A DNA stretch of 64,000 nucleotides from an uncultured Planctomycetota bacterium (lineage in GTDB: Bacteria > Planctomycetota > Planctomycetia > Isosphaerales > Isosphaeraceae), in the NCBI GenBank assembly GCA_963823665.1, contig CAWGMQ010000010.1, positions 992,001-1,056,000 on the forward strand, written 5' to 3'. The notes under the pieces were generated by a model. The model saw only the letters and a list, made by a program, of their open reading frames with translations. It had not been told where the DNA came from and made no database searches. Of this stretch, positions 1 to 64,000 are shown piece after piece. Position 1 is the first letter of the stretch, and each line of letters starts with the position of its first letter. The translations under genes were made by a program, and so were the position numbers.

Positions 1-36
1 GAACGGCCTACTACGAGCGAAGCGAGGTTCTTGCCG

Positions 37-2734
<2,698 letters not shown>

Positions 2735-2764
2735 TCGAAGTCGCTCCGTTTTTGGTTCTGGCCC

Positions 2765-2793
2765 TTTATCTTTTGACTTGAACCTTCTATACT
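2765..2793 (+). promoter_or_regulatory. Candidate sigma70-type promoter upstream of deaD
   Basis: TTTATC-17 nt-TATACT in an AT-rich patch about 250 nt before the helicase start; the -35 match is weak. Confidence 0.35.
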
Positions 2794-3046
2794 TGTTTTC
2801 ACGAGTCCGGATGTCATTGGGGCCAGCTTCTAATTGCCCCGCTCGTGGGCCTTGGCCTCATCCGTCTGCGGTTTCTCGTTCTGACCAGTACGATCAACCC
2901 GTGTATGGGTTTTGTGGGCTTCGCCTCGAAACGACGTCCGCCGAGTTACGGCGGAGTGAATGCGGGCGCATGGCTGCGCCGATCGCTCGCCGAACTCTGT
3001 CGAGAGGCAGACCACTATTCGTTTCCTGGTCGCAGGTACACGCTGA

Positions 3047-5019
3047 ATGTCCCGTACATTGTCCGAGCCGAAATCCGAAGCACGTTTTGAAGACTTGAAC
3101 CTGAGCGGTCCGATCATCGAGGCGATCAAAAGCGCCGGCTACGAGACGGCGACGCCAATTCAGGCCCGAGCGATCCCAGTTTTGCTTGCCGGGCGAGATC
3201 TGCTCGGCCAGGCGCAGACCGGTACCGGGAAGACCGCTGCGTTCGCTTTCCCGATGCTCCAGAAGATTGATCTGGATCAAGCGATACCGCAGGTACTCGT
3301 CCTCACGCCGACCCGCGAGCTGGCGATCCAGGTTGCGGATGCATTCCGGCGCTATGCGGCAAACCTGGTGGGATTGCGGGTTGTACCGATCTATGGCGGC
3401 CAGGATTACCGACTTCAGTTCCGGCAGCTCGATCGTGGCGTTCATGTCGTGGTTGGTACTCCGGGCCGGGTCATGGACCACATGAATCGCGGCTCGCTCA
3501 AGCTGGACGGCCTGCGCGGGCTGGTTCTGGATGAAGCGGACGAGATGCTTCAAATGGGCTTCGCAGAAGACGTGGAGTGGGTGCTCTCCCGGGCTCCCGC
3601 ACAGCGTCAGGTCGCCCTTTTCTCGGCCACGATGCCGGATCCCATCCGCCGCCTGGCCAAGCGCCATTTGCGAAATCCCGCCGAGATCACGATCACGCAG
3701 AAGTCTGCCACGCCCGACGCCTTGCGCCAACGATTTGTGGCGGTCGAGCCACACCAGAAGAGAGACGTCCTCGCCAGAATCCTCAAGAGCGAGCCGATCG
3801 ACGCGGTGCTCGTATTCGTGAACACGAAGGGCGCAACGGAACCGCTGGCAGACTATCTGTCGGTCCAGGGGCACCGCGCGGCCGCGTTGAGCGGTGACGT
3901 GCCGCAGAGCGGGCGAGAGCGAATCGTCGAAGCGCTTCGCGCCGGTAAGCTCGACGTGATCGTCGCCACCGACGTCGCGGCCCGCGGGTTGGACGTTCAG
4001 CGAATCAGCCACGTCATCAATTTCGATCTTCCGCTGGACACCGAGAGCTACATCCACCGCATCGGGCGAACCGGGCGCGCCAGCCGCACTGGTAATGCGA
4101 TTTTGTTTGTCCACCCGCGCGGGCGGCACATGCTGAGGCGCATCGAGCAGGCGACCGCGCGCTCGATCGGGCCAATGGAAATTCCGACGATCGAGGACAT
4201 CAACCGGCAGACGATCGCACGTTTTCACGATCGGATCACGGCCGGCCTGGCGCGAACTGACCTCGCGGATTTCTCAAACGTGGTGGAGAGCTATCACCGA
4301 GAGCACGGTGCGCCGATCGAACGCATCGCAGCGGTGCTGGCGGCCCTCGCCCAGGGCGATTCGCCGCTACTACTCTCCGAAGAGCGGCCAGAGCCTGGCT
4401 TCGACGAGAATTGCGATCTTGATCCTCGTCGCTCGAATTCGCACGCGGGCATTTCTGGCGAACACCGGCGAGCGGGCAAGGACGGCACGGCGCTCGGCGA
4501 ACAAACAATACGCGCGGGTCAGAGCCAACGGAAAAGTACCGGATCGAGGTCGGCCACGTCCACAACGTCAAGCCGACCAATATCGTCGGCGCGATTGCCA
4601 ATGAGACCGGCCTCCACAGTCGCTTCATCGGGCGGATCGAGATCTTCGATGCGCACAGCACGGTCGACCTGCTGACGGGCATGCCGCCGGCGATGTTTCA
4701 AAAGCTCAAAAACGTCAAGATTTCAGGGCGAAGGCTTGACATCTCGCGAGTGGATCATCCGTCCGATTCCCAAGAGCGGCCCGGGCCCGAAGTCAGTGAT
4801 GTGGCTGCTTCCGCTGAATTGCCCGTCCAAAAAACAATCGATGCGCGGCCGGCGGACGAGCGACCTTTCCAGAAGAATCATCGCATGCGTACGTCGAGCG
4901 AGATTGGGACAGCGAGCCGGAATTTCAGACGCAAGCCGAAATCGGGCGCAGTCCACTCGTTCGGAAAGAAAACCACGAAAAGACGGAAGGTGAAGCTCGG
5001 CTTGCGGAGCTCGAGATAA
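3047..5019 (+). CDS. deaD: DEAD-box RNA helicase DeaD/CsdA with DbpA-type RNA-binding domain (frameshift near 4450-4530)
   Basis: Motifs TPIQ, AQTGTGKT, PTRELAIQV, TPGR, DEAD, SAT, ARGLD and HRIGRTGRA. The alternative frame from ~4530 reads EKYRIEVGHVHNVKPTNIVGAIANE (DbpA domain) and joins ORF 4681..5019, which has a basic tail. Confidence 0.9.
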
Positions 5020-5111
5020 CTTCCGGCGACGGCACGGCGAGTGACTACATTTCTCCCGATCCTGCGCCAGGCTCGCACTCAGCGGAGGAGTGGTGTGGGG
5101 GGGAGGAGCGA

Positions 5112-6768
5112 TCAATCGGAGAGCGTAACCGGTTCGGTCGGTTCGCTCCACGGCCCGAGCACCTCTCGCCGCTGGCCGGCTCGATCCGAGCTGTCGATCA
5201 CGACTCGCAGGCGGTAACGGTAGCTTACCCCACGCTCCACGGTGAAATCGACGGACCGCACCATGATCTCGGGCGCACTCGATCGGCGGGATTGGCCTTC
5301 GTCCGCCGAAACCCTTTGCAACCGGGGGCGGCGGATCCGCTTCTTGTTTGCTTGAACGCAGCCTTTCGACGTCGGCCCCAGCCCAGCGACCGTCCTTGAG
5401 AAACGGCAGCGGATCAGCCAGCGCTGCACGTCGAAGCTGCTCGGGGATCAGGTCTTCCGACTCCACTTCCGGCAAGTTGCCGAGAATGCGGTCGTTTTTC
5501 ACGTGGTCCACGTCGGCCCATGCGGACCAGTCGGCACCATCACGGCGTTCCTGCCGCTGAACGTCGAGCCTTCTGTAATCCGGTTGAACCTTGGCGGGAG
5601 CTGCGCTTTTATTCGCGGCGAAAGCGGCGGCGAGCCCGAGGCTCTTCCGGATCGCGTCATGATCCAGCGCGCCGATGACAACCGCCCATCGATGCTCTTC
5701 GAGCTTCTCCGCGTATTCGCCATTCGCTTGGATTCGCCTGCCGCTCTCATCGAGGGCGAACGCCAGGAACTTGCCGTGGCCGGCGCTGGCTTTCACATCA
5801 CTTGGGGCGGCCAGTTTCAAGCGATACGGTTCAGCACCGCGACCGCTTTCCGTCTTCTGGTCAACCGGTTTCACTTGTGCCGTCGGTGCTTGGCCCGAAT
5901 GGGCCTGGCTTGCGCGGAACGCACCCGCCACGCAGAGTACTGCAATCAAAAACGTAGGCAATACGATGATCGTGAGCCGCACCGCAAACATCGCGTTCAG
6001 GACCTGGGCAGCCAATGAGGCGATGGTCATTGTTGTTGCCCTCCCGCTCGGCGTGGTTTGTGTCACAAGTTCGATCGTCGACCGAATGAGCGCCGCTGGC
6101 ACGACTGGCTCGGCTTTGGCGCAAGGCCGCTTCGGCCATCACGAAGGCACCCGGCACGATGCCTCGTCTCTTCAGGCGGCGCCGCAACAGTTCCCGGCCG
6201 CGTGCCAGCCGGCTTTGCACGGTCCCGATGCGCCAGTTCAAACGTTCGGCCGCCTGTCGATGGGTCAAACCGTCGACCAGGCAAAGCGTGACCGCGATCC
6301 GATAACGGTGCGGAATGCGCTTGACCTCGTCCTCGAGGATCTGAGCGAGGTCGCGCTGTCGTACCGTTGTGTACGAGATCTGGAGAGCTTCATTCGACAC
6401 GGCGAGCTCATGCCGGCGGCGCCGACGAGCGGCCCCCCTTGCGCAAGCGGCCGTCCGGCGAGCGACCTCGTGCAGCCAGGGGCAGAGGGAGTCGCGAATG
6501 TTCAGCGCACGGCGCGGGTTGCGAGAACCAAGAAAGTCGCCTGGAACGCGTCGTCTGCATCGTTCGAATCATCAAGAATCGACCGGCAGATCTGGTGCAC
6601 CATCGAGCCGTGCCTGGCGACCAGGACTTCAAAGGCGAGCTGAGCTTCCTCGCCGGCGCGCTCGACAAACCGTTCAAGCAGTTGGCGGTCCGTGAGCCCG
6701 CCGATCGCTCCGATCTCGAATAGCGATTGGAAGTACGGGAACGCAGCGACAGTTGCCTTGTGCGCCAT
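5112..6768 (-). CDS. ECF sigma factor with TM helix and C-terminal extracytoplasmic extension (about 3 frameshifts: ~6505, ~6125, ~5285)
   Basis: ORF 6502..6768 LTDRQLLERF..RHGSMV..DADDAFQATFLVL (sigma2); ORF 5861..6400 GLTHRQAAERLNWRIGTVQSRLARGR (sigma4); ORFs 4723..6102 and 5112..5429 give a hydrophobic helix and the C-terminal part (..DFTVERGVSYRYRLRVV..GPWSEPT). GGAGAGG RBS upstream. Confidence 0.8.
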
Positions 6769-7072
6769 GGGTCTCGTCCTCTCCAGCCGAGTCTCGTTGC
6801 TGCTTTCCCTTAATGTTACCGGAAGTGAAACCTAGTCCGAGTTTTTTTCTGCGGGCACCAGAATTTCAGTTATTACCTGACGTCAGAACGAAATTCCTAC
6901 AGATTCCGCGGTCGTTTCTTGCCGATAATACCATCAAGTCCGGTCCTGGGGATCGTCGAGCAATGCCGTGCATCGAGACTTCCGGAAGTCAGCTCGTGCC
7001 TTGTTCTCCGGACGACTTCCGCTCGCGCGTTCCGAGTGCTTCCCCGAACAACTGTGGGGACGATTGCAAGCC

Positions 7073-7336
7073 ATGAGCATGAAAACGCATCGCGCTCGTA
7101 CCAAGCTCCAGGTGCTCAGCGGGTTTCTCGCCGTGTTGGTGACCGGCTGCCAATCGGACGGATATCAGCCCTTCCTGGCGACCCAGGCGGCAATCGGTTC
7201 GTTGGTCGGGTCGCACTGCGGGCTTACGATCATCAACTTCGAGGTGAAAGACGTTCAAGATCAGCCGGAGGCTGACCAGGTGGATACGACCCGCGACTCA
7301 ACGCAAACCGCTCCGCGATCGAACACCAGCCGATAG
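7073..7336 (+). CDS. Small putative lipoprotein
   Basis: Basic N-terminus, hydrophobic stretch and LVTG-C lipobox; 87 aa. Confidence 0.5.
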   Translation: MSMKTHRARTKLQVLSGFLAVLVTGCQSDGYQPFLATQAAIGSLVGSHCGLTIINFEVKDVQDQPEADQVDTTRDSTQTAPRSNTSR

Positions 7337-7354
7337 TGGCGACCCTCGTACGGC

Positions 7355-7852
7355 TCATCCCCACTCCCGCAAATCACCGCCGAGCGAGGCTATGTACCCC
7401 GGAATTGTCTTTCGCGCACTGCGGACCGTCATCGTCTTGGCCACGAAAATGCAGACAGAGCCAGCCACGTAGACTAATACGAAGGCAGCCGCGGCAAGTT
7501 TTCCGCCTGCATCGCGGGCATGGAGCACCAGCCCCGCCGCGGCCATTGCCGCAAACGTTGCCGTGTATCCGGCGTAGATCACGAATCGGTGTATCCAGCG
7601 CGTGAGCCGGCGGTTGAGGTTTCGCAGCGCGACGACACCGCATCCACAAGCACCGCATGCGAAAAGGAACGCCCAGTTTCCGACTCCGCCGAGCTCATTG
7701 GCGAGTACGACCTCGAGCACTCCAAGAACCGCAGCACCGCTGGCCAGTATCATCAGCCACTTCGCAACCGCGGCCCACCGCGAAAGGGTGACGATCGCCG
7801 CGACGGAGAACAGAATTGCAAGCACCTGCAGGATGGTGGCAATTTGGAGCAT
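7355..7852 (-). CDS. Hypothetical integral membrane protein (~5 TM)
   Basis: MLQIATILQVLAILF... with several long hydrophobic segments. Confidence 0.65.
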   Translation of the reverse strand: MLQIATILQVLAILFSVAAIVTLSRWAAVAKWLMILASGAAVLGVLEVVLANELGGVGNWAFLFACGACGCGVVALRNLNRRLTRWIHRFVIYAGYTATFAAMAAAGLVLHARDAGGKLAAAAFVLVYVAGSVCIFVAKTMTVRSARKTIPGYIASLGGDLREWG

Positions 7853-8342
7853 GGTCGAGCCGCCCCGCGCGGTCGTGTGTTGTAGCAATTCGATTCGCAA
7901 ACCGATCGGGCGTTCGCCTCACTTGCGGATCGGGACACCTCAGCAACACGCGCCGCGCGTACGTATCAGGATACCCCAAATCGGCAGCGGCATCCCGTTC
8001 CTTTCCCGGCCGGGAGCCGTGCCGTTGCATCAAAACGCTTGTGCTGAACGTACGTGCTCGTTCAAAGCACGGCACAGCCCGAACGGTTCCACGCCCGTTC
8101 ACCGATCGCGGGGCGACCGCTCCCTCTTCACAAGGTTTTACGCTTTGAACGGCGCCCTATATCAATACGCTTCTCTGGATTGATCTCAAATCGGTTGAGA
8201 ATTCCAGGGCCAGAGCCAGCACTCCCGACGCATCAATCACCTAGGCAATTAGTTGTTGCGATCATCGATCGGCGCGGCAACCGCCGAATCGGCCGATGGT
8301 GCTGCGCACCTTCGGTTTGACGTGTTCCGTTTGCGCGAAGGG

Positions 8343-10769
8343 GTGAGGCATGCGAGCGCCCGTTCGGGTTTGCGCGGTCGCGCGTGCTGCGGCTTGATCG
8401 CCGTGGGTGCGGTGACGTGGATCACCCAACCTATTGGATCGCTCGGAGTTCGCCGTGCTTCAGCCCATGCAGTGGGTGTTGACGGCGGTGCACGAAAGCC
8501 TGGCTTGAGGCATGCCTATCCGAACCCGGGGCTGGCAACGTTCTCGGACCCGAATGCTCGCGTAGGATCGACCGACCGAGTGTTCCTCGATCCGTTCGCG
8601 TTCGATGGAAGCGTGTTCAGTGCGACAACAATTCTTGCGGACGAGAATCGCGACGTGGGGTCGCTCAAGGAGTATCGCGAGGTCATCGCCGCGCCCCGCG
8701 GCGGGCTCGGGCGAATCTCGAGGCGCGGCTTGCGCGTCTCGAGCTCGGCGATCATCCGACATTGAATCAGGCCGGCGAGGCGATTGCGCTCTATCGTGAT
8801 TTCGCCTTCGTTGCACTTTACGAGGGCGACCACGAGCGCACGGGTTCGTGGCTCTCAAAGGCGTTCGAGCTGGCACGAACGCAAGGAATGCCGGCGGAGA
8901 TCAGGGCCAACATGATGGCCCTGCTCGGCATCAACGCGCTGCGCCGGGGCGAAGAAGACAATTGCATCGGCTGCGTCGGTCCCTCGAGCTGCATCTTTCC
9001 GATTAGGCAGGATGCCCGTCATACAGAGCCCGCGGGCTCGCAAGAAGCCGAGCGCTGGTTCACCGCTTATCTTGACGAGTGGCCCGGTGATCTGCGCATC
9101 CGCTGGTTGCTGAACATTGCCGCAATGACGCTGGGCGAGCACCCCGCCAAAGTTCAGCCACGATACTTGATCCCCGCTTCGTCTGCCGGCTCCAAGCTGA
9201 ATCCGGGCCGTTTCGAGAACGTTGCCGCGCGTCGGCGTGATATCCCGCGGGCCGGACTTGGCCGGCGGCTGCATCTTTGACGACTTCACCGGCGACGGCC
9301 GGCCTGATCTTTTCACGACCACGTTTGACGTGAGTCACGGCGCGTCATTTTTCATCAACCGCGGCGACGGGACGTTTGAAGACCGATCCGAGGCGTTCGG
9401 GCTTGCCGAGCAGGTTTATGCCCTCAACACGGTGCGCACGGACTACGATAATGACGGCTGGCCCGACTTGTTGCTGCTGCGGGGTGCCTGGGAGAGGCCG
9501 GCCCGCATGTCGCTGCTGCACAACAAGAAGGGCGAGGCGTTCGAGGATGTAACCGATCAATGCGGCCTTGGCGAACTGATTGCTACAGAGTCAGCCACGT
9601 GGGGTGACTACGACAATGACGGCCGCCTCGATCTGTTCGTCTGCGGAGAATACCTACCGCAGCCCGCTGGCCGAGCAGGCGGGATGGGCGACCCCGATCC
9701 GCGAAACCGCTGCCGGCTTTACCATAACGAGGGCAACGGTAAGTTCGTCGATGTCGCTCTTCGGGCCGGCGTGGTCAACGAGCGCTGGGCCAAGGGTGCA
9801 TGCTGGGGCGATTACGATAACGACGGTCAGATCGACCTCTTCGTCTCGAACATGGATGGCCCTCCTCGTTTGTACTGGAACAAGGGCGACGGCAGATTCG
9901 TGGATGTAGCCCCGTCGCTCCGTATCGACGGACCTCCGCATGGCTTCACGTGCATGTTCTGGGATTATGACGACGACGGCTGGCTCGACCTCTTCGTAGC
10001 CGACTATGGCAGTAGTCTCGCCGAGGTCGTCGCCGATAGATTGGGTTTGCTTGCATACTCCGAGAACCACGCGCACGTCTATCACAATCTTGGTGCGAAG
10101 GGCTTCGAGGAAGTGAGCCGCCGGTTGGGACTGGCTCGGCCAATGCCGACGATGTCCGTCAATGCCGGCGACATCGATAACGATGGCCGCCTTGACCTTT
10201 ATGTCGGTACCGGGTGGATGAACCTGTCTGGCCTGGTTCCGAACACAATGTATTTGAACGCGGGTGACCACTTCGAGGACGTGACGGAGCCGAGTGGCAC
10301 CGGGCACTTGCAAAAGGGGCACGGTGTTTCGTTTGCCGACTGGGATTCTGATGGTGATCTCGACCTGTTTGTAGTGCTGGGCGGCGGATATCCCGGTGAT
10401 CGCGGATGCAATGCCTTGTTTCAAAACCCGGGGAATAAGCGACGCTCGATCCGGATCAAGCTGGTCGGAACTCGGACGAACCGCTCCGCACTCGGGGCCA
10501 AAATTGTTGTCGAGGTCACGGACGCCAGTGGAGATCGACGATCGATTCATCGGGTGGTCGGTAACAACGGCAGCTTTGGAGGCAACAGTCTCGTTGAGCT
10601 GGTCGGGCTCGGTGACGCGAACGTGATCGACACGCTGACCGTGAGCTGGCCGACGAGCCGAAGGACGCAGACTTTTCACGACGTGGCGGTCGATCAGGCA
10701 GTCGAGATCACGGAGGGATCCGAAGCGTTTCAAGTAATGCAAAACCAGCCGATCGTGCTCGCTCGATGA
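8343..10769 (+). CDS. CRTAC1-like FG-GAP/VCBS repeat protein with C-terminal ASPIC/UnbV domain (frameshifts ~8700-8760 and ~9228)
   Basis: Repeated DYDNDGxxDLFV motifs; GHLQKGHGVSFADWDSDGDLD; C-terminal GTRTNRSALGAKI..GGNSL..GLG..VSWP. Joins ORFs 8253..8765, 8762..9280 and 9222..10769. Start position is uncertain. Confidence 0.85.
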
Positions 10770-10812
10770 GGATTCGCGGCGACTCGCGGCGAAGGTGCCG
10801 GTTCGATTGACG

Positions 10813-13800
10813 TCAACTGGTCCTTGACGCGCCCTCACGCGGCATGAGCCGCTCGAGGCGAGCGAGCACCTCGTCCGGTTTGTGATACCAATCTTTCGTG
10901 AGCACCAGCGCAACACGCCAGCCGAATGCGCGGAGGATCGAAGGCTGCATCAGGTAACGATCCAGCAAGCTTCCGTTCCGGTAGTGCGCCTGCGTGTCCA
11001 CGAGAATGCCCAGTTGATATTCGCTTGCATGCTGGTTTCCCACGGCGAGATCGCATCGAAACCGCGATTGCCCGAGGTCACGGTCCACTGCATATCCGCG
11101 CGATTCGAGCGCGATAGCGAGCGCTGCCACGACGGCGTCGCCGGTGTTGACGGGTGCGAGCGCCTTCCGCGCGAGCGGATTCAGTTTCTCGAGAACTCTT
11201 CGTGCCTGGGCGATATCCCCGTTCGAGGTGGCCTCGGCGTATTGCAGGAAGTTCTTGAGAGCGTTCGCGCCGTCATTGTGGTCGTTGGTGATCTGATCGT
11301 GGCGGATCGAGCTGACGACGACCATATGATGCCGGGTGCGCGAGAAGATGACGTTCAGCCTTTTTTCGCCGCCGCGCTGATTGATCGGACCGAAGTTCAT
11401 CAGCATCCTGCCGGCCGGGTCGCGAGCGTAGCATACGCTCATGATGATGATGTCACGCTCGTCCCCCTGCACGTTTTCGAGGTTCTTGACGAACAGCCCG
11501 CAGTACTGATCATTCTCCTCCCGTTCGTATTCGGCTTCCAGTCGCGCCGCGAACTCGCTGTCTTCCGAGCCGAGCCCGACAAGTGCGTCCTCGATCTCCC
11601 GTTGTTGGGCCTCTGAGAATGCGACCACGCCGATACTCAAGCCGGTCTCCCGAGCGAGTAACGCCCGGACGAGCTGCGCGACGTGGGCCGCCTCAGCGAG
11701 ATTCCTCCGATTCTCGTATACTCCGCTCTCGATAAAGTTAAAACTGATGCTGCGGCCCAGGAGGGCATCGAGGCCCGCGTCTGACAGTTGATTGTCGGTC
11801 GCGCCGAGCCCGGCTTGATCGCTCCTCGATCGCCTTTGATCGGGTATCGTGAAGAGGTTGCCGCCGTAGAACGCCGCGTTCGAGAAGCTGATGAGCGATT
11901 CATAACGGCTGCGGTAATGCCAGGCAAGCAGAGTCGACGGAAGGTTTGCAGCCGATTGGCTGAGGAAGCTTTCCGAACCCAGATCGATCTCGATTCGCTC
12001 GCCTTCTTCCTCGACGAGCACGGTGTCGTCGTCGCCACCACGCGCCGTGGTGAAGAACCGAGTCGGAGGCAACTGCATCTCGTCACCCACGACGATGACC
12101 TGATGCGAGCGATAGAGCGCGGGGATGGCTTCTTCGAGCGGAATTTGACTGGCCTCGTCAAAGATCACCACGTCAAACGAGCCAGGGTCGAGCGGAAGTG
12201 CGTCGGAAACGCTCAGGGGACTCATGAGCCAGATCGGCTTCAAGTCCTGGACGACCGCCCCCGCGCCGTTTGCTGCCAGGTCGCGAATCGACTTGTACCG
12301 CATCGTCTTCCCGAACTCATGCTCGAGCTCACGCCGGCCGGCTGCGTAGGTCTTCTTGAACGCCTTCTGCTCGGCATCGAGCTGCGACGCCGGCATGGAT
12401 GAGATGCTCATGTGATCCAGAAACTTGCGGCGTACGGCCGCGCGAATACACTGGCTGTTCTGCGCCAGCCATTCGCAGTAATCCGTCTCCAGTTGTTCCA
12501 TCTTTCGCTCGAGCATGCGACCATCGAAACGGGCGAGGCCACGGTCCTGGCGATAGACCCAGTTGAGGCTCTTCTGAGCGACGGCGCCTTCGAATTCATC
12601 GAGCGGAACGCGGGCATGCCGAAGTGCATGGCTGAACGATTCGGGCAGGCTTGTGATTTCGCCGAGCAGCGGCAACAATTCGCTGAGCATTCCGGTCTGC
12701 TCGCGCAATTGACGAAGGGTGCTGCTGAGTTCGTGAAGACTGAACTGGCGATGCTCCGCGAGCAGGAACTGAAGGGCTCGATCGAGCTCGAAGAATGTCC
12801 CGTGGATCTCGCCGAGGCTCTCGAGGATCGGCCGGGCATCGTCTGGGCGGCTCTGATGCCGGATCACGGCCTTGACCGACGGATGCGCAAGAAGAGGGTC
12901 CTTCCTGAGCTCGAAGACCAGGTTGCAGAATCCTCGGGCGTCGTCCGTATGCCACTGTCTGCTCGCCTGTTCGCGCGCTGCGGCCACGGCCGCCTGAGCT
13001 TCGTGCTGGAGAGAGAGATCGCTCAGGATCTTGGCCAGAGTGGGCGCGACGGCGTGGCGGGCGAAGTCGTAACGGGCTCGCAACGTGTTTCTGAGCCGCC
13101 AGTAGCTCGGTCGCAGGATGCGCAGGACCGACTTCTCGAGGGAGCGGGCCTGTTCGATCGCGTTTTGTGTGTCATCAGGCGAAAGTGGGTCGTGCCAGGG
13201 CGCTGCCCGCTCCTGCGCCGCGATCAAGGCGAGGCTCGTTTCCGCGAGCCGTTCTGCCAGCGTGTTGAACGCGCTGGCGCCCTGGCCCTTCGAGAGTGCG
13301 CCGAGCTGATTGGCTTCCGCGAGCGGCGCGGCGCGCTCTGCGAATTGCAGCAAGGCATGAACCTGATCGAATGTCTCGCGATGCTCCAGCGCCAAACCCG
13401 ATGTTTGAAGTGCAGCGTCGATCGCGTCCAGCAATGTCTCGGCCTGGTCAATCCCCCGGCCGAAAGCCTCCAGCGGCCGATCGGATTCGAGCACACCTTT
13501 GCCTAGCCAGCGCAGCGGGTGGTTCGCAAAACACAGGTCCTCGCCGAGGTATCCCAGTGCTGCACGCAGCCGGTTCACGGTGTCGCCGTGCCGCTCCCAG
13601 AGCGCGTAGTCTGGCAGCGAGTCTTCCACTTCCGGCGGCCGTTCGCGCGCCGTTCCACAAGTTTCGACCAGACGATGGAGCAGGCTCCTGAGCGAAACGC
13701 CGGTTTTCTCATGCGCTTGCTGCATCGCGTCGGAAAAGCCGCGCAGGCTTTCCAGATCCGTTTCCACCGCACGCAGCGCTTTCGATCGTGCTTTGTCGAC

Positions 13801-15991
13801 GTCAGTCCGCAGATCTCCGCTTGAGAAGCTCTCGTAGGTTCGCTTGAGGTTCTGGATGAAGGCCTTCTTGTCGGTCTGCGAATCGTGAATCAGGCAGCAC
13901 AGCTCGTCCAGCCCCTGCTGGCGAAGGCGGTGAAAAACGACGTCGATCGCCGCGCGCTTCTCGCAGACGAACAGGACGCGTTTGCCGCGCGCCACGTAAT
14001 CCGCGATCAGATTCGTGATGGTTTGTGACTTTCCGGTTCCGGGTGGTCCCTGGATGATATAGCTCGCGCCCGTCCGGCGCGGGCGATCGCTGTGGCCTGC
14101 GTGGCGTCGCACGCGATGATGAGATGCTGCTCCGATAGCTCGGGTAAGGGCGTCGGTTCTTCAAGCTTCTTCGGCGCGAGGGAGAAGACGGTATCAAAGG
14201 CCGTACTGGCCATGTCGGTCTCGATGAGCTTGGCGTAGTCGCGCACGAGCGTCATCTTGCGGTAGTTGAAATTGCCGAGCGTCTGGCTGCAGAGGTCGAA
14301 GTCCCACGAGTAAGGATTCTCATTGTGGCCGTCCAGGAGCGCGACCATCTGGCGCTCAATCTGGAGAACTTGACCTTCTGCCGGAGGAATCTCGGTCTCG
14401 ACGATCTGGGGCAGGCGCGGCTCGGGATCCGCACCCGCCAGAACCCGCTGAGGCAGAGGCGTGGGCCGAACCTTTTCGAGGAAAAGTTGCAGGCCAAGGG
14501 GCCGGAAACCGTCACGTTCGTAGCTATACACCGGCTTGGCCGCGAGTGGCGCGCGCGGGCCTTGATCTTCATGCGCCGTCGATACTGGTCCAACCTCTGG
14601 AAGGCTCGCTCGCGGATGAGCTCGATCTGTGGCCGCTCGATCTTGTTGAGCGTCACTCCCGGCTCGCTGGCTTCGATCTGTGCCCTGAGCGCCATATAAA
14701 ACTGATCAGGCGAGGTCTCGCGCAGATCGACCAGTTCGGGCAGGTTCAAGTTGTAGAGCTCCTTGAGGTGATGGCGCAACGCGGGGTTGACCTCGGCTTC
14801 GCTCGTCGTCGGGTCAAGCACGTAGTTATCCCTGACGCCCTTCTTTTTCACCAGCTCGACGGGCAACAACAAGAGGGGCGAATGGATGCGCTCGTTCGGC
14901 GTGTCCTTGAGGTTGTGCCACCTCAGGAAACAGAGCACGAGCCGGAGCTGGGCAAAGCCGAACTCGGCCCGGTCACGGTGCGCTTCGCTCATGATCTTGT
15001 CGAGCACGCCGGGAATGTACGGCGCGTCTTCGAACCGCAAATAACTGCCCAAAGAAATGGCTGAGCCCTGTGTGATCGCGGCGGCGATCCTGGAATGCCA
15101 GACGAAGAGCTGCTCCAGCTTGATGTTGCGGTAGTTGAGCAACAGCGGCACGGAGGCCGCGGTCAGGTTCAGAGTCCCGGCAGTGGGCTTGAAATGGATG
15201 AGCCGGTTGCGACGTGAAATATCGAACAGCCGGTCGCGAAGCCGCGATTGAATCAACCGACGCTTTCCGGCCAGCCCCGATTCCTTGAAGCCCGAAATGC
15301 GACTCAGGTCGAGGTCGGTCGTCGGCTCGCGGTAATTCTCCAGCCGGAGGATCACCTGGGCCAGGTCCGGGGCGCGGTTGTGGCGATTGAGCTCCGTCAT
15401 CTGCACGATGAGTGAGGCGACCACGGGATTGAGCCGAGGATTGATTTCGAAGAGGTTGGCCCTGCTCGCGACGAACGTCTCCAGCTCGCTTTGATCGGTG
15501 AAATCGAGCGCACATGAGATGCTCGCCAGCAGCAGTCCAAGTGAAAAGATGTCGGTCAACTCATCGTGGTGTCCAATCGCGTGCTCCCAGGACTGATAGC
15601 CCGGCAGAAAGACGGGCCTCGTGACGGTCTCGCCACAGCTCGCGATGCTCAGATCCAGATCCGTCACAGTCGCGCGATCGATGTCCGACGTGCGTCGCGA
15701 TAGGGCGACGACCTCCATTGCGCTGCTGGAGGGAGACTGCAATTCCTTGAGTCTGTCCGCGCTCTTTGAAGGTGGGACGGCCTTCCCCGGGTCAAACGTG
15801 AGAAATCCCTGATCGGCGAGGACCAGGTCTGTGATGCCCTCCAGCGGAGCGACCAGGCCGGAATCGTGCGCCGCGAGCACCTGCTTCATGAGCGGCAAGA
15901 GCGCGCACAGTGCGTCGTCGGTCTCGAACCCTCCTCGCGCGATGCCGTCTTTCAGGAACTTCAAGAAGCACGGCGGGGTGACTTCAACCAC
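10813..15991 (-). CDS. Large pseudokinase-DUF4011-SF1 (UPF1/DNA2-like) helicase with C-terminal Vsr/MTES_1575-like nuclease domain (frameshifts ~14535 and ~14075)
   Basis: DUF4011-like RLFDISRRNRLIHF, SPLLLLPVEL and EVNPAL; Walker A GPPGTGKS; DVVIFDEASQ, VGDEMQLPP, HYRS, VQGDERD and RLNVIFSR; C-terminal FRCDLAV..LGILVD..LRAFGW. GTG start at 15991 after a GGAGG RBS. Joins ORFs 14252..16006, 14007..14531 and 10813..14112. Confidence 0.85.
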
Positions 15992-17195
15992 GGCCTGCCT
16001 CCACACTGCCGAGCATCTCCTGAGCCTTCTCCTTGATCCGCTTCAGGTCGCGGGCTTTGATTTTCAGTTCCTTGCTCACTAGCGGCTCAAATTGGGAGCT
16101 GAGATCCAGATCGCGAGCCAGCTCGAGCGCGGCGGCAAGCGGCAGCTCGTCGAGGTCAGGATCAGCCGTGACGAAATCAAGCAGCACGTAACCCAGATAT
16201 TCGCGCAGTCCACGATCCGAGAACTTGAGGCCCTCCAGCACCGCGGGATTCCTGGCGGTCGCGGGCTGGATGTCGGCAAAGAAGAGCTTCGCGTGACCGA
16301 GAACGGCGGGTGTCTGAAACCACTTCGGATAGAGCAGGTACTCGAGCAACTTCCTCGTGCCGACGGCGAGCCGCCTCTGACCGATCAGGTCGAGCTCATC
16401 CAGAGAGTCCGCGCCTTCGATCATGGTGCAGATCCGCGCGGCCGCGTTTTCGCGCTCGAGATGCCAGAGTTTGAGCGCGCGTGCCCTGATGAACATTTCA
16501 GGATGCGAAAGCCCATCGCTCGCGACGTCGCCCGCTGCGAAAATCTCGTCTGCTTGTTTGAGATAACCGGGGGCGCTCACCTGCGCCAAGCCTGTCTGAA
16601 TCTTGACCAGGCCCGCGATCACGGGATGCAACTCGCCCGTGGCACAGAGCGAGCCGCGATCGGCGAAGATCTCGGTGTAGAGCTGATATCGCCGGGCGGT
16701 CTGAAATTGACTGGCCACGGCGCGCGGATCGCTGCAACAAGCGTGGATCAGCCGGTCGGCGATCAGGAACTCGCCGTTCTCGCGTTCCCATAAGTGAAAG
16801 TGTGCCAGTTCATGACCGATCACGGATTTGAGCTCGTCCGCAGTCAGAAGCGTGAGCACGGATCCCGAGAAAACGATATGGCCTTCACCCGGTACATAGT
16901 AAAGTGTGGCGTTGGTGGCGAGATTGTTCTGCTCCTGATAAAGGGTGACCGGGATCTCCAGTTGCAGCCTGGCGGTGACCTCTATCACCGTGGTGTAAAG
17001 ATCAGGGTGCCCATCCGGGTCCAGGCGATACGTGGATTTGAGCAAGTCGCGGCGCAAATTGTCGGTAAAGTCGGCTTTGGCCTCGGCCGACGCAAACCAG
17101 TTCCACAGATCGCGCTCGTTCGCTTTGAGGTAATCCCTCAATTCGAGGTGATAGTCCAGCGGTGCGAGTTGCTCTGGGGCGGAATCCCGGGCCAA
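15984..17195 (-). CDS. M48-like zinc metallopeptidase (soluble, no signal peptide or TM seen)
   Basis: NATL..GHIVFSG..LTADELKSVIGHELAHF (HExxH), EIFADR and SHPE..IRARAL. TTG start at 17195 after AGGAGAG; stop overlaps the helicase start by 8 nt. Confidence 0.85.
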   Translation of the reverse strand: MARDSAPEQLAPLDYHLELRDYLKANERDLWNWFASAEAKADFTDNLRRDLLKSTYRLDPDGHPDLYTTVIEVTARLQLEIPVTLYQEQNNLATNATLYYVPGEGHIVFSGSVLTLLTADELKSVIGHELAHFHLWERENGEFLIADRLIHACCSDPRAVASQFQTARRYQLYTEIFADRGSLCATGELHPVIAGLVKIQTGLAQVSAPGYLKQADEIFAAGDVASDGLSHPEMFIRARALKLWHLERENAAARICTMIEGADSLDELDLIGQRRLAVGTRKLLEYLLYPKWFQTPAVLGHAKLFFADIQPATARNPAVLEGLKFSDRGLREYLGYVLLDFVTADPDLDELPLAAALELARDLDLSSQFEPLVSKELKIKARDLKRIKEKAQEMLGSVEAGRG

Positions 17196-17419
17196 GGCTC
17201 TCTCCTGTGCGACCCAAGCAGTCTTGATTGTCGCACACTTGTGACGAAAACACATTATGGCCCAGAATCAAGCGCCTGATCCAGTTCGCTTGCCGCCAAG
17301 CGAGGCGCTCGCGAGACGGCGAGAAGTGCGACATAATGTTCTTGCTGAAGGAACGGGCGGTGCGCCGGGAGTCTGGCCGCGTGCAACACTCGCCGGTCAG
17401 CGACGAGGTCCGTGATGGC

Positions 17420-18172
17420 ATGATCGAGCTGATTGGTGTTTCCAAGTCGTATGGCGGATCCGTCGTGCTCTCGAAGCTCGACCTGTCGATCGCTGCGGGG
17501 CAGACTGCGGTGCTGATCGGTCCGAGCGGGTGCGGGAAGTCGACGCTGCTGCGACTGTTGATCGGACTGGTGGCTCCCGACACCGGCTCAATCCGAATTG
17601 GCGGCAAGGAGCTCGCACCGGCGACGATGCTGGAGATCCGCCGCCGCCTCGGTTACGTGATCCAGGACGGCGGCCTGTTCCCGCACTTAAGTGCGCGCGG
17701 CAATGTGGTTCTGCTGGCGCGATACCTGGGCTGGGAGAGCGGGCGGATCGACCGCCGGCTCGGCGAGCTCGCCGAGCTGACGCACTTTCCGAGCGAGGGG
17801 CTCGACCGCTTCCCGACGCAGCTTTCGGGCGGCCAGAAGCAGCGTGTGAGCCTCATGCGGGCGCTTTTCCTCGACCCCGAACTGATCCTGCTCGACGAAC
17901 CTCTGGGAGCCCTCGACCCGATGGTGCGCGCCGAGCTGCAGGCGGACTTGCGCGCGATCTTCCGCACCCTCGGGAAGACGGTCGTGCTGGTGACACACGA
18001 CCTCGCTGAGGCCGCGTGGTTCGGCCACGAGATCATCCTGCTGCGCGGTGGCCGGATCGTACAGCGGGGCGCGATCAACGAGCTGGTCGATCAGCCGGCC
18101 GAGCCGTTCGTCACCCAGTTCGTCAGTGCCCAGCGGCAGATCCTGGCATTGTCTGCCGGAGGAGAGTCTTGA
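17420..18172 (+). CDS. ABC transporter ATP-binding subunit, osmoprotectant/betaine class (OpuA/ProV/EgtV-like)
   Basis: Motifs GPSGCGKS, GYVIQDGGLFPHL, LSGGQKQRV, LLDEPLGALD and VTHD. Confidence 0.9.
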   Translation: MIELIGVSKSYGGSVVLSKLDLSIAAGQTAVLIGPSGCGKSTLLRLLIGLVAPDTGSIRIGGKELAPATMLEIRRRLGYVIQDGGLFPHLSARGNVVLLARYLGWESGRIDRRLGELAELTHFPSEGLDRFPTQLSGGQKQRVSLMRALFLDPELILLDEPLGALDPMVRAELQADLRAIFRTLGKTVVLVTHDLAEAAWFGHEIILLRGGRIVQRGAINELVDQPAEPFVTQFVSAQRQILALSAGGES

Positions 18173-19647
18173 TGCCTGGAATCGTTTTCCTCGCCGGGCT
18201 TCTGCTCGGTGCCCAGGAGGCAGAGCCGACGGTCCGGGTGGGATCGAAGGTTTTTACCGAATCGGTGATCCTGGGCGAGATCGCCCGCGGGCTGATAGAG
18301 CAGGCGGGTACCCGAGCGATTCACCGGCGCGAGCTGGGCGGAACACAGGTCCTTTTCCATGCGCTCGAATCGGACGAGCTTGATGTTTACGCCGAGTACA
18401 CCGGCACCATCTCGGGCGAGATTCTTTCGGGTAAGGGAATTCGCGACGAGAGCGCGATGCGTGCGGCACTGGCGGCTCGCGGGGTCGGAATGAGCCGGCC
18501 GCTGGGCTTCAACGACACGTACGCCATCGGGATTCCGGAATCGATTGCGGCGAAACGCGGAATTGCCAGTCTTTCCGACTTGAAGCGTCATCCCGAACTG
18601 AAGCTCGGGTTCAGCAACGAGTTCATGGATCGCGCCGACGGATGGCCGGGTCTGCGTGACCGGTACGGACTTCCGCAGCGCGACGTGCGCGGGCTCGACC
18701 ACGATCTGGCGTACCGGGCGCTTTCGAGCGGCCAGATCGAGGCCACCGATCTGTATTCGACGGATGCCGAGATCAAGCAGTACAGCCTTCGCGTGCTTCG
18801 GGACGATCTCGGTTACTTTCCGAGCTACGAATGTGTGTGGCTCTACCGCGCTGATTTGCCCGCACGGTCGCCGGCGGCCTTCAGAGCCCTCTCGCGACTG
18901 GAAGGCAGCATCACTGCGCTGGAAATGGCGGGGATGAATGCGCGGGCGAAGCTGGATCGCGTGCCCGAAGACCGCGTGGCGGCCGAATTCCTGGAGGCGA
19001 AATTCGGCATTGCGTCTCAGGTTGAGCACGAGACCTTTGTCATGCGACTGCTGCGGCGACTGAAGGAGCACCTGATGCTCGTGGGGAACTCACTCGGGGC
19101 GGCAATCGCAGTATCGGTGCCGCTGGGCATTGTCGCCTCGCGGGCCGCACGTCTGGGCGGGCTCATCGTGACAGTGGCGGGTGTGATCCAGACGATTCCG
19201 TCGCTTGCGCTTCTGGTTTTCATGATCCCCTGGCTGGGAATCGGTGCCAAGCCCGCGCTCGTGGCGCTCTTTCTTTACAGTCTGCTGCCGATCGTGCGCA
19301 ACACGGCTACCGGCCTCACGGACATCCCGGCATCGCTGCGCGAGTCGGCCGAGGCGCTCGGCCTGCCGCCTCTGGCGCGGCTCTTCCAAATCGAGCTGCC
19401 GATGGCGTCGCGCGCAATACTTGCCGGCATCAAGACGGCGGCAGTCATCAACGTCGGCACGGCGACGATCGGAGCCTTGATCGGCGCCGGTGGGTTCGGA
19501 CAGCCGATCTTGACGGGCATACGCCGCGACGACGTGTTCATGATCCTCACGGAAGGGGCGATCCCCGCGGCGGTGCTAGCGCTGGTCGTCCAGGGAGCGT
19601 TCGACCTGGCCGAGCGATTCTTCGTCCCAAGGGGGCTGAGACTTTGA
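18172..19647 (+). CDS. Fused betaine-class substrate-binding protein plus permease (OpuAC/OpuBB; EgtU-like)
   Basis: VGSKVFTESVILGE, DVYAEYTGT, GFNDTYA, EFMDRADG and YSTD, then TM region QTIPSLALL with EAA loop ESAEALGL. ATG overlaps the ATPase TGA. Confidence 0.9.
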   Translation: MPGIVFLAGLLLGAQEAEPTVRVGSKVFTESVILGEIARGLIEQAGTRAIHRRELGGTQVLFHALESDELDVYAEYTGTISGEILSGKGIRDESAMRAALAARGVGMSRPLGFNDTYAIGIPESIAAKRGIASLSDLKRHPELKLGFSNEFMDRADGWPGLRDRYGLPQRDVRGLDHDLAYRALSSGQIEATDLYSTDAEIKQYSLRVLRDDLGYFPSYECVWLYRADLPARSPAAFRALSRLEGSITALEMAGMNARAKLDRVPEDRVAAEFLEAKFGIASQVEHETFVMRLLRRLKEHLMLVGNSLGAAIAVSVPLGIVASRAARLGGLIVTVAGVIQTIPSLALLVFMIPWLGIGAKPALVALFLYSLLPIVRNTATGLTDIPASLRESAEALGLPPLARLFQIELPMASRAILAGIKTAAVINVGTATIGALIGAGGFGQPILTGIRRDDVFMILTEGAIPAAVLALVVQGAFDLAERFFVPRGLRL

Positions 19648-20622
19648 TCAGCAAACTGTCAAATATTGAACCGCAAAATATTCATTGGAGTCAACCCACT
19701 GACGCGAGAGCTTGAACCCGGCGTCGGAGGTGAGCCTCGCGAAGTGTTCGAGGGTGTATTTGTAGGAGTCTTCAGTGTGAATCGTTTCGCCCTGGCGGAA
19801 GGTGAAGGCTCGCCCGGCCACGTGGACGACCTGTTCCTTTTCGCTGACTAGATGCATTGCCATTCGCTGTTCGGCGCGAAGGTATGAAGCGCGGTGGGTG
19901 AAGGCGGAAGAGTCAAAGTCGGCGAAGAGCTCGCGATTGATTCGCGCAAGCACGTTCAGGTTGAATGCCGCGCTCTTGCCGTGGCGATCGTTGTAAGCGG
20001 GCCAGACGATCGATTCATCCTTGTCCAGGTCGAACCCGATCAAGAGGCTGCCTCCCTCGCCGACGAGCCGCGCAATTTGATTGAGCAGGGTCTGGGCAGA
20101 CGCGGGGCAGAAGTTGCCGATCGTCGAGCCCGGGAAGTAGACGACCCGACGCGCCACGGGATCGCCGGTATCCGGCAGCGAGAACTCAGCCGTGAAGTCG
20201 GCGTGGACTGGAAAGAACTGCAGCGAGACGAAGCTTCGCGCAAGATCGCGGACCGATTTCTCGAGGTGCTCGCGAGAAATGTCAATTGGAAGATAGGCAC
20301 GCGGCGGCCGAAGCGCCCGGAGCAAGAGCCGCGTCTTCAAGCCGCTGCCGCTGCCAAACTCAATCAAGTCGCAATCTTCACCGATCGCTTCGGCCATCTC
20401 GGGAGCGTGCGCACGAAGGATTTGCAGCTCGGTGCGCGTGAGATAATACTCGTCGAGCTCGCAGATCTCATCGAACAGGGCCGAGCCGGCGGCATCGTAG
20501 AAATACTTGCAGGGGAGCGCCTTCTGCGGCCGCGAGAGACCTTGAAGCACATCGCGCAGAAACTGTCTGCGCCACGAGATCGTGGCGCCATGTCCGGGAA
20601 TGGTGGCGTGTGATGCTGTCAT
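19648..20622 (-). CDS. egtD: L-histidine N-alpha-trimethyltransferase EgtD
   Basis: Motifs KALPCKYFYDAAGSALFDEIC, EYYLTRTE, LIEFGSGSGLKT, FPGSTIGNF, AYND, AAFNLNVL and ETIHTEDSYKY. ATGA overlap with egtB. Confidence 0.93.
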   Translation of the reverse strand: MTASHATIPGHGATISWRRQFLRDVLQGLSRPQKALPCKYFYDAAGSALFDEICELDEYYLTRTELQILRAHAPEMAEAIGEDCDLIEFGSGSGLKTRLLLRALRPPRAYLPIDISREHLEKSVRDLARSFVSLQFFPVHADFTAEFSLPDTGDPVARRVVYFPGSTIGNFCPASAQTLLNQIARLVGEGGSLLIGFDLDKDESIVWPAYNDRHGKSAAFNLNVLARINRELFADFDSSAFTHRASYLRAEQRMAMHLVSEKEQVVHVAGRAFTFRQGETIHTEDSYKYTLEHFARLTSDAGFKLSRQWVDSNEYFAVQYLTVC

Positions 20623-21923
20623 GTGTCTTTCGCCAGGCGCACGCCGCTGAACTGCCAGCGCGCATCGGGAGGGAAGAAGTTCCGGTAAGTCGCCCGAATA
20701 TGAGAGGCCGGCGTGGCGCACGACCCGCCGCGGAGCACCATCTGATTGCACATGAACTTGGCGTTGTATTCTCCGAGCGCGCCCGAGGCGGTGCGCAGAC
20801 CTGGGTACGGCGAATAGGGGCTACCAGTCCATTCCCAGACGTCGCCGAAGAGCTGTGCAAGGCTTGTGCCATCGCTTGCGGGGCAAGGGTGGAACCTGCC
20901 GTTTTCGAGGAAGTTGCCCGAGGGATCACGATCGGATGCTGCTTGTTCCCACTCGAATTCGGTGGGAAGGCGCGCGCCGGCCCAGCGGGCGTACGCGTCC
21001 GCTTCGTAGAAGCTCACGTGACACACAGGCTCGCAGTCGAGGAGGCGACGGAATCCGCCGAGCGTCATGATCCAATAATCGCAGTCTTGTCTTTCCCAGT
21101 AGAGTGGCGCTTGCCAGTGCGCTGTGCATACGGTATTCCATCCGTCGGAGAGCCAGAGCTCAGGGCGACGATAACCGCCGTCGGCGATGAACTCGACGAA
21201 CTCACCGCTCGTGACGAGGCGTGAGCCAAGCAGAAAGGGTTCCAGATAAATGCGGTGCCGCGGACTTTCGTTGTCAAACGCGAATCCACGGCCATTGTAC
21301 CCGGCCCACTCGAGCCCACCGGGATGGAACGACCAATCCATGGGCGGAGTCTCGGTTTTCGGGGCGGTGGCCGCGCCTTCGCTATAGGCAGGCCTGAGGG
21401 GGTTTTGTGCCAGCGCGTGTTTCACGTCGGTCAGGATGAGCTCCTGATGCTGCTGTTCGTGGTTCAAGCCAAGCTCGATCACGGCTGCTAGGTCGGCAGC
21501 GAGGGTATTCCCGGCGGCATCGAGAAAGCCGATCATCGCCTGGTCGATGCTGGCGCGATATGCGTAAACCTCGTCGAGGCCCGGCCGAGTGATCAGGCCG
21601 CGATGGGGCCGCGGCAGGCGGTCTCCGACAGCGTTGTAATAGGAGTTGAAGAGGAATTTGAACGATGGATCAAACGGTTCGAATGCGGGGGCGTATTGAC
21701 CCAAGACGAACGTCTCGAAGAACCAGGACGTGTGCGCCAGGTGCCACTTCGTGGGGCTGCAGTCAGGCATTGATTGAATCTGGCAATCCTCGGCTGACAG
21801 CAGGCGCGCGAGCTGCTCAGTCTGGCGGCGAACGGCCGAGTATCGCGCGCGCAAACCAGTCTCATCGAGCTGATGGCTAAGCCCGTCGACCGCCGCGGCT
21901 GCTGACAAGGTGCTCGATCCCAA
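20619..21923 (-). CDS. egtB: Ergothioneine biosynthesis sulfoxide synthase EgtB (DinB plus FGE-sulfatase domains)
   Basis: QSMPDCSPTKWHLAHTSWFFETF, FNSYY, HEQQHQELILTD (iron ligands), FDNESPRH, GDVWEW, EYNAKFM and RNFFPPDARWQFSG. Confidence 0.93.
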   Translation of the reverse strand: MGSSTLSAAAAVDGLSHQLDETGLRARYSAVRRQTEQLARLLSAEDCQIQSMPDCSPTKWHLAHTSWFFETFVLGQYAPAFEPFDPSFKFLFNSYYNAVGDRLPRPHRGLITRPGLDEVYAYRASIDQAMIGFLDAAGNTLAADLAAVIELGLNHEQQHQELILTDVKHALAQNPLRPAYSEGAATAPKTETPPMDWSFHPGGLEWAGYNGRGFAFDNESPRHRIYLEPFLLGSRLVTSGEFVEFIADGGYRRPELWLSDGWNTVCTAHWQAPLYWERQDCDYWIMTLGGFRRLLDCEPVCHVSFYEADAYARWAGARLPTEFEWEQAASDRDPSGNFLENGRFHPCPASDGTSLAQLFGDVWEWTGSPYSPYPGLRTASGALGEYNAKFMCNQMVLRGGSCATPASHIRATYRNFFPPDARWQFSGVRLAKDT

Positions 21924-21988
21924 CGCGGATTCCCCCAGAAGCGCTCCGACCGATTACGGCCTGTCTTTGCGTAGCAATCGATATGCCA

Positions 21989-22018
21989 TAGCATTGTCAT
22001 TTTTCCGGCGCAATGCTA
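21989..22018. promoter_or_regulatory. Inverted repeat (possible operator) between egtB and the divergent Uma2 gene
   Basis: TAGCATTG-14 nt-CAATGCTA, perfect 8-bp arms. Confidence 0.35.
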
Positions 22019-22160
22019 GACCCTGGGAATGATCATCGTTTGAGGGGATTGCGCTGGCTGAGCAGGCATAGTCTGCGCGGGAAGGCGGCTTGAACGGGCG
22101 ACCCGAGGCGGATAGGCTTGAACTAGAGTTACGATCGCTCGACTCGGCGAGGTAAGGAAG

Positions 22161-22865
22161 ATGTCCGGTCAAGCCCAGGTAGCGGATCCACCGCGCACAC
22201 TCGTCGAGGGCTTGCGGCTCGACCAGCGGGAGTTTCATGCACTTTATCAGGCGATGCCGCCTGGCACGCGCGCCGAACTAATCGACGGAGTCGTCCACAT
22301 GCCCAGCCCTTGCGGCATCGATCATGGCACGGCGCAGGTCCCTGTAATCGTGTGGCTTGCATACTACGCCGAGTTGACGGATGGGGTTCAGGTGCTCGAC
22401 AACGCGACCACCATTCTCGGTTGGAAGAGCGAGCTGCAGCCCGACGGATTGCTGCGCATCTTGCCGGAATGTGGTGGTCGCACGCCGAACGTGAAGGGGT
22501 ATGTTCATGGTGGACCAGAGCTGATCGTCGAGGTTGCCAGGGCGACCCGCTACATCGATCTGGGCCCAAAGCTAGCAGACTATGAGCGGGCTGGAGTTCT
22601 TGAGTACGTTGTTCGAACGTTTGAGCCAGACGAGATCTTTTGGTTCGTGCTGGAGAAGACCGGATTGGTGCAGCGGGCCGCTGGGGAGGGTGGGCTATAC
22701 CGGTCGGTGGTTTTTCCAGGGCTCTGGCTCGACCCGGTAGCGCTGATCCGAGGGGACACGCAACGGCAACGGATCGTTGTGGAAACGGGTTGCGCTGAGT
22801 CCGAGCACGCGGCGTTCGTGGACCGATTGGCACGCACCAAGTCGGGCGAGCAAGTTTCCGCATGA
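22161..22865 (+). CDS. Uma2 family (PD-(D/E)xK) endonuclease-like protein
   Basis: Motifs RAELIDGVVHMPSP, QPDG, PELIVEVA, DLGPKLADYERAGVLEYVV and SVVFPGLWLD. Confidence 0.88.
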   Translation: MSGQAQVADPPRTLVEGLRLDQREFHALYQAMPPGTRAELIDGVVHMPSPCGIDHGTAQVPVIVWLAYYAELTDGVQVLDNATTILGWKSELQPDGLLRILPECGGRTPNVKGYVHGGPELIVEVARATRYIDLGPKLADYERAGVLEYVVRTFEPDEIFWFVLEKTGLVQRAAGEGGLYRSVVFPGLWLDPVALIRGDTQRQRIVVETGCAESEHAAFVDRLARTKSGEQVSA

Positions 22866-23683
22866 ATCAGTGGCGGCCGCGCTGGCCATTTCGGAAAGCA
22901 AAACCCATGCCGACGGCTGACGAGCTATTCCGCGCCGAGCTGGACCGACGTGGCATCGCGTTCTCCCTCACGCCCGAAGGAACCTATGCCGTCGATCTGG
23001 GCGGCGCGAGCCTGGACGCCAGTCTGGACAACATCCGGCGCGACTACGAGCGTGACGGCGATGCGGATGCGATTATCCGCTTCGTGGATCGTCTGACGGT
23101 TGACTACTTCGCTGATATTCCATCATGGGATGATGTTCGCCCTTATCTTCGCTACTCGCTGGAAGGAATGTATCACGGCACGTTGCTCGACGACGTGTTG
23201 TTCGATCGGGTGACGGATGAACTGTGCAAGATCTACGTGTATACGCCGCCGGATGTGTCGTACATCACGTGGATCAATCATTTCACGGTGGAGGGCTGGG
23301 GCGTCAGTCGCGACGAGATCGTCCAGCAGGCCGAACTGAACATGCGCGAAATCGTGATGAACACCCAGGTTGAGTGCAGTGAAGTGCACGGCGTCAAGCT
23401 GGGATTGCTCTCTACGCACGAGACTCCCTTCAAGGCCTCGCTCATCCTCTCGCCGGCGTTCCGCGACCTGGTTTCGCCGGTGCTCGGCTGGCCGGTGTAC
23501 GTCGTCGTTCCGTGCCGCGATTTCGCCTTTGTGATCTCGGTGAATGAACGCGATTTCCTGCCGCGGATGGGCAAGGTCGTGATCCAGCAATTCCGCGAGT
23601 CGGGCTACCCGATCACGAAGGATGTTCTCGAGATCTCCGACAGCGGAGTCGCCGCGATCGGCACTTACCCGGATGGCGAGTAA
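22862..23683 (+). CDS. Hypothetical protein, possibly DUF1444/YtpQ-like (alternative start 22907)
   Basis: Well-formed ORF overlapping both neighbours; KASLILS..GWPVYVVVPCRDFAFVIS recalls the DUF1444 C-terminal pattern. Confidence 0.6.
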   Translation: MNQWRPRWPFRKAKPMPTADELFRAELDRRGIAFSLTPEGTYAVDLGGASLDASLDNIRRDYERDGDADAIIRFVDRLTVDYFADIPSWDDVRPYLRYSLEGMYHGTLLDDVLFDRVTDELCKIYVYTPPDVSYITWINHFTVEGWGVSRDEIVQQAELNMREIVMNTQVECSEVHGVKLGLLSTHETPFKASLILSPAFRDLVSPVLGWPVYVVVPCRDFAFVISVNERDFLPRMGKVVIQQFRESGYPITKDVLEISDSGVAAIGTYPDGE

Positions 23684-24425
23684 CACGTTCGTGCAACTAG
23701 AGTCAATCGCACTACTGCATCAGGGGCTCCCGCGCGAAGGACCGGGCAGCGATGATTGTACGCGGGAGGCTCTGAGCCGCTTGCCGGTGATGGCCCCAGG
23801 CGGAGTCGTCCTCGACCTCGGCTGCGGGCCGGGTCGTCAGACGCTTGTGCTGGCGAAGACGCTCAACACCCCCGTGATCGCCGTTGATATCCACCGGCCT
23901 TATCTGGACCAGCTCAGCCACAGCGCGGTGATCGACAGGCTCTCACAACTGATCGAGACTCATTGCGCTGATTTCGGGGCGTTGGACTTCCCGGCGGGAT
24001 GCGTCGATCTGATCTGGTCGGAAGGGGCCGCGTACGTCCTCGGCTTCGAGGAGTCATTGCGCTGCTGGGGCAGGCTTCTCAAGCCCGGCGGGCTGATGGC
24101 CGTGAGTGAATGCACGTGGCTCATGGAGTCTCCGCCGGATGAGCCGCTCGAATTCTGGCGGGCGGGCTACCCCACGATGGGGACGATCGACCAGAATTGC
24201 CGGCGTGCCGAGGGCGCAGGGTTAACAGTTCTCGATACCTTGGTTTTGCCCGAATCGGCGTGGTGGGATGAGTACTACACGCCACTGGCGGGACGAATCG
24301 CGCAATTGCGCCACGCTGCCGACGCGAGCTTGACGGCAGTCCTCGATGAAACGGAACGTGAGATTGCACTGTTCCGTCAGTACAGTACATGTTATGGATA
24401 TGTATTTTATCTCCTGCGAAGGTGA
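23673..24425 (+). CDS. Class I SAM-dependent methyltransferase
   Basis: Motifs PREGPGS, VLDLGCGPG, AVD, DLIWSEGA, LKPGG and YGYVFY. Confidence 0.9.
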   Translation: MASNTFVQLESIALLHQGLPREGPGSDDCTREALSRLPVMAPGGVVLDLGCGPGRQTLVLAKTLNTPVIAVDIHRPYLDQLSHSAVIDRLSQLIETHCADFGALDFPAGCVDLIWSEGAAYVLGFEESLRCWGRLLKPGGLMAVSECTWLMESPPDEPLEFWRAGYPTMGTIDQNCRRAEGAGLTVLDTLVLPESAWWDEYYTPLAGRIAQLRHAADASLTAVLDETEREIALFRQYSTCYGYVFYLLRR

Positions 24426-24449
24426 TGCCGTGCGGATCGGTTTCGACGC

Positions 24450-26495
24450 TCACTTGAGCAACTGACCACCTCGCGCATTCAGCATCTGTGCATCCCTGCG
24501 ATCGTTGTATTCCTTGGTCGTGAGCGTCTCTGCCGGCGCACCGTCGCCCCAGATGTAGAAGACGTTTTTCTCGACGTCGGCAACGCCGATGCCGCGGGGG
24601 TAACGGAAGGCGAGCTCCTTTTCGGTAACGGCGCCGTTGACCTGGACGTCGTGAATGAGCGTCTCGAGGATGAAGCTCGGGTTGTCGGGCTCGTCGGACC
24701 GGATCCGCTTGCGGCGAATAGTCTTCGCAAGAAAAATGCCCGGCGCGGGCTCCTGGAATTCCATCACCTGGATACGGTCCTGGATTTCCAGGTCGCCTTT
24801 TCCGTCTCGTTCCGACTTGTCGACACGGGTGATTCGCTCGCTTTCGATGACGGCGTTTCCGTGGCGCGGCGAAATCCTGATGAAATAGGAATAGTACTTT
24901 CCCTCAGGCAGCTCGTGCCGGAGGTCCCAGGCCTGGTGTCCCGGCGGAGCCTTGAGCTTTAGCTCATGAACGACGTGGCCTTGCGCATCGCGGTGCTCGA
25001 GGGGTTGGCTGCCCGCGTTCAGGTCGGCCTCGCAGAGGTCGCGGAGAGAGTACATGGCGTCGAGCAGCGTCCCCAGCAAGTAATCGGGCGCGAGGCCGGT
25101 CTTGTAGCCGCCCGGGCCAAACGTTTGAGGAGGCTTGATCAAGCCGCCGATCCTGTTCTTCGTCTCCAGTTCGTAGAGCATGGTGACCGGCTCTTCGGGG
25201 GGATTAGCCGGGTCGTAGCCGGCCATCGACCGGATGCCGTCCGGGCCGAACAGCACGTCCGTTTCTCCTCGGGGTGGTTTCAGCACTTCAAAGGTCTCGC
25301 CGCCCCTCAATAGACGATGGGTCGTCGAATGAGCTCTCTCCCTCAGCCCGCTCTTGCAAACTTTCCAGGTGACCAGTTCTCTCCAATTTTTTCCGCCGTC
25401 GAAGCTGACTCGCTCAACGATCGTGCATTTGAGTGTTTGAATTTGCTTTTGATTTTGCTCGTGCGCGAGGACGAGCGCCTGAAATTGCGGAAGGAGAGCC
25501 CGCGATGCGGGTTTCGGGCCGGCTTGGCCGGGTGTTGCTGGCTGCTTCTGCGGGAGCGCAATCGGCGTGGGAACGGCCGTGGCCGGTGGCGCAGACTGCG
25601 GCACCTTCGCGTGCTGCGCCAGGACCACAGTCCCGAGAGCTCCGGCGATCAGGAACGCGGCAAGCGCCACGAGCCGGATGGTGCTAAGCAGCATGGATCG
25701 AAGCACGCTGCGAGCCAGGTTCGCAATCGCCGCGGGGATCGCGGGTTCTCCGGACACCAGGCCGCTTACCGACGACCACCATGATGCGTGCTGAACGGTT
25801 GACGCGGCCAGGGCCGAGGGCAGGGGGGGCAGCACGAGTCGAAGCGCTTCGCTGGTGGCCGCTGGTAGGCCCGACGCGAGTCCTCGATTGCGAAGCCGCG
25901 ACGCCAGCTTGCGACGTGCCCGATGAAGCCGGCCGCGCAGGGTCGGCTCCGTCACGCCGAGCTGCCGTGCCGCTGCGTCGTAGGAGAGTCCCGCGAGCGA
26001 ACAAAGGACAATCGGTGCGCGAAGATTCGCCGGCAGATTGGCGATTTCCTGCTGGATCACCTGGTCGGCGTCGCCGTCGAGAATGGGAGAGGCATTTCCA
26101 TGCGGCGCGGCGACATCAGCGCAAAGCGGGACCTCGGAACGCTCGCGCCGGGCTCTCCGCCGCCGCGCCCTCCGGGCAACCCGGCTGGCAACGCCATAGA
26201 GCCACGGGCCGAGGGACTCGCGAACCCAGATCGCATCGCCCTTGCGCACGAGCACCAAGAACGTTGCCTGGAACGCATCCTCGGCGTCATGCGGGTCGAG
26301 GATCAAGCTGCGGCAAAGGCCCAGGACCATCGGACCATGCCGCTCGACCAGAATGCGGAACGCTTCCTGGCCGCTCGCACCGCGATCCGTCCGGAAACGC
26401 TCGAGCAGCTCGCGGTCGGTCAAAGCTCCCAGATTGCCCGCGTTGAAGAGCGCATCCAGCGACCGCCATTTTGATTGTGCCAATCGCGTCGTCAT
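24450..26495 (-). CDS. ECF sigma factor with TM helix, Pro-rich linker and large C-terminal extracytoplasmic domain
   Basis: LTDRELLERF, RHGPMV, DAEDAFQATFLVL, GPWLYGVA; sigma4 GLSYDAAARQLGV..LRGRLHRAR; TM LVALAAFLIAGALGTVVLA. Confidence 0.88.
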   Translation of the reverse strand: MTTRLAQSKWRSLDALFNAGNLGALTDRELLERFRTDRGASGQEAFRILVERHGPMVLGLCRSLILDPHDAEDAFQATFLVLVRKGDAIWVRESLGPWLYGVASRVARRARRRRARRERSEVPLCADVAAPHGNASPILDGDADQVIQQEIANLPANLRAPIVLCSLAGLSYDAAARQLGVTEPTLRGRLHRARRKLASRLRNRGLASGLPAATSEALRLVLPPLPSALAASTVQHASWWSSVSGLVSGEPAIPAAIANLARSVLRSMLLSTIRLVALAAFLIAGALGTVVLAQHAKVPQSAPPATAVPTPIALPQKQPATPGQAGPKPASRALLPQFQALVLAHEQNQKQIQTLKCTIVERVSFDGGKNWRELVTWKVCKSGLRERAHSTTHRLLRGGETFEVLKPPRGETDVLFGPDGIRSMAGYDPANPPEEPVTMLYELETKNRIGGLIKPPQTFGPGGYKTGLAPDYLLGTLLDAMYSLRDLCEADLNAGSQPLEHRDAQGHVVHELKLKAPPGHQAWDLRHELPEGKYYSYFIRISPRHGNAVIESERITRVDKSERDGKGDLEIQDRIQVMEFQEPAPGIFLAKTIRRKRIRSDEPDNPSFILETLIHDVQVNGAVTEKELAFRYPRGIGVADVEKNVFYIWGDGAPAETLTTKEYNDRRDAQMLNARGGQLLK

Positions 26496-26718
26496 CGTGA
26501 TCCCCCCCCCGCCGGACTGTTCTCCGCTCGGATTCTTCGTTTTCCTCAATCATACAATGCCGCGCCGCGAACGATCCTCACGTTAATGACTCGAATTGCG
26601 CATCGAGCGGCGGTACGTTAGGTGCAAGAGACCGCGGTTGCACGATCACGAATCGCTCGAGGCGGCCGGCTCAGGCCGGGCCGCGGGCCGGACAGGAACC
26701 ACCGTACCCCGAGCATTT

Positions 26719-28806
26719 ATGAAGACGATTCGGCGAACGTTGAGTCTGGCAGGGCTCGTCATTGTCATCGCATCGCCGGCCAGTCACGGCGACGAGGGGA
26801 TGTGGACATTCGACAATTTGCCGCTCAAACTGCTCGAAGAGCGTTACGGATTCAAGCCAACACCCGAGTGGATTGCCAGGGTGCGCTCGGCGGCTGTTCG
26901 GTTCAATAGTGGCGGGTCTGGCTCGTTTGTTTCGCCGGATGGTCTGGTGATGACCAATCACCACGTCGCCGGCGATACGCTTCAGAAGCTCAGCACGCCC
27001 GCCAAGGACTACTTCAAAGACGGGTTCCTGGCGCGTGACCGCGAGCACGAAGTGAAGGCACCCGACCTGGAATTGAACGTGCTGGTTGGCATCGACGACG
27101 TTACTGAGCGCGTGAATGCCGCTGTCTCCTCCGACATGAACGATGCCGCGGCCGCCAAGGCAAGACGGCAGACAATTGCGGCCATCGAGAAAGAGGCGTT
27201 TGACCGCACCGGGCTGCGCAGTGACGTGGTCACGCTCTATCGAGGAGGGAGATATCACCTCTACAGCTATAAAAAGCACACCGATGTTCGTCTGGTATTC
27301 GCGCCCGAGTCTGCCATCGCGTCGTTCGGTGGTGATCCGGACAACTTCGAATTTCCGCGGTATGACCTCGATTGTGCATTCTTTCGCGCCTACGAAGACG
27401 GCAAGCCGGCCAGGCCGGCGCAGGTTCTGAGCTGGGGCGAGCAGGGCACAAAGGAGGGGGAGCTCGTGTTCGTCGTCGGGAATCCCGGTGCGACTTCGCG
27501 GCTCAATACCGTGGCCCATCTGGAATACCTGCGCGACGTGTCGCTGCCCCGGAGGCTGGCGCTGGTGGAAGGAATCGAGGAATGCCTGCTGGAGTACGGA
27601 AGGCGGAGTTCTGAATTGCTGCGACAGTCCAAACAGGCCCTCCAGAGCATCCAGAACACGCGGAAGCTTTCCGTCGGCCGGCTCGCCGGTTTGCGAGATC
27701 CCGCCTTGATCGAGCGGAAAGCACAAGCGGAGCGGGCATTTCGCGAACGGATCGCGAAGAATGCGCGCGAGCAGGAGCTTTACGGCCAGGCGTGGGACAA
27801 GATCGCCCACTCGTGCGACACAGCCCGGCGGGTAGACTTGCCAATGACATTTCTTGAAAACAGAGGAGCCTTCAACTCGGAGCTCTTCGACATCGCCCGT
27901 AGGATCGTCCGGCTCGTCGAAGAAGATACGAAGCCAAACTCCGAGCGTCTGCGCGAGTATGGCGACGCCGGGAGAGCTTCGCTCGAGCAGGACCTTTACT
28001 CGCCTGCGCCCGTCTATCCCGACTTTGAGGAGGCGAAGCTGACCCATTCGCTGGCTTACTGGAAGCAGACTGTCGGCCAATCGGACACAACTTGCTCGCG
28101 CGTGCTCGGCGGCCAAAACCCCGAGGCTGTGGCCAGGGAGCTGGTGCGTGGATCGAAGCTCGCCGATGTCGACGTTCGCAAGCAACTCGTGAAGGGAGGC
28201 GTCAAGGCCGTGGCGGAGTCCGACGACTCGATGATCCGTCTGGCCCGGGATATCGATGCAGAAGCTCGCGCAGCGCGACGTGTTTGGGACGACGAGGTGA
28301 ACGGCGTTCAGAACGCCCAGTATGCCCTCATCGCCAGGGCGATTTTCGAAGGCCAGGGGACGACGTCCTACCCCGATGCAACGTTCACGCTCCGCCTGGC
28401 TCTGGGAGTGGTGAAGGGCTACGAACCCGATGGCAAACGGGTGCCGGCCTTCACGACGATCGGTGGTGCACTTGAGCACGCCGCTGCGCATGGTAATGTC
28501 TATCCGTACGTAATTCCAAAGAGCTGGATCGCCGCTCGAGACGGCGGCGGGCTTGCGCTCGAGACACCGATGAACTTCGTGTCAACGGCAGACACGATCG
28601 GTGGCAACTCGGGCAGCCCGGTGATCGATCGAAGCGGTGCGGTCGTCGGGTTGAACTTCGACCGCAACCGATATGGTCTGGCCCGCGACTTCGGCTACGA
28701 CGACCGCCTGGGGCGGCATATCGCCGTCGATGTGCGGGGGATTTCCGAGGCATTGCGGTCCGTGTACAAGGCCGAGGAGTTGCTGCGGGAATTGCGGGGA
28801 AGGTGA
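26719..28806 (+). CDS. S46 family dipeptidyl peptidase, secreted
   Basis: Signal peptide then DEGMW; GSGSFVSPDGLVMTNHHV; FGGDPDNFEFPR; YPDATFTLRL; DTIGGNSGSPV; GLNFD. Confidence 0.92.
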   Translation: MKTIRRTLSLAGLVIVIASPASHGDEGMWTFDNLPLKLLEERYGFKPTPEWIARVRSAAVRFNSGGSGSFVSPDGLVMTNHHVAGDTLQKLSTPAKDYFKDGFLARDREHEVKAPDLELNVLVGIDDVTERVNAAVSSDMNDAAAAKARRQTIAAIEKEAFDRTGLRSDVVTLYRGGRYHLYSYKKHTDVRLVFAPESAIASFGGDPDNFEFPRYDLDCAFFRAYEDGKPARPAQVLSWGEQGTKEGELVFVVGNPGATSRLNTVAHLEYLRDVSLPRRLALVEGIEECLLEYGRRSSELLRQSKQALQSIQNTRKLSVGRLAGLRDPALIERKAQAERAFRERIAKNAREQELYGQAWDKIAHSCDTARRVDLPMTFLENRGAFNSELFDIARRIVRLVEEDTKPNSERLREYGDAGRASLEQDLYSPAPVYPDFEEAKLTHSLAYWKQTVGQSDTTCSRVLGGQNPEAVARELVRGSKLADVDVRKQLVKGGVKAVAESDDSMIRLARDIDAEARAARRVWDDEVNGVQNAQYALIARAIFEGQGTTSYPDATFTLRLALGVVKGYEPDGKRVPAFTTIGGALEHAAAHGNVYPYVIPKSWIAARDGGGLALETPMNFVSTADTIGGNSGSPVIDRSGAVVGLNFDRNRYGLARDFGYDDRLGRHIAVDVRGISEALRSVYKAEELLRELRGR

Positions 28807-28984
28807 GATCGGGATGGCGTGCGGTGTGCCCGATCGGGGTGAGGAGGCTTCCGTCGTGGCCCCCGATCCGTGCCCTGCCGAAGAGCAGTCGACGGGGATG
28901 ATGCCACTTCAGCACACGAACGCAATCCGCCGACAGCCTGTCATCGCGTCAACAGTGCAAACCCGCACGAAAAAACTCTTTAGG

Positions 28985-29133
28985 CCTGCGTCACCCGTCG
29001 TTTGCGTCATCCCTTTGCATCGCTTGGACTTAACGGGTGACGCAGGAATAATCGGACCTGCGCAAAATCAAAGCAACGCATTGGCGCATAATGAGTTATG
29101 AGGTGACGCAGCGGTGACGTAGGGGTGACGCAG
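28985..29133. repeat. Cluster of GGTGACGCA repeats (inverted pair plus three 11-bp tandem copies)
   Basis: CCTGCGTCACCCGT (28985-28998) and ACGGGTGACGCAGG (29033-29046) form a perfect 14-bp IR; aGGTGACGcAG, cGGTGACGtAG and gGGTGACGcAG lie in tandem at 29101-29133. Confidence 0.85.
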
Positions 29134-29306
29134 CATCTCCCTCATGTTACGCGTAGTCGTCCAGCGCTCGATCTCTGCGCCCCCACGTGTCGGATCGCCG
29201 GACGGAGCCGGCTCCTACACGAATGTGCTCGCACAGGTCGCATCGGTAGGAGGGCGCCTCGTCTGGTTTGTTGAAAACTCGCGATTGAGCGCGGTCTCTC
29301 GTCGCT

Positions 29307-32300
29307 TCACGGCTCGTTGGCGTTCAAGCCCGCTTTGAGGACCCTGTCGATCCGGAAGCGAATCTCCTTCAGGTGCGCGAGTGTTGTGTCGTCGAACTTG
29401 CGGGTTTTCTGCTCGAGGAGCTTGTCGATTTTCTGGCCGATCTCGTCGAGGTGCAACCTCGCGAGATTCTTGGCATCCGCCGGATAGGATGATGAGCCGC
29501 CCAGGACGACGACGAAGCTGTATCCGCCGTACGGGGAGCCGCTCTTCGGCCCGAGCACGATGTTGCTGAGCCGCTTGACGTACTCTCGCTGGAGATTTCG
29601 CCGAATCGTGGAAACCGCATAAGGCGACGAGCCCTCGGCCGGAGGCGAGGCGACTTCCGTGAAGATACCATCGGACAGCGTCCGGAAGATCTCGGCGATT
29701 TTGAGCGGATTGCTGCCGGGGTCGCTCTGGAGCTCCTGATTCTGGATTCGAGAGAGCACGCCCGGATCGAGGCACTGGTCCACCACGATCTCCTGGATGC
29801 CCAGGATCATCCCGTAGAGCGGGTAATCGGTATTGCCGAAGTACGAGTAGCGGCTGTCCTGCCAGGACTCGGTCATAAGCTTCCGGAGCAAGGCAGGGGA
29901 GAACTGAAACGCCTTGTCGGCAAGAATATAGTCGACCAGGAACTTGAGCGCCTCGCGCTGCCTGGCACCGGAGATCGGTATGACAGGGTCACGCGCCTTG
30001 TCTTTCGCCTTGTGGTCGCGGTTGACCGACTGGCCGCCGATGTACTCGGCCGAAAGGTACGCGCCGTTGCCGAACTGGCTGATGCACGACATGAATGCGC
30101 TGCGAAGCCGAGCCCACGACTCGCCGTCCTTGACGACTTTCTGATCGAGATCCTTGAGCAGCTCGGAGGCCATCGTCATGCGCATCTTGCCGTAGGCCAG
30201 CGTGTCGGAAGTCAGGTCGTAGGTGTTGACCTGGGGGTCGTTGCTCATGAAGTCGTCATCGGTGGCGAAGGCCAGGTCCGGTTCTGGAGAGCGCTCGGCG
30301 ATCTTCTTGAGCCCGGCCTCCTCGCCGCCTTCGGGGGTGGCATAGGCATATTCAATCGCCCAGTAGTCATAGGGGCCAATGGTTGTCGAGGCGTAGTCGC
30401 CTTGTTTCTGGCCCTTGGGGGCGATGTTGATCGGGTTGTAATCCATCACGCTGCCCGTCATTCCCTTGACGCGGGTGATCGACGTGTCGTTGATCTGGTC
30501 GGGCCTCAGCATGATGCTGGCCTTGAAATTGTGTCGCAGCCCGAGGGAATGGCCGACTTCGTGCATCACCACTTCCTTGATCGCCTGCCCCAGAAATCCC
30601 TCCGGCAGCTTGAGCTCCTTTTCCTTTTTCTCCTTTTCGGCTTTCTCCTTCTCGGCTTTGTCTTTTTCTTCCTTTTGCTTGTCCGAGTCCTTGTCTTTGG
30701 CCTTGGCCTCGTCGGGAGTGTCCGTCTCCAGCATTGCCAGCGCGAGGGTGGCGAAGCGCATCTCGTGGGACTTGGCGGCGCAGTAATTACACGCGGCGAG
30801 CCGGCCGTGGCTCAGCCGCTGGCTCAACTGGGCCTGGATCGGGTCCCAACCGGAAGGAACCACGTCAACGGCCAGGGGTGACGTGCCGTCCGGCCCACGG
30901 TTGTTGCCCAGGATCGCCGCGTTCATGGCGGCGGCGCGGAGGGTGCCCGGTGGCGGCACGGGGAGCCCGAATCCGTGCTTCATCGCCATGATCGGGCTCA
31001 AGACCTCGGCCATTGCCAGCGGAACCGGCCCGGCGGAGGGAGTCGGCGCCCGATGCGCTGCCGGTCGGGACCGGTACCCCCATCAAGAACGCGTATTCCT
31101 CTTGCCAGGTCTTGATCCAACTGGCGTCGAAGATCACGTCCCCGTCGATCATCTCGCCGGTGAGCGGATTGCTGCGCAGAGCCGACATGGCGAAGGTCGA
31201 GCCCGTGGTGATCCAGCGCAGCGTACAGTAGTTGATGTCTTCGGGCTCGAAGTCGTCGCGCTCATGCTGCCAGCGGACGGCGATCGCATCCTTGAAGCCG
31301 ATCTTCTCGAACGCCTTGTTCCACTCGAGAATTCCCTCCTGCACGTATGGCCGATACTCCTCGGGCACGTTGTCTTCGATATACCACGTGATCTGCTTGC
31401 GGGGGGGCGAGAGCTTGGCGCTCGGGTTCGCTTTCTCCAGCCGCCAGCGGTTGATCATGCGCTTGGCGTTGGTTTCCGGATCAGGGTTGGCGAAGTCGGT
31501 CACGGCGTTCAAGAAGTGCCCCACCCGGTAATCGGCCGTGCGAGGATGGTAACCTGGGTCGGGCGCCTTGCAGAGGCTGTAGTGCAGGACCAGGGTGATT
31601 CCCCGCGCGTCGACTACCGGAGAGGCGCCACCGAAGTAGCGCCGGTAACGGGCGCCAGTGAAGGTTGCCTCGACCTGGATCTCGTCGTTATCGGGATAGG
31701 TGCGGATCTTGAACCAGCGCGAGCGACTGCGATCCAGGCCACCGAAGCCGACCTGGGCGAAGTCGGTCAGGAAGATGTCGGCGAAGTCGATCACCAGCGT
31801 CGCGCCCTGGGGGTTGATCGAGAGGATCGGCAGGGACATGAGGATCGAGTCGGTGTAATTCTGCTTGACGGCCTTGTCGAGCGGCGTGCCCGACGGAGCG
31901 GTGAAATGGATGTTCTTGCGAACGAGCTGCAGATTGTCGCCGATCCGGCGGAAGGCGATCACCCACTCATCGCCGAAGTTGAGCGGCTGGCCCGCACTGG
32001 CGGACCCTCGGGCGATCACCATCGGCGCGAGTATCGGCTGCTCGAGCTGCTGGGGCTTGATCTCTGCATAAAGATGCTGATCTTTTTGGTGTAACGTGAT
32101 GAATCCCTCGTGCTTCGTTGCCCCTTTGGTCAGATCTGCGAAGTTCTGAAGCCGGGAGGGCTCAGCGCCGCGAGCGCCTGGCCTGGTGAATTGCCTGATC
32201 TCGAATGCCGGCGGCTCGGGCTCGGCCGGGTCTTGCATGGGAAACTCGAAAGCGGCAGACGATCGCGTGCTGCACACGCCCAGGACCAACAGAAAGCCGA

Positions 32301-32328
32301 TTTGTGTTAAATATGATCGCATCGTCAT
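29307..32328 (-). CDS. Secreted zinc-dependent metalloprotease (DUF5117/EcxA-like metzincin; frameshift ~31030)
   Basis: HEVGHSLGLRHNF plus Met-turn SVMDY and IGPYDYWAIEYAY in ORF 29307..31013; signal peptide, R.AD.RVGHF, INRWRLEK and NPLTGEMIDGD in ORF 30865..32358. Confidence 0.88.
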
Positions 32329-32466
32329 TGCCTTGTCCTTGCTTGGAGCTGCTCTCAAGAATGGCCAGGAATAAGGAACCCGGCCGGACCGTGGCAGGTT
32401 CTCCCGAATAGGTTGAGTTTATTATCCAGCAGAGAGCAGTCGTCTGACAAGCGTCTGTCACCCATT

Positions 32467-34932
32467 TCAGGGACGCACCGCAATATTGAAGCGTTGGGTC
32501 GTCGTGCCCAGCGACTCCTTGCCGGCGGAGACAACCTTCTCGATACCCCATCCGAGGGCGGCCGCGTCCAGCTTGCGGGCTTCGTGCTCGAGAGTCGCGG
32601 AGACAACGACCTCGGTCGTGCCCGATTGATCGGGTGTTCCCGAAAGAAGGCCGCTCGCCGGATCGATCGAAAGCCACCGTGGTCCTCGCTCGATCGTGAA
32701 CCGAAGGCGCTCGACATCCCAGAAGCTCATGGTTTCCTTGCCGTTCACGACCCGGGTCCGCAAGTCGCCGAGCGATCGGATGGCCAGAAGCGGATAGCGA
32801 TAAGCGGCCCCCTTTGTTGCCAAAGTCACTGGCGCGCTGACCAGGAGCGGGCGCGGTGCAGCGGCGTAGTCGGAAGGCCCGCTGCGATTATGGACGTCAT
32901 CGACGGCGACAACGCGGTAGAAGGCCTTGTTACCTTCAGCCGGCTTCACACCGGGGCCCAAGACCTCTAGCTCGGTGCTCGAGGTCTCGGCGACGAAGTT
33001 CGCGGGGAACTCCGATGGCAGATCCCGAGATACGCCCACGGTGACCTGGTAGGATGTGTCGCTTGCGGAGAAGCCCTTCTCGTCGCTGGCGTAGACGCGG
33101 TATGCCACGGGCTTGCGGCCCATGGGATTTGGTGCCCAGCGAAGGACGCCGCGAGTTCCGTGGGGTTCAACTTCGAGGCGCACGCTGTGCGGAGGAGCTG
33201 GTCCGCCCGCGGTGAACGTCCAGGTTGGGCTCCAGGGTCCCCAGACGCCCTGGCCGTCTTTGGCACGCACATGCCAGTAATACGTGGTGCCGGGATTGAG
33301 CAGGCCGGGTCCCGGCAGGGTATAGCGAGGATGGCCGGATAGGGCGGTGCGGGAGATGAGCTTGGCGAAGCTCATCGAAAGCGGCCACCTCATGTCGGCG
33401 CGCGAAGAAAGCTCGAAGTGGTAGTCGGCGATCTGGTCGCCGTCGGGATCGGCCGCGGGGCGCCATTGGAACGCAATCGCCGTGCTGGCGGTGGTTCCGC
33501 CGGAAGCTGGGAAAGTCGGTTCGGCAGGCACCTCCGGCGGCCGGCTCGCGGATCGCTCGACCCAGTGGTGCGTGATCTGGACGCGCCGGTCGCCCGGCGA
33601 CTCGTCGGCGTAAGTGAACGTGTTCGAGCCGATGCCCATCTCTGGCAGAGTGAGCGGGGCCATCTGGAGGTCGTTGGTGATCGAGAGCCGCCCCAATCGT
33701 GCGGCTCCGGAGAGCTCGCACTTCAGGAAATAGCGGTACCGAGCGCGTCCGCCGGGAGGGAAGAGTGCGTCGAGATCGCGATCGATCGTCTGCCACGAGC
33801 TTCCGTCCCACGAGAGCTTGAACGTCGCGCCGGCCGCTTGGGCGTCGAGCCTTCCGCCGACGATGACGTAGGGGCAGGCGATCGGCCAGACGATCGTGCC
33901 GGTTTTGCCTTCTTCCGGAACGAGTGCGCCGCCTTGCTCGCGGATGGATTGAACGCTGTCGGCACCGGCGCGCCAGGACGGATCGTTGAAATCAGGGCGG
34001 TATTCCCACAGACCGTTGCAGATTCTGTCGGGGAACCTGGGCTGGCTCGAGCCGTGGTACTTGATCGGACTGGAGTGGCCCCAGCGCCAGACGATCGCTT
34101 CGTGGGGTCGCAACGTCATGTTCATGGACGAGATTGCCGAGTTGCGGTCGCCGGTCACCGGGCCTTCGAACACATAGATGGAAGACTCCCACTCATCCCC
34201 GGAACGGCGATCGGGCTGCAAGACGCCCTGTGTGTGGGTGCGCCGGATCAAATCGTGGTCGCGCACCAGGTCTTGCTCGCCGGCGACGGTTTCATTGTCG
34301 CGCAGGAGGTAGATTGAGTGCATATCCCCGTCAAAAAGGTGCCAGGAACCGTTATAGAACACCTGGGTGACGCAATGGCCCACCAGGCGTGCGGGTGCAA
34401 CCTTGAAACCGGCGGTCTTCCACAGGCCGGCCAAAGCGATGGAGTCGTTGCCGCAGGTGTTGTGGCCATAGACGTTGAAGACTTTGACGGGATCGAGGAG
34501 CTCGTCGTTATCGCCTTCCCAGTGGAAGCGGTGCTGGATTTGTTGCCACCAGAGCGCGCGGGCTTTGTCGCTATCGGTCATGCCCGGCTGGATGGCGCGG
34601 CTCACGATGCGATCGATGGTGCGGAAGTCAGCTCCGGCACGCGTAATCCAGGGATTCACGACGTTGGTCTTACCGACGTTTTCCATCCGGACGGAGCGGT
34701 TTGACTCCCACGTTTGCTCGAAGGGTTGCCAGACACCCTGGGGCGAGCGGCAGTTGCGGCCGTCCATCGTGCCGTGCTGAACGACGCGGTAGTCGACGCG
34801 TCGGCCGTTGATTTCTTGGACGTGCGTTTTGGCGATGTCGCTGGGGTGATGGTTTGAGGCCCACGGCGCCAGAGTATCTTCGGGTGTCTGGCACAGAAGG
34901 AGAACGAACAAGGGCAGCAGTGTGAACCCCAT
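32467..34932 (-). CDS. Secreted protein with transglutaminase-like Cys-His-Asp core, FN3-like domains and C-terminal putative Ig domain
   Basis: Signal peptide MGFTLLPLFVLLLC; YGHNTCGNDS..GHCVTQVFYNGSWHLFD; LNPGTTYYWHVRAKD..WGPWS and FYRVVAVD..SGPS (FN3); GPRWLSIDPASGLLSGTP (Ig). Confidence 0.75.
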   Translation of the reverse strand: MGFTLLPLFVLLLCQTPEDTLAPWASNHHPSDIAKTHVQEINGRRVDYRVVQHGTMDGRNCRSPQGVWQPFEQTWESNRSVRMENVGKTNVVNPWITRAGADFRTIDRIVSRAIQPGMTDSDKARALWWQQIQHRFHWEGDNDELLDPVKVFNVYGHNTCGNDSIALAGLWKTAGFKVAPARLVGHCVTQVFYNGSWHLFDGDMHSIYLLRDNETVAGEQDLVRDHDLIRRTHTQGVLQPDRRSGDEWESSIYVFEGPVTGDRNSAISSMNMTLRPHEAIVWRWGHSSPIKYHGSSQPRFPDRICNGLWEYRPDFNDPSWRAGADSVQSIREQGGALVPEEGKTGTIVWPIACPYVIVGGRLDAQAAGATFKLSWDGSSWQTIDRDLDALFPPGGRARYRYFLKCELSGAARLGRLSITNDLQMAPLTLPEMGIGSNTFTYADESPGDRRVQITHHWVERSASRPPEVPAEPTFPASGGTTASTAIAFQWRPAADPDGDQIADYHFELSSRADMRWPLSMSFAKLISRTALSGHPRYTLPGPGLLNPGTTYYWHVRAKDGQGVWGPWSPTWTFTAGGPAPPHSVRLEVEPHGTRGVLRWAPNPMGRKPVAYRVYASDEKGFSASDTSYQVTVGVSRDLPSEFPANFVAETSSTELEVLGPGVKPAEGNKAFYRVVAVDDVHNRSGPSDYAAAPRPLLVSAPVTLATKGAAYRYPLLAIRSLGDLRTRVVNGKETMSFWDVERLRFTIERGPRWLSIDPASGLLSGTPDQSGTTEVVVSATLEHEARKLDAAALGWGIEKVVSAGKESLGTTTQRFNIAVRP

Positions 34933-35049
34933 GATCTTCTGTTCCCGGGAAAGCACGGTTGGCTGACAAAACTGTGGACGCGACGAAGAACGCACACATT
35001 GTATCCCGCCGGCTGTGCACAATCGCAGTCGCTCGACCGGACCACTCTT

Positions 35050-35095
35050 GCTCCTAATCTTAATCCTAATCCTAATCCCAATCTTGATCCTGCTC
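35050..35095. repeat. Degenerate hexamer tandem repeat (CTAATC/TTAATC/TTGATC)
   Basis: ctcctaatcttaatcctaatcctaatcccaatcttgatcctgctc. Confidence 0.8.
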
Positions 35096-35133
35096 CCGCC
35101 CTCCACGTTCAACCCTCCTCCCTCACCCACGAG

Positions 35134-35713
35134 TTCGTTTTGTAAATTCGTCGCGCGTCCTTACGCCACAAGGAGTACGGGAACTAAACAGCATTCCTCC
35201 CCCCCTGTGCGGGAGGTGCCACCGCAGGCGGTGGTAGGGGGATCGCGCAGGGAAGACCGCGCAGCCCAGCTTCCCCGCGCGGTGCGTTTCCGTCTCGCCT
35301 GACTGTCCCGCCTCATCTCCGTGACCTCGGGTACGCAGTGGTTCAAATTCTGATGCCCTGTTGCCGGAAACGATAGACATTGACGAGGAGGTAGGAAAGC
35401 AAAGGGAGCCGCGCTTCGCGCCAGCATCGCGCGTCCGCTGATTCTCCCCTCTGTAGTAATATGCGACCAGTTTCGACGCTCGGCAGCGAAAGCCTCCAAA
35501 AAAAGTGCAATCACTCAATTCACACGGCTGCAACGTCAGGAGTTACGGCTTTGCGCGATTCTTTTGTTATTTGTGAACACGCGGTTAATTGTTAACACGC
35601 GGCCGGCTGGATCCGATCCCCATCGGAAAGATCCCGGCAAGTCTCGCCCTGGGTCCGAGGACGCCAGAACCAAATAGCAATGGAGTACGTCGAATCCTCG
35701 CGATGAACCTCGA
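35134..35713. repeat. Non-coding duplicated element, copy 1
   Basis: Collinear similarity to 36480-37083: block ttcgttttgta.attcgtcg..ccttacgccacaagga; block tccaaaaaaagtgcaatcac..ttgcgcgatt..ttgtgaacacgcg; near-identical core 35607-35704. Confidence 0.85.
35196..35241. repeat. REP-like double hairpin (CCTCCC..GGGAGG; GCCACCGC-AG-GCGGTGGT)
   Basis: Two adjacent GC-rich inverted repeats inside the variable part of copy 1. Confidence 0.6.
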
Positions 35714-36206
35714 AGGCACTGGGTCCACGTAGAGACCACGCTGTTTCGGTGTGCCAATCCGATGCCCCCGGGGTCGTCGCGCGATCAAGCTCGCCACTGA
35801 TCCGATGGCCGCGCCTTTCGCTCGTTGTATCCGCATCGAAAAAAGCCGTTCCAACATAGTGAACAACCCGGTCGCATCCTCGTGGCAATTTTGGCGTGGC
35901 ATTGCCATGAGTTTTTCTCAATCGCCTGAAGACCCACACGCTAGCTCCGATCCTTTGATTCTGATTGGACATACGGAGCGACCATTCCCTCTGCAGATGA
36001 CTGTTCTGACGATCGAAAAATGGCAATAAGTGGCAATTTCCAGAGGGCCTTCAAGCATCCGTACACCGGTGTAAATTGGCCGCTTTTCAGCACCGGCCAG
36101 TGGCCGTCTTCCGTCCGTTGTCGAAGCTCGCGCAATGCAGTTGGAATCATGGTCTCTTCCCAGAAGGAATGGATTTCGACAACGGAGCGCACCGTGATGT
36201 GTCCGA

Positions 36207-36229
36207 GTAGGTCAGGCTTTCAGCCTGAC
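36207..36229 (+). repeat. GTAG-footed REP hairpin
   Basis: GTAG-GTCAGGCT-TTC-AGCCTGAC; the same element recurs at 48970. Confidence 0.8.
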
Positions 36230-36479
36230 GCTCTTCAAGATCACCCTTTCGGCCTGAGACGCGAACGATTTGCTCCTCGACTTCACGGTTGTTGGAATCG
36301 GTCCCGGCGGTTTCCGCACCGCCCGCCGGTGCGCACGCACGGCACCTATCTAGATGATCTACAAAACCCCAGATCCATTTGCGCCGAAGATGTGGTATTC
36401 GTCCATTTCGAGCGAGATTCCTCCACTCTCCGTCCACCGCCCCCCGTCCTCCGTCCTCCGCCCTGATTTTCGAGGTGAT

Positions 36480-37083
36480 TTCGTTTTGTATATTCGTCGT
36501 GCGCCCTTACGCCACAAGGATTAGGGGAACCAAATAGCACTCCTCCGAAAAGGCCGTTGAGAACCCCAACGCGAATCCTACCCCCGGCCAAGACGGCCTG
36601 AAAGGCCACGACAGCAAAGCCCAGGGCAACCGCCCTGGGTTTCCTGATTCGCCTGCTCGGAAACAGGGCCACCACCCAGGCGTGATCGATCGAGAAGGTC
36701 CATTCGGCGAGAGTATCCCAGGTGCGACTCGTGTTGTTAACGAAGAAATCGAATGATGCGTTGTTTGCGGAAAGGATGGACATCGACGAGGTGGTCGGCC
36801 CCCGCGCTCGCGCAACATCGCGCGCTCGATCTGTGTTGCCTGATATTATTATGCGACGAGTATTGTCATTTCGCAAAACCAGCGTCCAAAAAAAGTGCAA
36901 TCACCCAACCGACACGCCTGCAACGCCACGAGTAACGGTTTTGCGCGATTTCTTTGTTAATTGTGAACACGCGACTGGATCCGACCCCCATCGGAAAGAT
37001 CCCGGCAAGTCTCGCCCTGGGTCCGAGGACGCCAGAACCTGATAGCAATCGAGTACGTCGAGTCCTCGCGATACCCGCTCGAT
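36480..37083. repeat. Non-coding duplicated element, copy 2
   Basis: Direct repeat of 35134-35713; core 36975-37072 differs from 35607-35704 at about 5 of 98 positions. Confidence 0.85.
36595..36639. repeat. REP-like double hairpin (GGCCT-GAA-AGGCC; CCCAGGGC-AACC-GCCCTGGG)
   Basis: Two perfect short inverted repeats inside the variable part of copy 2. Confidence 0.7.
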
Positions 37084-37204
37084 ACAGCCAGAGGCGCTCG
37101 CGAGGAGGCAGGGCCGTAGCCCGTAGAGCGGCTTCCCTGCTAACATCGGACAATCCTCGGCGGGCCAGCCCGCTGAGCTGGCTCATTCGGCGGCAGGAGG
37201 CGGA

Positions 37205-37684
37205 ATGGATCAACTCTTTCTGAACTCGGTTGGCTTTCCCATCCGCAGTGGCGCCTTGTCTCGTAACCGGGACGAGGCGGGCGTGCGTAGTTGGTGTATC
37301 GAGATCCACTGCGAGGAGTCGCCGCAGTTGGACTATCGCAACTGGCCGGACGACAGGGAGGAAGAAGAGTTGGATTGGCTGGCCGGCGAGGAGCCGTACC
37401 TCTATGCGCAGATGTTGCCACTTCCGGCGGACTCGCCCGACGAGTTGGTGGGCCGGACCTTCTCGTTCCCTCAGTCCCCGGACGAGCCAGCGGACTGGGA
37501 TCGGGGTGTAGGGTGGCTCTTCTTCGGCGTGTACCTGTTCGAGCACAACCTCGTATACCCGACAACCATCGACTTCACAGAGCGGCAGGAGCAGCGGATT
37601 CGGGTGAAGATTGCTAGCTCATACCCCGTCGGTCAGGGGCACTACGAGCTTCGGGCCGAGGCGTGGCTGGACTGGGTCGAGTAA
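37205..37684 (+). CDS. Hypothetical acidic, aromatic-rich protein
   Basis: AGGAGG RBS just before the ATG; protein-like composition; no family recognised. Confidence 0.7.
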   Translation: MDQLFLNSVGFPIRSGALSRNRDEAGVRSWCIEIHCEESPQLDYRNWPDDREEEELDWLAGEEPYLYAQMLPLPADSPDELVGRTFSFPQSPDEPADWDRGVGWLFFGVYLFEHNLVYPTTIDFTERQEQRIRVKIASSYPVGQGHYELRAEAWLDWVE

Positions 37685-37727
37685 CCCGCGGAGCTCCACC
37701 CATTTTGATCGTGATGAGAATTCCAAA

Positions 37728-38030
37728 CTACGGCCCTGCCGTCGCCGACGGCAGGATGGAATCGACCGCGATCTCTCCAAGGATTTGCCCGTTGATCACG
37801 ACTGGCACCGATTGCCCGGGTTTGAAGTCCATTCGCGACCGGTAGAAACCAGGGCCGGCGTCGGTGTAGACCTCGATCTGCCGATCGACGAGGTTGATAT
37901 TCCAGTGGACAGGAATGCCGCCCCTGGCATAAGCGGGGAGCTTTTTATTCCGGTCGCGATCGAGAGTCGTCAGCGACACCTCGATCACCAGGCCCACGTC
38001 ATCAGGCTCGGGGATCCTGTGCTCGCAGGC
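37728..38030 (-). pseudogene. 5'-truncated Uma2-family gene fragment
   Basis: EHRIPEPDDVGLVIEVS..DRDRNKKLPAYARGGIPVHWNINLVDRQIEVYT matches a Uma2 C-terminal half; the N-terminal ELIDG half is absent before the upstream gene end at 38161. Confidence 0.7.
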
Positions 38031-38160
38031 GTCACACTGGTCCTCGGCTCCATCGTTACCCAGGAAATCATCGGAGAGGTGAATTCGCGGAGCGAGCAGG
38101 GCAACCCCGGGTCGCAGTAAGAGCCTCGCGCTCCCGGGACGTCCGGCGCGAACCCGAGCC

Positions 38161-40032
38161 CTACGGCTTCTCCGGCAGGGCCAGGGCCAGCGCCGCGGTG
38201 GCCCAGCCGCTCGCGGCCACGGCGATGAACTGGTCCTTACCGTAGGGGAAGCCGCTCTCGAAGTAGAGCTGGAACGGGTTGCTCCGGGAGGCGACGAACC
38301 AGGTGCCGTCAGCCTTCTGCGTGCGCAGCAAGAATGCGACCCCGCGCCGGTACGCCGGATCGTCGGTCGCCAATCGGCCGGCCTGGTGCAGCGCCACCAG
38401 CGCGGAGCCGGTGGCATACGCATCGCTTGTCAGCTTGTCGGTCTGCGCCCAGCCCCCGTCGTTTCGCTGGGCCGCCAGCAGGTCCCTGCCGGCGACCTCG
38501 AGCTCGGCGGGCGACGCGTCGGCATACTTCAGGCCCCAGAGCCGGAAGACGCGGTCCTCGGTGTCGACCGGGCTGCTCGCGGCCAGCCAGGCGCGGGCCC
38601 GGCGGGCCCGATCGTTCACGGCGCCGGTCCGACTCTTGGTGCTGTAATACCGCAACGCCCGGAGCGCCAGGGCCGTGGCCGTGAAAGGGCTCGCCTCGAT
38701 CGGCGGACGCCGCGAGGTCTCGGTCCAATGGTCGCGATCGGGATCGGACTTCAGCAGGTATTCCGTCACCACGGCGGTGACCTCGTCGGCGGGACTCCCG
38801 GCGGCTTCGAGCGTCCATAACGCGTAGGCCGCCCGGGTCGCCCCGCCGGGCTGCCCGCGCCCCTTGCGATACTGCCCCAGCGCGCTCTCGAGGTCGGCCA
38901 GCGTAAGGGCCATCGTGCCCTCGAAGGCCTCCTCATCGATCGCGAGGCCGCGGGTGCGGGCGATCTGCAGGGCGACGAGCGGGACCGCGTGATTGTGGCA
39001 CGAGAAGCAGTCACGCTTCTCGGCGTAGACGATCAGGCCCTTCTGCAACGGCGGCAGGGCCTTCGCCACCCCCGCCCGGATCCGATCGGGCGTGGCATCA
39101 TCGGGCTTCGCGACCTCTCCCGGGTCCTTCCCGGGCTCGCGGGCCTGGGGCCGGTCCGTCACCGCTGTCGCCGCGGTGCGGTCGAGATGTCGCAGTCGAT
39201 CGAGTCCGGCGGCGGTGATCTTCGTGTCGTCGTGCTTCAACCGCTTGAGGTGCGGGAGCGACTCGAGCGCGACGAGGCCGGCGTCGGTCACCCGGGTGCC
39301 CTTGAGGGAGAGTTCTTCCAGGTCAGTCAGTCCGACCAGGTGGGCGAGGCCCGCGTCGGTGATCTCATTGCCATCGAGCGCGAGCCGCCGCAACCGAGAG
39401 AGGCCGCGCACGCTGCGCGAGCCCCGCGTCGGTGATCTTCAACCCGATCAGGTCGAGCTCCTCGAGACTCGCCAGGTTCGCCAGGGCCGCCAGCCTGGAA
39501 TCGGTGAGATCCAGCTCGACGAGGCTGAGCGCCTTCAGGTGCTTGAGCGATGCGAGATGGGACAGCCCCGGGCCGGACACCTCGCACGAACCCACGAGCA
39601 GCTTCTCCAGGCCACTCATCGTCGCGACGTGCTCGAGCCCTCGATCGGTCACCCTGGTGTCGTAGACGACGAGGCTACGCAAGCCCCCCCCTCGCAGCCG
39701 GGCCAGCCCGGCGTCGGAGATCCGCGTCTGGGTCAGGTCGAGGGTCCGCAGCGACGACAGGCCGCGCAGCTCGCCGAGCTGATCGTCCGTGACGCGCGTC
39801 GTGTTCAGCCGGATCTCGACGATCGGCCGCCCGGTCGCCTGTTCGTCAAGCCGGACTTCGCCGCCCAGTCGCGCGACCAGCGCGACGGCGCGATCCCGCA
39901 CGGGATCGCCGCCGGGTGGGCCGGCTTGCACATCCCCGGGGGTCGGGCAAACGAGGCGCAGAAGATCGGGATGAGCCCGCCAAGCTGCCTCAGACCGCCC
40001 GCGAGCCGCCAAGTCCTCATCCCGTCGCTCAT
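38161..40032 (-). CDS. LRR repeats fused to a prenyltransferase/squalene-cyclase-like alpha-barrel domain (frameshifts ~39930 and ~39415)
   Basis: Repeats LxxLDLxxTxITDAGLxxL in ORFs 39365..40063 and 38161..39411; CFSCHNH; QW-like AQRNDGGW and TQKADGTW; SDAYATG; FESGFPYGKDQFI. Confidence 0.8.
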
Positions 40033-40621
40033 ACGATGGCCTCCGCCGATGGAGACATGTCACGAAGATTCATCTCGCAACCGTATGGGACACTGTTCGG
40101 CCGCGGTTTGCAAGGGGCGATGGGCGGGATTCCGCTCTGACCCGAAGATCAATTCGCGAGCGTCCGGAAGTGGAAAGTGTCGAGGTCGTCCGCCCGGCGC
40201 AGGATCCGGATCGGCGGCTCGTCCGGCCGAATCTCCAGGTTTGCCGCGACGGAAGGCGAAATCGCGTTTTGACCCGATTGTCCAGTAGCGAGCCGCGCAC
40301 CCACCGAAAACCGAAACGCATCCCGCATTCCGGGCACCGCTGCCGTCTGAGACTACAACGCAAGGCATGAACGGACAATGCGTTGCAATTGATCGCGTCG
40401 TGAATCGCCGACTCGCGAAGCGCTGCAACTCGTCGACTCAAGCGGCCGGCAAACGGCCTCGTGATGCGAAGTCGCGACACGACAACACCGCTCATCCGTT
40501 TAGAACGTACTACGCTAGATGCATCGCGCGTGCGCGGCCGAATGCTTGAAGGTCGCCGCCGGACGCCGCGGGTTCCGACGACCAGGGCGCAACAGGCTTG
40601 GCTGCCTCGAGGAGAGCAACG

Positions 40622-42781
40622 ATGAGACGAAGACCTCGCCCGGGCGCTCGCAAAAAGAACGCCATCCGCGCGCCGCGCCGATTTCTGGGCGACGTGACCG
40701 GTCTCGAGAAAAAGCCGCTCCGCACCGGCATGGCCCTTGACAGCGTGGGCCTCAATTTCATCGCTGCTCATGAGCTGGGGCCTGCCGGTGACCAGGCCGG
40801 CACGTTTACCGAAACCCCCGCGGGACCGAGCGGGGGTTTTGCGCAGGAGCCATACACGAACCCCGCCGGCAACGCCGCGATCGGATATGGCCATCTTCTG
40901 CACGACGGCAATGTCGATGCCACGGACCATGCAAACTATCCAACCCCAATCGATCAGGCGCAGGCCACTGCGCTCCTGACCGGCGACACGGCGAAGGCCG
41001 TCGCCGCCGTTAACAGCGACGTCAAGATCGTTTTGACCCAGGATCAATTCGATGCAATCGTCGACTTCGCCTACAACGAGGGGACCGGCGTCTTCGAGAA
41101 GTCGGCCCTGCTCAAGGATCTCAACGACGACGATCTCGGAAAGGTGCCGGCCCAGCTCGAGCGATGGGTTTACGGCGCGGTCGGTGGCAATGAAGGGGTG
41201 ATTCCCGGCCTGGTCAACCGGCGAAATGACGAATCCAACTTGTTTGAGGGACACATCAACAATGATAAGACAGGTGACGGCCCGGCCACCGGTTTCTCGC
41301 CAGGCCACCCCGGGAACACGTTCGGCGGTATCCACAACCGAGGCTGCAGTCCGGGCAGCGGTGAAACGGGCACCGGCGGCGGCGCCGGCAATATCGGCGG
41401 CGGTGGATTTCACACGGGCGTTGGCGGCGGCGCCATCACGCCGATCAATAGCACACTCGCGCTCAGGTATCTCAATTCTCTCGCGGGCTATACAACGTGC
41501 GACGGCTATTCACCGTTCAGCAACGGGGCATTGTACAACGGGGCATCGCCGTACGCCGGCAGCACGCCTGTTAATGGCAGCTCTGCCCCTTATGGGACGT
41601 CGCCGTTCTGCTATTCGTCGCCCAGCGGAGCCTCGCCGTACAACGATTATTACTCCGTGACCGGCAGCCCCGGCGGCGGAGGCGGCACAGGTGGCAGTGG
41701 AACCGCTGGTGGCGGCGGCGGGACGCACGGCGGCGGTGGTACGGTTGGCGGCGGAGGCGGCACGGGTGGTGGTGGGACCGTTGGCGGCGGAGGGGGGACG
41801 TTCGGCGGCGGCACAGTCGGTGGTGGTACGGTTGGCGGCGGAGGCGGCACGGGTGGTGGTGGGACCGTTGGAGGAGGAGGCGGCACGGGTGGCGGCGGGC
41901 CCACCGGAGGAGGAGGAGGTACTGGTGGCGGGGGCGGCACCGGCGGCGGTGGAGGAAATACAGGCGGCGGTGGCGGAAATACAGGCGGCGGTGGCGGAAA
42001 TACAGGCGGCGGTGGAGGAGGCGACACCGGAGGTGGCGGCGGTGGGGACACCGGAGGTGGCGGTGGAGGAGACTCCGGCGGTGGCGGTGGCAGTGATGTC
42101 ATTGCCTATGGCGCCGGCGCCATGACTCGTGCCGTGGTTGGGCAAGTCCAGCAAGCTGCCGCCGGGGTCACCCCGTACGGCGGGGGAGGGGGGGTCGTCC
42201 CCGCCGGCACCGCGGATGGCGGCTTGAAGTTTAGCCGAGGCCTCCTCGAGGATCACGGCGGAGGCGGAGGCGGCATGATGCACGACGGCGGCATGCGCGG
42301 CGCCCAGGGAACCGGCGATTTCGCACACGGCTTCAGCTCGGAAGGCTTCTGGCTGGACACGAACGGCACCGCGACTCTTCTCACGCCGGGTTACGCGGCC
42401 TCCACCAGCAACGCGGACTTGAATGCGATCACCCCGATTTCACCTGAGATCTCAAACCCGCCGAGCTCGACGTCGATGGCCATGAGTTCTGCCGAGCTGC
42501 ACGACGAGCCTGGCGTCTCGAGCCACGGAACAGATGAAGTTGTGTCCAACGATGATCGATCAACCGCCGGCGAGGGCAAGCTGCCGACCGAAGACAACGG
42601 CTCCACGACGGGCGAGGGTGACCCATCGGCGGAGGACAGTCTTCTGGCGGCAGGCGAGCGCCGTTCAGGAAACGAGGGCGATCCGCTCACGTCGCTCGAA
42701 CACACAGAATCGGTCACGCCTGATCACGTTTCACCGGCCGTGGACGCGGCGCTCAAACAGAATTCTGCGAGATCGGCTTGA
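40622..42781 (+). CDS. Exported GH24 (phage-lysozyme-like) domain protein with Tyr/Ser/Pro-rich segment, polyglycine tract and acidic tail
   Basis: GAGGAG RBS then MRRRPR..RRFLGDVTGLEKKPLRT (planctomycete leader-like); GLNFIAAHE..PYTNPAGNAAIGYGHLL, LTQDQFDAIVDFAYNEG..SALLKDLN and RWVY..PGLVNRRNDESNLF. Confidence 0.85.
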   Translation: MRRRPRPGARKKNAIRAPRRFLGDVTGLEKKPLRTGMALDSVGLNFIAAHELGPAGDQAGTFTETPAGPSGGFAQEPYTNPAGNAAIGYGHLLHDGNVDATDHANYPTPIDQAQATALLTGDTAKAVAAVNSDVKIVLTQDQFDAIVDFAYNEGTGVFEKSALLKDLNDDDLGKVPAQLERWVYGAVGGNEGVIPGLVNRRNDESNLFEGHINNDKTGDGPATGFSPGHPGNTFGGIHNRGCSPGSGETGTGGGAGNIGGGGFHTGVGGGAITPINSTLALRYLNSLAGYTTCDGYSPFSNGALYNGASPYAGSTPVNGSSAPYGTSPFCYSSPSGASPYNDYYSVTGSPGGGGGTGGSGTAGGGGGTHGGGGTVGGGGGTGGGGTVGGGGGTFGGGTVGGGTVGGGGGTGGGGTVGGGGGTGGGGPTGGGGGTGGGGGTGGGGGNTGGGGGNTGGGGGNTGGGGGGDTGGGGGGDTGGGGGGDSGGGGGSDVIAYGAGAMTRAVVGQVQQAAAGVTPYGGGGGVVPAGTADGGLKFSRGLLEDHGGGGGGMMHDGGMRGAQGTGDFAHGFSSEGFWLDTNGTATLLTPGYAASTSNADLNAITPISPEISNPPSSTSMAMSSAELHDEPGVSSHGTDEVVSNDDRSTAGEGKLPTEDNGSTTGEGDPSAEDSLLAAGERRSGNEGDPLTSLEHTESVTPDHVSPAVDAALKQNSARSA
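41670..42092 (+). repeat. Coding Gly-rich tandem repeats (T/NT/DT/TV followed by G3-6)
   Basis: 50-bp duplication at 41735-41784 and 41822-41871; 21-bp unit ggaaatacaggcggcggtgg(c/a) x3 from 41954; 24-bp DTGGGGGG units from ~42023. Confidence 0.95.
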
Positions 42782-42803
42782 TCGTCGAGAAAAGGGCGCG
42801 ACC

Positions 42804-45164
42804 GTGATTTCGACCAAAGACCTCTTTGCACATGCGACGGAGATGCACCGGGCCGGGAGAATCGATGTTGCGCTGACGTCGTTCATGAAGATCGTCGCAC
42901 GCGAGCCAGCGAATCCCGAGGCGCTTTACTGGATTGGCTGCATTCACAACCAGCGTGCCGAGTACGATCGTGCGGTCGAGGTTCTCAAGCGGGCGATCGT
43001 GGAACGCCCGGGCGTGCCGTCGTTCCATGTCGCGCTGGCCGAATCGTGCAGGAACCTCGGCGGGCTCAAGCGAGCGGCCGGCTGCTGCCGTACGGCGCTG
43101 AAGCTCAAGCCGGACTACCCCGAGGCACTGTGCACACTTGGTCTGGTGCTCCAGGCGCTCGGCCGTCCCGGTGAGGCGGCCGATCAGTTCCGGCGTGCGC
43201 TCGAGCTGCGGCCTGATTTCGCGCAGGCTCACCGGGATCTCGCGATGGTGCTTCGGGAGCTGGGCCATCGGGACCAGGCGATTGAACACCTGCGCTGCGC
43301 GGTTGACCTGGCGCCCAGGTACGCGGCGGCGCGGAGCGGCCTCTGCCTGATGCTGCTCGACTGTGGCGAGCCCGATGAGGCCTTGATCCACGGCCAGGAG
43401 GCGGTCCGGCTTCAGCCCGACCTGGCGGTCCATCATCACAATCTCGGAAACGTGCTCGAACGCCTCGACCGGCCGGACGAGGCGCGCGGCGCCTTTCTGG
43501 AAGCGCTGCGACTTGACCCGGAGCTGGCGCACAGCCATTTGCAGGTCGGAATGAACCTGAGGGCTCGAGGGCAGCTCGTGGAGGCGGAGCCGTGGTTCAA
43601 GCAGGCACTTGAGATCAATCCCGAGAACGCCTGGTTCTGGGAACAGCTTGCAGACCTCGAGCTGGAGCGTCAGGAGCACGCTGCGGCGATCCCGTGCTGG
43701 GAGCGAGCGATCGAGCTATCGGCGAAGGAGCGGGCGGGCCCGTACATCAGCCTGGGCTGGTCGCTTCACGAGGAGGGGCGGCTTACCGAGGCTTTTGAGC
43801 GGTACCGGACGGCGCTTCGGTTGCAGCCGGAGGCTGTGATGGCCCACATCAACATGGGAGGAATCTACGAGGAGCTCGGAGACATGGCGGCGGCGGAGGC
43901 CGCCTACCGCGCGGCGGTGGCAATCCAACCGAATTTCGGCCTCGCGTACGCCAGGCTAGCAACACTCTTGCGCGGTCGATTGCCCGCCCCCGACCGCGCC
44001 GCGATGGAAGAGCGATTGGCCGATCCGGAGACGAACCCATCGGCGCGGACGCGGCTGCTTTTCGCCCTCGGCCTTGTGCTGGACGCCGATGGTGAGTACG
44101 GGCGCGCCGCATTGTGCGCGCGGCAGGCCAACGCGCTCAACATGGAGCGAGAGCGACGGGCCCGCGGCTACACACCCCCTCTGCACGTGCAGTACGTGGA
44201 CGGTGTGATCAACGGGTTCACGCCCGCGTTTTTCGAGCGGGCGGCCGGTGGGGGATCAGATGACATCCGCCTGGTGTTCGTATTCGGTTTGCCGCGCTCG
44301 GGCACCACGCTCGTCGAGCAAATCCTCGCCAGCCATTCGCGCGTCCTGGGAGCAGGCGAGCTGAAGCTTGTCCGCCAGTCGTTTGATGCGATCCCGACAG
44401 TTCTCGAGAGCCCTGGCAGTGCGATCGAGGGCATCAAAGAGCTCGATGCAATCGCGGTCGAGCGACTGGCCGCGCAGCATCTGGCGCGGCTCGAAAGGCT
44501 GGTCGAGAATCGCCCCGCCGCGCGGATCGTCGACAAGATGCCGGACAATTATATCTATTTGGGGCTCATCGCGGCCATGTTTCCCCGGGCCGTTTTCATT
44601 CACTGCCGGCGCGATCTCCGGGATGTTGCACTGTCGACGTGGCTCACCGATTTCCGGCCCGAGAACATCCCCTGGGCCAGCGAACCCACTTACATAGGCT
44701 CGCGTTTTGAACAGTATCTGCGGCTCTTGGACCACTGGCGAAGCGTCATGCCGGCAAAGATCCACGAGGTGAATTACGAGGAAACGGTAGCGGACCTCGA
44801 AGGGGCCGCGAGGCGCCTGACGGAGGCGTGCGGCCTCGAATTCGAGCCACGGTGCCTGGACTTCCATCGCACGGAACGACGCGTCAAGACCGCGAGTCTT
44901 GGCCAGGTGCGTCAGCCAATTTATACGCACTCAGTCGGCCGATGGCGGAACTATGTCCCCGAGCTGGATGACCTGTTCCGGGCGATCCCGGCCGCAGCGC
45001 CCTGCACGGAATCGGCGAGCAATGGCCAGATCGATCAAGGATCGGTCATATCGCGATCCGGCAGTGCTCCGGAGCATCGAATGCCGGATGAGGTTCTCCC
45101 ACGCGACTTTTCTCAGGGTCGCCGGACGAAGGCCCCGCAAAGCCTCGAAACGCATGAGGTGTAA
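42804..45164 (+). CDS. TPR-repeat sulfotransferase (PAPS-dependent, Sulfotransfer_3/TPST-like)
   Basis: About 11 TPRs, then 5'-PSB FVFGLPRSGTTLVEQILASH, DKMPDN, 3'-PB RRDLRDVALS, YEETV and TASLGQVRQPIY..SVGRW. GTG start; no signal peptide. Confidence 0.92.
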   Translation: MISTKDLFAHATEMHRAGRIDVALTSFMKIVAREPANPEALYWIGCIHNQRAEYDRAVEVLKRAIVERPGVPSFHVALAESCRNLGGLKRAAGCCRTALKLKPDYPEALCTLGLVLQALGRPGEAADQFRRALELRPDFAQAHRDLAMVLRELGHRDQAIEHLRCAVDLAPRYAAARSGLCLMLLDCGEPDEALIHGQEAVRLQPDLAVHHHNLGNVLERLDRPDEARGAFLEALRLDPELAHSHLQVGMNLRARGQLVEAEPWFKQALEINPENAWFWEQLADLELERQEHAAAIPCWERAIELSAKERAGPYISLGWSLHEEGRLTEAFERYRTALRLQPEAVMAHINMGGIYEELGDMAAAEAAYRAAVAIQPNFGLAYARLATLLRGRLPAPDRAAMEERLADPETNPSARTRLLFALGLVLDADGEYGRAALCARQANALNMERERRARGYTPPLHVQYVDGVINGFTPAFFERAAGGGSDDIRLVFVFGLPRSGTTLVEQILASHSRVLGAGELKLVRQSFDAIPTVLESPGSAIEGIKELDAIAVERLAAQHLARLERLVENRPAARIVDKMPDNYIYLGLIAAMFPRAVFIHCRRDLRDVALSTWLTDFRPENIPWASEPTYIGSRFEQYLRLLDHWRSVMPAKIHEVNYEETVADLEGAARRLTEACGLEFEPRCLDFHRTERRVKTASLGQVRQPIYTHSVGRWRNYVPELDDLFRAIPAAAPCTESASNGQIDQGSVISRSGSAPEHRMPDEVLPRDFSQGRRTKAPQSLETHEV

Positions 45165-45168
45165 TACC

Positions 45169-47820
45169 ATGTCGAGGAGATCGCGCGGCAGTCGGCATCT
45201 GGTCCATCGCTTCCGTGCCGGCATCGAGCTGTTCGAGGGGCGGACGCTGCTTTCGGTCACCGCGAGCGCATTCAGCGAGAATGTGCTCGCGAACATGCCA
45301 TCCACGATCGAGCTGGGCCCCTACGTCGCCGACAGCGACCCGGGTGCGGCCTTGACGTTCGAGCTCGTCTCGACGACCACGAGCGACGGCGGCGCCGTCA
45401 GCGTGAACGCGGCGACCGGGCTCGTCAACTATACGCCGGCCGCCCTTTCGCCACCAACCGACTCGTTTGAGTATAGTGCCCGTGACTCCGACGGCGATTC
45501 TTCGAGCACGGTGACGGTCACGCTCAACCTGTCGTCACTGGCTGCCAACCCCGTCATCGTCAGCGAGGTCGAGGCGCAATCAACGATCGGACTCTCGATC
45601 GTGAATCTGCCGGGTGCCGTGCAGGATAGCGCGAGCAAACCGGCTTACACGTTCTCAAACGCTCTGGTCGCAAACGGCGCCGGCGGTACGGTGAGCCTGA
45701 CCGACACCAAAGAGGGCGCGTTCACATACACACCACCGAGCCCGAGCTTCACGGGAAATGTGATCATCTCCTACCAGGTCGCGGATGGAACGGGGACCGA
45801 AAGCTCCACAGTGCAGATCGACATCGGCCCGATTGCCGCCGACCCCGTCGTCTGGGGCACTCTCTCGAGCTCGAATGCGACGATTCCGTCGACCAATGTT
45901 CCAAGCTTGGTCGATCGAATCCATGATGTCAGCACACACCCGACTTATACATTTTCCAGTTCGATGATCCCTGCCGGAGAGGGAACGATCTCGAACTTGA
46001 ACCCGGCGACGGGGGCCTTCACGTATACTGCGCCCGACTCGACATTCAGCGGAGTGGTGCCGGTGCAGTATTCGGTGAGCAACGGCACGAATTCGACTTC
46101 GGGAAGCGTGACGATCGTTGTCGCGCCGCTGGTAACCCAACCGGTCACGGTCACCGAGCTGGATCATCAGACGAGCGTCTCGCTCGAGATCTTGAACCTG
46201 ACGGGAGCCGTGCAGGATTCTTCGAGCAGCCCCACGTACTCTTTCTCGAACCTGAGGATTGTCGACGGTGGGGGCTCGGTCGCTGCGGGGGGCTTCACCG
46301 ATACCACGACGGGGACCTTCACCTACAATCTGCCCGGCTCGGCAACGCCGCACCCGGTGCACATCGGATACACGGTCAGCGACGGCACGAACACGGCCAA
46401 CGGGGTTGTGACCATCCAGCTCGTGGGCATCGAGGTCAGCGCCGCGAATTTCGCGGTTCTGGAGAACACCCCGTCGAGCCTTCCCGCGCTTGTGGGCCGG
46501 ATTGTTGATGTCAACAGCACGCCGGCGTTCACATTTTCGAGCCCGTCGGTCCCCCTGGGTGACGGCACGGTCGTGTTCACGGACACGGCCAAAGGCGTCC
46601 TGAGCTACAGTCCCCCGGGTCCGACGTTCACGGGCACCTTTCCAGTTCAATACACCGTGAGCGACGGGACGAACGCGACGACCGGTGTGCTCAATCTGTC
46701 GGTGGCGGCGCTGGTCACGAGTCCGTTGCTCATTCCGTCGGCGTTGCAGACCGGGCCGACCGACGTGCCCAGTCTGGTGGCGAGTGGACACGTGGAGGAC
46801 GTCGCGGGCAGTCCAGTGTACACCTTCTCGAACTTGATGGTCGCGCCGGGCGACGGCACGGTGAAGCTCACGAATGCGGCTTCCGGCGCGTTCACGTACA
46901 CGCCCCCTTCCGACTCGTTTTTCGGCGTTGTGCAGGTGAGCTATACCGTCACAGACGGTGCGCTGCACTCCGCGAGCGGAAGCGTGGTCATCAATGTCGA
47001 AGAAACGATTCGCCCGGCTAGTGACGGCCCGCTTGCGGCGGTCGCGGGCCGCGCGTTCGTGATTCCCGCGGCCGAGCTCCTGCGGAACGACGTCGCTTCT
47101 CCCAACGGCCTGAAGCCTTCGATCGGCGCCGTGGGCGAGGCGACGAACGGGAAGGTGGTGCTGAACGCCGACGGGTCCGTCACATTCACCCCGACAACCG
47201 CGGGCCCGGCGAGCTTTGAATACGAGGACACCGACGCCGACCACGACGCCAGCCTCGCGGCGACGGTGAGACTGAGCGTCAAGATCGAGCCCACGATCTA
47301 CTGGAGCGATCCCGGAGACATCGTCCACGGCACGCCGCTTTCCGGAACGCAGCTCGATGCCTTCGCGAGCGTACCGGGATCGTTCACGTACAGCCCGCAG
47401 GCGCGCGCGATCCTGCCGGTCGGCAACGGTCAAACTCTTTCTGTCAACTTCACGCCTTTCGACACCACGGATTTCACGGGAGCCTCTGCCGCAGTCATCA
47501 TCAACGTCCGACCGGCCCCGCCCCCGGGCCTGTCAGTCCTGACGCATTCGTTCTCCGGCCGGCACAGAAGGAGCATCGGAGGCGCTATCGCGCAGCTTAA
47601 AACGACCTTGTCAAAGCCGAATGCAGCCTATTACAGCGCACTGGTCAACTGGGGTGACGGGGCTGTCGCCCGCGGCAAGCTTGTCAAGTCGGGTCGACAC
47701 GGCTTCAAGGTGAACGCGACTCATGTTTACCGCGTCGCCGGGACGTATCGTGCCACTTTGACGATCTCCGATCCGCTGGGGGATAGCGTGACCGAGCCGT
47801 TTACGGTTTTTGTGCACTGA
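45169..47820 (+). CDS. Exported cadherin-like/Ig-like tandem repeat surface protein with MBG-like and PKD-like C-terminal domains
   Basis: Leader MSRRSR..HRFRAGIELFEGRTLLS (planctomycete extracellular motif); about 7 repeats of ~97 aa YTFS..GTV..GAFTYTPP..F.G..YTVSDGT; PTIYWSDPGDIVHGTPLSGTQLDA; VNWGDG..THVY..GTY. Confidence 0.85.
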   Translation: MSRRSRGSRHLVHRFRAGIELFEGRTLLSVTASAFSENVLANMPSTIELGPYVADSDPGAALTFELVSTTTSDGGAVSVNAATGLVNYTPAALSPPTDSFEYSARDSDGDSSSTVTVTLNLSSLAANPVIVSEVEAQSTIGLSIVNLPGAVQDSASKPAYTFSNALVANGAGGTVSLTDTKEGAFTYTPPSPSFTGNVIISYQVADGTGTESSTVQIDIGPIAADPVVWGTLSSSNATIPSTNVPSLVDRIHDVSTHPTYTFSSSMIPAGEGTISNLNPATGAFTYTAPDSTFSGVVPVQYSVSNGTNSTSGSVTIVVAPLVTQPVTVTELDHQTSVSLEILNLTGAVQDSSSSPTYSFSNLRIVDGGGSVAAGGFTDTTTGTFTYNLPGSATPHPVHIGYTVSDGTNTANGVVTIQLVGIEVSAANFAVLENTPSSLPALVGRIVDVNSTPAFTFSSPSVPLGDGTVVFTDTAKGVLSYSPPGPTFTGTFPVQYTVSDGTNATTGVLNLSVAALVTSPLLIPSALQTGPTDVPSLVASGHVEDVAGSPVYTFSNLMVAPGDGTVKLTNAASGAFTYTPPSDSFFGVVQVSYTVTDGALHSASGSVVINVEETIRPASDGPLAAVAGRAFVIPAAELLRNDVASPNGLKPSIGAVGEATNGKVVLNADGSVTFTPTTAGPASFEYEDTDADHDASLAATVRLSVKIEPTIYWSDPGDIVHGTPLSGTQLDAFASVPGSFTYSPQARAILPVGNGQTLSVNFTPFDTTDFTGASAAVIINVRPAPPPGLSVLTHSFSGRHRRSIGGAIAQLKTTLSKPNAAYYSALVNWGDGAVARGKLVKSGRHGFKVNATHVYRVAGTYRATLTISDPLGDSVTEPFTVFVH

Positions 47821-47893
47821 GCGGAGTGTAACGACGGGGCGGCCTTCCAGTTCTGCTGTTTTCGGGAAAACTAGCGATTGGTCGTCCCGCACC

Positions 47894-47902
47894 TGATACA
47901 AT
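47894..47902 (+). promoter_or_regulatory. Extended -10 promoter candidate
   Basis: TGaTACAAT about 90 nt upstream of the ATG at 47992. Confidence 0.4.
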
Positions 47903-47991
47903 CTTGGTCAGACGAGTTCACCATGGCTGACCGCGGGGCTGAATCCCGCGTCGGCGTAGCAATGCCGCTATCGGGCCAATCGAGGATAGAG

Positions 47992-48924
47992 ATGGCAAAT
48001 CAACCGTCGAGTGTCAAGAACCAGGTCGGTCCGTTTGTTGCGGGCTCAACCATGAGCGACTTGATCGCCTTGGCCAGGATCGAGAACTTCGGCCTGCGCG
48101 TAGTCAACGCCCCGGAACAACTGCGCGACCCGGTCCGACAGCGCTACCAGGATCTGAAGGGGGCAGCCAGAGAGTATTTCTGCGACGACGACCAGTCCGC
48201 GTCGTTGCTGTTGCAGAAGACGGGCGACTCGGAATACATACCCGATTTCATTCAGTACGTGTACTGTTGGCTCGTTGAGGACCGCCTCTGCGGATTGATC
48301 CTCTCCGGCGTGAGCACGGACGTGGGGAATCACGAGCAGATCGACGGGCAAGAGAGTGCCTTCTGGGATCAATCGGCCGAGATTGCCCAGGCGCTTTCGA
48401 GCAAATACACTCAGAGCCCGGCTGCGCTCGTGAACTATTTCAATTTCACCGTGTACCCCGGGCTTCCGAGAGTTCCGGGCATCGATCCGCAGGGCGTCTT
48501 TTCGGCATTCCCGCGACTGGTGAAGAGCGAAGACGGTCACGAGCCGCCCGCGAGAATCGAAACGCACTACTGGGGCCCTGCCGTCTTGCTGCCTTCCGAC
48601 AGGGAGATTGGAGCGGAGGTTGCCACCACTGCCGCGCATACCAGCGAAGCGGCGCGGCGAATATGCTGCAACGAACAGTGGATCGTCGTATGTCTTCACG
48701 CTGTGGAGCGGTATGTGCGCACGATTGAGTCGCTGCACGTCTACACGAAGCTGATTTACATTTCCCGGGAGGTGATGGACGAGCTGGGCCGGAAGTTGAT
48801 TGCCCAGCGGGGCGCACAGGTGGAGGCCGAGGCCCGCGCCGAGATCGAGCGTTTCAAGCAATCGCGCTTCAAGTCCGAGGAGGAGAAGCAAGCGCGCATC
48901 TCGAAATTGTCCCAGATACTCTGA
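47992..48924 (+). CDS. Hypothetical protein with C-terminal coiled-coil
   Basis: GAGGA RBS before ATG 47992; protein-like composition; no family recognised. Confidence 0.65.
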   Translation: MANQPSSVKNQVGPFVAGSTMSDLIALARIENFGLRVVNAPEQLRDPVRQRYQDLKGAAREYFCDDDQSASLLLQKTGDSEYIPDFIQYVYCWLVEDRLCGLILSGVSTDVGNHEQIDGQESAFWDQSAEIAQALSSKYTQSPAALVNYFNFTVYPGLPRVPGIDPQGVFSAFPRLVKSEDGHEPPARIETHYWGPAVLLPSDREIGAEVATTAAHTSEAARRICCNEQWIVVCLHAVERYVRTIESLHVYTKLIYISREVMDELGRKLIAQRGAQVEAEARAEIERFKQSRFKSEEEKQARISKLSQIL

Positions 48925-48969
48925 AATGAATGCAGGCTCGCGGCGGCGGCGTTTACAGTGAAGCGTGAA

Positions 48970-49013
48970 GTAGGTCAGGCTTTAGCCTGACGATTGTGTA
49001 GGTCAGGCCTGAC
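48970..49013 (+). repeat. Two GTAG-footed REP hairpins between convergent genes
   Basis: GTAG-GTCAGGCT-TT-AGCCTGAC (48970-48991) and GTAG-GTCAGGCCTGAC (48998-49013). Confidence 0.8.
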
Positions 49014-49062
49014 TCCTCGCTCGAGCGCTGTCCTTCTCATGGAATTGCTGCTGCGGCTGCAC

Positions 49063-51389
49063 CTAGTGTGCTTGGCCCGGGGCAGCGGTATCTCCGGGGT
49101 GGTAGCGGCGCTCGCTGTGGTCTGCGACATCCGCCTGCGCGTACCAGGATGGCTTGAACTGTTTCTTGGCATACAACTGAGCCTGGTCGAACCAGTGGGG
49201 CGAGGCGGGATCACCCGATTGGCCGAATTGAAGAATCGTCTTCGCTTTGGGCGGGTCTGCGAGCTCGACGGCCGCGACGAACGAGTGACCGGCCACGCCA
49301 TAGCGGCGAGTCTGGCCGGCTTGAGGTAGCGTGTAAAAGTTGAAGACGACGCCAAGTGGCCCCGGTGCGCCGGCGATTGGCAAGCTCGGCTGATCGTCGC
49401 GAAACGCGCCTCTACCGAGCAGATCGATCTGCGATCCGTGGATTCTCTGCAGGCGATTGATCTCGCCCCACGCCACCTTCCAGGTGCCGCGCGTCTTCTC
49501 CAGGTCGGCCAGGGTTGCTTCGAGGGCGCGGACGCGGGGATAGTTCAGCATGTCGCGCTTCGCGGCCATCTTGAGGGCCCGGTCGTACGTTTCGGTGAAG
49601 AGCGTCATCGCGACGGAATCGACCGCGCTGGTGCAGTCCCAATTCTTGAGCAGATCAACCGGCTCCTTGAGCTTGGCGGCGCGGTCCGCGTCAGCAGCTC
49701 GAAGCGTATCCCATTCTTTCACGAGATCGGGGATCCGAAGCTCGGCTTCGAGGATCTTGGTGTCGAATCCGTCTCGAGTCCAGTCGTCGTACGCAAATCT
49801 CGCCTTGGACAGAAGGATGCGCCGCGAGATCCGGGCCCGTGGGTTGTCGCGTTCGCGTTCGGTGGCCAACAAGTACGGGGGAAAGTCGGTCTGCTTGGGG
49901 TTCTCATCCACCAGATCGGCGCGCAATTCCTTGCCCACCGGCGTTGTGGACAGAGGTGACTGATTGCAGTTCTGCAAGAAGCCGCACTTGGGGTTCTCCA
50001 CTTGCGGTAGCTCGTCGAAGCGGTGATAGCCCTGCCAATCCGTTTCCGGGTTCGAGCCGTCGACCGGTTTTGTCCAATCGAACTTCGTCGATCGTCTGGG
50101 CACGGCACCGTTGTAGACGTAGAAGATGTTGCCGAGGGTATCGGCCACGATTGCGTTGAACATCGGCAGGTTGCACGGGCGCATGGCGTCCTTGAATTCG
50201 GCCACGCTCTTGGCCCGTCCCATGGCATAGGCCTGGTCGATTGCTCCACTATCTTCGAGCTTGGCGAGCCTGACAGCGAGCGGCTTGCCGTCGCGGACGG
50301 CGACCAGTGGTCCCTGGTGAGTCTTGGTGAAGCGGAACCGGCGACGTTTGACTCCGTTTCCGTCCTTGACGAGAATCTCGTCCGTCCAGGCGGTGGCCTG
50401 TTTCGTGCCGGTGCCGCAGCGGTACTTGAGACGATCGGCTTTGTCGTCGAACGTCATGCTGTAGAGATCGACGACGTCGGGGTTGTTGACGGTGTGGCTC
50501 CAGGCGATGTGGCCGTTGTATCCGATGGAGGGAAACGGTGAGCCGAAGAAGCAAGCTCCCAGTAGATTCCAGCCCTGGTCGCTCGTGAGGTGCCCCTCGT
50601 ACCACTGCCCCGGTCCGAAGAACGGCTGGTGTGGGTTTATGAACATCAGTGCTTTTCCTGACACCGATTTCTCGGGGCGGACGGCCCACATGTTGGAACC
50701 GACGTGCTCCGACATGCTCTGGCGGTCTGCCTCCATCGCCAGCAACTCGGTGCGCAAGTGCCGGGGAAACTCGACTGCGCCGGCCTGGCCGTCGCGAATC
50801 TCCTCCACGGCCGCGAGGATGTCGGAGGCGCGCCAGGCCCGACTTGCCGTAGATGAAGGACTGATAGAGGATGAAGCGGCGAAAGGCGAGCGGATGCCAC
50901 GGCTCGAAATGCGTGATGAGCCGGGGCTTCTGCTCAGAATGGGTGGCAAGGTAATAGTTCAAGCCCACGGCGGTCGCCTGGCAGATTTCCCGCGTTTTCG
51001 GCGAAGCATTCTTGTACTCTTCCATCGAAAGAGCCGGAATTTCGAGGGCGCGGTTCAAGAGGTCATCGGGCAGCGACTTCTCGCCGTAGACCTCGGCTGC
51101 GCGGCCCAGCGAGCGGAGATAACTGTCTTCGACCTGCCAGAAGTAATCTTCGGCCTGGGCATAAATGAATCCAAAGACGCATGCCGCATCGGTTGGCCCG
51201 TAGACGTGCGGAACGCCGAACGTGTCCCGCTCGATCGTGACACTCTTCGCGATCGCAGCCGCCCGGGCTGCCGCTTCAGGTGCCGCCCGGTCGTCACCTC
51301 GCGCGTAGACAGACGGCTGCCGCGACCAAGCCCGAGCCGGCCAGGAGGGCGAGAATAAAAGCCGGGAGCGACCTCAAAGAAGAATTCAT
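49063..51389 (-). CDS. Penicillin acylase-family (S45, Ntn-hydrolase) amidase, secreted (frameshifts ~51285, ~51060, ~50835)
   Basis: Signal peptide MNSSLRSLPAFILALLAG; VTIERDTFGVPHVYG; AQAEDYF; catalytic GSNMWAV; NPHQPF; GQSGDPASPHWFDQA. Confidence 0.88.
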
Positions 51390-51552
51390 GCGTTTCACCG
51401 ATGAAGCCTGTTTTGGAGAGACCATGGCGGGCCCGACACAGGCCGGTCGCCAATCGCTTGCACTATAGCTTTCCAACAGGAGTATTGCCACCTGGTCTCG
51501 ACGACGATGCAGGACGACCCTATTCCCTTACAGTTGTCAGGGATGTATACTG

Positions 51553-52923
51553 ATGTCCGTGGCAGCCACGGTAATGACGCCGAAGGGCTTGACGATGCGA
51601 AGCGACACGACGATTGGACCGCAAAACGAGAACGGGACGCGGCGAGGATTCATCGGCGCTCTCGCCGCGGGGAGCGCACTGGCCACGTTCCGGAGCGACG
51701 CCGTCGCGCGATGCATGGGCGCCGGCCGCGATGCCGCGGGCGAGGCGGCGGGGGACCTGGCCGCCAACGAAGACTACTGGAGGGAGATCCAGCGCTGTTT
51801 CGACGCCGAGCGGACGGTCATCAATTTGAACAACGGCGGTGTGAGCCCGGCACCCTCACACGTGCTGGAGCAGATGATCCGCGACTTGCGGTTCTGCAAC
51901 GAGCTGCCGGCGCACCACATGTGGCAGGTGCTCGAGCCGCGGATCGAGACGGTGCGCCGGGAGCTGGCCCGTCAGTTCGGCTGCGATGCCGAAGAGCTGG
52001 CGATCACGCGGAATGCCTCTGAGGGGATGGAAACCTTGATCCTGGGCATCGAGCTCAAGCGGGGCGACGAGGTGATCGTCACCGACCAGAACTATCCGCG
52101 GATGCTCACGGCCTGGGATCAGCGGGCCCGCCGTGACGGAATCGTCGTGAAGCGGATCTCGTTCCCCGTGCCGCTCGCCTCGCCGGAAGCTTTCGTGGAA
52201 CGGATCGGTCGAGCGATCACGCCCGCCACCCGTGCGATCGAGTTTCCCCACATCACGAACACGACCGGCCAGATCCTGCCGGTGCGCGACGTGGTGCGGA
52301 TGGCCCGCGCGCGTGGAATTCCCGTGTTCGTTGACGGGGCACACGCGTTCGCCCATTTCCCGTTCACTCGCGACGGGCTCGATTGCGACTTCTTCGCGAC
52401 CAGTCTGCACAAATGGCTGCTGGCCCCCATTGGCACTGGCTTTCTCTACGTGCGCAAGGGTCGCCAGAAGTCGATCTGGCCGCTCATGGCCGCGCCGGCA
52501 GACATGGATGAGAACATCCGAAAATTTGAAGAAATCGGGACGCATCCCGCGGCGAACCACAATGCAATTGCCGCGGCACTGGCCTTCCACCAGAGCATCG
52601 GCAACGAGCGAAAAGCCACGCGGCTGCGGCAGCTTCGCGACCGCTGGGCCAGACCGCTCAAGCAAACGAGCAACCGAGTCACTGTGTGGACGCGACTCGA
52701 CGATGACCACGCATCGTGCGGCATTGGCCTGGTCGGGATCGAGGGCATCGATTCGTCGAAGCTGAGCGAACATCTATTTGCCGAGCACAAGATCCTGACC
52801 GTCGCGATCAAGCACGAGGATTTTGCCGGGATCAGGGTAACGCCGAACGTTTACACGACTCTGAACGAGATCGACGCGTTCACTGATGTCATGCGACGCG
52901 TCATTGCCCGGGGGATCTCGTGA
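51553..52923 (+). CDS. Tat-exported PLP-dependent class V aminotransferase (isopenicillin-N epimerase/cysteine desulfurase-like); alternative start 51595
   Basis: TRRGFIG twin-arginine motif; NLNNGGVSP, TRNASEG, VDGAH, SLHKW (PLP lysine) and EEIGTH. Confidence 0.88.
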   Translation: MSVAATVMTPKGLTMRSDTTIGPQNENGTRRGFIGALAAGSALATFRSDAVARCMGAGRDAAGEAAGDLAANEDYWREIQRCFDAERTVINLNNGGVSPAPSHVLEQMIRDLRFCNELPAHHMWQVLEPRIETVRRELARQFGCDAEELAITRNASEGMETLILGIELKRGDEVIVTDQNYPRMLTAWDQRARRDGIVVKRISFPVPLASPEAFVERIGRAITPATRAIEFPHITNTTGQILPVRDVVRMARARGIPVFVDGAHAFAHFPFTRDGLDCDFFATSLHKWLLAPIGTGFLYVRKGRQKSIWPLMAAPADMDENIRKFEEIGTHPAANHNAIAAALAFHQSIGNERKATRLRQLRDRWARPLKQTSNRVTVWTRLDDDHASCGIGLVGIEGIDSSKLSEHLFAEHKILTVAIKHEDFAGIRVTPNVYTTLNEIDAFTDVMRRVIARGIS

Positions 52924-52938
52924 CGGTAACTTGACGGC

Positions 52939-53970
52939 TCACGGTTTTTGACTTGACCCGAGCCGGCCGGGCAACCGATTCTTCGGAACGCACACGGCCA
53001 TCGACCCCGCCACGGTGACGACGTCGAACCGGGCCTGGTAGCCGATCAACAGGTGAGCGGCCCAGGGTTCCATTCCGTAGTCCTTGACGAGCCAGGCGAC
53101 CATGTCGCTCGTGGCCATCTTGAGGCCGTTGTCGAGGGCGCTTGCGAACTCGGGCTGCGAGCCGATGCTGATGATCTCGCCGGCTGTCTCGACCCGCGGG
53201 CCGGTGAGTTTCGCCCCCTTTTTCAGATCGACGACGAACTCCACGTCCATCGACGTTTCGATTCCCGTTCCCGTCGGCTCTCCATCGGCCTGGAGGGCGT
53301 GGCCGTCGCCCACGAACAGCAGGCCCCCTGAATGGTAAACCGGCAGGTACACCGTCGCTCCCTCGCCGATCTTGTTGTAATCGAGGTTCCCGCCGTAAGC
53401 GCCTGAGGGTCCGGAAGTGGGCGCGAAATCGCCCGCCGGCGCGACGCCGATGCACCCGAGCATCGGCCTCGCGGGAAACTCCAGCGTGTGAACCTGGCTC
53501 TTGGGTGTCCGGAGCCGGACGGTGTTGGCCTTGCGGTCGATGTCCCAGGGAACGATTGTCGCTCGGCCCTTGATCACGAGGTCGGGATGGACGTCATTTG
53601 GGTAGACGTGCTCGACCATTTCGGGTGTCAATGCGAAGAGACCGAGCCTGTATGCGGACCATCCCCAGTCGCGATTCAGCCGCACCTTGTTCAGGCGAAC
53701 GACGATCGCGTCTCCCGGTTCGGCGCCATCGATGAAGAACGGCCCGGTGAGAGGGTTGAAGGGCTCGGAGCGTTTCACGTCCTTCTCGTCGAGCCCGGCC
53801 GAGTCGAGCGTCTTCGTCGCCACGATGTCGCCGGGCTTGATCCGTTTCAAGACCGGGTGTGAATGGGAGAACGTACGATGATACGTCGTTGCGATGATGC
53901 TCGCCGGCTCGTCGGTCTTGGCCTCTATGCCGAACGCGAGGAGCGAGATGGCTAACGTGACTCGAATCAT
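52939..53970 (-). CDS. Acetamidase/formamidase family protein, secreted
   Basis: Signal peptide; NPLTGPFFIDGAEPGD, PMLGCIGVAP, GGNLD and GDGHALQADGE. Confidence 0.9.
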   Translation of the reverse strand: MIRVTLAISLLAFGIEAKTDEPASIIATTYHRTFSHSHPVLKRIKPGDIVATKTLDSAGLDEKDVKRSEPFNPLTGPFFIDGAEPGDAIVVRLNKVRLNRDWGWSAYRLGLFALTPEMVEHVYPNDVHPDLVIKGRATIVPWDIDRKANTVRLRTPKSQVHTLEFPARPMLGCIGVAPAGDFAPTSGPSGAYGGNLDYNKIGEGATVYLPVYHSGGLLFVGDGHALQADGEPTGTGIETSMDVEFVVDLKKGAKLTGPRVETAGEIISIGSQPEFASALDNGLKMATSDMVAWLVKDYGMEPWAAHLLIGYQARFDVVTVAGSMAVCVPKNRLPGRLGSSQKP

Positions 53971-54190
53971 GCGGAGGGTCCTGAGTGGTGAGAAACGCCG
54001 GAGGAGAAAATGACAAATCGGGGTGGGACTAGCGTAACGTGCGATACTCTTATGAGCGAGAGGGTCATGATCTCGCGCATGGCTGTTTGACTCTTCCTGA
54101 AGGGCATTTGTCGAACTACAATATTGCCTCTGGCCGAGCGTCGGAAGCGTATCGGCATTGAATCGCCAATAAGGGAGGCGGATCAAATTC

Positions 54191-54817
54191 ATGCCGGATG
54201 ACGGTGGGGGCTCGATCACGGGATGGATCGCGGGCGTGAAGTCCGGCGACCTGGGCGCTGCGCAGCCGCTCTGGGAGCGTTATTTCGCGCGGATGGTGGA
54301 ACTGGCGAGAGCGCGGCTGCGCGACACCGGACGAAGGGGCCGCGACGCCGCGAGCGACGAGGAGGACGCCGCCTTGAGCGCCTTCGACAGCCTGTGTGCG
54401 GGGCTGGCCCGCGGAAAGTTCCCGCAACTGGCCGATCGGGACGACCTGTGGCGGCTCCTGGTGGTCATCACCACGAGGAAGGTGAGCGCTTCTGCCCGGC
54501 GCCAGCTCCGGCAGAAACGTGGCGGGGGCCAGGTGCACGCAGCGAGCGACCTCGCGGCCGGCGATTCTGAAGACGACATCCTCGCCCGCGCCGTCGGCTT
54601 GGAGCCGACGCCCGAATTCGCCGCGATGGTCGCCGAAGAATATCGCAAACTACTCGACCGCCTGGGCGACGACGTTCTCCGCAAAGTCGCGATTCTGCGG
54701 ATGGAAGGCTACACGACCGACGCGATCGCCGAACAGCTCGGCTGCGCCCGTCGCACGATCGCGCGGCAACTGGCGCTGATCCGGAGAATCCTGGCCGCGG
54801 ATTTCGATCCGGCCTGA
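54191..54817 (+). CDS. ECF-type sigma factor, planctomycete kinase-associated type
   Basis: GSITGWI..GDLGAAQPLWERYF, DEEDAALSAF, DRDDLWRLL, KRGGG and MEGYTTDAIAEQLGC; GGGAGG RBS. Confidence 0.9.
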   Translation: MPDDGGGSITGWIAGVKSGDLGAAQPLWERYFARMVELARARLRDTGRRGRDAASDEEDAALSAFDSLCAGLARGKFPQLADRDDLWRLLVVITTRKVSASARRQLRQKRGGGQVHAASDLAAGDSEDDILARAVGLEPTPEFAAMVAEEYRKLLDRLGDDVLRKVAILRMEGYTTDAIAEQLGCARRTIARQLALIRRILAADFDPA

Positions 54818-54864
54818 TCGTGTGGCGCATGCCCAGCTTCTTTCTCGCGGCTCAGGATGCGACA

Positions 54865-57021
54865 ATGGCTCGGCTTGTCCCTCACGGGGGTCGGGCCGAC
54901 ACTCCTGTCGGCCGTGAAGCCGGCGTCAAGGATCAGGCGATGGATCAAGTAATCTTGCCCAAGACCCAGTTCGACATCCTCCGCGACCGGATGATGGCCG
55001 GCTCGCTCACGGCGCCGTCGCCCGGCTCGCAGGTCGAGCTGGCTGGCGGCGAGACGGTTACCGACCAGCGTGTCGTCCGCTACAGGCTGGTCGACCGCCT
55101 GGCCGAGACGCTCGATTCTCTGGCTGTAGACGAGCGCGAAGCGGTCGAAGCCCAGTTCCTCGGCAAGGCTGCTGGAGATGAGACGACCGAGCGGACCGTT
55201 TCCGCATTTACGAACGCCGCGCTCGTCCGCCGCGGGATCGAGACGCTCCGTCAGCGGCTTCTCGGTCTGCCGGAGCCTGGGGGTGCTACGAATGCCGATT
55301 CGCAGGGAAACCATGACGGTCGGATCGACCAGGTCGTGGCTGCTTACCTCGAATCGCTCGTCACGAGCCGTCCTCTCGATCGCGCAGAGTTGCTCTCGAC
55401 TCATCCGGACCTGGCCGCCGAGCTTTCACGATTCTTCGCGGGCTACGACGTAGCCTACCTGTGGTTCGGCCCGCTCGCCGAGACAGCTCTCGCCCCTTGC
55501 GCTGCCCAAACGGTCGTCACCGATCAGCGCGGCGGCGAACGCCTGTCGCTCGCCACGAAAGTGAGGATTGGCCGTTACGAGCTCCAGGACGTGCTGGGAG
55601 GAGGTGGTCAGGGCGTCGTGTACAAGGCGCTTCAACGCGGGGCCGTCGAACAGACGGTGGCCGTGAAGACGTTGCGGGCCGAAGGACTGGCGGCGGAAGG
55701 GGACGTCGCCAAGTTTGTGCGGGAAATGCGGATGATGACGGAGCTGGACCACCCCGGGCTGGTGTCGATCCTCGATTCCGGGATCGAGGACGGTCGGCCT
55801 TTTCTGGCGATGCCGCTGATCGTCGGAGGTAGCTTGACGAGCCGCCTCAAGGAGGGAGGCCTCCCGGACCCGGCGACGGCCGCTCGCTGGATGGCCGACA
55901 TCGCCCGGGCAGTCCAGTACCTGCATGACAAAAACATGGTTCACCGCGATCTGAAGCCCTCGAATATTCTGTTCGATGCGCAAGGCCAGCCTCGCGTCGC
56001 CGATTTCGGTCTGGTGCGCCTGGTGGAGCAGGCGGGGGGCACGGCCCAGGCCTCTTCGGTCGTCGTCGAAGGCACTGCATCCTACATGGCTCCCGAGCAG
56101 GCGTCCGGGCGGATCAAGGCCGTGGGGAGGTGGACCGACGTCTATGGGATGGGTGCGATCCTCTACGAGATCTTGACCAGTCGCCCGCCGTTTCGATCGG
56201 ACTCGTTCATGAAGACCCTTGCACGGGTGCTTGAGGACGAGCCGGAATCCCCACGCCGTCTTCGGCATGAAGTGCCCGTTGAGCTCGAGGCGATCTGTCT
56301 GAAGTGTCTGGCGAAGAATCCTGCCGATCGGTACGAGTCGGCCGGCAAGCTGGCCGACGAGCTCGACCGCTTCCGCCACGGGCTTCCCCTGGAGCTGACC
56401 CATCCGCCCGGATTTCTCGCCCGCACGGGACGGTGGGCACGGCGCGAGCCGGGCCTCGCCACCCGACTCACCGTTGTCATCGGCTGCACAATCGTGATTG
56501 CGGCGAACTGGCTCTCAGCCAAGGCGGGACTCTACACGCCGCGAACTCTTGGTTGGTCGATCGGACCGATTTCCGGCGGCCCGGATTCTCTGCGCTGGGT
56601 GAACCTGGCGCTCTTGCTCGGCTGGGGGCTGGCCGCGGCCGGCTTCCAGGCCGCCTTGCGGCGGACGAAGCAAGTCGAGGGCGTTGTCCGCGCCTGGCTG
56701 GGCACCGACGTCTTGCTCGCGACCCTCCTGCTGATCATCGACGGTCAGCCGATGACCCCGCTCACCGCGGTCTATCCCGTTCTGATTGCCGCGTCGGGGC
56801 TCTGGTCCCGAGCGCGCGTCGTGGTTTTCACCACTGCACTGGCCATGCTCGGCTACATGATCTTGATCGCCGAAGGCTGGGCGAGTGGCAAGCCGATCGG
56901 CCCTCGCTACGGTCACCTGGATTTCCTCGCCGGCCTCGCGCTCATGGGTTTCATCTCGGCCTACCAGTCACGCCGCCTCCGCGCCCTCGGAAGGCTGATC
57001 GAAGAGGGGACCGAGGCATGA
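54865..57021 (+). CDS. Membrane-bound Ser/Thr protein kinase with unusual sigma4-like N-terminal segment
   Basis: LGGGGQGVVY, VAVK, HRDLKPSN, DFG, GTASYMAPE and DVYGMG; about 6 C-terminal TM helices. Start position is uncertain. Confidence 0.9.
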   Translation: MARLVPHGGRADTPVGREAGVKDQAMDQVILPKTQFDILRDRMMAGSLTAPSPGSQVELAGGETVTDQRVVRYRLVDRLAETLDSLAVDEREAVEAQFLGKAAGDETTERTVSAFTNAALVRRGIETLRQRLLGLPEPGGATNADSQGNHDGRIDQVVAAYLESLVTSRPLDRAELLSTHPDLAAELSRFFAGYDVAYLWFGPLAETALAPCAAQTVVTDQRGGERLSLATKVRIGRYELQDVLGGGGQGVVYKALQRGAVEQTVAVKTLRAEGLAAEGDVAKFVREMRMMTELDHPGLVSILDSGIEDGRPFLAMPLIVGGSLTSRLKEGGLPDPATAARWMADIARAVQYLHDKNMVHRDLKPSNILFDAQGQPRVADFGLVRLVEQAGGTAQASSVVVEGTASYMAPEQASGRIKAVGRWTDVYGMGAILYEILTSRPPFRSDSFMKTLARVLEDEPESPRRLRHEVPVELEAICLKCLAKNPADRYESAGKLADELDRFRHGLPLELTHPPGFLARTGRWARREPGLATRLTVVIGCTIVIAANWLSAKAGLYTPRTLGWSIGPISGGPDSLRWVNLALLLGWGLAAAGFQAALRRTKQVEGVVRAWLGTDVLLATLLLIIDGQPMTPLTAVYPVLIAASGLWSRARVVVFTTALAMLGYMILIAEGWASGKPIGPRYGHLDFLAGLALMGFISAYQSRRLRALGRLIEEGTEA

Positions 57022-57069
57022 ATCGTGTTGCTGGTCGACCGCTCCGTGCCGGCGATGTCTGAGTGCGAT

Positions 57070-58185
57070 TCATTGGCGATTGAGCGATTGATAGATCGCC
57101 GTGGAAATCGTTCCGAGCTCCGCCGGGCTGGTGTTGCACATGACGACGACCCCGTGTCCTGCGCGGATAGATGACCAGTCGGGTGGCAACACCGGGCTGC
57201 GCCCCGCCGTGCGACACCTTCAGACCGTCCTTCAGGTCGATAAAGAACCCCAGGCCGCAGTCTGTCTTCTTGTGGTCGGACGTCTCCTGCGGCTGCCACA
57301 TTCGTTCTTCCATTTTTTCGGAGACGACGCGGTGATTGATCAAGCCCGCGGCCCAGGCGCGAAGTCGACAACGTTGGACTTGAAACCGCCCGCGCCATAC
57401 TTCCAGTACTCCGCCTCCGGCCGCGCACGCACGACGTCACCCTCCTTGTTCTTGACGTACCGAACGGTCCAATGATCGTGTTGTCCAGATGGGACGTCGA
57501 GCTGGAGCGACGTCATTTTCAATGGCTTCGCGATCCTCTCCTGGACCTGACTGACAAATCCATCCCGGCCCGCCCGCTCCACGACCGCACTCAGAAGGAT
57601 GTATGCATAGGATGAGTACGAGTACTTTTCTCCCGGATTGAACAAAAGCGGCGACCGGTTGAATTGATCGAGCGCGAGCACCACGTCCGACAATGGCTTG
57701 CCGGAGGGATGCTGCCGCACGGTTGTCGGGATGATTTTTCCATTGCTGTAGTGCGGAATGCCACTCTGATGACAGAGCAAATCACGAGACGTGATGACCA
57801 CGCCTTTGCCGGGAAATTCGGGCACATAGTCGCGAATGTCCCGATTCAAATCCAGGGTGCCCTTCTCCACAAGCTGCATCGCCGCGACGGCCGTCAGCGG
57901 TTTCGAGTTGGACGCCCAGTTAAACACGGTTTTATCGCTGGCGGCCACACCGCGCTCCCGGTCGGCAAAGCCGTACCCTTTGGTGTAGACGATTCGACCG
58001 TGTTGAATGATGCCGATCGCCACGCCGACGAGATTCTGCCTCCCCATCTCTGCCGCGACGGCCTTGTCGACGGCCAGCGCTTTCTCTGTGGCGAGCAGCT
58101 CAGGCTCTTGTGCGAAACAGGGTGACGCCAGGAACGTGACAATCAGGCACGCCGTCGAAAGCCGGCGCCAAATTGGAAATGTCAT
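57070..58185 (-). CDS. Beta-lactamase-family serine hydrolase, secreted (frameshifts ~57357 and ~57150)
   Basis: WASNSKP (SxxK), LLCHQSGI, PGEKYSYSS and GAGGFKS; then SHGGAQPG and GVVVMCNT..LNRQ* in the following frames. Confidence 0.85.
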
Positions 58186-58205
58186 CGGCAAGTCCTCCAA
58201 GAGAC

Positions 58206-61200
58206 TCAATCGGGAAACAATCCGAGCTGCTGTTCATACAGGCTGCTCGTGGCCTGGACCGGGGCGCCGCGGCCGGGGTAACCGGGATCCACCAGGATGC
58301 GGATTTCCACTTCGCGCCAGAAATCGCGCCAGGCCTTGCACTCGTCGGCGGGCAGGGCCGCCAGCTCCTTGGGATCGCAGACGCCGGCCACGTCCTTGTT
58401 TTCGATCCAGCGCCTGTAATACTTGGCGGCACGGCGGCGGGTTTCGCGGCGGTCCGGTGCGAACCGGCGGTACCAGTCGTCGAGGTCGGTGCGGAGCCAG
58501 ACGAGCGCCAAGCCGCGCAGGCGGGCGCGCTCGGCCGGGCCAGGCGAGGGGACGTCGCGGGACCGGCCGGTGCCGGCGATCGCGGCGGCGCGCGCCGCGT
58601 CCATCACGTGGGACTCGCCCTGCACGTGAGGAAGGTGTGGGTCGGCCGCCAGGGCTTCAACGTAAAGGCGGACGGCCCCGGCACCCCAGCCGTAGCGGTG
58701 GCAAAGCCTGATGAACTGCCGGCGCTCGAGATTATCCCGGGCAGACGCCTCTCCGTTGAGCACTGATTGAAGACGCACGATTTCCTCGGCTTGCTCCAAT
58801 GCTCCCTGCATGTCGGCGGCCTCGGGCGAGCCGCTTTTGGCACGGGCAGCCGCCTCGCCGAGGGCGCGGACGGCGCCTGCACCGTCGCCCTGGCGGATCT
58901 GAAGAAGTCCAGCGGCGTACCATTCGAGTGCGTCATTCGGATGCTCCGGATGGACGACATGAGGCAGAGCTTCTGCCAGTGCGATGCGAATCTTCGCAGC
59001 GTGGCGGGGCATGAGCTGGATTGCGGCCTGGTATTCCGGGATCGCCTGCTCCCATCGGCCTCTGGCCGCATGGAGATGACCCAGTGTGAAATGGGCATAG
59101 CCGTGGTTGGGCGCGATTCGCACGGCTTCTCGCAGCTCGGTCTCGGCCTCGGCGTGCTCGCCGAGGATCTCCAGAAGCTCGCCGCGCCGCAGCCTGGCCG
59201 TCGCTGAGTTGGGCCGCAGCGCGACGGCCGTCGTCACGAAGGTGATGGCCCGTTGCGGCCGATAGGGGCGCAAGCTCAGGAAGAGTGAGAGATCGAGATT
59301 GATCCAGTAGTCGTCGGGATGGGCGCGGCGGGCCCTTGCCATTGCATCAACGGCGCGCTCGGTCTGGTCATCCCAGACAAGCAGGCGGCCCAGCAGCCAG
59401 AGGCTTGGAGGCGGACGGCTCTCCAGGTCGTCCGAGTCGGCCAGGCGAGCCAGGGCGTCACTGTCCTTGGCCGCGAGGCTGTTTCGCAGCGCGATGCGCC
59501 ACGGGTCGGGATCGGCAGCCCGCGCGACACGCAGAGGAACCTGCCAGGCACCGGCGGGTCGGATACCGTCGCCTTCAAGGTCGCGCAGGACGATGGCCCA
59601 GCAGTCGAGCGCGGCAATCACCTGGAGCGTGACCTCGGCGGGCCAGGACGCGATCGTGCCTGCGACGTCGGCCGGCGCGGCGTCTTCGAGGCGCAGCTCA
59701 GCCTCCTGGAACGATTCCTCGAAGAGCGTGTCGGCTCGAGCCAGGTCATGATCGTCCGCTCGGTCGCATGCGATCTCGAGCCGATCGAGCAACCCGCGGA
59801 TCCGCTGGGCCCGGGCCAGCCCGTACTCGATCTGGCCGCGCGTTGCGGCCAGCCGTTCATGGATCGATTCCGGCGCATCGGCCAGCAGCAGGCTGGCGCG
59901 GCGGAGCGTGTCTCCGGCAGTGACCCAGCGAGCAGGGTCGCAGGATGGATCGACCTCCGCCGCGTCGCGGAGCATCTCCACCTCTCGGAGCACGAGCGCC
60001 GCGCCGGTCTCTCGTGCGTGCCGCCGCTGTAGCCAGCCGGCGTATGTGCTCGCACCCAGCACAGCCAGCAGGATGCACAGCACCGCAAGGATCGCGGTGA
60101 GCCGGCCACGCTTGCGCTCTTCGACGGCGCGTGCTTGGGCTTCGATGCGGGCGAGCTCGGCCGCGCGGAGCCGGGTTTCGACTTCGCCCAGGTAGCTCGA
60201 CAGCCGCGCCGCCACGATGCCGGCGCAGCGAGGACGGCCATTGCGGTCGGTTGCCAGGCAGTCGCGGACCAGGTCGATAAGGTCGGTGTCCGCGCCGCAC
60301 GTCTCCAGGGCCAGCAGTGCCGGCGCGAGCTCGCCGCGCGCAGCCTGGTGTCGGATCTCGTCCGGCGAGGAGCCCTCGTAGACTGGCCGTCCGGTCAGGA
60401 TCTCGCTCAATACCGCTCCGAGGGCGAAGACGTCCGCCCGTTCATCGACGGATCCTTCCTCGGCCTCAAACTGCTCGGGAGCCATGTAGGCGGGAGTGCC
60501 CATGACCAGGCGTTCGCGCATCCGCACCCCGGAATCAGGCAGAACGCGGCTGCTCGATCGACGGCTCCCGGCTGCATCGGCATCCGCGTCGTCCCGGCGG
60601 GTCGAAACCTTGGCCAGACCCCAGTCCATCACCATGACTTCGCCGTGCCGCCCCACCATGATGTTGGACGGCTTCAAGTCGCGGTGGATCACGCTCCGCT
60701 CGTGCGCGTATCCGATTGCGTCGGCAACGCGCAGGAAGATTCTCAGGAGTTGAGCGCGGTCCGCCGCCTGGGCCGATCGGTCGGCAAGGATCTCGGCCAA
60801 GGTACTGCCCCTGACCAGCTTCATGGTGAAGAACGGCCGGCGATCGGCGAGGATGCCGAGCTCGTGGACGGGAACGACTCCAGGGTGCTGAAGCTGCCCG
60901 GCGATCCGCGCTTCGGCCACGAAGCGATCGATCATGTTGGGGTGATCGCGATGTTTGTCGTGCAGCACCTTGATGGCGATGTCCCGGCCGAGCTCCGTGT
61001 CATGGCCCAGCAGCACGATGCCCATCCCGCCGCGAGCGATCTCGCCGAGGATGAACAAGCGGCGCCCCGGTTCCGCGAGCTTGGCACCCTGCAAACTCCA
61101 CTTGTCTCCGGCGTACGCGGCGATGTCGCCGATCTCGATCGCGGTGACGTCGGTACGAAGCCGCTCGCCTACGACGCCGTTCGGCTCCGCTCGATCTGCG

Positions 61201-61349
61201 CCCAACGACACGGCATCCTCCATGCTGTCGAGAGAGGGAGGATCCTCTTCGTCCAAGCCCAGCCGCATCAAGCAGAGCGGGCAAATGCCCGCGGGCGAAT
61301 CGGCGGGCCGTGGTGTACCACACGTCGGGCAGGGATCGGTCTCCACCAT
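58206..61349 (-). CDS. Ser/Thr protein kinase with N-terminal CxxC..CxxC, one TM helix and C-terminal TPRs
   Basis: CPTC..CPLC; IARGGMGIV, IAIK, HRDLKPSN, DWGLAK, GTPAYMAPE and DVFALG; TPR-like helices after the TM. Confidence 0.92.
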   Translation of the reverse strand: MVETDPCPTCGTPRPADSPAGICPLCLMRLGLDEEDPPSLDSMEDAVSLGADRAEPNGVVGERLRTDVTAIEIGDIAAYAGDKWSLQGAKLAEPGRRLFILGEIARGGMGIVLLGHDTELGRDIAIKVLHDKHRDHPNMIDRFVAEARIAGQLQHPGVVPVHELGILADRRPFFTMKLVRGSTLAEILADRSAQAADRAQLLRIFLRVADAIGYAHERSVIHRDLKPSNIMVGRHGEVMVMDWGLAKVSTRRDDADADAAGSRRSSSRVLPDSGVRMRERLVMGTPAYMAPEQFEAEEGSVDERADVFALGAVLSEILTGRPVYEGSSPDEIRHQAARGELAPALLALETCGADTDLIDLVRDCLATDRNGRPRCAGIVAARLSSYLGEVETRLRAAELARIEAQARAVEERKRGRLTAILAVLCILLAVLGASTYAGWLQRRHARETGAALVLREVEMLRDAAEVDPSCDPARWVTAGDTLRRASLLLADAPESIHERLAATRGQIEYGLARAQRIRGLLDRLEIACDRADDHDLARADTLFEESFQEAELRLEDAAPADVAGTIASWPAEVTLQVIAALDCWAIVLRDLEGDGIRPAGAWQVPLRVARAADPDPWRIALRNSLAAKDSDALARLADSDDLESRPPPSLWLLGRLLVWDDQTERAVDAMARARRAHPDDYWINLDLSLFLSLRPYRPQRAITFVTTAVALRPNSATARLRRGELLEILGEHAEAETELREAVRIAPNHGYAHFTLGHLHAARGRWEQAIPEYQAAIQLMPRHAAKIRIALAEALPHVVHPEHPNDALEWYAAGLLQIRQGDGAGAVRALGEAAARAKSGSPEAADMQGALEQAEEIVRLQSVLNGEASARDNLERRQFIRLCHRYGWGAGAVRLYVEALAADPHLPHVQGESHVMDAARAAAIAGTGRSRDVPSPGPAERARLRGLALVWLRTDLDDWYRRFAPDRRETRRRAAKYYRRWIENKDVAGVCDPKELAALPADECKAWRDFWREVEIRILVDPGYPGRGAPVQATSSLYEQQLGLFPD

Positions 61350-61415
61350 GGCAAAGCTCGCTCGTGCCGACGAATACCTGCTGTTCTCTGTAAGGGCGGA
61401 TTCCCACCGATCGTG

Positions 61416-62249
61416 TCAATCCTGCGGAGTCTTGGCTTTGGCCGGCTCGCCCGAGGTCGTGGGGGCCTTTGCTCCCTCAACGTTGGTCGTCGGGCTCGTT
61501 GCAGGTAGCTTCTCGCCCAGAGCTGCCAGGGCTTCCTGGGCAACCTTGGTGGGGTATGCTTCGGGATGGCCGCCGGCCATCTCTTTGAGTATCGCGACGG
61601 CGTCGGGTGTGTGAATGTGCTCCAGCAGCACGATGGCGCGAACGGCGCGGGTCCACTTCTTCTTGAGATTGCCTCGGAAACCGCGCGAGTTGATCAGTTC
61701 GACGCGATGCTCGGCCCACCACGACCCGCGGACCCCCCTGGCCGTCTTGGCGGAGAAATTGAAACCCGTCCCCACGGATCTGATCTGAATGTCTTCTCTC
61801 TCTTTCAAGGTATCGGGGTCGTATCCGCTCAGTATCTCGACCAGGCGACGGCGCACGGGGATTTCGGTGTAACGATCCATCAAGGTTTGAAGATCAATTG
61901 CAAGCCGGGGATCAAAGTACTCGAGCTCTTCGAAGGCGGGCTTCCAGAGTGCCTCGTTTTCGTTGCCCAGCTTGAGGAGCAGAGCCTTCACCTCGCCGGA
62001 CGAGATTTTGAGGGGTTTCAGCTTCGTTTTGAGGAAGCTGACGGCCTCCTTCGGGTGGTCGGCGAGTTTGAGCAACGCGCGCGTGGCGGCGGTTTCATCC
62101 TTCTCAAGGTCGGCCCAGTAGCCCTCCAACTGCTTCGGTTGCGCGGACGGGTCGTCGTCGCCAGATGAGCTCGCTGCGAGTGATGCGAGCGTCGCCAACC
62201 CCAATACGGCGGCCGTCAAGGCGGTGACCGTGCCTCGGAGAGTGAGCAT
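61416..62249 (-). CDS. Secreted hypothetical helical (HEAT-like) protein
   Basis: Signal peptide; YWADLE..ALLKLA..AVSFLK.KLKP and RAVRAIVLLEHIHTPDAVAILKEMA. Confidence 0.7.
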   Translation of the reverse strand: MLTLRGTVTALTAAVLGLATLASLAASSSGDDDPSAQPKQLEGYWADLEKDETAATRALLKLADHPKEAVSFLKTKLKPLKISSGEVKALLLKLGNENEALWKPAFEELEYFDPRLAIDLQTLMDRYTEIPVRRRLVEILSGYDPDTLKEREDIQIRSVGTGFNFSAKTARGVRGSWWAEHRVELINSRGFRGNLKKKWTRAVRAIVLLEHIHTPDAVAILKEMAGGHPEAYPTKVAQEALAALGEKLPATSPTTNVEGAKAPTTSGEPAKAKTPQD

Positions 62250-62542
62250 GGCCTGGGTTCTCCACACTTCCGCGCGGCGATAATGCCGGGGATTGTTTGC
62301 GCAACCGATGAATCGTCGGAGCAAAGCCGTCGCACTTCACATTGGATCGGCTGGAGCGGTTATCAGCAAGTCCCGAGCGAGCGAAAGACGTTTCGACCAC
62401 CAGGGCTGGAAGCGTTCCGGGACGTGGAATCTCCTGTCCGTCGAGTTGAACTTGCGGCGCGGTGACGACAAACTACGTTTGAGGGTATGCGGGCAGGTCG
62501 AGGTCGACGCGACCGTGCCCAGGGCGAAGCCGGGGAGCGAGC

Positions 62543-62950
62543 ATGAATCGCGTCGAAGTTCATCTCTGGGTCGCCGGCGTATTGCAGTGGCTGATCGCCT
62601 CGAGCAACCTCTTCGCCGCGCGGATCTTCGCCTACCGTGCGGAGATTGCCAAGCTGTCGCCATTCGTCCGCGAGGTCTTCATCGTTCAGAACATCTACAT
62701 CATGGCCATTGTTTCAATGTTCGGCATCGTGAGCATCGTATTTGCCTCGGAGCTGGCCGGCGGGTCTGGGTTGGGCCGGTTCCTGAGCGGCTTTCTGGCG
62801 GTCTTCTGGGGCGGCCGGATCATCATCCAGCTCTTCTTCTACGATCAAGAGGTCAAGCGCAGCCGGCCGATCGCGAACGTGTTGTTTCTCGCCACCTTCA
62901 TCTACCTCTGCAGCGTTTTCACCGTGGCCTGCGTGCGCCACAATCAATGA
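62543..62950 (+). CDS. Hypothetical membrane protein (4 TM)
   Basis: Four hydrophobic helices; FWGGRIIIQLFFYD is paralogous to the next gene. Confidence 0.75.
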   Translation: MNRVEVHLWVAGVLQWLIASSNLFAARIFAYRAEIAKLSPFVREVFIVQNIYIMAIVSMFGIVSIVFASELAGGSGLGRFLSGFLAVFWGGRIIIQLFFYDQEVKRSRPIANVLFLATFIYLCSVFTVACVRHNQ

Positions 62951-62962
62951 AGAGGGGGTTTC

Positions 62963-63400
62963 GTGCCGATAGCCATTCCCTGGCATGGGCTGCTGGTAGG
63001 CGCCGGCCTTGCTCAACTGATCCTGGTGGTCGCCAGCCTGGCCATCCCGCGCTTGCTCGAGTGGAAGACCGATCTGGCCAAGCTTCGGCCACTGACGCGG
63101 CAGGTCTTCTGGACTTACGCCGGCTATATCTGGGTGACGAACCTGAGCTTCGGGGTGCTCTCGACGATGACACCAGAGCTTCTGCTGGATGGTTCTCTCC
63201 TGGCGAGATTCGTGTGCGGTTTCATCGCGGTCTACTGGGGGGCGAGGGTGGTGATTCAGTTTGCCTACTTCGACCGGAGTGACGTGCCCAAGGGGCTGTT
63301 CTTCGTCGTGGCAGAAATTGCGCTGGTCACCCTGTTCGCCGGCCTGACGGTCATCTACGGCGGCCTCGTGCTCCGGGCCTTCGGAAGCCTGGGGTCATGA
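62963..63400 (+). CDS. Hypothetical membrane protein (4 TM), paralog of the previous gene
   Basis: LxPLTRQVFW.Y..YI and YWGARVVIQFAYFD mirror LSPFVREVFIVQNIYI and FWGGRIIIQLFFYD. Confidence 0.75.
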   Translation: MPIAIPWHGLLVGAGLAQLILVVASLAIPRLLEWKTDLAKLRPLTRQVFWTYAGYIWVTNLSFGVLSTMTPELLLDGSLLARFVCGFIAVYWGARVVIQFAYFDRSDVPKGLFFVVAEIALVTLFAGLTVIYGGLVLRAFGSLGS

Positions 63401-64000
63401 GCGCGTACTGGCCGCTCCATGCGGTGGATGTCGGCGGCACGGTCGCTCTGCTGGCGACAGTCATCCTTCTTGGTTTTGTTGTTGCGCGGGTGAGGCCGTT
63501 CTGGTTTGCGCGGGTTTGTGCCTGGGCTCTGACCGTGGCGGGCGTGGTGGCCTCGGAGCGATTGAATCGAGAGGAGCCGGCGGGGTTCCGCATGCTGGCG
63601 ATCATCGGCGCGCTGCTCTACGGCATGAAGGCCGTTGTCTCGGTCGAGGTGCAAGCTCAGGGAGGCCGGCCGCTCGCGTTCGCCCGGTGGATCGGCTTCG
63701 CCGCGCTCTGGCCCGGAATGCGGCCGGGGCCGTTCGCTCGTCGCGCCGCGGCGGCGTCGTTACCGGGCGTCCGGCGGCTCTTGATGGGTGGGGCGGCGCG
63801 GTTGCTCGCGGGCGTGGCGATGGTCGTCCTGGCGCGGCTGGCCTGGGTGCTCACGTCGTCCAGGCTGGTGGCCACGCCGCCACTTCTGGTGGGGCTCAGC
63901 TTGATTGTCCACTTCGGCGTGTTCGACTTGCTTGCCGCGGCCTGGCGATGGCAGGGCGTCGATTGTCAGCGACTGTTCCGCTCTCCGCTTCGATCGACCA
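63397..64000 (+). CDS. Membrane-bound O-acyltransferase (wax synthase/MBOAT_2-like), truncated by the window end
   Basis: ATGA overlap at 63397; open to the end of the window; ..WPGMRP..GLSLIVHFGVFDLL..W..GVDC..LFRSPLRST, the pattern that precedes the SL.EFW motif in this family. Confidence 0.65.
   Translation, partial: MSAYWPLHAVDVGGTVALLATVILLGFVVARVRPFWFARVCAWALTVAGVVASERLNREEPAGFRMLAIIGALLYGMKAVVSVEVQAQGGRPLAFARWIGFAALWPGMRPGPFARRAAAASLPGVRRLLMGGAARLLAGVAMVVLARLAWVLTSSRLVATPPLLVGLSLIVHFGVFDLLAAAWRWQGVDCQRLFRSPLRST

Follow-up and report, generated by a model that had tools for sequence, protein, structure and literature searches.

A conserved unit of three co-oriented genes in an Isosphaeraceae genome places an intact TPR-sulfotransferase of the TPST structural class between two proteins predicted to be exported, one with a GH24 muramidase-like head and the other with a cadherin-like stalk. 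We favor, with a probability of roughly 45%, a reading in which the enzyme carries out TPR-guided O-sulfation of one or both neighbor proteins in the cytoplasm before export. The unit lies in the 64,000-nt window that we analyzed (positions 992,001 to 1,056,000 of contig CAWGMQ010000010.1, assembly GCA_963823665.1) and has the following features.

40622..42781, + strand: gene 1, 719 aa, ATG start; leader, GH24 muramidase-like domain, Tyr/Ser-rich repeats, Gly-rich tether, and acidic Ser/Thr-rich tail
40622..40729, + strand: predicted gene 1 leader, basic, ending in the degenerate LExRxLLS-type motif LEKKPLRT, with no hydrophobic h-region
40730..41251, + strand: GH24 domain (~residues 37-210), with E51 kept, N80, and A86
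40775..40834, + strand: 20-residue insertion L52-G71 directly after the catalytic Glu, only in gene 1's small family
41477..41671, + strand: conserved Tyr/Ser/Gly-rich segment (residues 286-350) with 9 Tyr and 4 GxSP[YF] repeats; candidate sulfate acceptor
41672..42097, + strand: Gly-rich tether (residues 351-492), 73% Gly
42422..42778, + strand: tail (residues 601-719), acidic and rich in Ser/Thr, with poor conservation
42804..45164, + strand: gene 2, 786 aa, GTG start; TPR-sulfotransferase that lacks both a signal and a transmembrane segment
42813..44039, + strand: TPR region, ~11-12 repeats, in which positions 6 and 9 of the repeat are Asn conserved across the family
44259..44993, + strand: PAPS-dependent sulfotransferase domain of the TPST/CurM class, with R498, E519, K578, and S698 (near-)invariant
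45169..47820, + strand: gene 3, 883 aa; leader, ~seven 95-100 aa Big_9/Cadherin_5 (tandem-95) repeats, and basic PKD-like C-terminal domain
45169..45255, + strand: predicted gene 3 leader, basic, with IELFEGRTLLS

The three genes form a conserved unit

Genes 1-3 have no internal stops and are separated by gaps of 22 nt (genes 1/2) and 4 nt (genes 2/3), and a codon model independently selected the same frame for each, bearing out the first-pass annotation of three intact genes with these gaps and no frameshifts. An AGGAG sequence (40610-40614) lies upstream of the gene 1 ATG, and the GTG start of gene 2 is also found in L024, L025, and L034. Longer upstream starts for genes 2 and 3 were dropped in favor of the conserved GTG and the position of the leader, respectively. 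The three genes are probably co-transcribed; a scan of promoters and terminators gave chance-level results (1 promoter versus 1.2 expected; 5 terminators versus 6.2 expected).

Comparison with 120 other Isosphaeraceae genomes revealed gene 1 orthologs in five (49-73% over residues ~5-220), and gene 3 matches at E<=1e-25 came from the same five genomes plus G079. In those five, the orthologous TPR-sulfotransferase adjoins the gene 1 or gene 3 orthologs, with contiguous gene order in L025, L026, and L034 and consistent order, split by contig ends, in L024/L096 and L095/L145. The unit enzymes formed a single clade, represented by five members in one tree (starred branch, 97) and four in a second (100/99), and among the 121 genomes searched the orthologs of genes 1 and 3 were found only with this enzyme clade. 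Genes 1-3 are a conserved unit, grouped beyond chance, and recurrence of the unit in five other genomes, amid flanking genes that vary between lineages, supports the initial view that they belong together. The label of export module is not supported, as the unit contains no transporter gene. A further gene 3-like match, in L368, stops at a contig edge and is uninformative.

Gene 2 is a TPST-class sulfotransferase

The middle gene had been read as a signal-less protein that combines TPRs with a PAPS sulfotransferase, and this assignment was confirmed. Pfam matched both the TPRs and PF13469 (residues 491-682, E 1e-37), the product has no signal and no transmembrane segment, and the PAPS-binding motifs are conserved (5'-PSB GLPRSGTT, residues 495-502; 3'-PB, R603-S611). 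Within the TPRs, the conserved asparagines N213 and N216 are retained and positions 145 and 179 are altered. R498, E519, and K578 align with the catalytic R78, E99, and K158 of TPST2 (PMC10951654). In the family's sulfotransferase domains, R498, K578, and S698 are present in 142/142 and E519 in 141/142. We count S698 with these residues, taking it to be the conserved Ser of the TPST catalytic set.

The best PDB sequence matches of the domain were TPSTs (E 2e-15 to 2e-11), and the CurM and OLS sulfotransferases of polyketide pathways, which belong to the same class, matched at E 4e-11 and 3e-9. A structural model of gene 2 (pLDDT 94.3) superimposed best on TPST1, tick TPST, and TPST2 (Z 19.3-19.7, rmsd 2.8-3.0, 232-233 aligned residues), followed by the OLS enzyme at Z 16.9, with all other sulfotransferases, including glycan and small-molecule enzymes, at Z 12 or less; Foldseek gave a TM(target) of 0.59-0.67 for the human TPSTs. 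Gene 2 thus belongs to the TPST structural class and has all of its catalytic residues. This set is not exclusive to TPSTs, as CurM also aligns the catalytic Arg, Glu, and Lys, and it does not prove a protein substrate because the CurM and OLS enzymes share the class.

Structural proximity to CurM and OLS is one reason to consider a non-protein acceptor, such as a nucleotide- or lipid-linked sugar, a glycolipid, or a small hydroxy compound for surface use, possibly a glycan later placed on the neighbors, with the operon reflecting co-regulation only. Several paralogs adjoin glycosyl- or sugar transferases (L150, L031, L067, L190, L205, and L225), and the tyrosines of gene 1 are not acidic in context (<=2 acidic residues within 5 positions for all 18 Tyr); TPST acceptor sites usually are. 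In gene 3, 3/24 Tyr are flanked by at least 3 acidic residues over the same distance. We nevertheless regard a non-protein acceptor as unlikely: glycan and small-molecule sulfotransferases fall well below the Z of 19-20 reached by TPSTs, the unit includes no glycosyltransferase gene, and the 11-12 TPRs, repeats with an established role in binding polypeptide partners, suggest that the partner here is a polypeptide as well.

Gene 1 carries an eroded GH24 domain under purifying selection

PF00959 matched residues 71-204 of gene 1 (E 3.8e-31; 108.5 bits versus a cut-off of 22.3), and the GH24 domain was also matched by phage family phrog_7 (E 9e-34) and by PDB endolysins (down to E 1e-18). The helix-end Glu typical of GH24 proteins (T4L E11) corresponds in the alignment to E51, which is invariant, whereas the other two triad positions are changed, with N80 at the T4L D20 position (Asp→Asn) and A86 at the T26 position (Thr→Ala); among 129 parsed generic GH24 matches, position 20 is D or C in 126/129 and position 26 is T or S in 128/129. 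The first-pass annotation did not mention these two changes. The 90%-identical P0133 has the same residues, and we therefore rejected sequencing error as the source of these two substitutions and of the degenerate leader motif. The distant ortholog L095 retains both the Asp and the Thr. Given the Asp→Asn and Thr→Ala changes and the 20-residue insert next to a retained catalytic Glu, the muramidase of gene 1 is likely attenuated, as in SpmX. The original proposal of a peptidoglycan-binding or lytic effector is weakened in its lytic part by the eroded triad; a peptidoglycan-binding or weakly hydrolytic function fits better.

For genes 1, 2, and 3 and for the Tyr/Ser segment of gene 1, dN/dS was ~0.13-0.22 relative to close orthologs; the GH24 domain itself gave ~0.13-0.16 in this comparison and 0.39 relative to L095. 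Gene 1, including its GH24 domain, is under purifying selection. Its maximum KD19 hydropathy is 0.79, and it has no C-terminal transmembrane segments. With a 4-row alignment as input, AlphaFold modeled the muramidase domain at low confidence (pLDDT 42.6), and no reading is based on the result. A metagenome scan with the muramidase alignment found 1 family member among 57 loci (37/64 parts covered).

Two other accounts of gene 1 have to be weighed at this point. That it is a decaying prophage lysin, grouped here by accident, would fit the typical phage origin of GH24 enzymes, exemplified by the phrog_7 match, and the two altered triad positions. This account is largely refuted, and we give it almost no weight: the low dN/dS of the domain, its fusion to a leader, and conservation of the unit in six genomes are not those of a prophage remnant, and a Pfam scan of 20 further ORFs in the window turned up no phage gene. 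The second account, improbable to a lesser degree, makes gene 1 a fully active antibacterial muramidase, a swappable toxic head on the gene 3 stalk, with gene 2 as its chaperone or, through sulfation, its activator or guard. Consistent with this idea, E51 is invariant, L095 keeps its Asp and Thr, D20L merely attenuates P22 lysozyme (10.1101/418723), and the replacement head of L188 described below appears to keep its signature residues, in a head swap that recalls polymorphic effectors. It is difficult to reconcile with the substitutions N and A and the insert beside the Glu, at odds with nearly all generic GH24 domains, with the finding of just two head types, and with the lack of a recognizable immunity gene in the unit.

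Gene 3 and the predicted export leaders

Big_9 (E 1.2e-43) and Cadherin_5 (E 1.2e-36) each matched seven stretches of gene 3 in Pfam, NF012211 scored 139 bits versus a cut-off of 90, and PKD_4 matched residues 809-880 below its cut-off. The HMM searches that the first-pass annotation had suggested thus recovered PF00959, PF13469, Big_9, and Cadherin_5. Its description of gene 3 as a cadherin-like adhesin holds for the tandem stalk repeats; Pfam and NCBIfam recognized no adhesive tip or surface anchor, the below-cut-off PKD-like domain being the sole C-terminal signal.

Basic planctomycete-type leaders had been proposed for both flanking proteins, and the two strings quoted are present. Both N-termini are basic and free of an h-region. 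The motif of gene 3 is near-consensus and resembles those of its orthologs (IEELEGRTLLS, IEELEARALLS, and IEELESRNLLS). Gene 1 has a degenerate motif, and its putative leader is assigned through orthologs with LEHRPLLS, LERKPLFS, and LESRRLLS. Searches with Planc_extracel-type models, also suggested at the outset, were unproductive: PF07595 and NF012209 matched neither gene, and because they also missed two clear leaders of the source genome, they are insensitive here. The highest score with a curated leader HMM, 12.8 bits against a cut-off of 25.5, came from ortholog L095. A custom HMM built from 28 training leaders gave -1.9 bits for gene 1 and 9.7 bits for gene 3 and caught 2/6 plausible leaders in random stretches; because of this insensitivity, we used a fixed regular expression for test and controls alike. 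On the basis of these motifs, the gene 1 and gene 3 proteins are predicted to reach the cell surface via planctomycete-type leaders.

Leader genes next to TPR-sulfotransferases

Domains related to the TPR-sulfotransferase occur in 70/120 other family genomes, and the source genome has 13 close copies and 22 PF13469 matches. A same-strand leader gene was present within 800 nt downstream of 19/150 family TPR-sulfotransferase ends, compared to 7/960 random windows and 7/754 non-sulfotransferase gene ends; of the 19 cases, 6 are copies of the unit and 4 belong to a single further ortholog group, and such kin are not independent. In the source genome, the ratio was 5/14. On the enzyme tree, the leader-neighbor trait changed 11 times, with 6 changes forced by starred branches, and outside the family 0/18 loci had a leader gene within 1500 nt. 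Because 131/150 family enzymes have no leader gene just downstream, the link is clade-specific and not general. A leader-independent composition test scored 35/242 adjacent versus 29/254 distal genes (p 0.35), 25/119 for same-strand genes (p 0.018), and 16/169 at random, with controls inflated by frameshift fragments. For the neighborhood survey envisaged in the first-pass annotation, which was to look for recurring leader-bearing, Tyr/Gly-rich neighbors, leader genes were enriched downstream of a minority of enzymes, and the composition test showed little enrichment. A C39 ABC transporter gene lies downstream of a different paralog, L235.

The abundance of these enzymes, mostly without a leader neighbor, and the weak composition test could mean that gene 2 is a general protein sulfotransferase that acts in trans on many surface proteins, has no dedicated substrate, and owes its position to inheritance and co-expression. 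We think this improbable. The three genes stay linked while their flanks change, orthologs of genes 1 and 3 in the 121 genomes searched keep company only with the unit clade, and expansion to many paralogs fits partner-specific enzymes.

A model for sulfation before export and its relation to known systems

In the favored model of sulfation of co-encoded neighbors, the TPR superhelix would grip a still-unfolded substrate in the cytoplasm, and the TPST-like enzyme would move sulfate from PAPS to hydroxyls of one or both neighbor proteins. Sulfate would be accepted by Tyr or Ser/Thr residues in low-complexity regions, with the gene 1 GxSP[YF] repeats as the most plausible site; such repeats were found neither in gene 3 nor in the L188 counterpart of gene 1. 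The sulfated proteins would then leave the cell through their planctomycete-type leaders, gene 1 supplying a peptidoglycan-binding or weakly hydrolytic head of phage-lysin origin on a long Gly-rich tether and gene 3 an Ig/cadherin-like stalk, and at the cell surface both may engage other cells or cell-wall debris. As to substrate identity, sulfation, and surface role, we infer these from gene content and context.

Several known systems resemble parts of this model. First, the literature that we found on bacterial protein tyrosine sulfation centers on Xanthomonas RaxST, the tyrosylprotein sulfotransferase of raxX-raxSTAB, which has a co-encoded exported substrate (PMC6637879). Both loci pair a PAPS-dependent TPST-like enzyme with an exported (here predicted) substrate and rely on housekeeping genes for PAPS; the likeness of gene 2 to RaxST is one of type and gene context. 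The source genome has two APS kinases. The present unit differs in the 11-12 TPRs on its enzyme, in the size of its candidate substrates (719 and 883 aa, each with a planctomycete leader, compared to a 60-residue peptide), and in lacking both a RaxAB-type peptidase/ABC exporter and a small precursor peptide. Second, the closest solved structures, TPST1, TPST2, and tick TPST (5wri, 3ap3, 8w5z), share the catalytic Arg, Glu, and Lys (PMC10951654), whereas gene 2 is only ~20% identical, has no membrane anchor, bears an N-terminal TPR array, and faces non-acidic candidate acceptor tyrosines. Third, Iyer et al. (2010) predicted bacterial operons that pair a sulfotransferase and a secreted protein of the Gly-rich, collagen-like, or tail-collar type and proposed the co-encoded Gly-rich proteins as sulfated substrates (PMC2938197); those operons contain hydroxylases and often PAPS synthetases, neither of which is in the unit. 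Planctomycetes, sulfotransferases fused to TPRs, and lysin heads do not figure in the passages of that study that we consulted, and its supplement may list such neighborhoods. Fourth, Caulobacterales SpmX is a chromosomal GH24 protein with the Glu kept, D20/T26 eroded, and a long low-complexity fusion (10.1101/418723). Gene 1, by contrast, has no transmembrane segments and has a planctomycete leader, a 20-residue insert, and other substitutions (N, A). It scored 56.3 bits with NF051871 (cut-off 700) and is not an SpmX; by analogy, it may work like the SpmX muramidase domain, and it would represent an independent co-option of GH24. Finally, planctomycete leader proteins (PF07595/NF012209) number 52 genes in T. 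immobilis, with 8 of 20 detected ones in the SDS-soluble fraction only, and likewise join a basic stretch and LExRxLL-type motif to repeat-rich sequences (PMC8567305); their export route is merely predicted there as well, and the main text of that paper does not mention sulfotransferases.

Protein sulfation is a modification rarely documented in bacteria. Our searches, conducted mostly at the abstract level in the open literature, found no assigned substrate for the family's TPR-fused sulfotransferases and no description of a sulfotransferase combined with GH24 and cadherin-like leader proteins, in agreement with the first-pass annotation, although the idea has precedents in RaxST, Iyer et al. 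(2010), and SpmX. With two candidate substrates and one candidate acceptor segment, the unit makes the sulfation question testable. If the favored model is correct, TPST-type modification would extend to large bacterial surface proteins and gain a link to the export leader of planctomycetes, itself poorly understood, and a phage GH24 lysin would have been domesticated a second, independent time.

An exchanged head in L188

In a seventh genome, L188, the layout of the unit is the same, and the head of the gene 1 counterpart is an unrelated Enc34-type endolysin (matching 7q47, E 2.2e-07, and 9vvp, E 7.6e-16) that appears to retain the Trp, Tyr, and Glu signature of this type. This head, which is outside our window, belongs to the Enc34/PHA02564-type family (7q47; PMC8943055) and is fused to a leader and Gly-rich tether rather than to transmembrane helices. 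One could extend the favored model to propose that the expanded TPR-guided TPST-like enzymes of the Isosphaeraceae constitute an O-sulfation pathway for large surface proteins, with each paralog serving the leader-exported partners encoded beside it and the present locus being the member in which an exchangeable head that derives from phages and targets cell walls (GH24 or Enc34-type) contacts other bacteria beside a cadherin-like stalk; we regard this extension as speculative and doubtful. If the favored model is correct, the unit would offer a natural series from an intact active site (L095) to an eroded one to a swapped head (L188). In the best tree, the L188 enzyme and the unit enzymes formed a tentative monophyletic group (support 38/59).

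Architecture and conservation of the unit

Three co-oriented reading frames with intergenic gaps of 22 nt (genes 1 and 2) and 4 nt (genes 2 and 3) form the unit, just as the first-pass annotation had described them.

Features of the unit and of its variant
40622-42781, + strand: gene 1, GH24 lysozyme-like protein, 719-aa reading frame
42804-45164, + strand: gene 2, TPR-sulfotransferase, 786 aa, GTG start
45169-47820, + strand: gene 3, cadherin-like stalk protein, 883 aa
G079:C510:781-9708, - strand: L188, three-gene unit with an Enc34/PHA02564-type endolysin head instead of GH24

The domain assignments held in Pfam searches, which matched Phage_lysozyme in gene 1 (residues 71-204), TPRs and Sulfotransfer_3 (491-682) in gene 2, and seven Big_9/Cadherin_5 stretches in gene 3; NCBIfam tandem-95 repeats in gene 3 also scored above the cut-off. 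A hydrophobic N-terminal segment was found in none of the three proteins, in keeping with the description of the middle gene as signal-less. That gene 1, with its Phage_lysozyme match, is a prophage remnant seems very improbable; a Pfam scan of 20 other ORFs in the window found no phage genes. Just 3' of gene 3, a 348-aa ORF (47878-48924, + strand) had no NCBIfam or Pfam match and was not recognised beside the orthologous units inspected. Four regions on the - strand are each probably one gene in 2-3 frames, with assembly frameshifts likely: LRR plus cyclase-like repeats (38161-40063), a DUF5117/DUF4953 Met-zincin (29307-32358), a DUF4011 helicase (10813-16006), and a penicillin amidase (49063-51256). 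The genome (12 contigs, 91.9% complete, 3.5% contamination) is very large for a bacterium at 16.46 Mb, and a congener has 16.1 Mb.

Among the 121 family genomes searched, many of them so incomplete that a missing match is not proven absence, gene 1 orthologs occurred in five besides the window's own, and four more had only ordinary GH24 matches (35-42%). Gene 3 was found at E<=1e-25 in the same five genomes and in G079. Gene order was contiguous at three loci (L025, L026, and L034), two of them frameshifted, and in two further genomes the unit was split at contig ends, with consistent pieces; L024 begins in the gene 1 tail, and L095, a distant gene 1 ortholog locus, stops within the start of a gene 2-like TPR protein. 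Loci found through gene 2 relatives and genomes found through gene 1 orthologs overlap and were counted once. The flanking genes vary among lineages, and in trees the unit's sulfotransferases form one clade. Against close orthologs, dN/dS was ~0.13-0.22 for the muramidase domain, the Tyr/Ser segment, the sulfotransferase domain, and gene 3; for the muramidase against L095 it was 0.39. The gene 1 family has few members, with 9 representatives at E<=1e-30 in a search of 1.84 billion, and the closest relatives of gene 2 come mostly from Isosphaerales, Isosphaeraceae, or unclassified Planctomycetota.

L188, the only case with such a head among the 121 genomes, shares the layout of the unit, with intergenic gaps of ~200 nt. 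Its first gene (a 724-aa frame) encodes a leader, an enzyme-like head, a Gly-rich region, and an acidic Ser/Thr tail; its TPR-sulfotransferase matches gene 2 at 56% in the domain; and its leader-bearing Big_9/Cadherin_5 protein matches gene 3 at 31% over 623 aa. No similarity of the head to gene 1 was detected; the head matches the phrog_873 endolysin (E 4e-24) and 7q47, the structure of the Enc34 endolysin (E 2e-07), from a family described as muralytic (PMC8943055). Because the L188 enzyme groups only weakly with those of the unit (support 38/59), head swap and independent assembly are both possible.

Predicted export and the GH24 head

Basic, planctomycete-type leaders had been claimed for both flanking proteins. 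In the Planc_extracel check, PF07595 and NF012209 matched neither protein, even when short fragments were searched at E<=10, and also missed two unmistakable leaders encoded elsewhere in the genome. The published consensus is RRLxxExLExRxLLA (PMC8567305). The gene 3 leader is close to it (ortholog versions LEGRTLLS, LEARALLS, and LESRNLLS), whereas that of gene 1 is degenerate (LEKKPLRT, likewise in P0133, a 90%-identical protein), with LEHRPLLS, LERKPLFS, and LESRRLLS in its orthologs. With the HMMs silent and the motifs of gene 3 and the orthologs near consensus, the leaders therefore rest on motif and orthology, directly for gene 3 and through the orthologs for gene 1, and export of both proteins is a prediction. 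The C-terminal ends of several first-gene proteins share a VDxA(L/I)-like motif, a possible signal not seen in all orthologs (VDAAL, VDLAI, and VDLAL; window 42740-42760, L095, and L188).

Alignment of gene 1 to generic GH24 proteins identified E51 as the catalytic Glu, residues 52-71 as a 20-residue insert, and N80 and A86 at the T4L D20 and T26 positions. In the 129 of 141 generic hits that were parsed, position 20 was D or C in 126 and position 26 was T or S in 128; members of the gene 1 family carry N or D at position 20 and, at position 26, A, V, I, L, or S, L095 alone having Thr there. According to the SpmX study, T4L stays active only with D20C/A, D20L weakens P22 lysozyme, and enzymes that have lost the Glu are inactive (10.1101/418723). 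By analogy, the gene 1 domain is likely a peptidoglycan binder with weak cutting activity, and the insert might shift binding or cutting in either direction. The muramidase assignment stands as to domain and catalytic Glu; the changed D20 and T26 positions make strong lysis less likely. Gene 1 runs parallel to SpmX, yet is not an SpmX (10.1101/418723). A head that is active against bacteria, gene 2 serving as its chaperone or activator, would fit the retained E51 and sits poorly with N80 and A86; we consider it unlikely. Following the GH24 domain, gene 1 has a conserved segment rich in Tyr and Ser, which holds four GxSP[YF] repeats (seven orthologs have 2-5), then a tether of 73% Gly, and finally an acidic tail.

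A TPST-like enzyme and its putative substrates

R498, K578, and S698 of gene 2 are present in 142/142 family domains and E519 in 141/142 (the 155 domains less 13 that contained stops or were truncated). The R, E, and K align with the catalytic residues of TPSTs, named R78, E99, and K158 in TPST2 (PMC10951654). A profile search of the PDB returned TPSTs at the top, followed by CurM and OLS sulfotransferases, and the predicted gene 2 model (pLDDT 94.3) gave Z scores of 19.3-19.7 to TPSTs, 16.9 to OLS ST, and <=12 to enzymes acting on glycans or small molecules. An acceptor of either of these kinds would fit the scores of <=12 poorly and the CurM and OLS matches better. Classic TPST acceptor tyrosines usually lie in acidic surroundings; no gene 1 tyrosine does. 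Overall, a glycan or small-molecule acceptor seems a minority prospect, somewhat ahead of the other alternatives. The genome encodes two APS kinases. As gene 2 lacks a signal, we infer that enzyme and PAPS are cytoplasmic and that a protein substrate would be modified before export. We favor, at a probability of about 0.45, a model in which TPR-guided gene 2 would O-sulfate one or both neighbor proteins in the cytoplasm, after which these would leave via their leaders to yield a tethered peptidoglycan-binding head (gene 1) and a cadherin-like stalk (gene 3) at the surface.

The unit would work much as raxX-raxST does (PMC6637879), but that system has a small precursor and an exporter; the unit has neither and is therefore not a member. 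For operons with hydroxylase genes as well, Iyer et al. (2010) predicted that secreted Gly-rich proteins encoded alongside are sulfated (PMC2938197). Among the papers covered by our literature searches, none was found to describe TPR-sulfotransferases beside planctomycete leader proteins, which agrees with the first-pass remark of knowing no described system with this combination.

Neighbors of homologous sulfotransferases

The gene 2 domain had 13 matches at E<=1e-40 in the window's genome and occurred in 70/120 other family genomes and only 16/200 genomes drawn across the phylum. We surveyed 100 regions around matches among the 150 listed of 243 and added the earlier loci, including a few that lie beyond the family; dropping five of 155 distinct domain ends with <800 nt downstream left 150. 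First, among these listed matches and earlier loci, a same-strand leader lay <=800 nt downstream of 19/150 domain ends, compared with 7/754 ends of other genes at the same loci and 7/960 random windows of the window's genome (one a false match). Second, leaders followed 5/14 sulfotransferase ends in the window's genome. Third, 6 of the 19 ends are copies of the unit and 4 belong to a second ortholog group; on the tree, where 17 of 142 rows have a leader, 11 changes are required, and starred branches force 6 of them. Counting 8 partner types lowers the odds ratio from 15 to 6.5, and p-values across kin overstate the significance. Against the link, 131/150 ends had no such leader, and 0/18 loci outside the family had one within 1500 nt. 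By composition, 35/242 adjacent and 29/254 distal genes were surface-like (p 0.35), as were 25/119 same-strand adjacent genes and 16/169 random stretches. The association is real for some clades, gene 2's included, and is not a family-wide rule. That gene 2 is a general enzyme acting in trans accords with the many leader-free ends and less readily with the contiguous units; we judge it improbable. Precedents and the clade-limited association temper the significance of the unit, whose function is putative.

Other paralogs adjoin DUF1559 prepilin-type genes (10 loci), flagellins, PEP-CTERM-like genes, a C39 ABC transporter, or glycosyltransferases. A well-supported clade (L105, L106, L107, L167, L170, L172, L179, L190, L192, and L213) lies directly 3' of DUF1559 genes (N_methyl plus SBP_bac_10, prepilin-type), making pilin-like substrates possible. 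At L036:3840-8260, three tandem flagellin genes follow the TPR-sulfotransferase, which suggests flagellin modification. At L235:397-9290, the enzyme gene is followed directly by a C39-peptidase ABC transporter (1788-aa frame) and preceded by a 474-aa gene that has no Pfam match, resembling raxSTAB or RiPP clusters. Two or three leader-bearing genes with unrelated bodies sandwich the TPR-sulfotransferase at L189, L198, L200, and L183. Small PEP-CTERM-like exported genes lie directly 3' of it at L144, L146, L154, and L163 (Pfam hit only for L163), with very Gly-rich genes also upstream at L146 and L154. At L150, a group 1 glycosyltransferase lies between two TPR-sulfotransferases, beside a convergent TPR gene, possibly combining glycosylation with sulfation.
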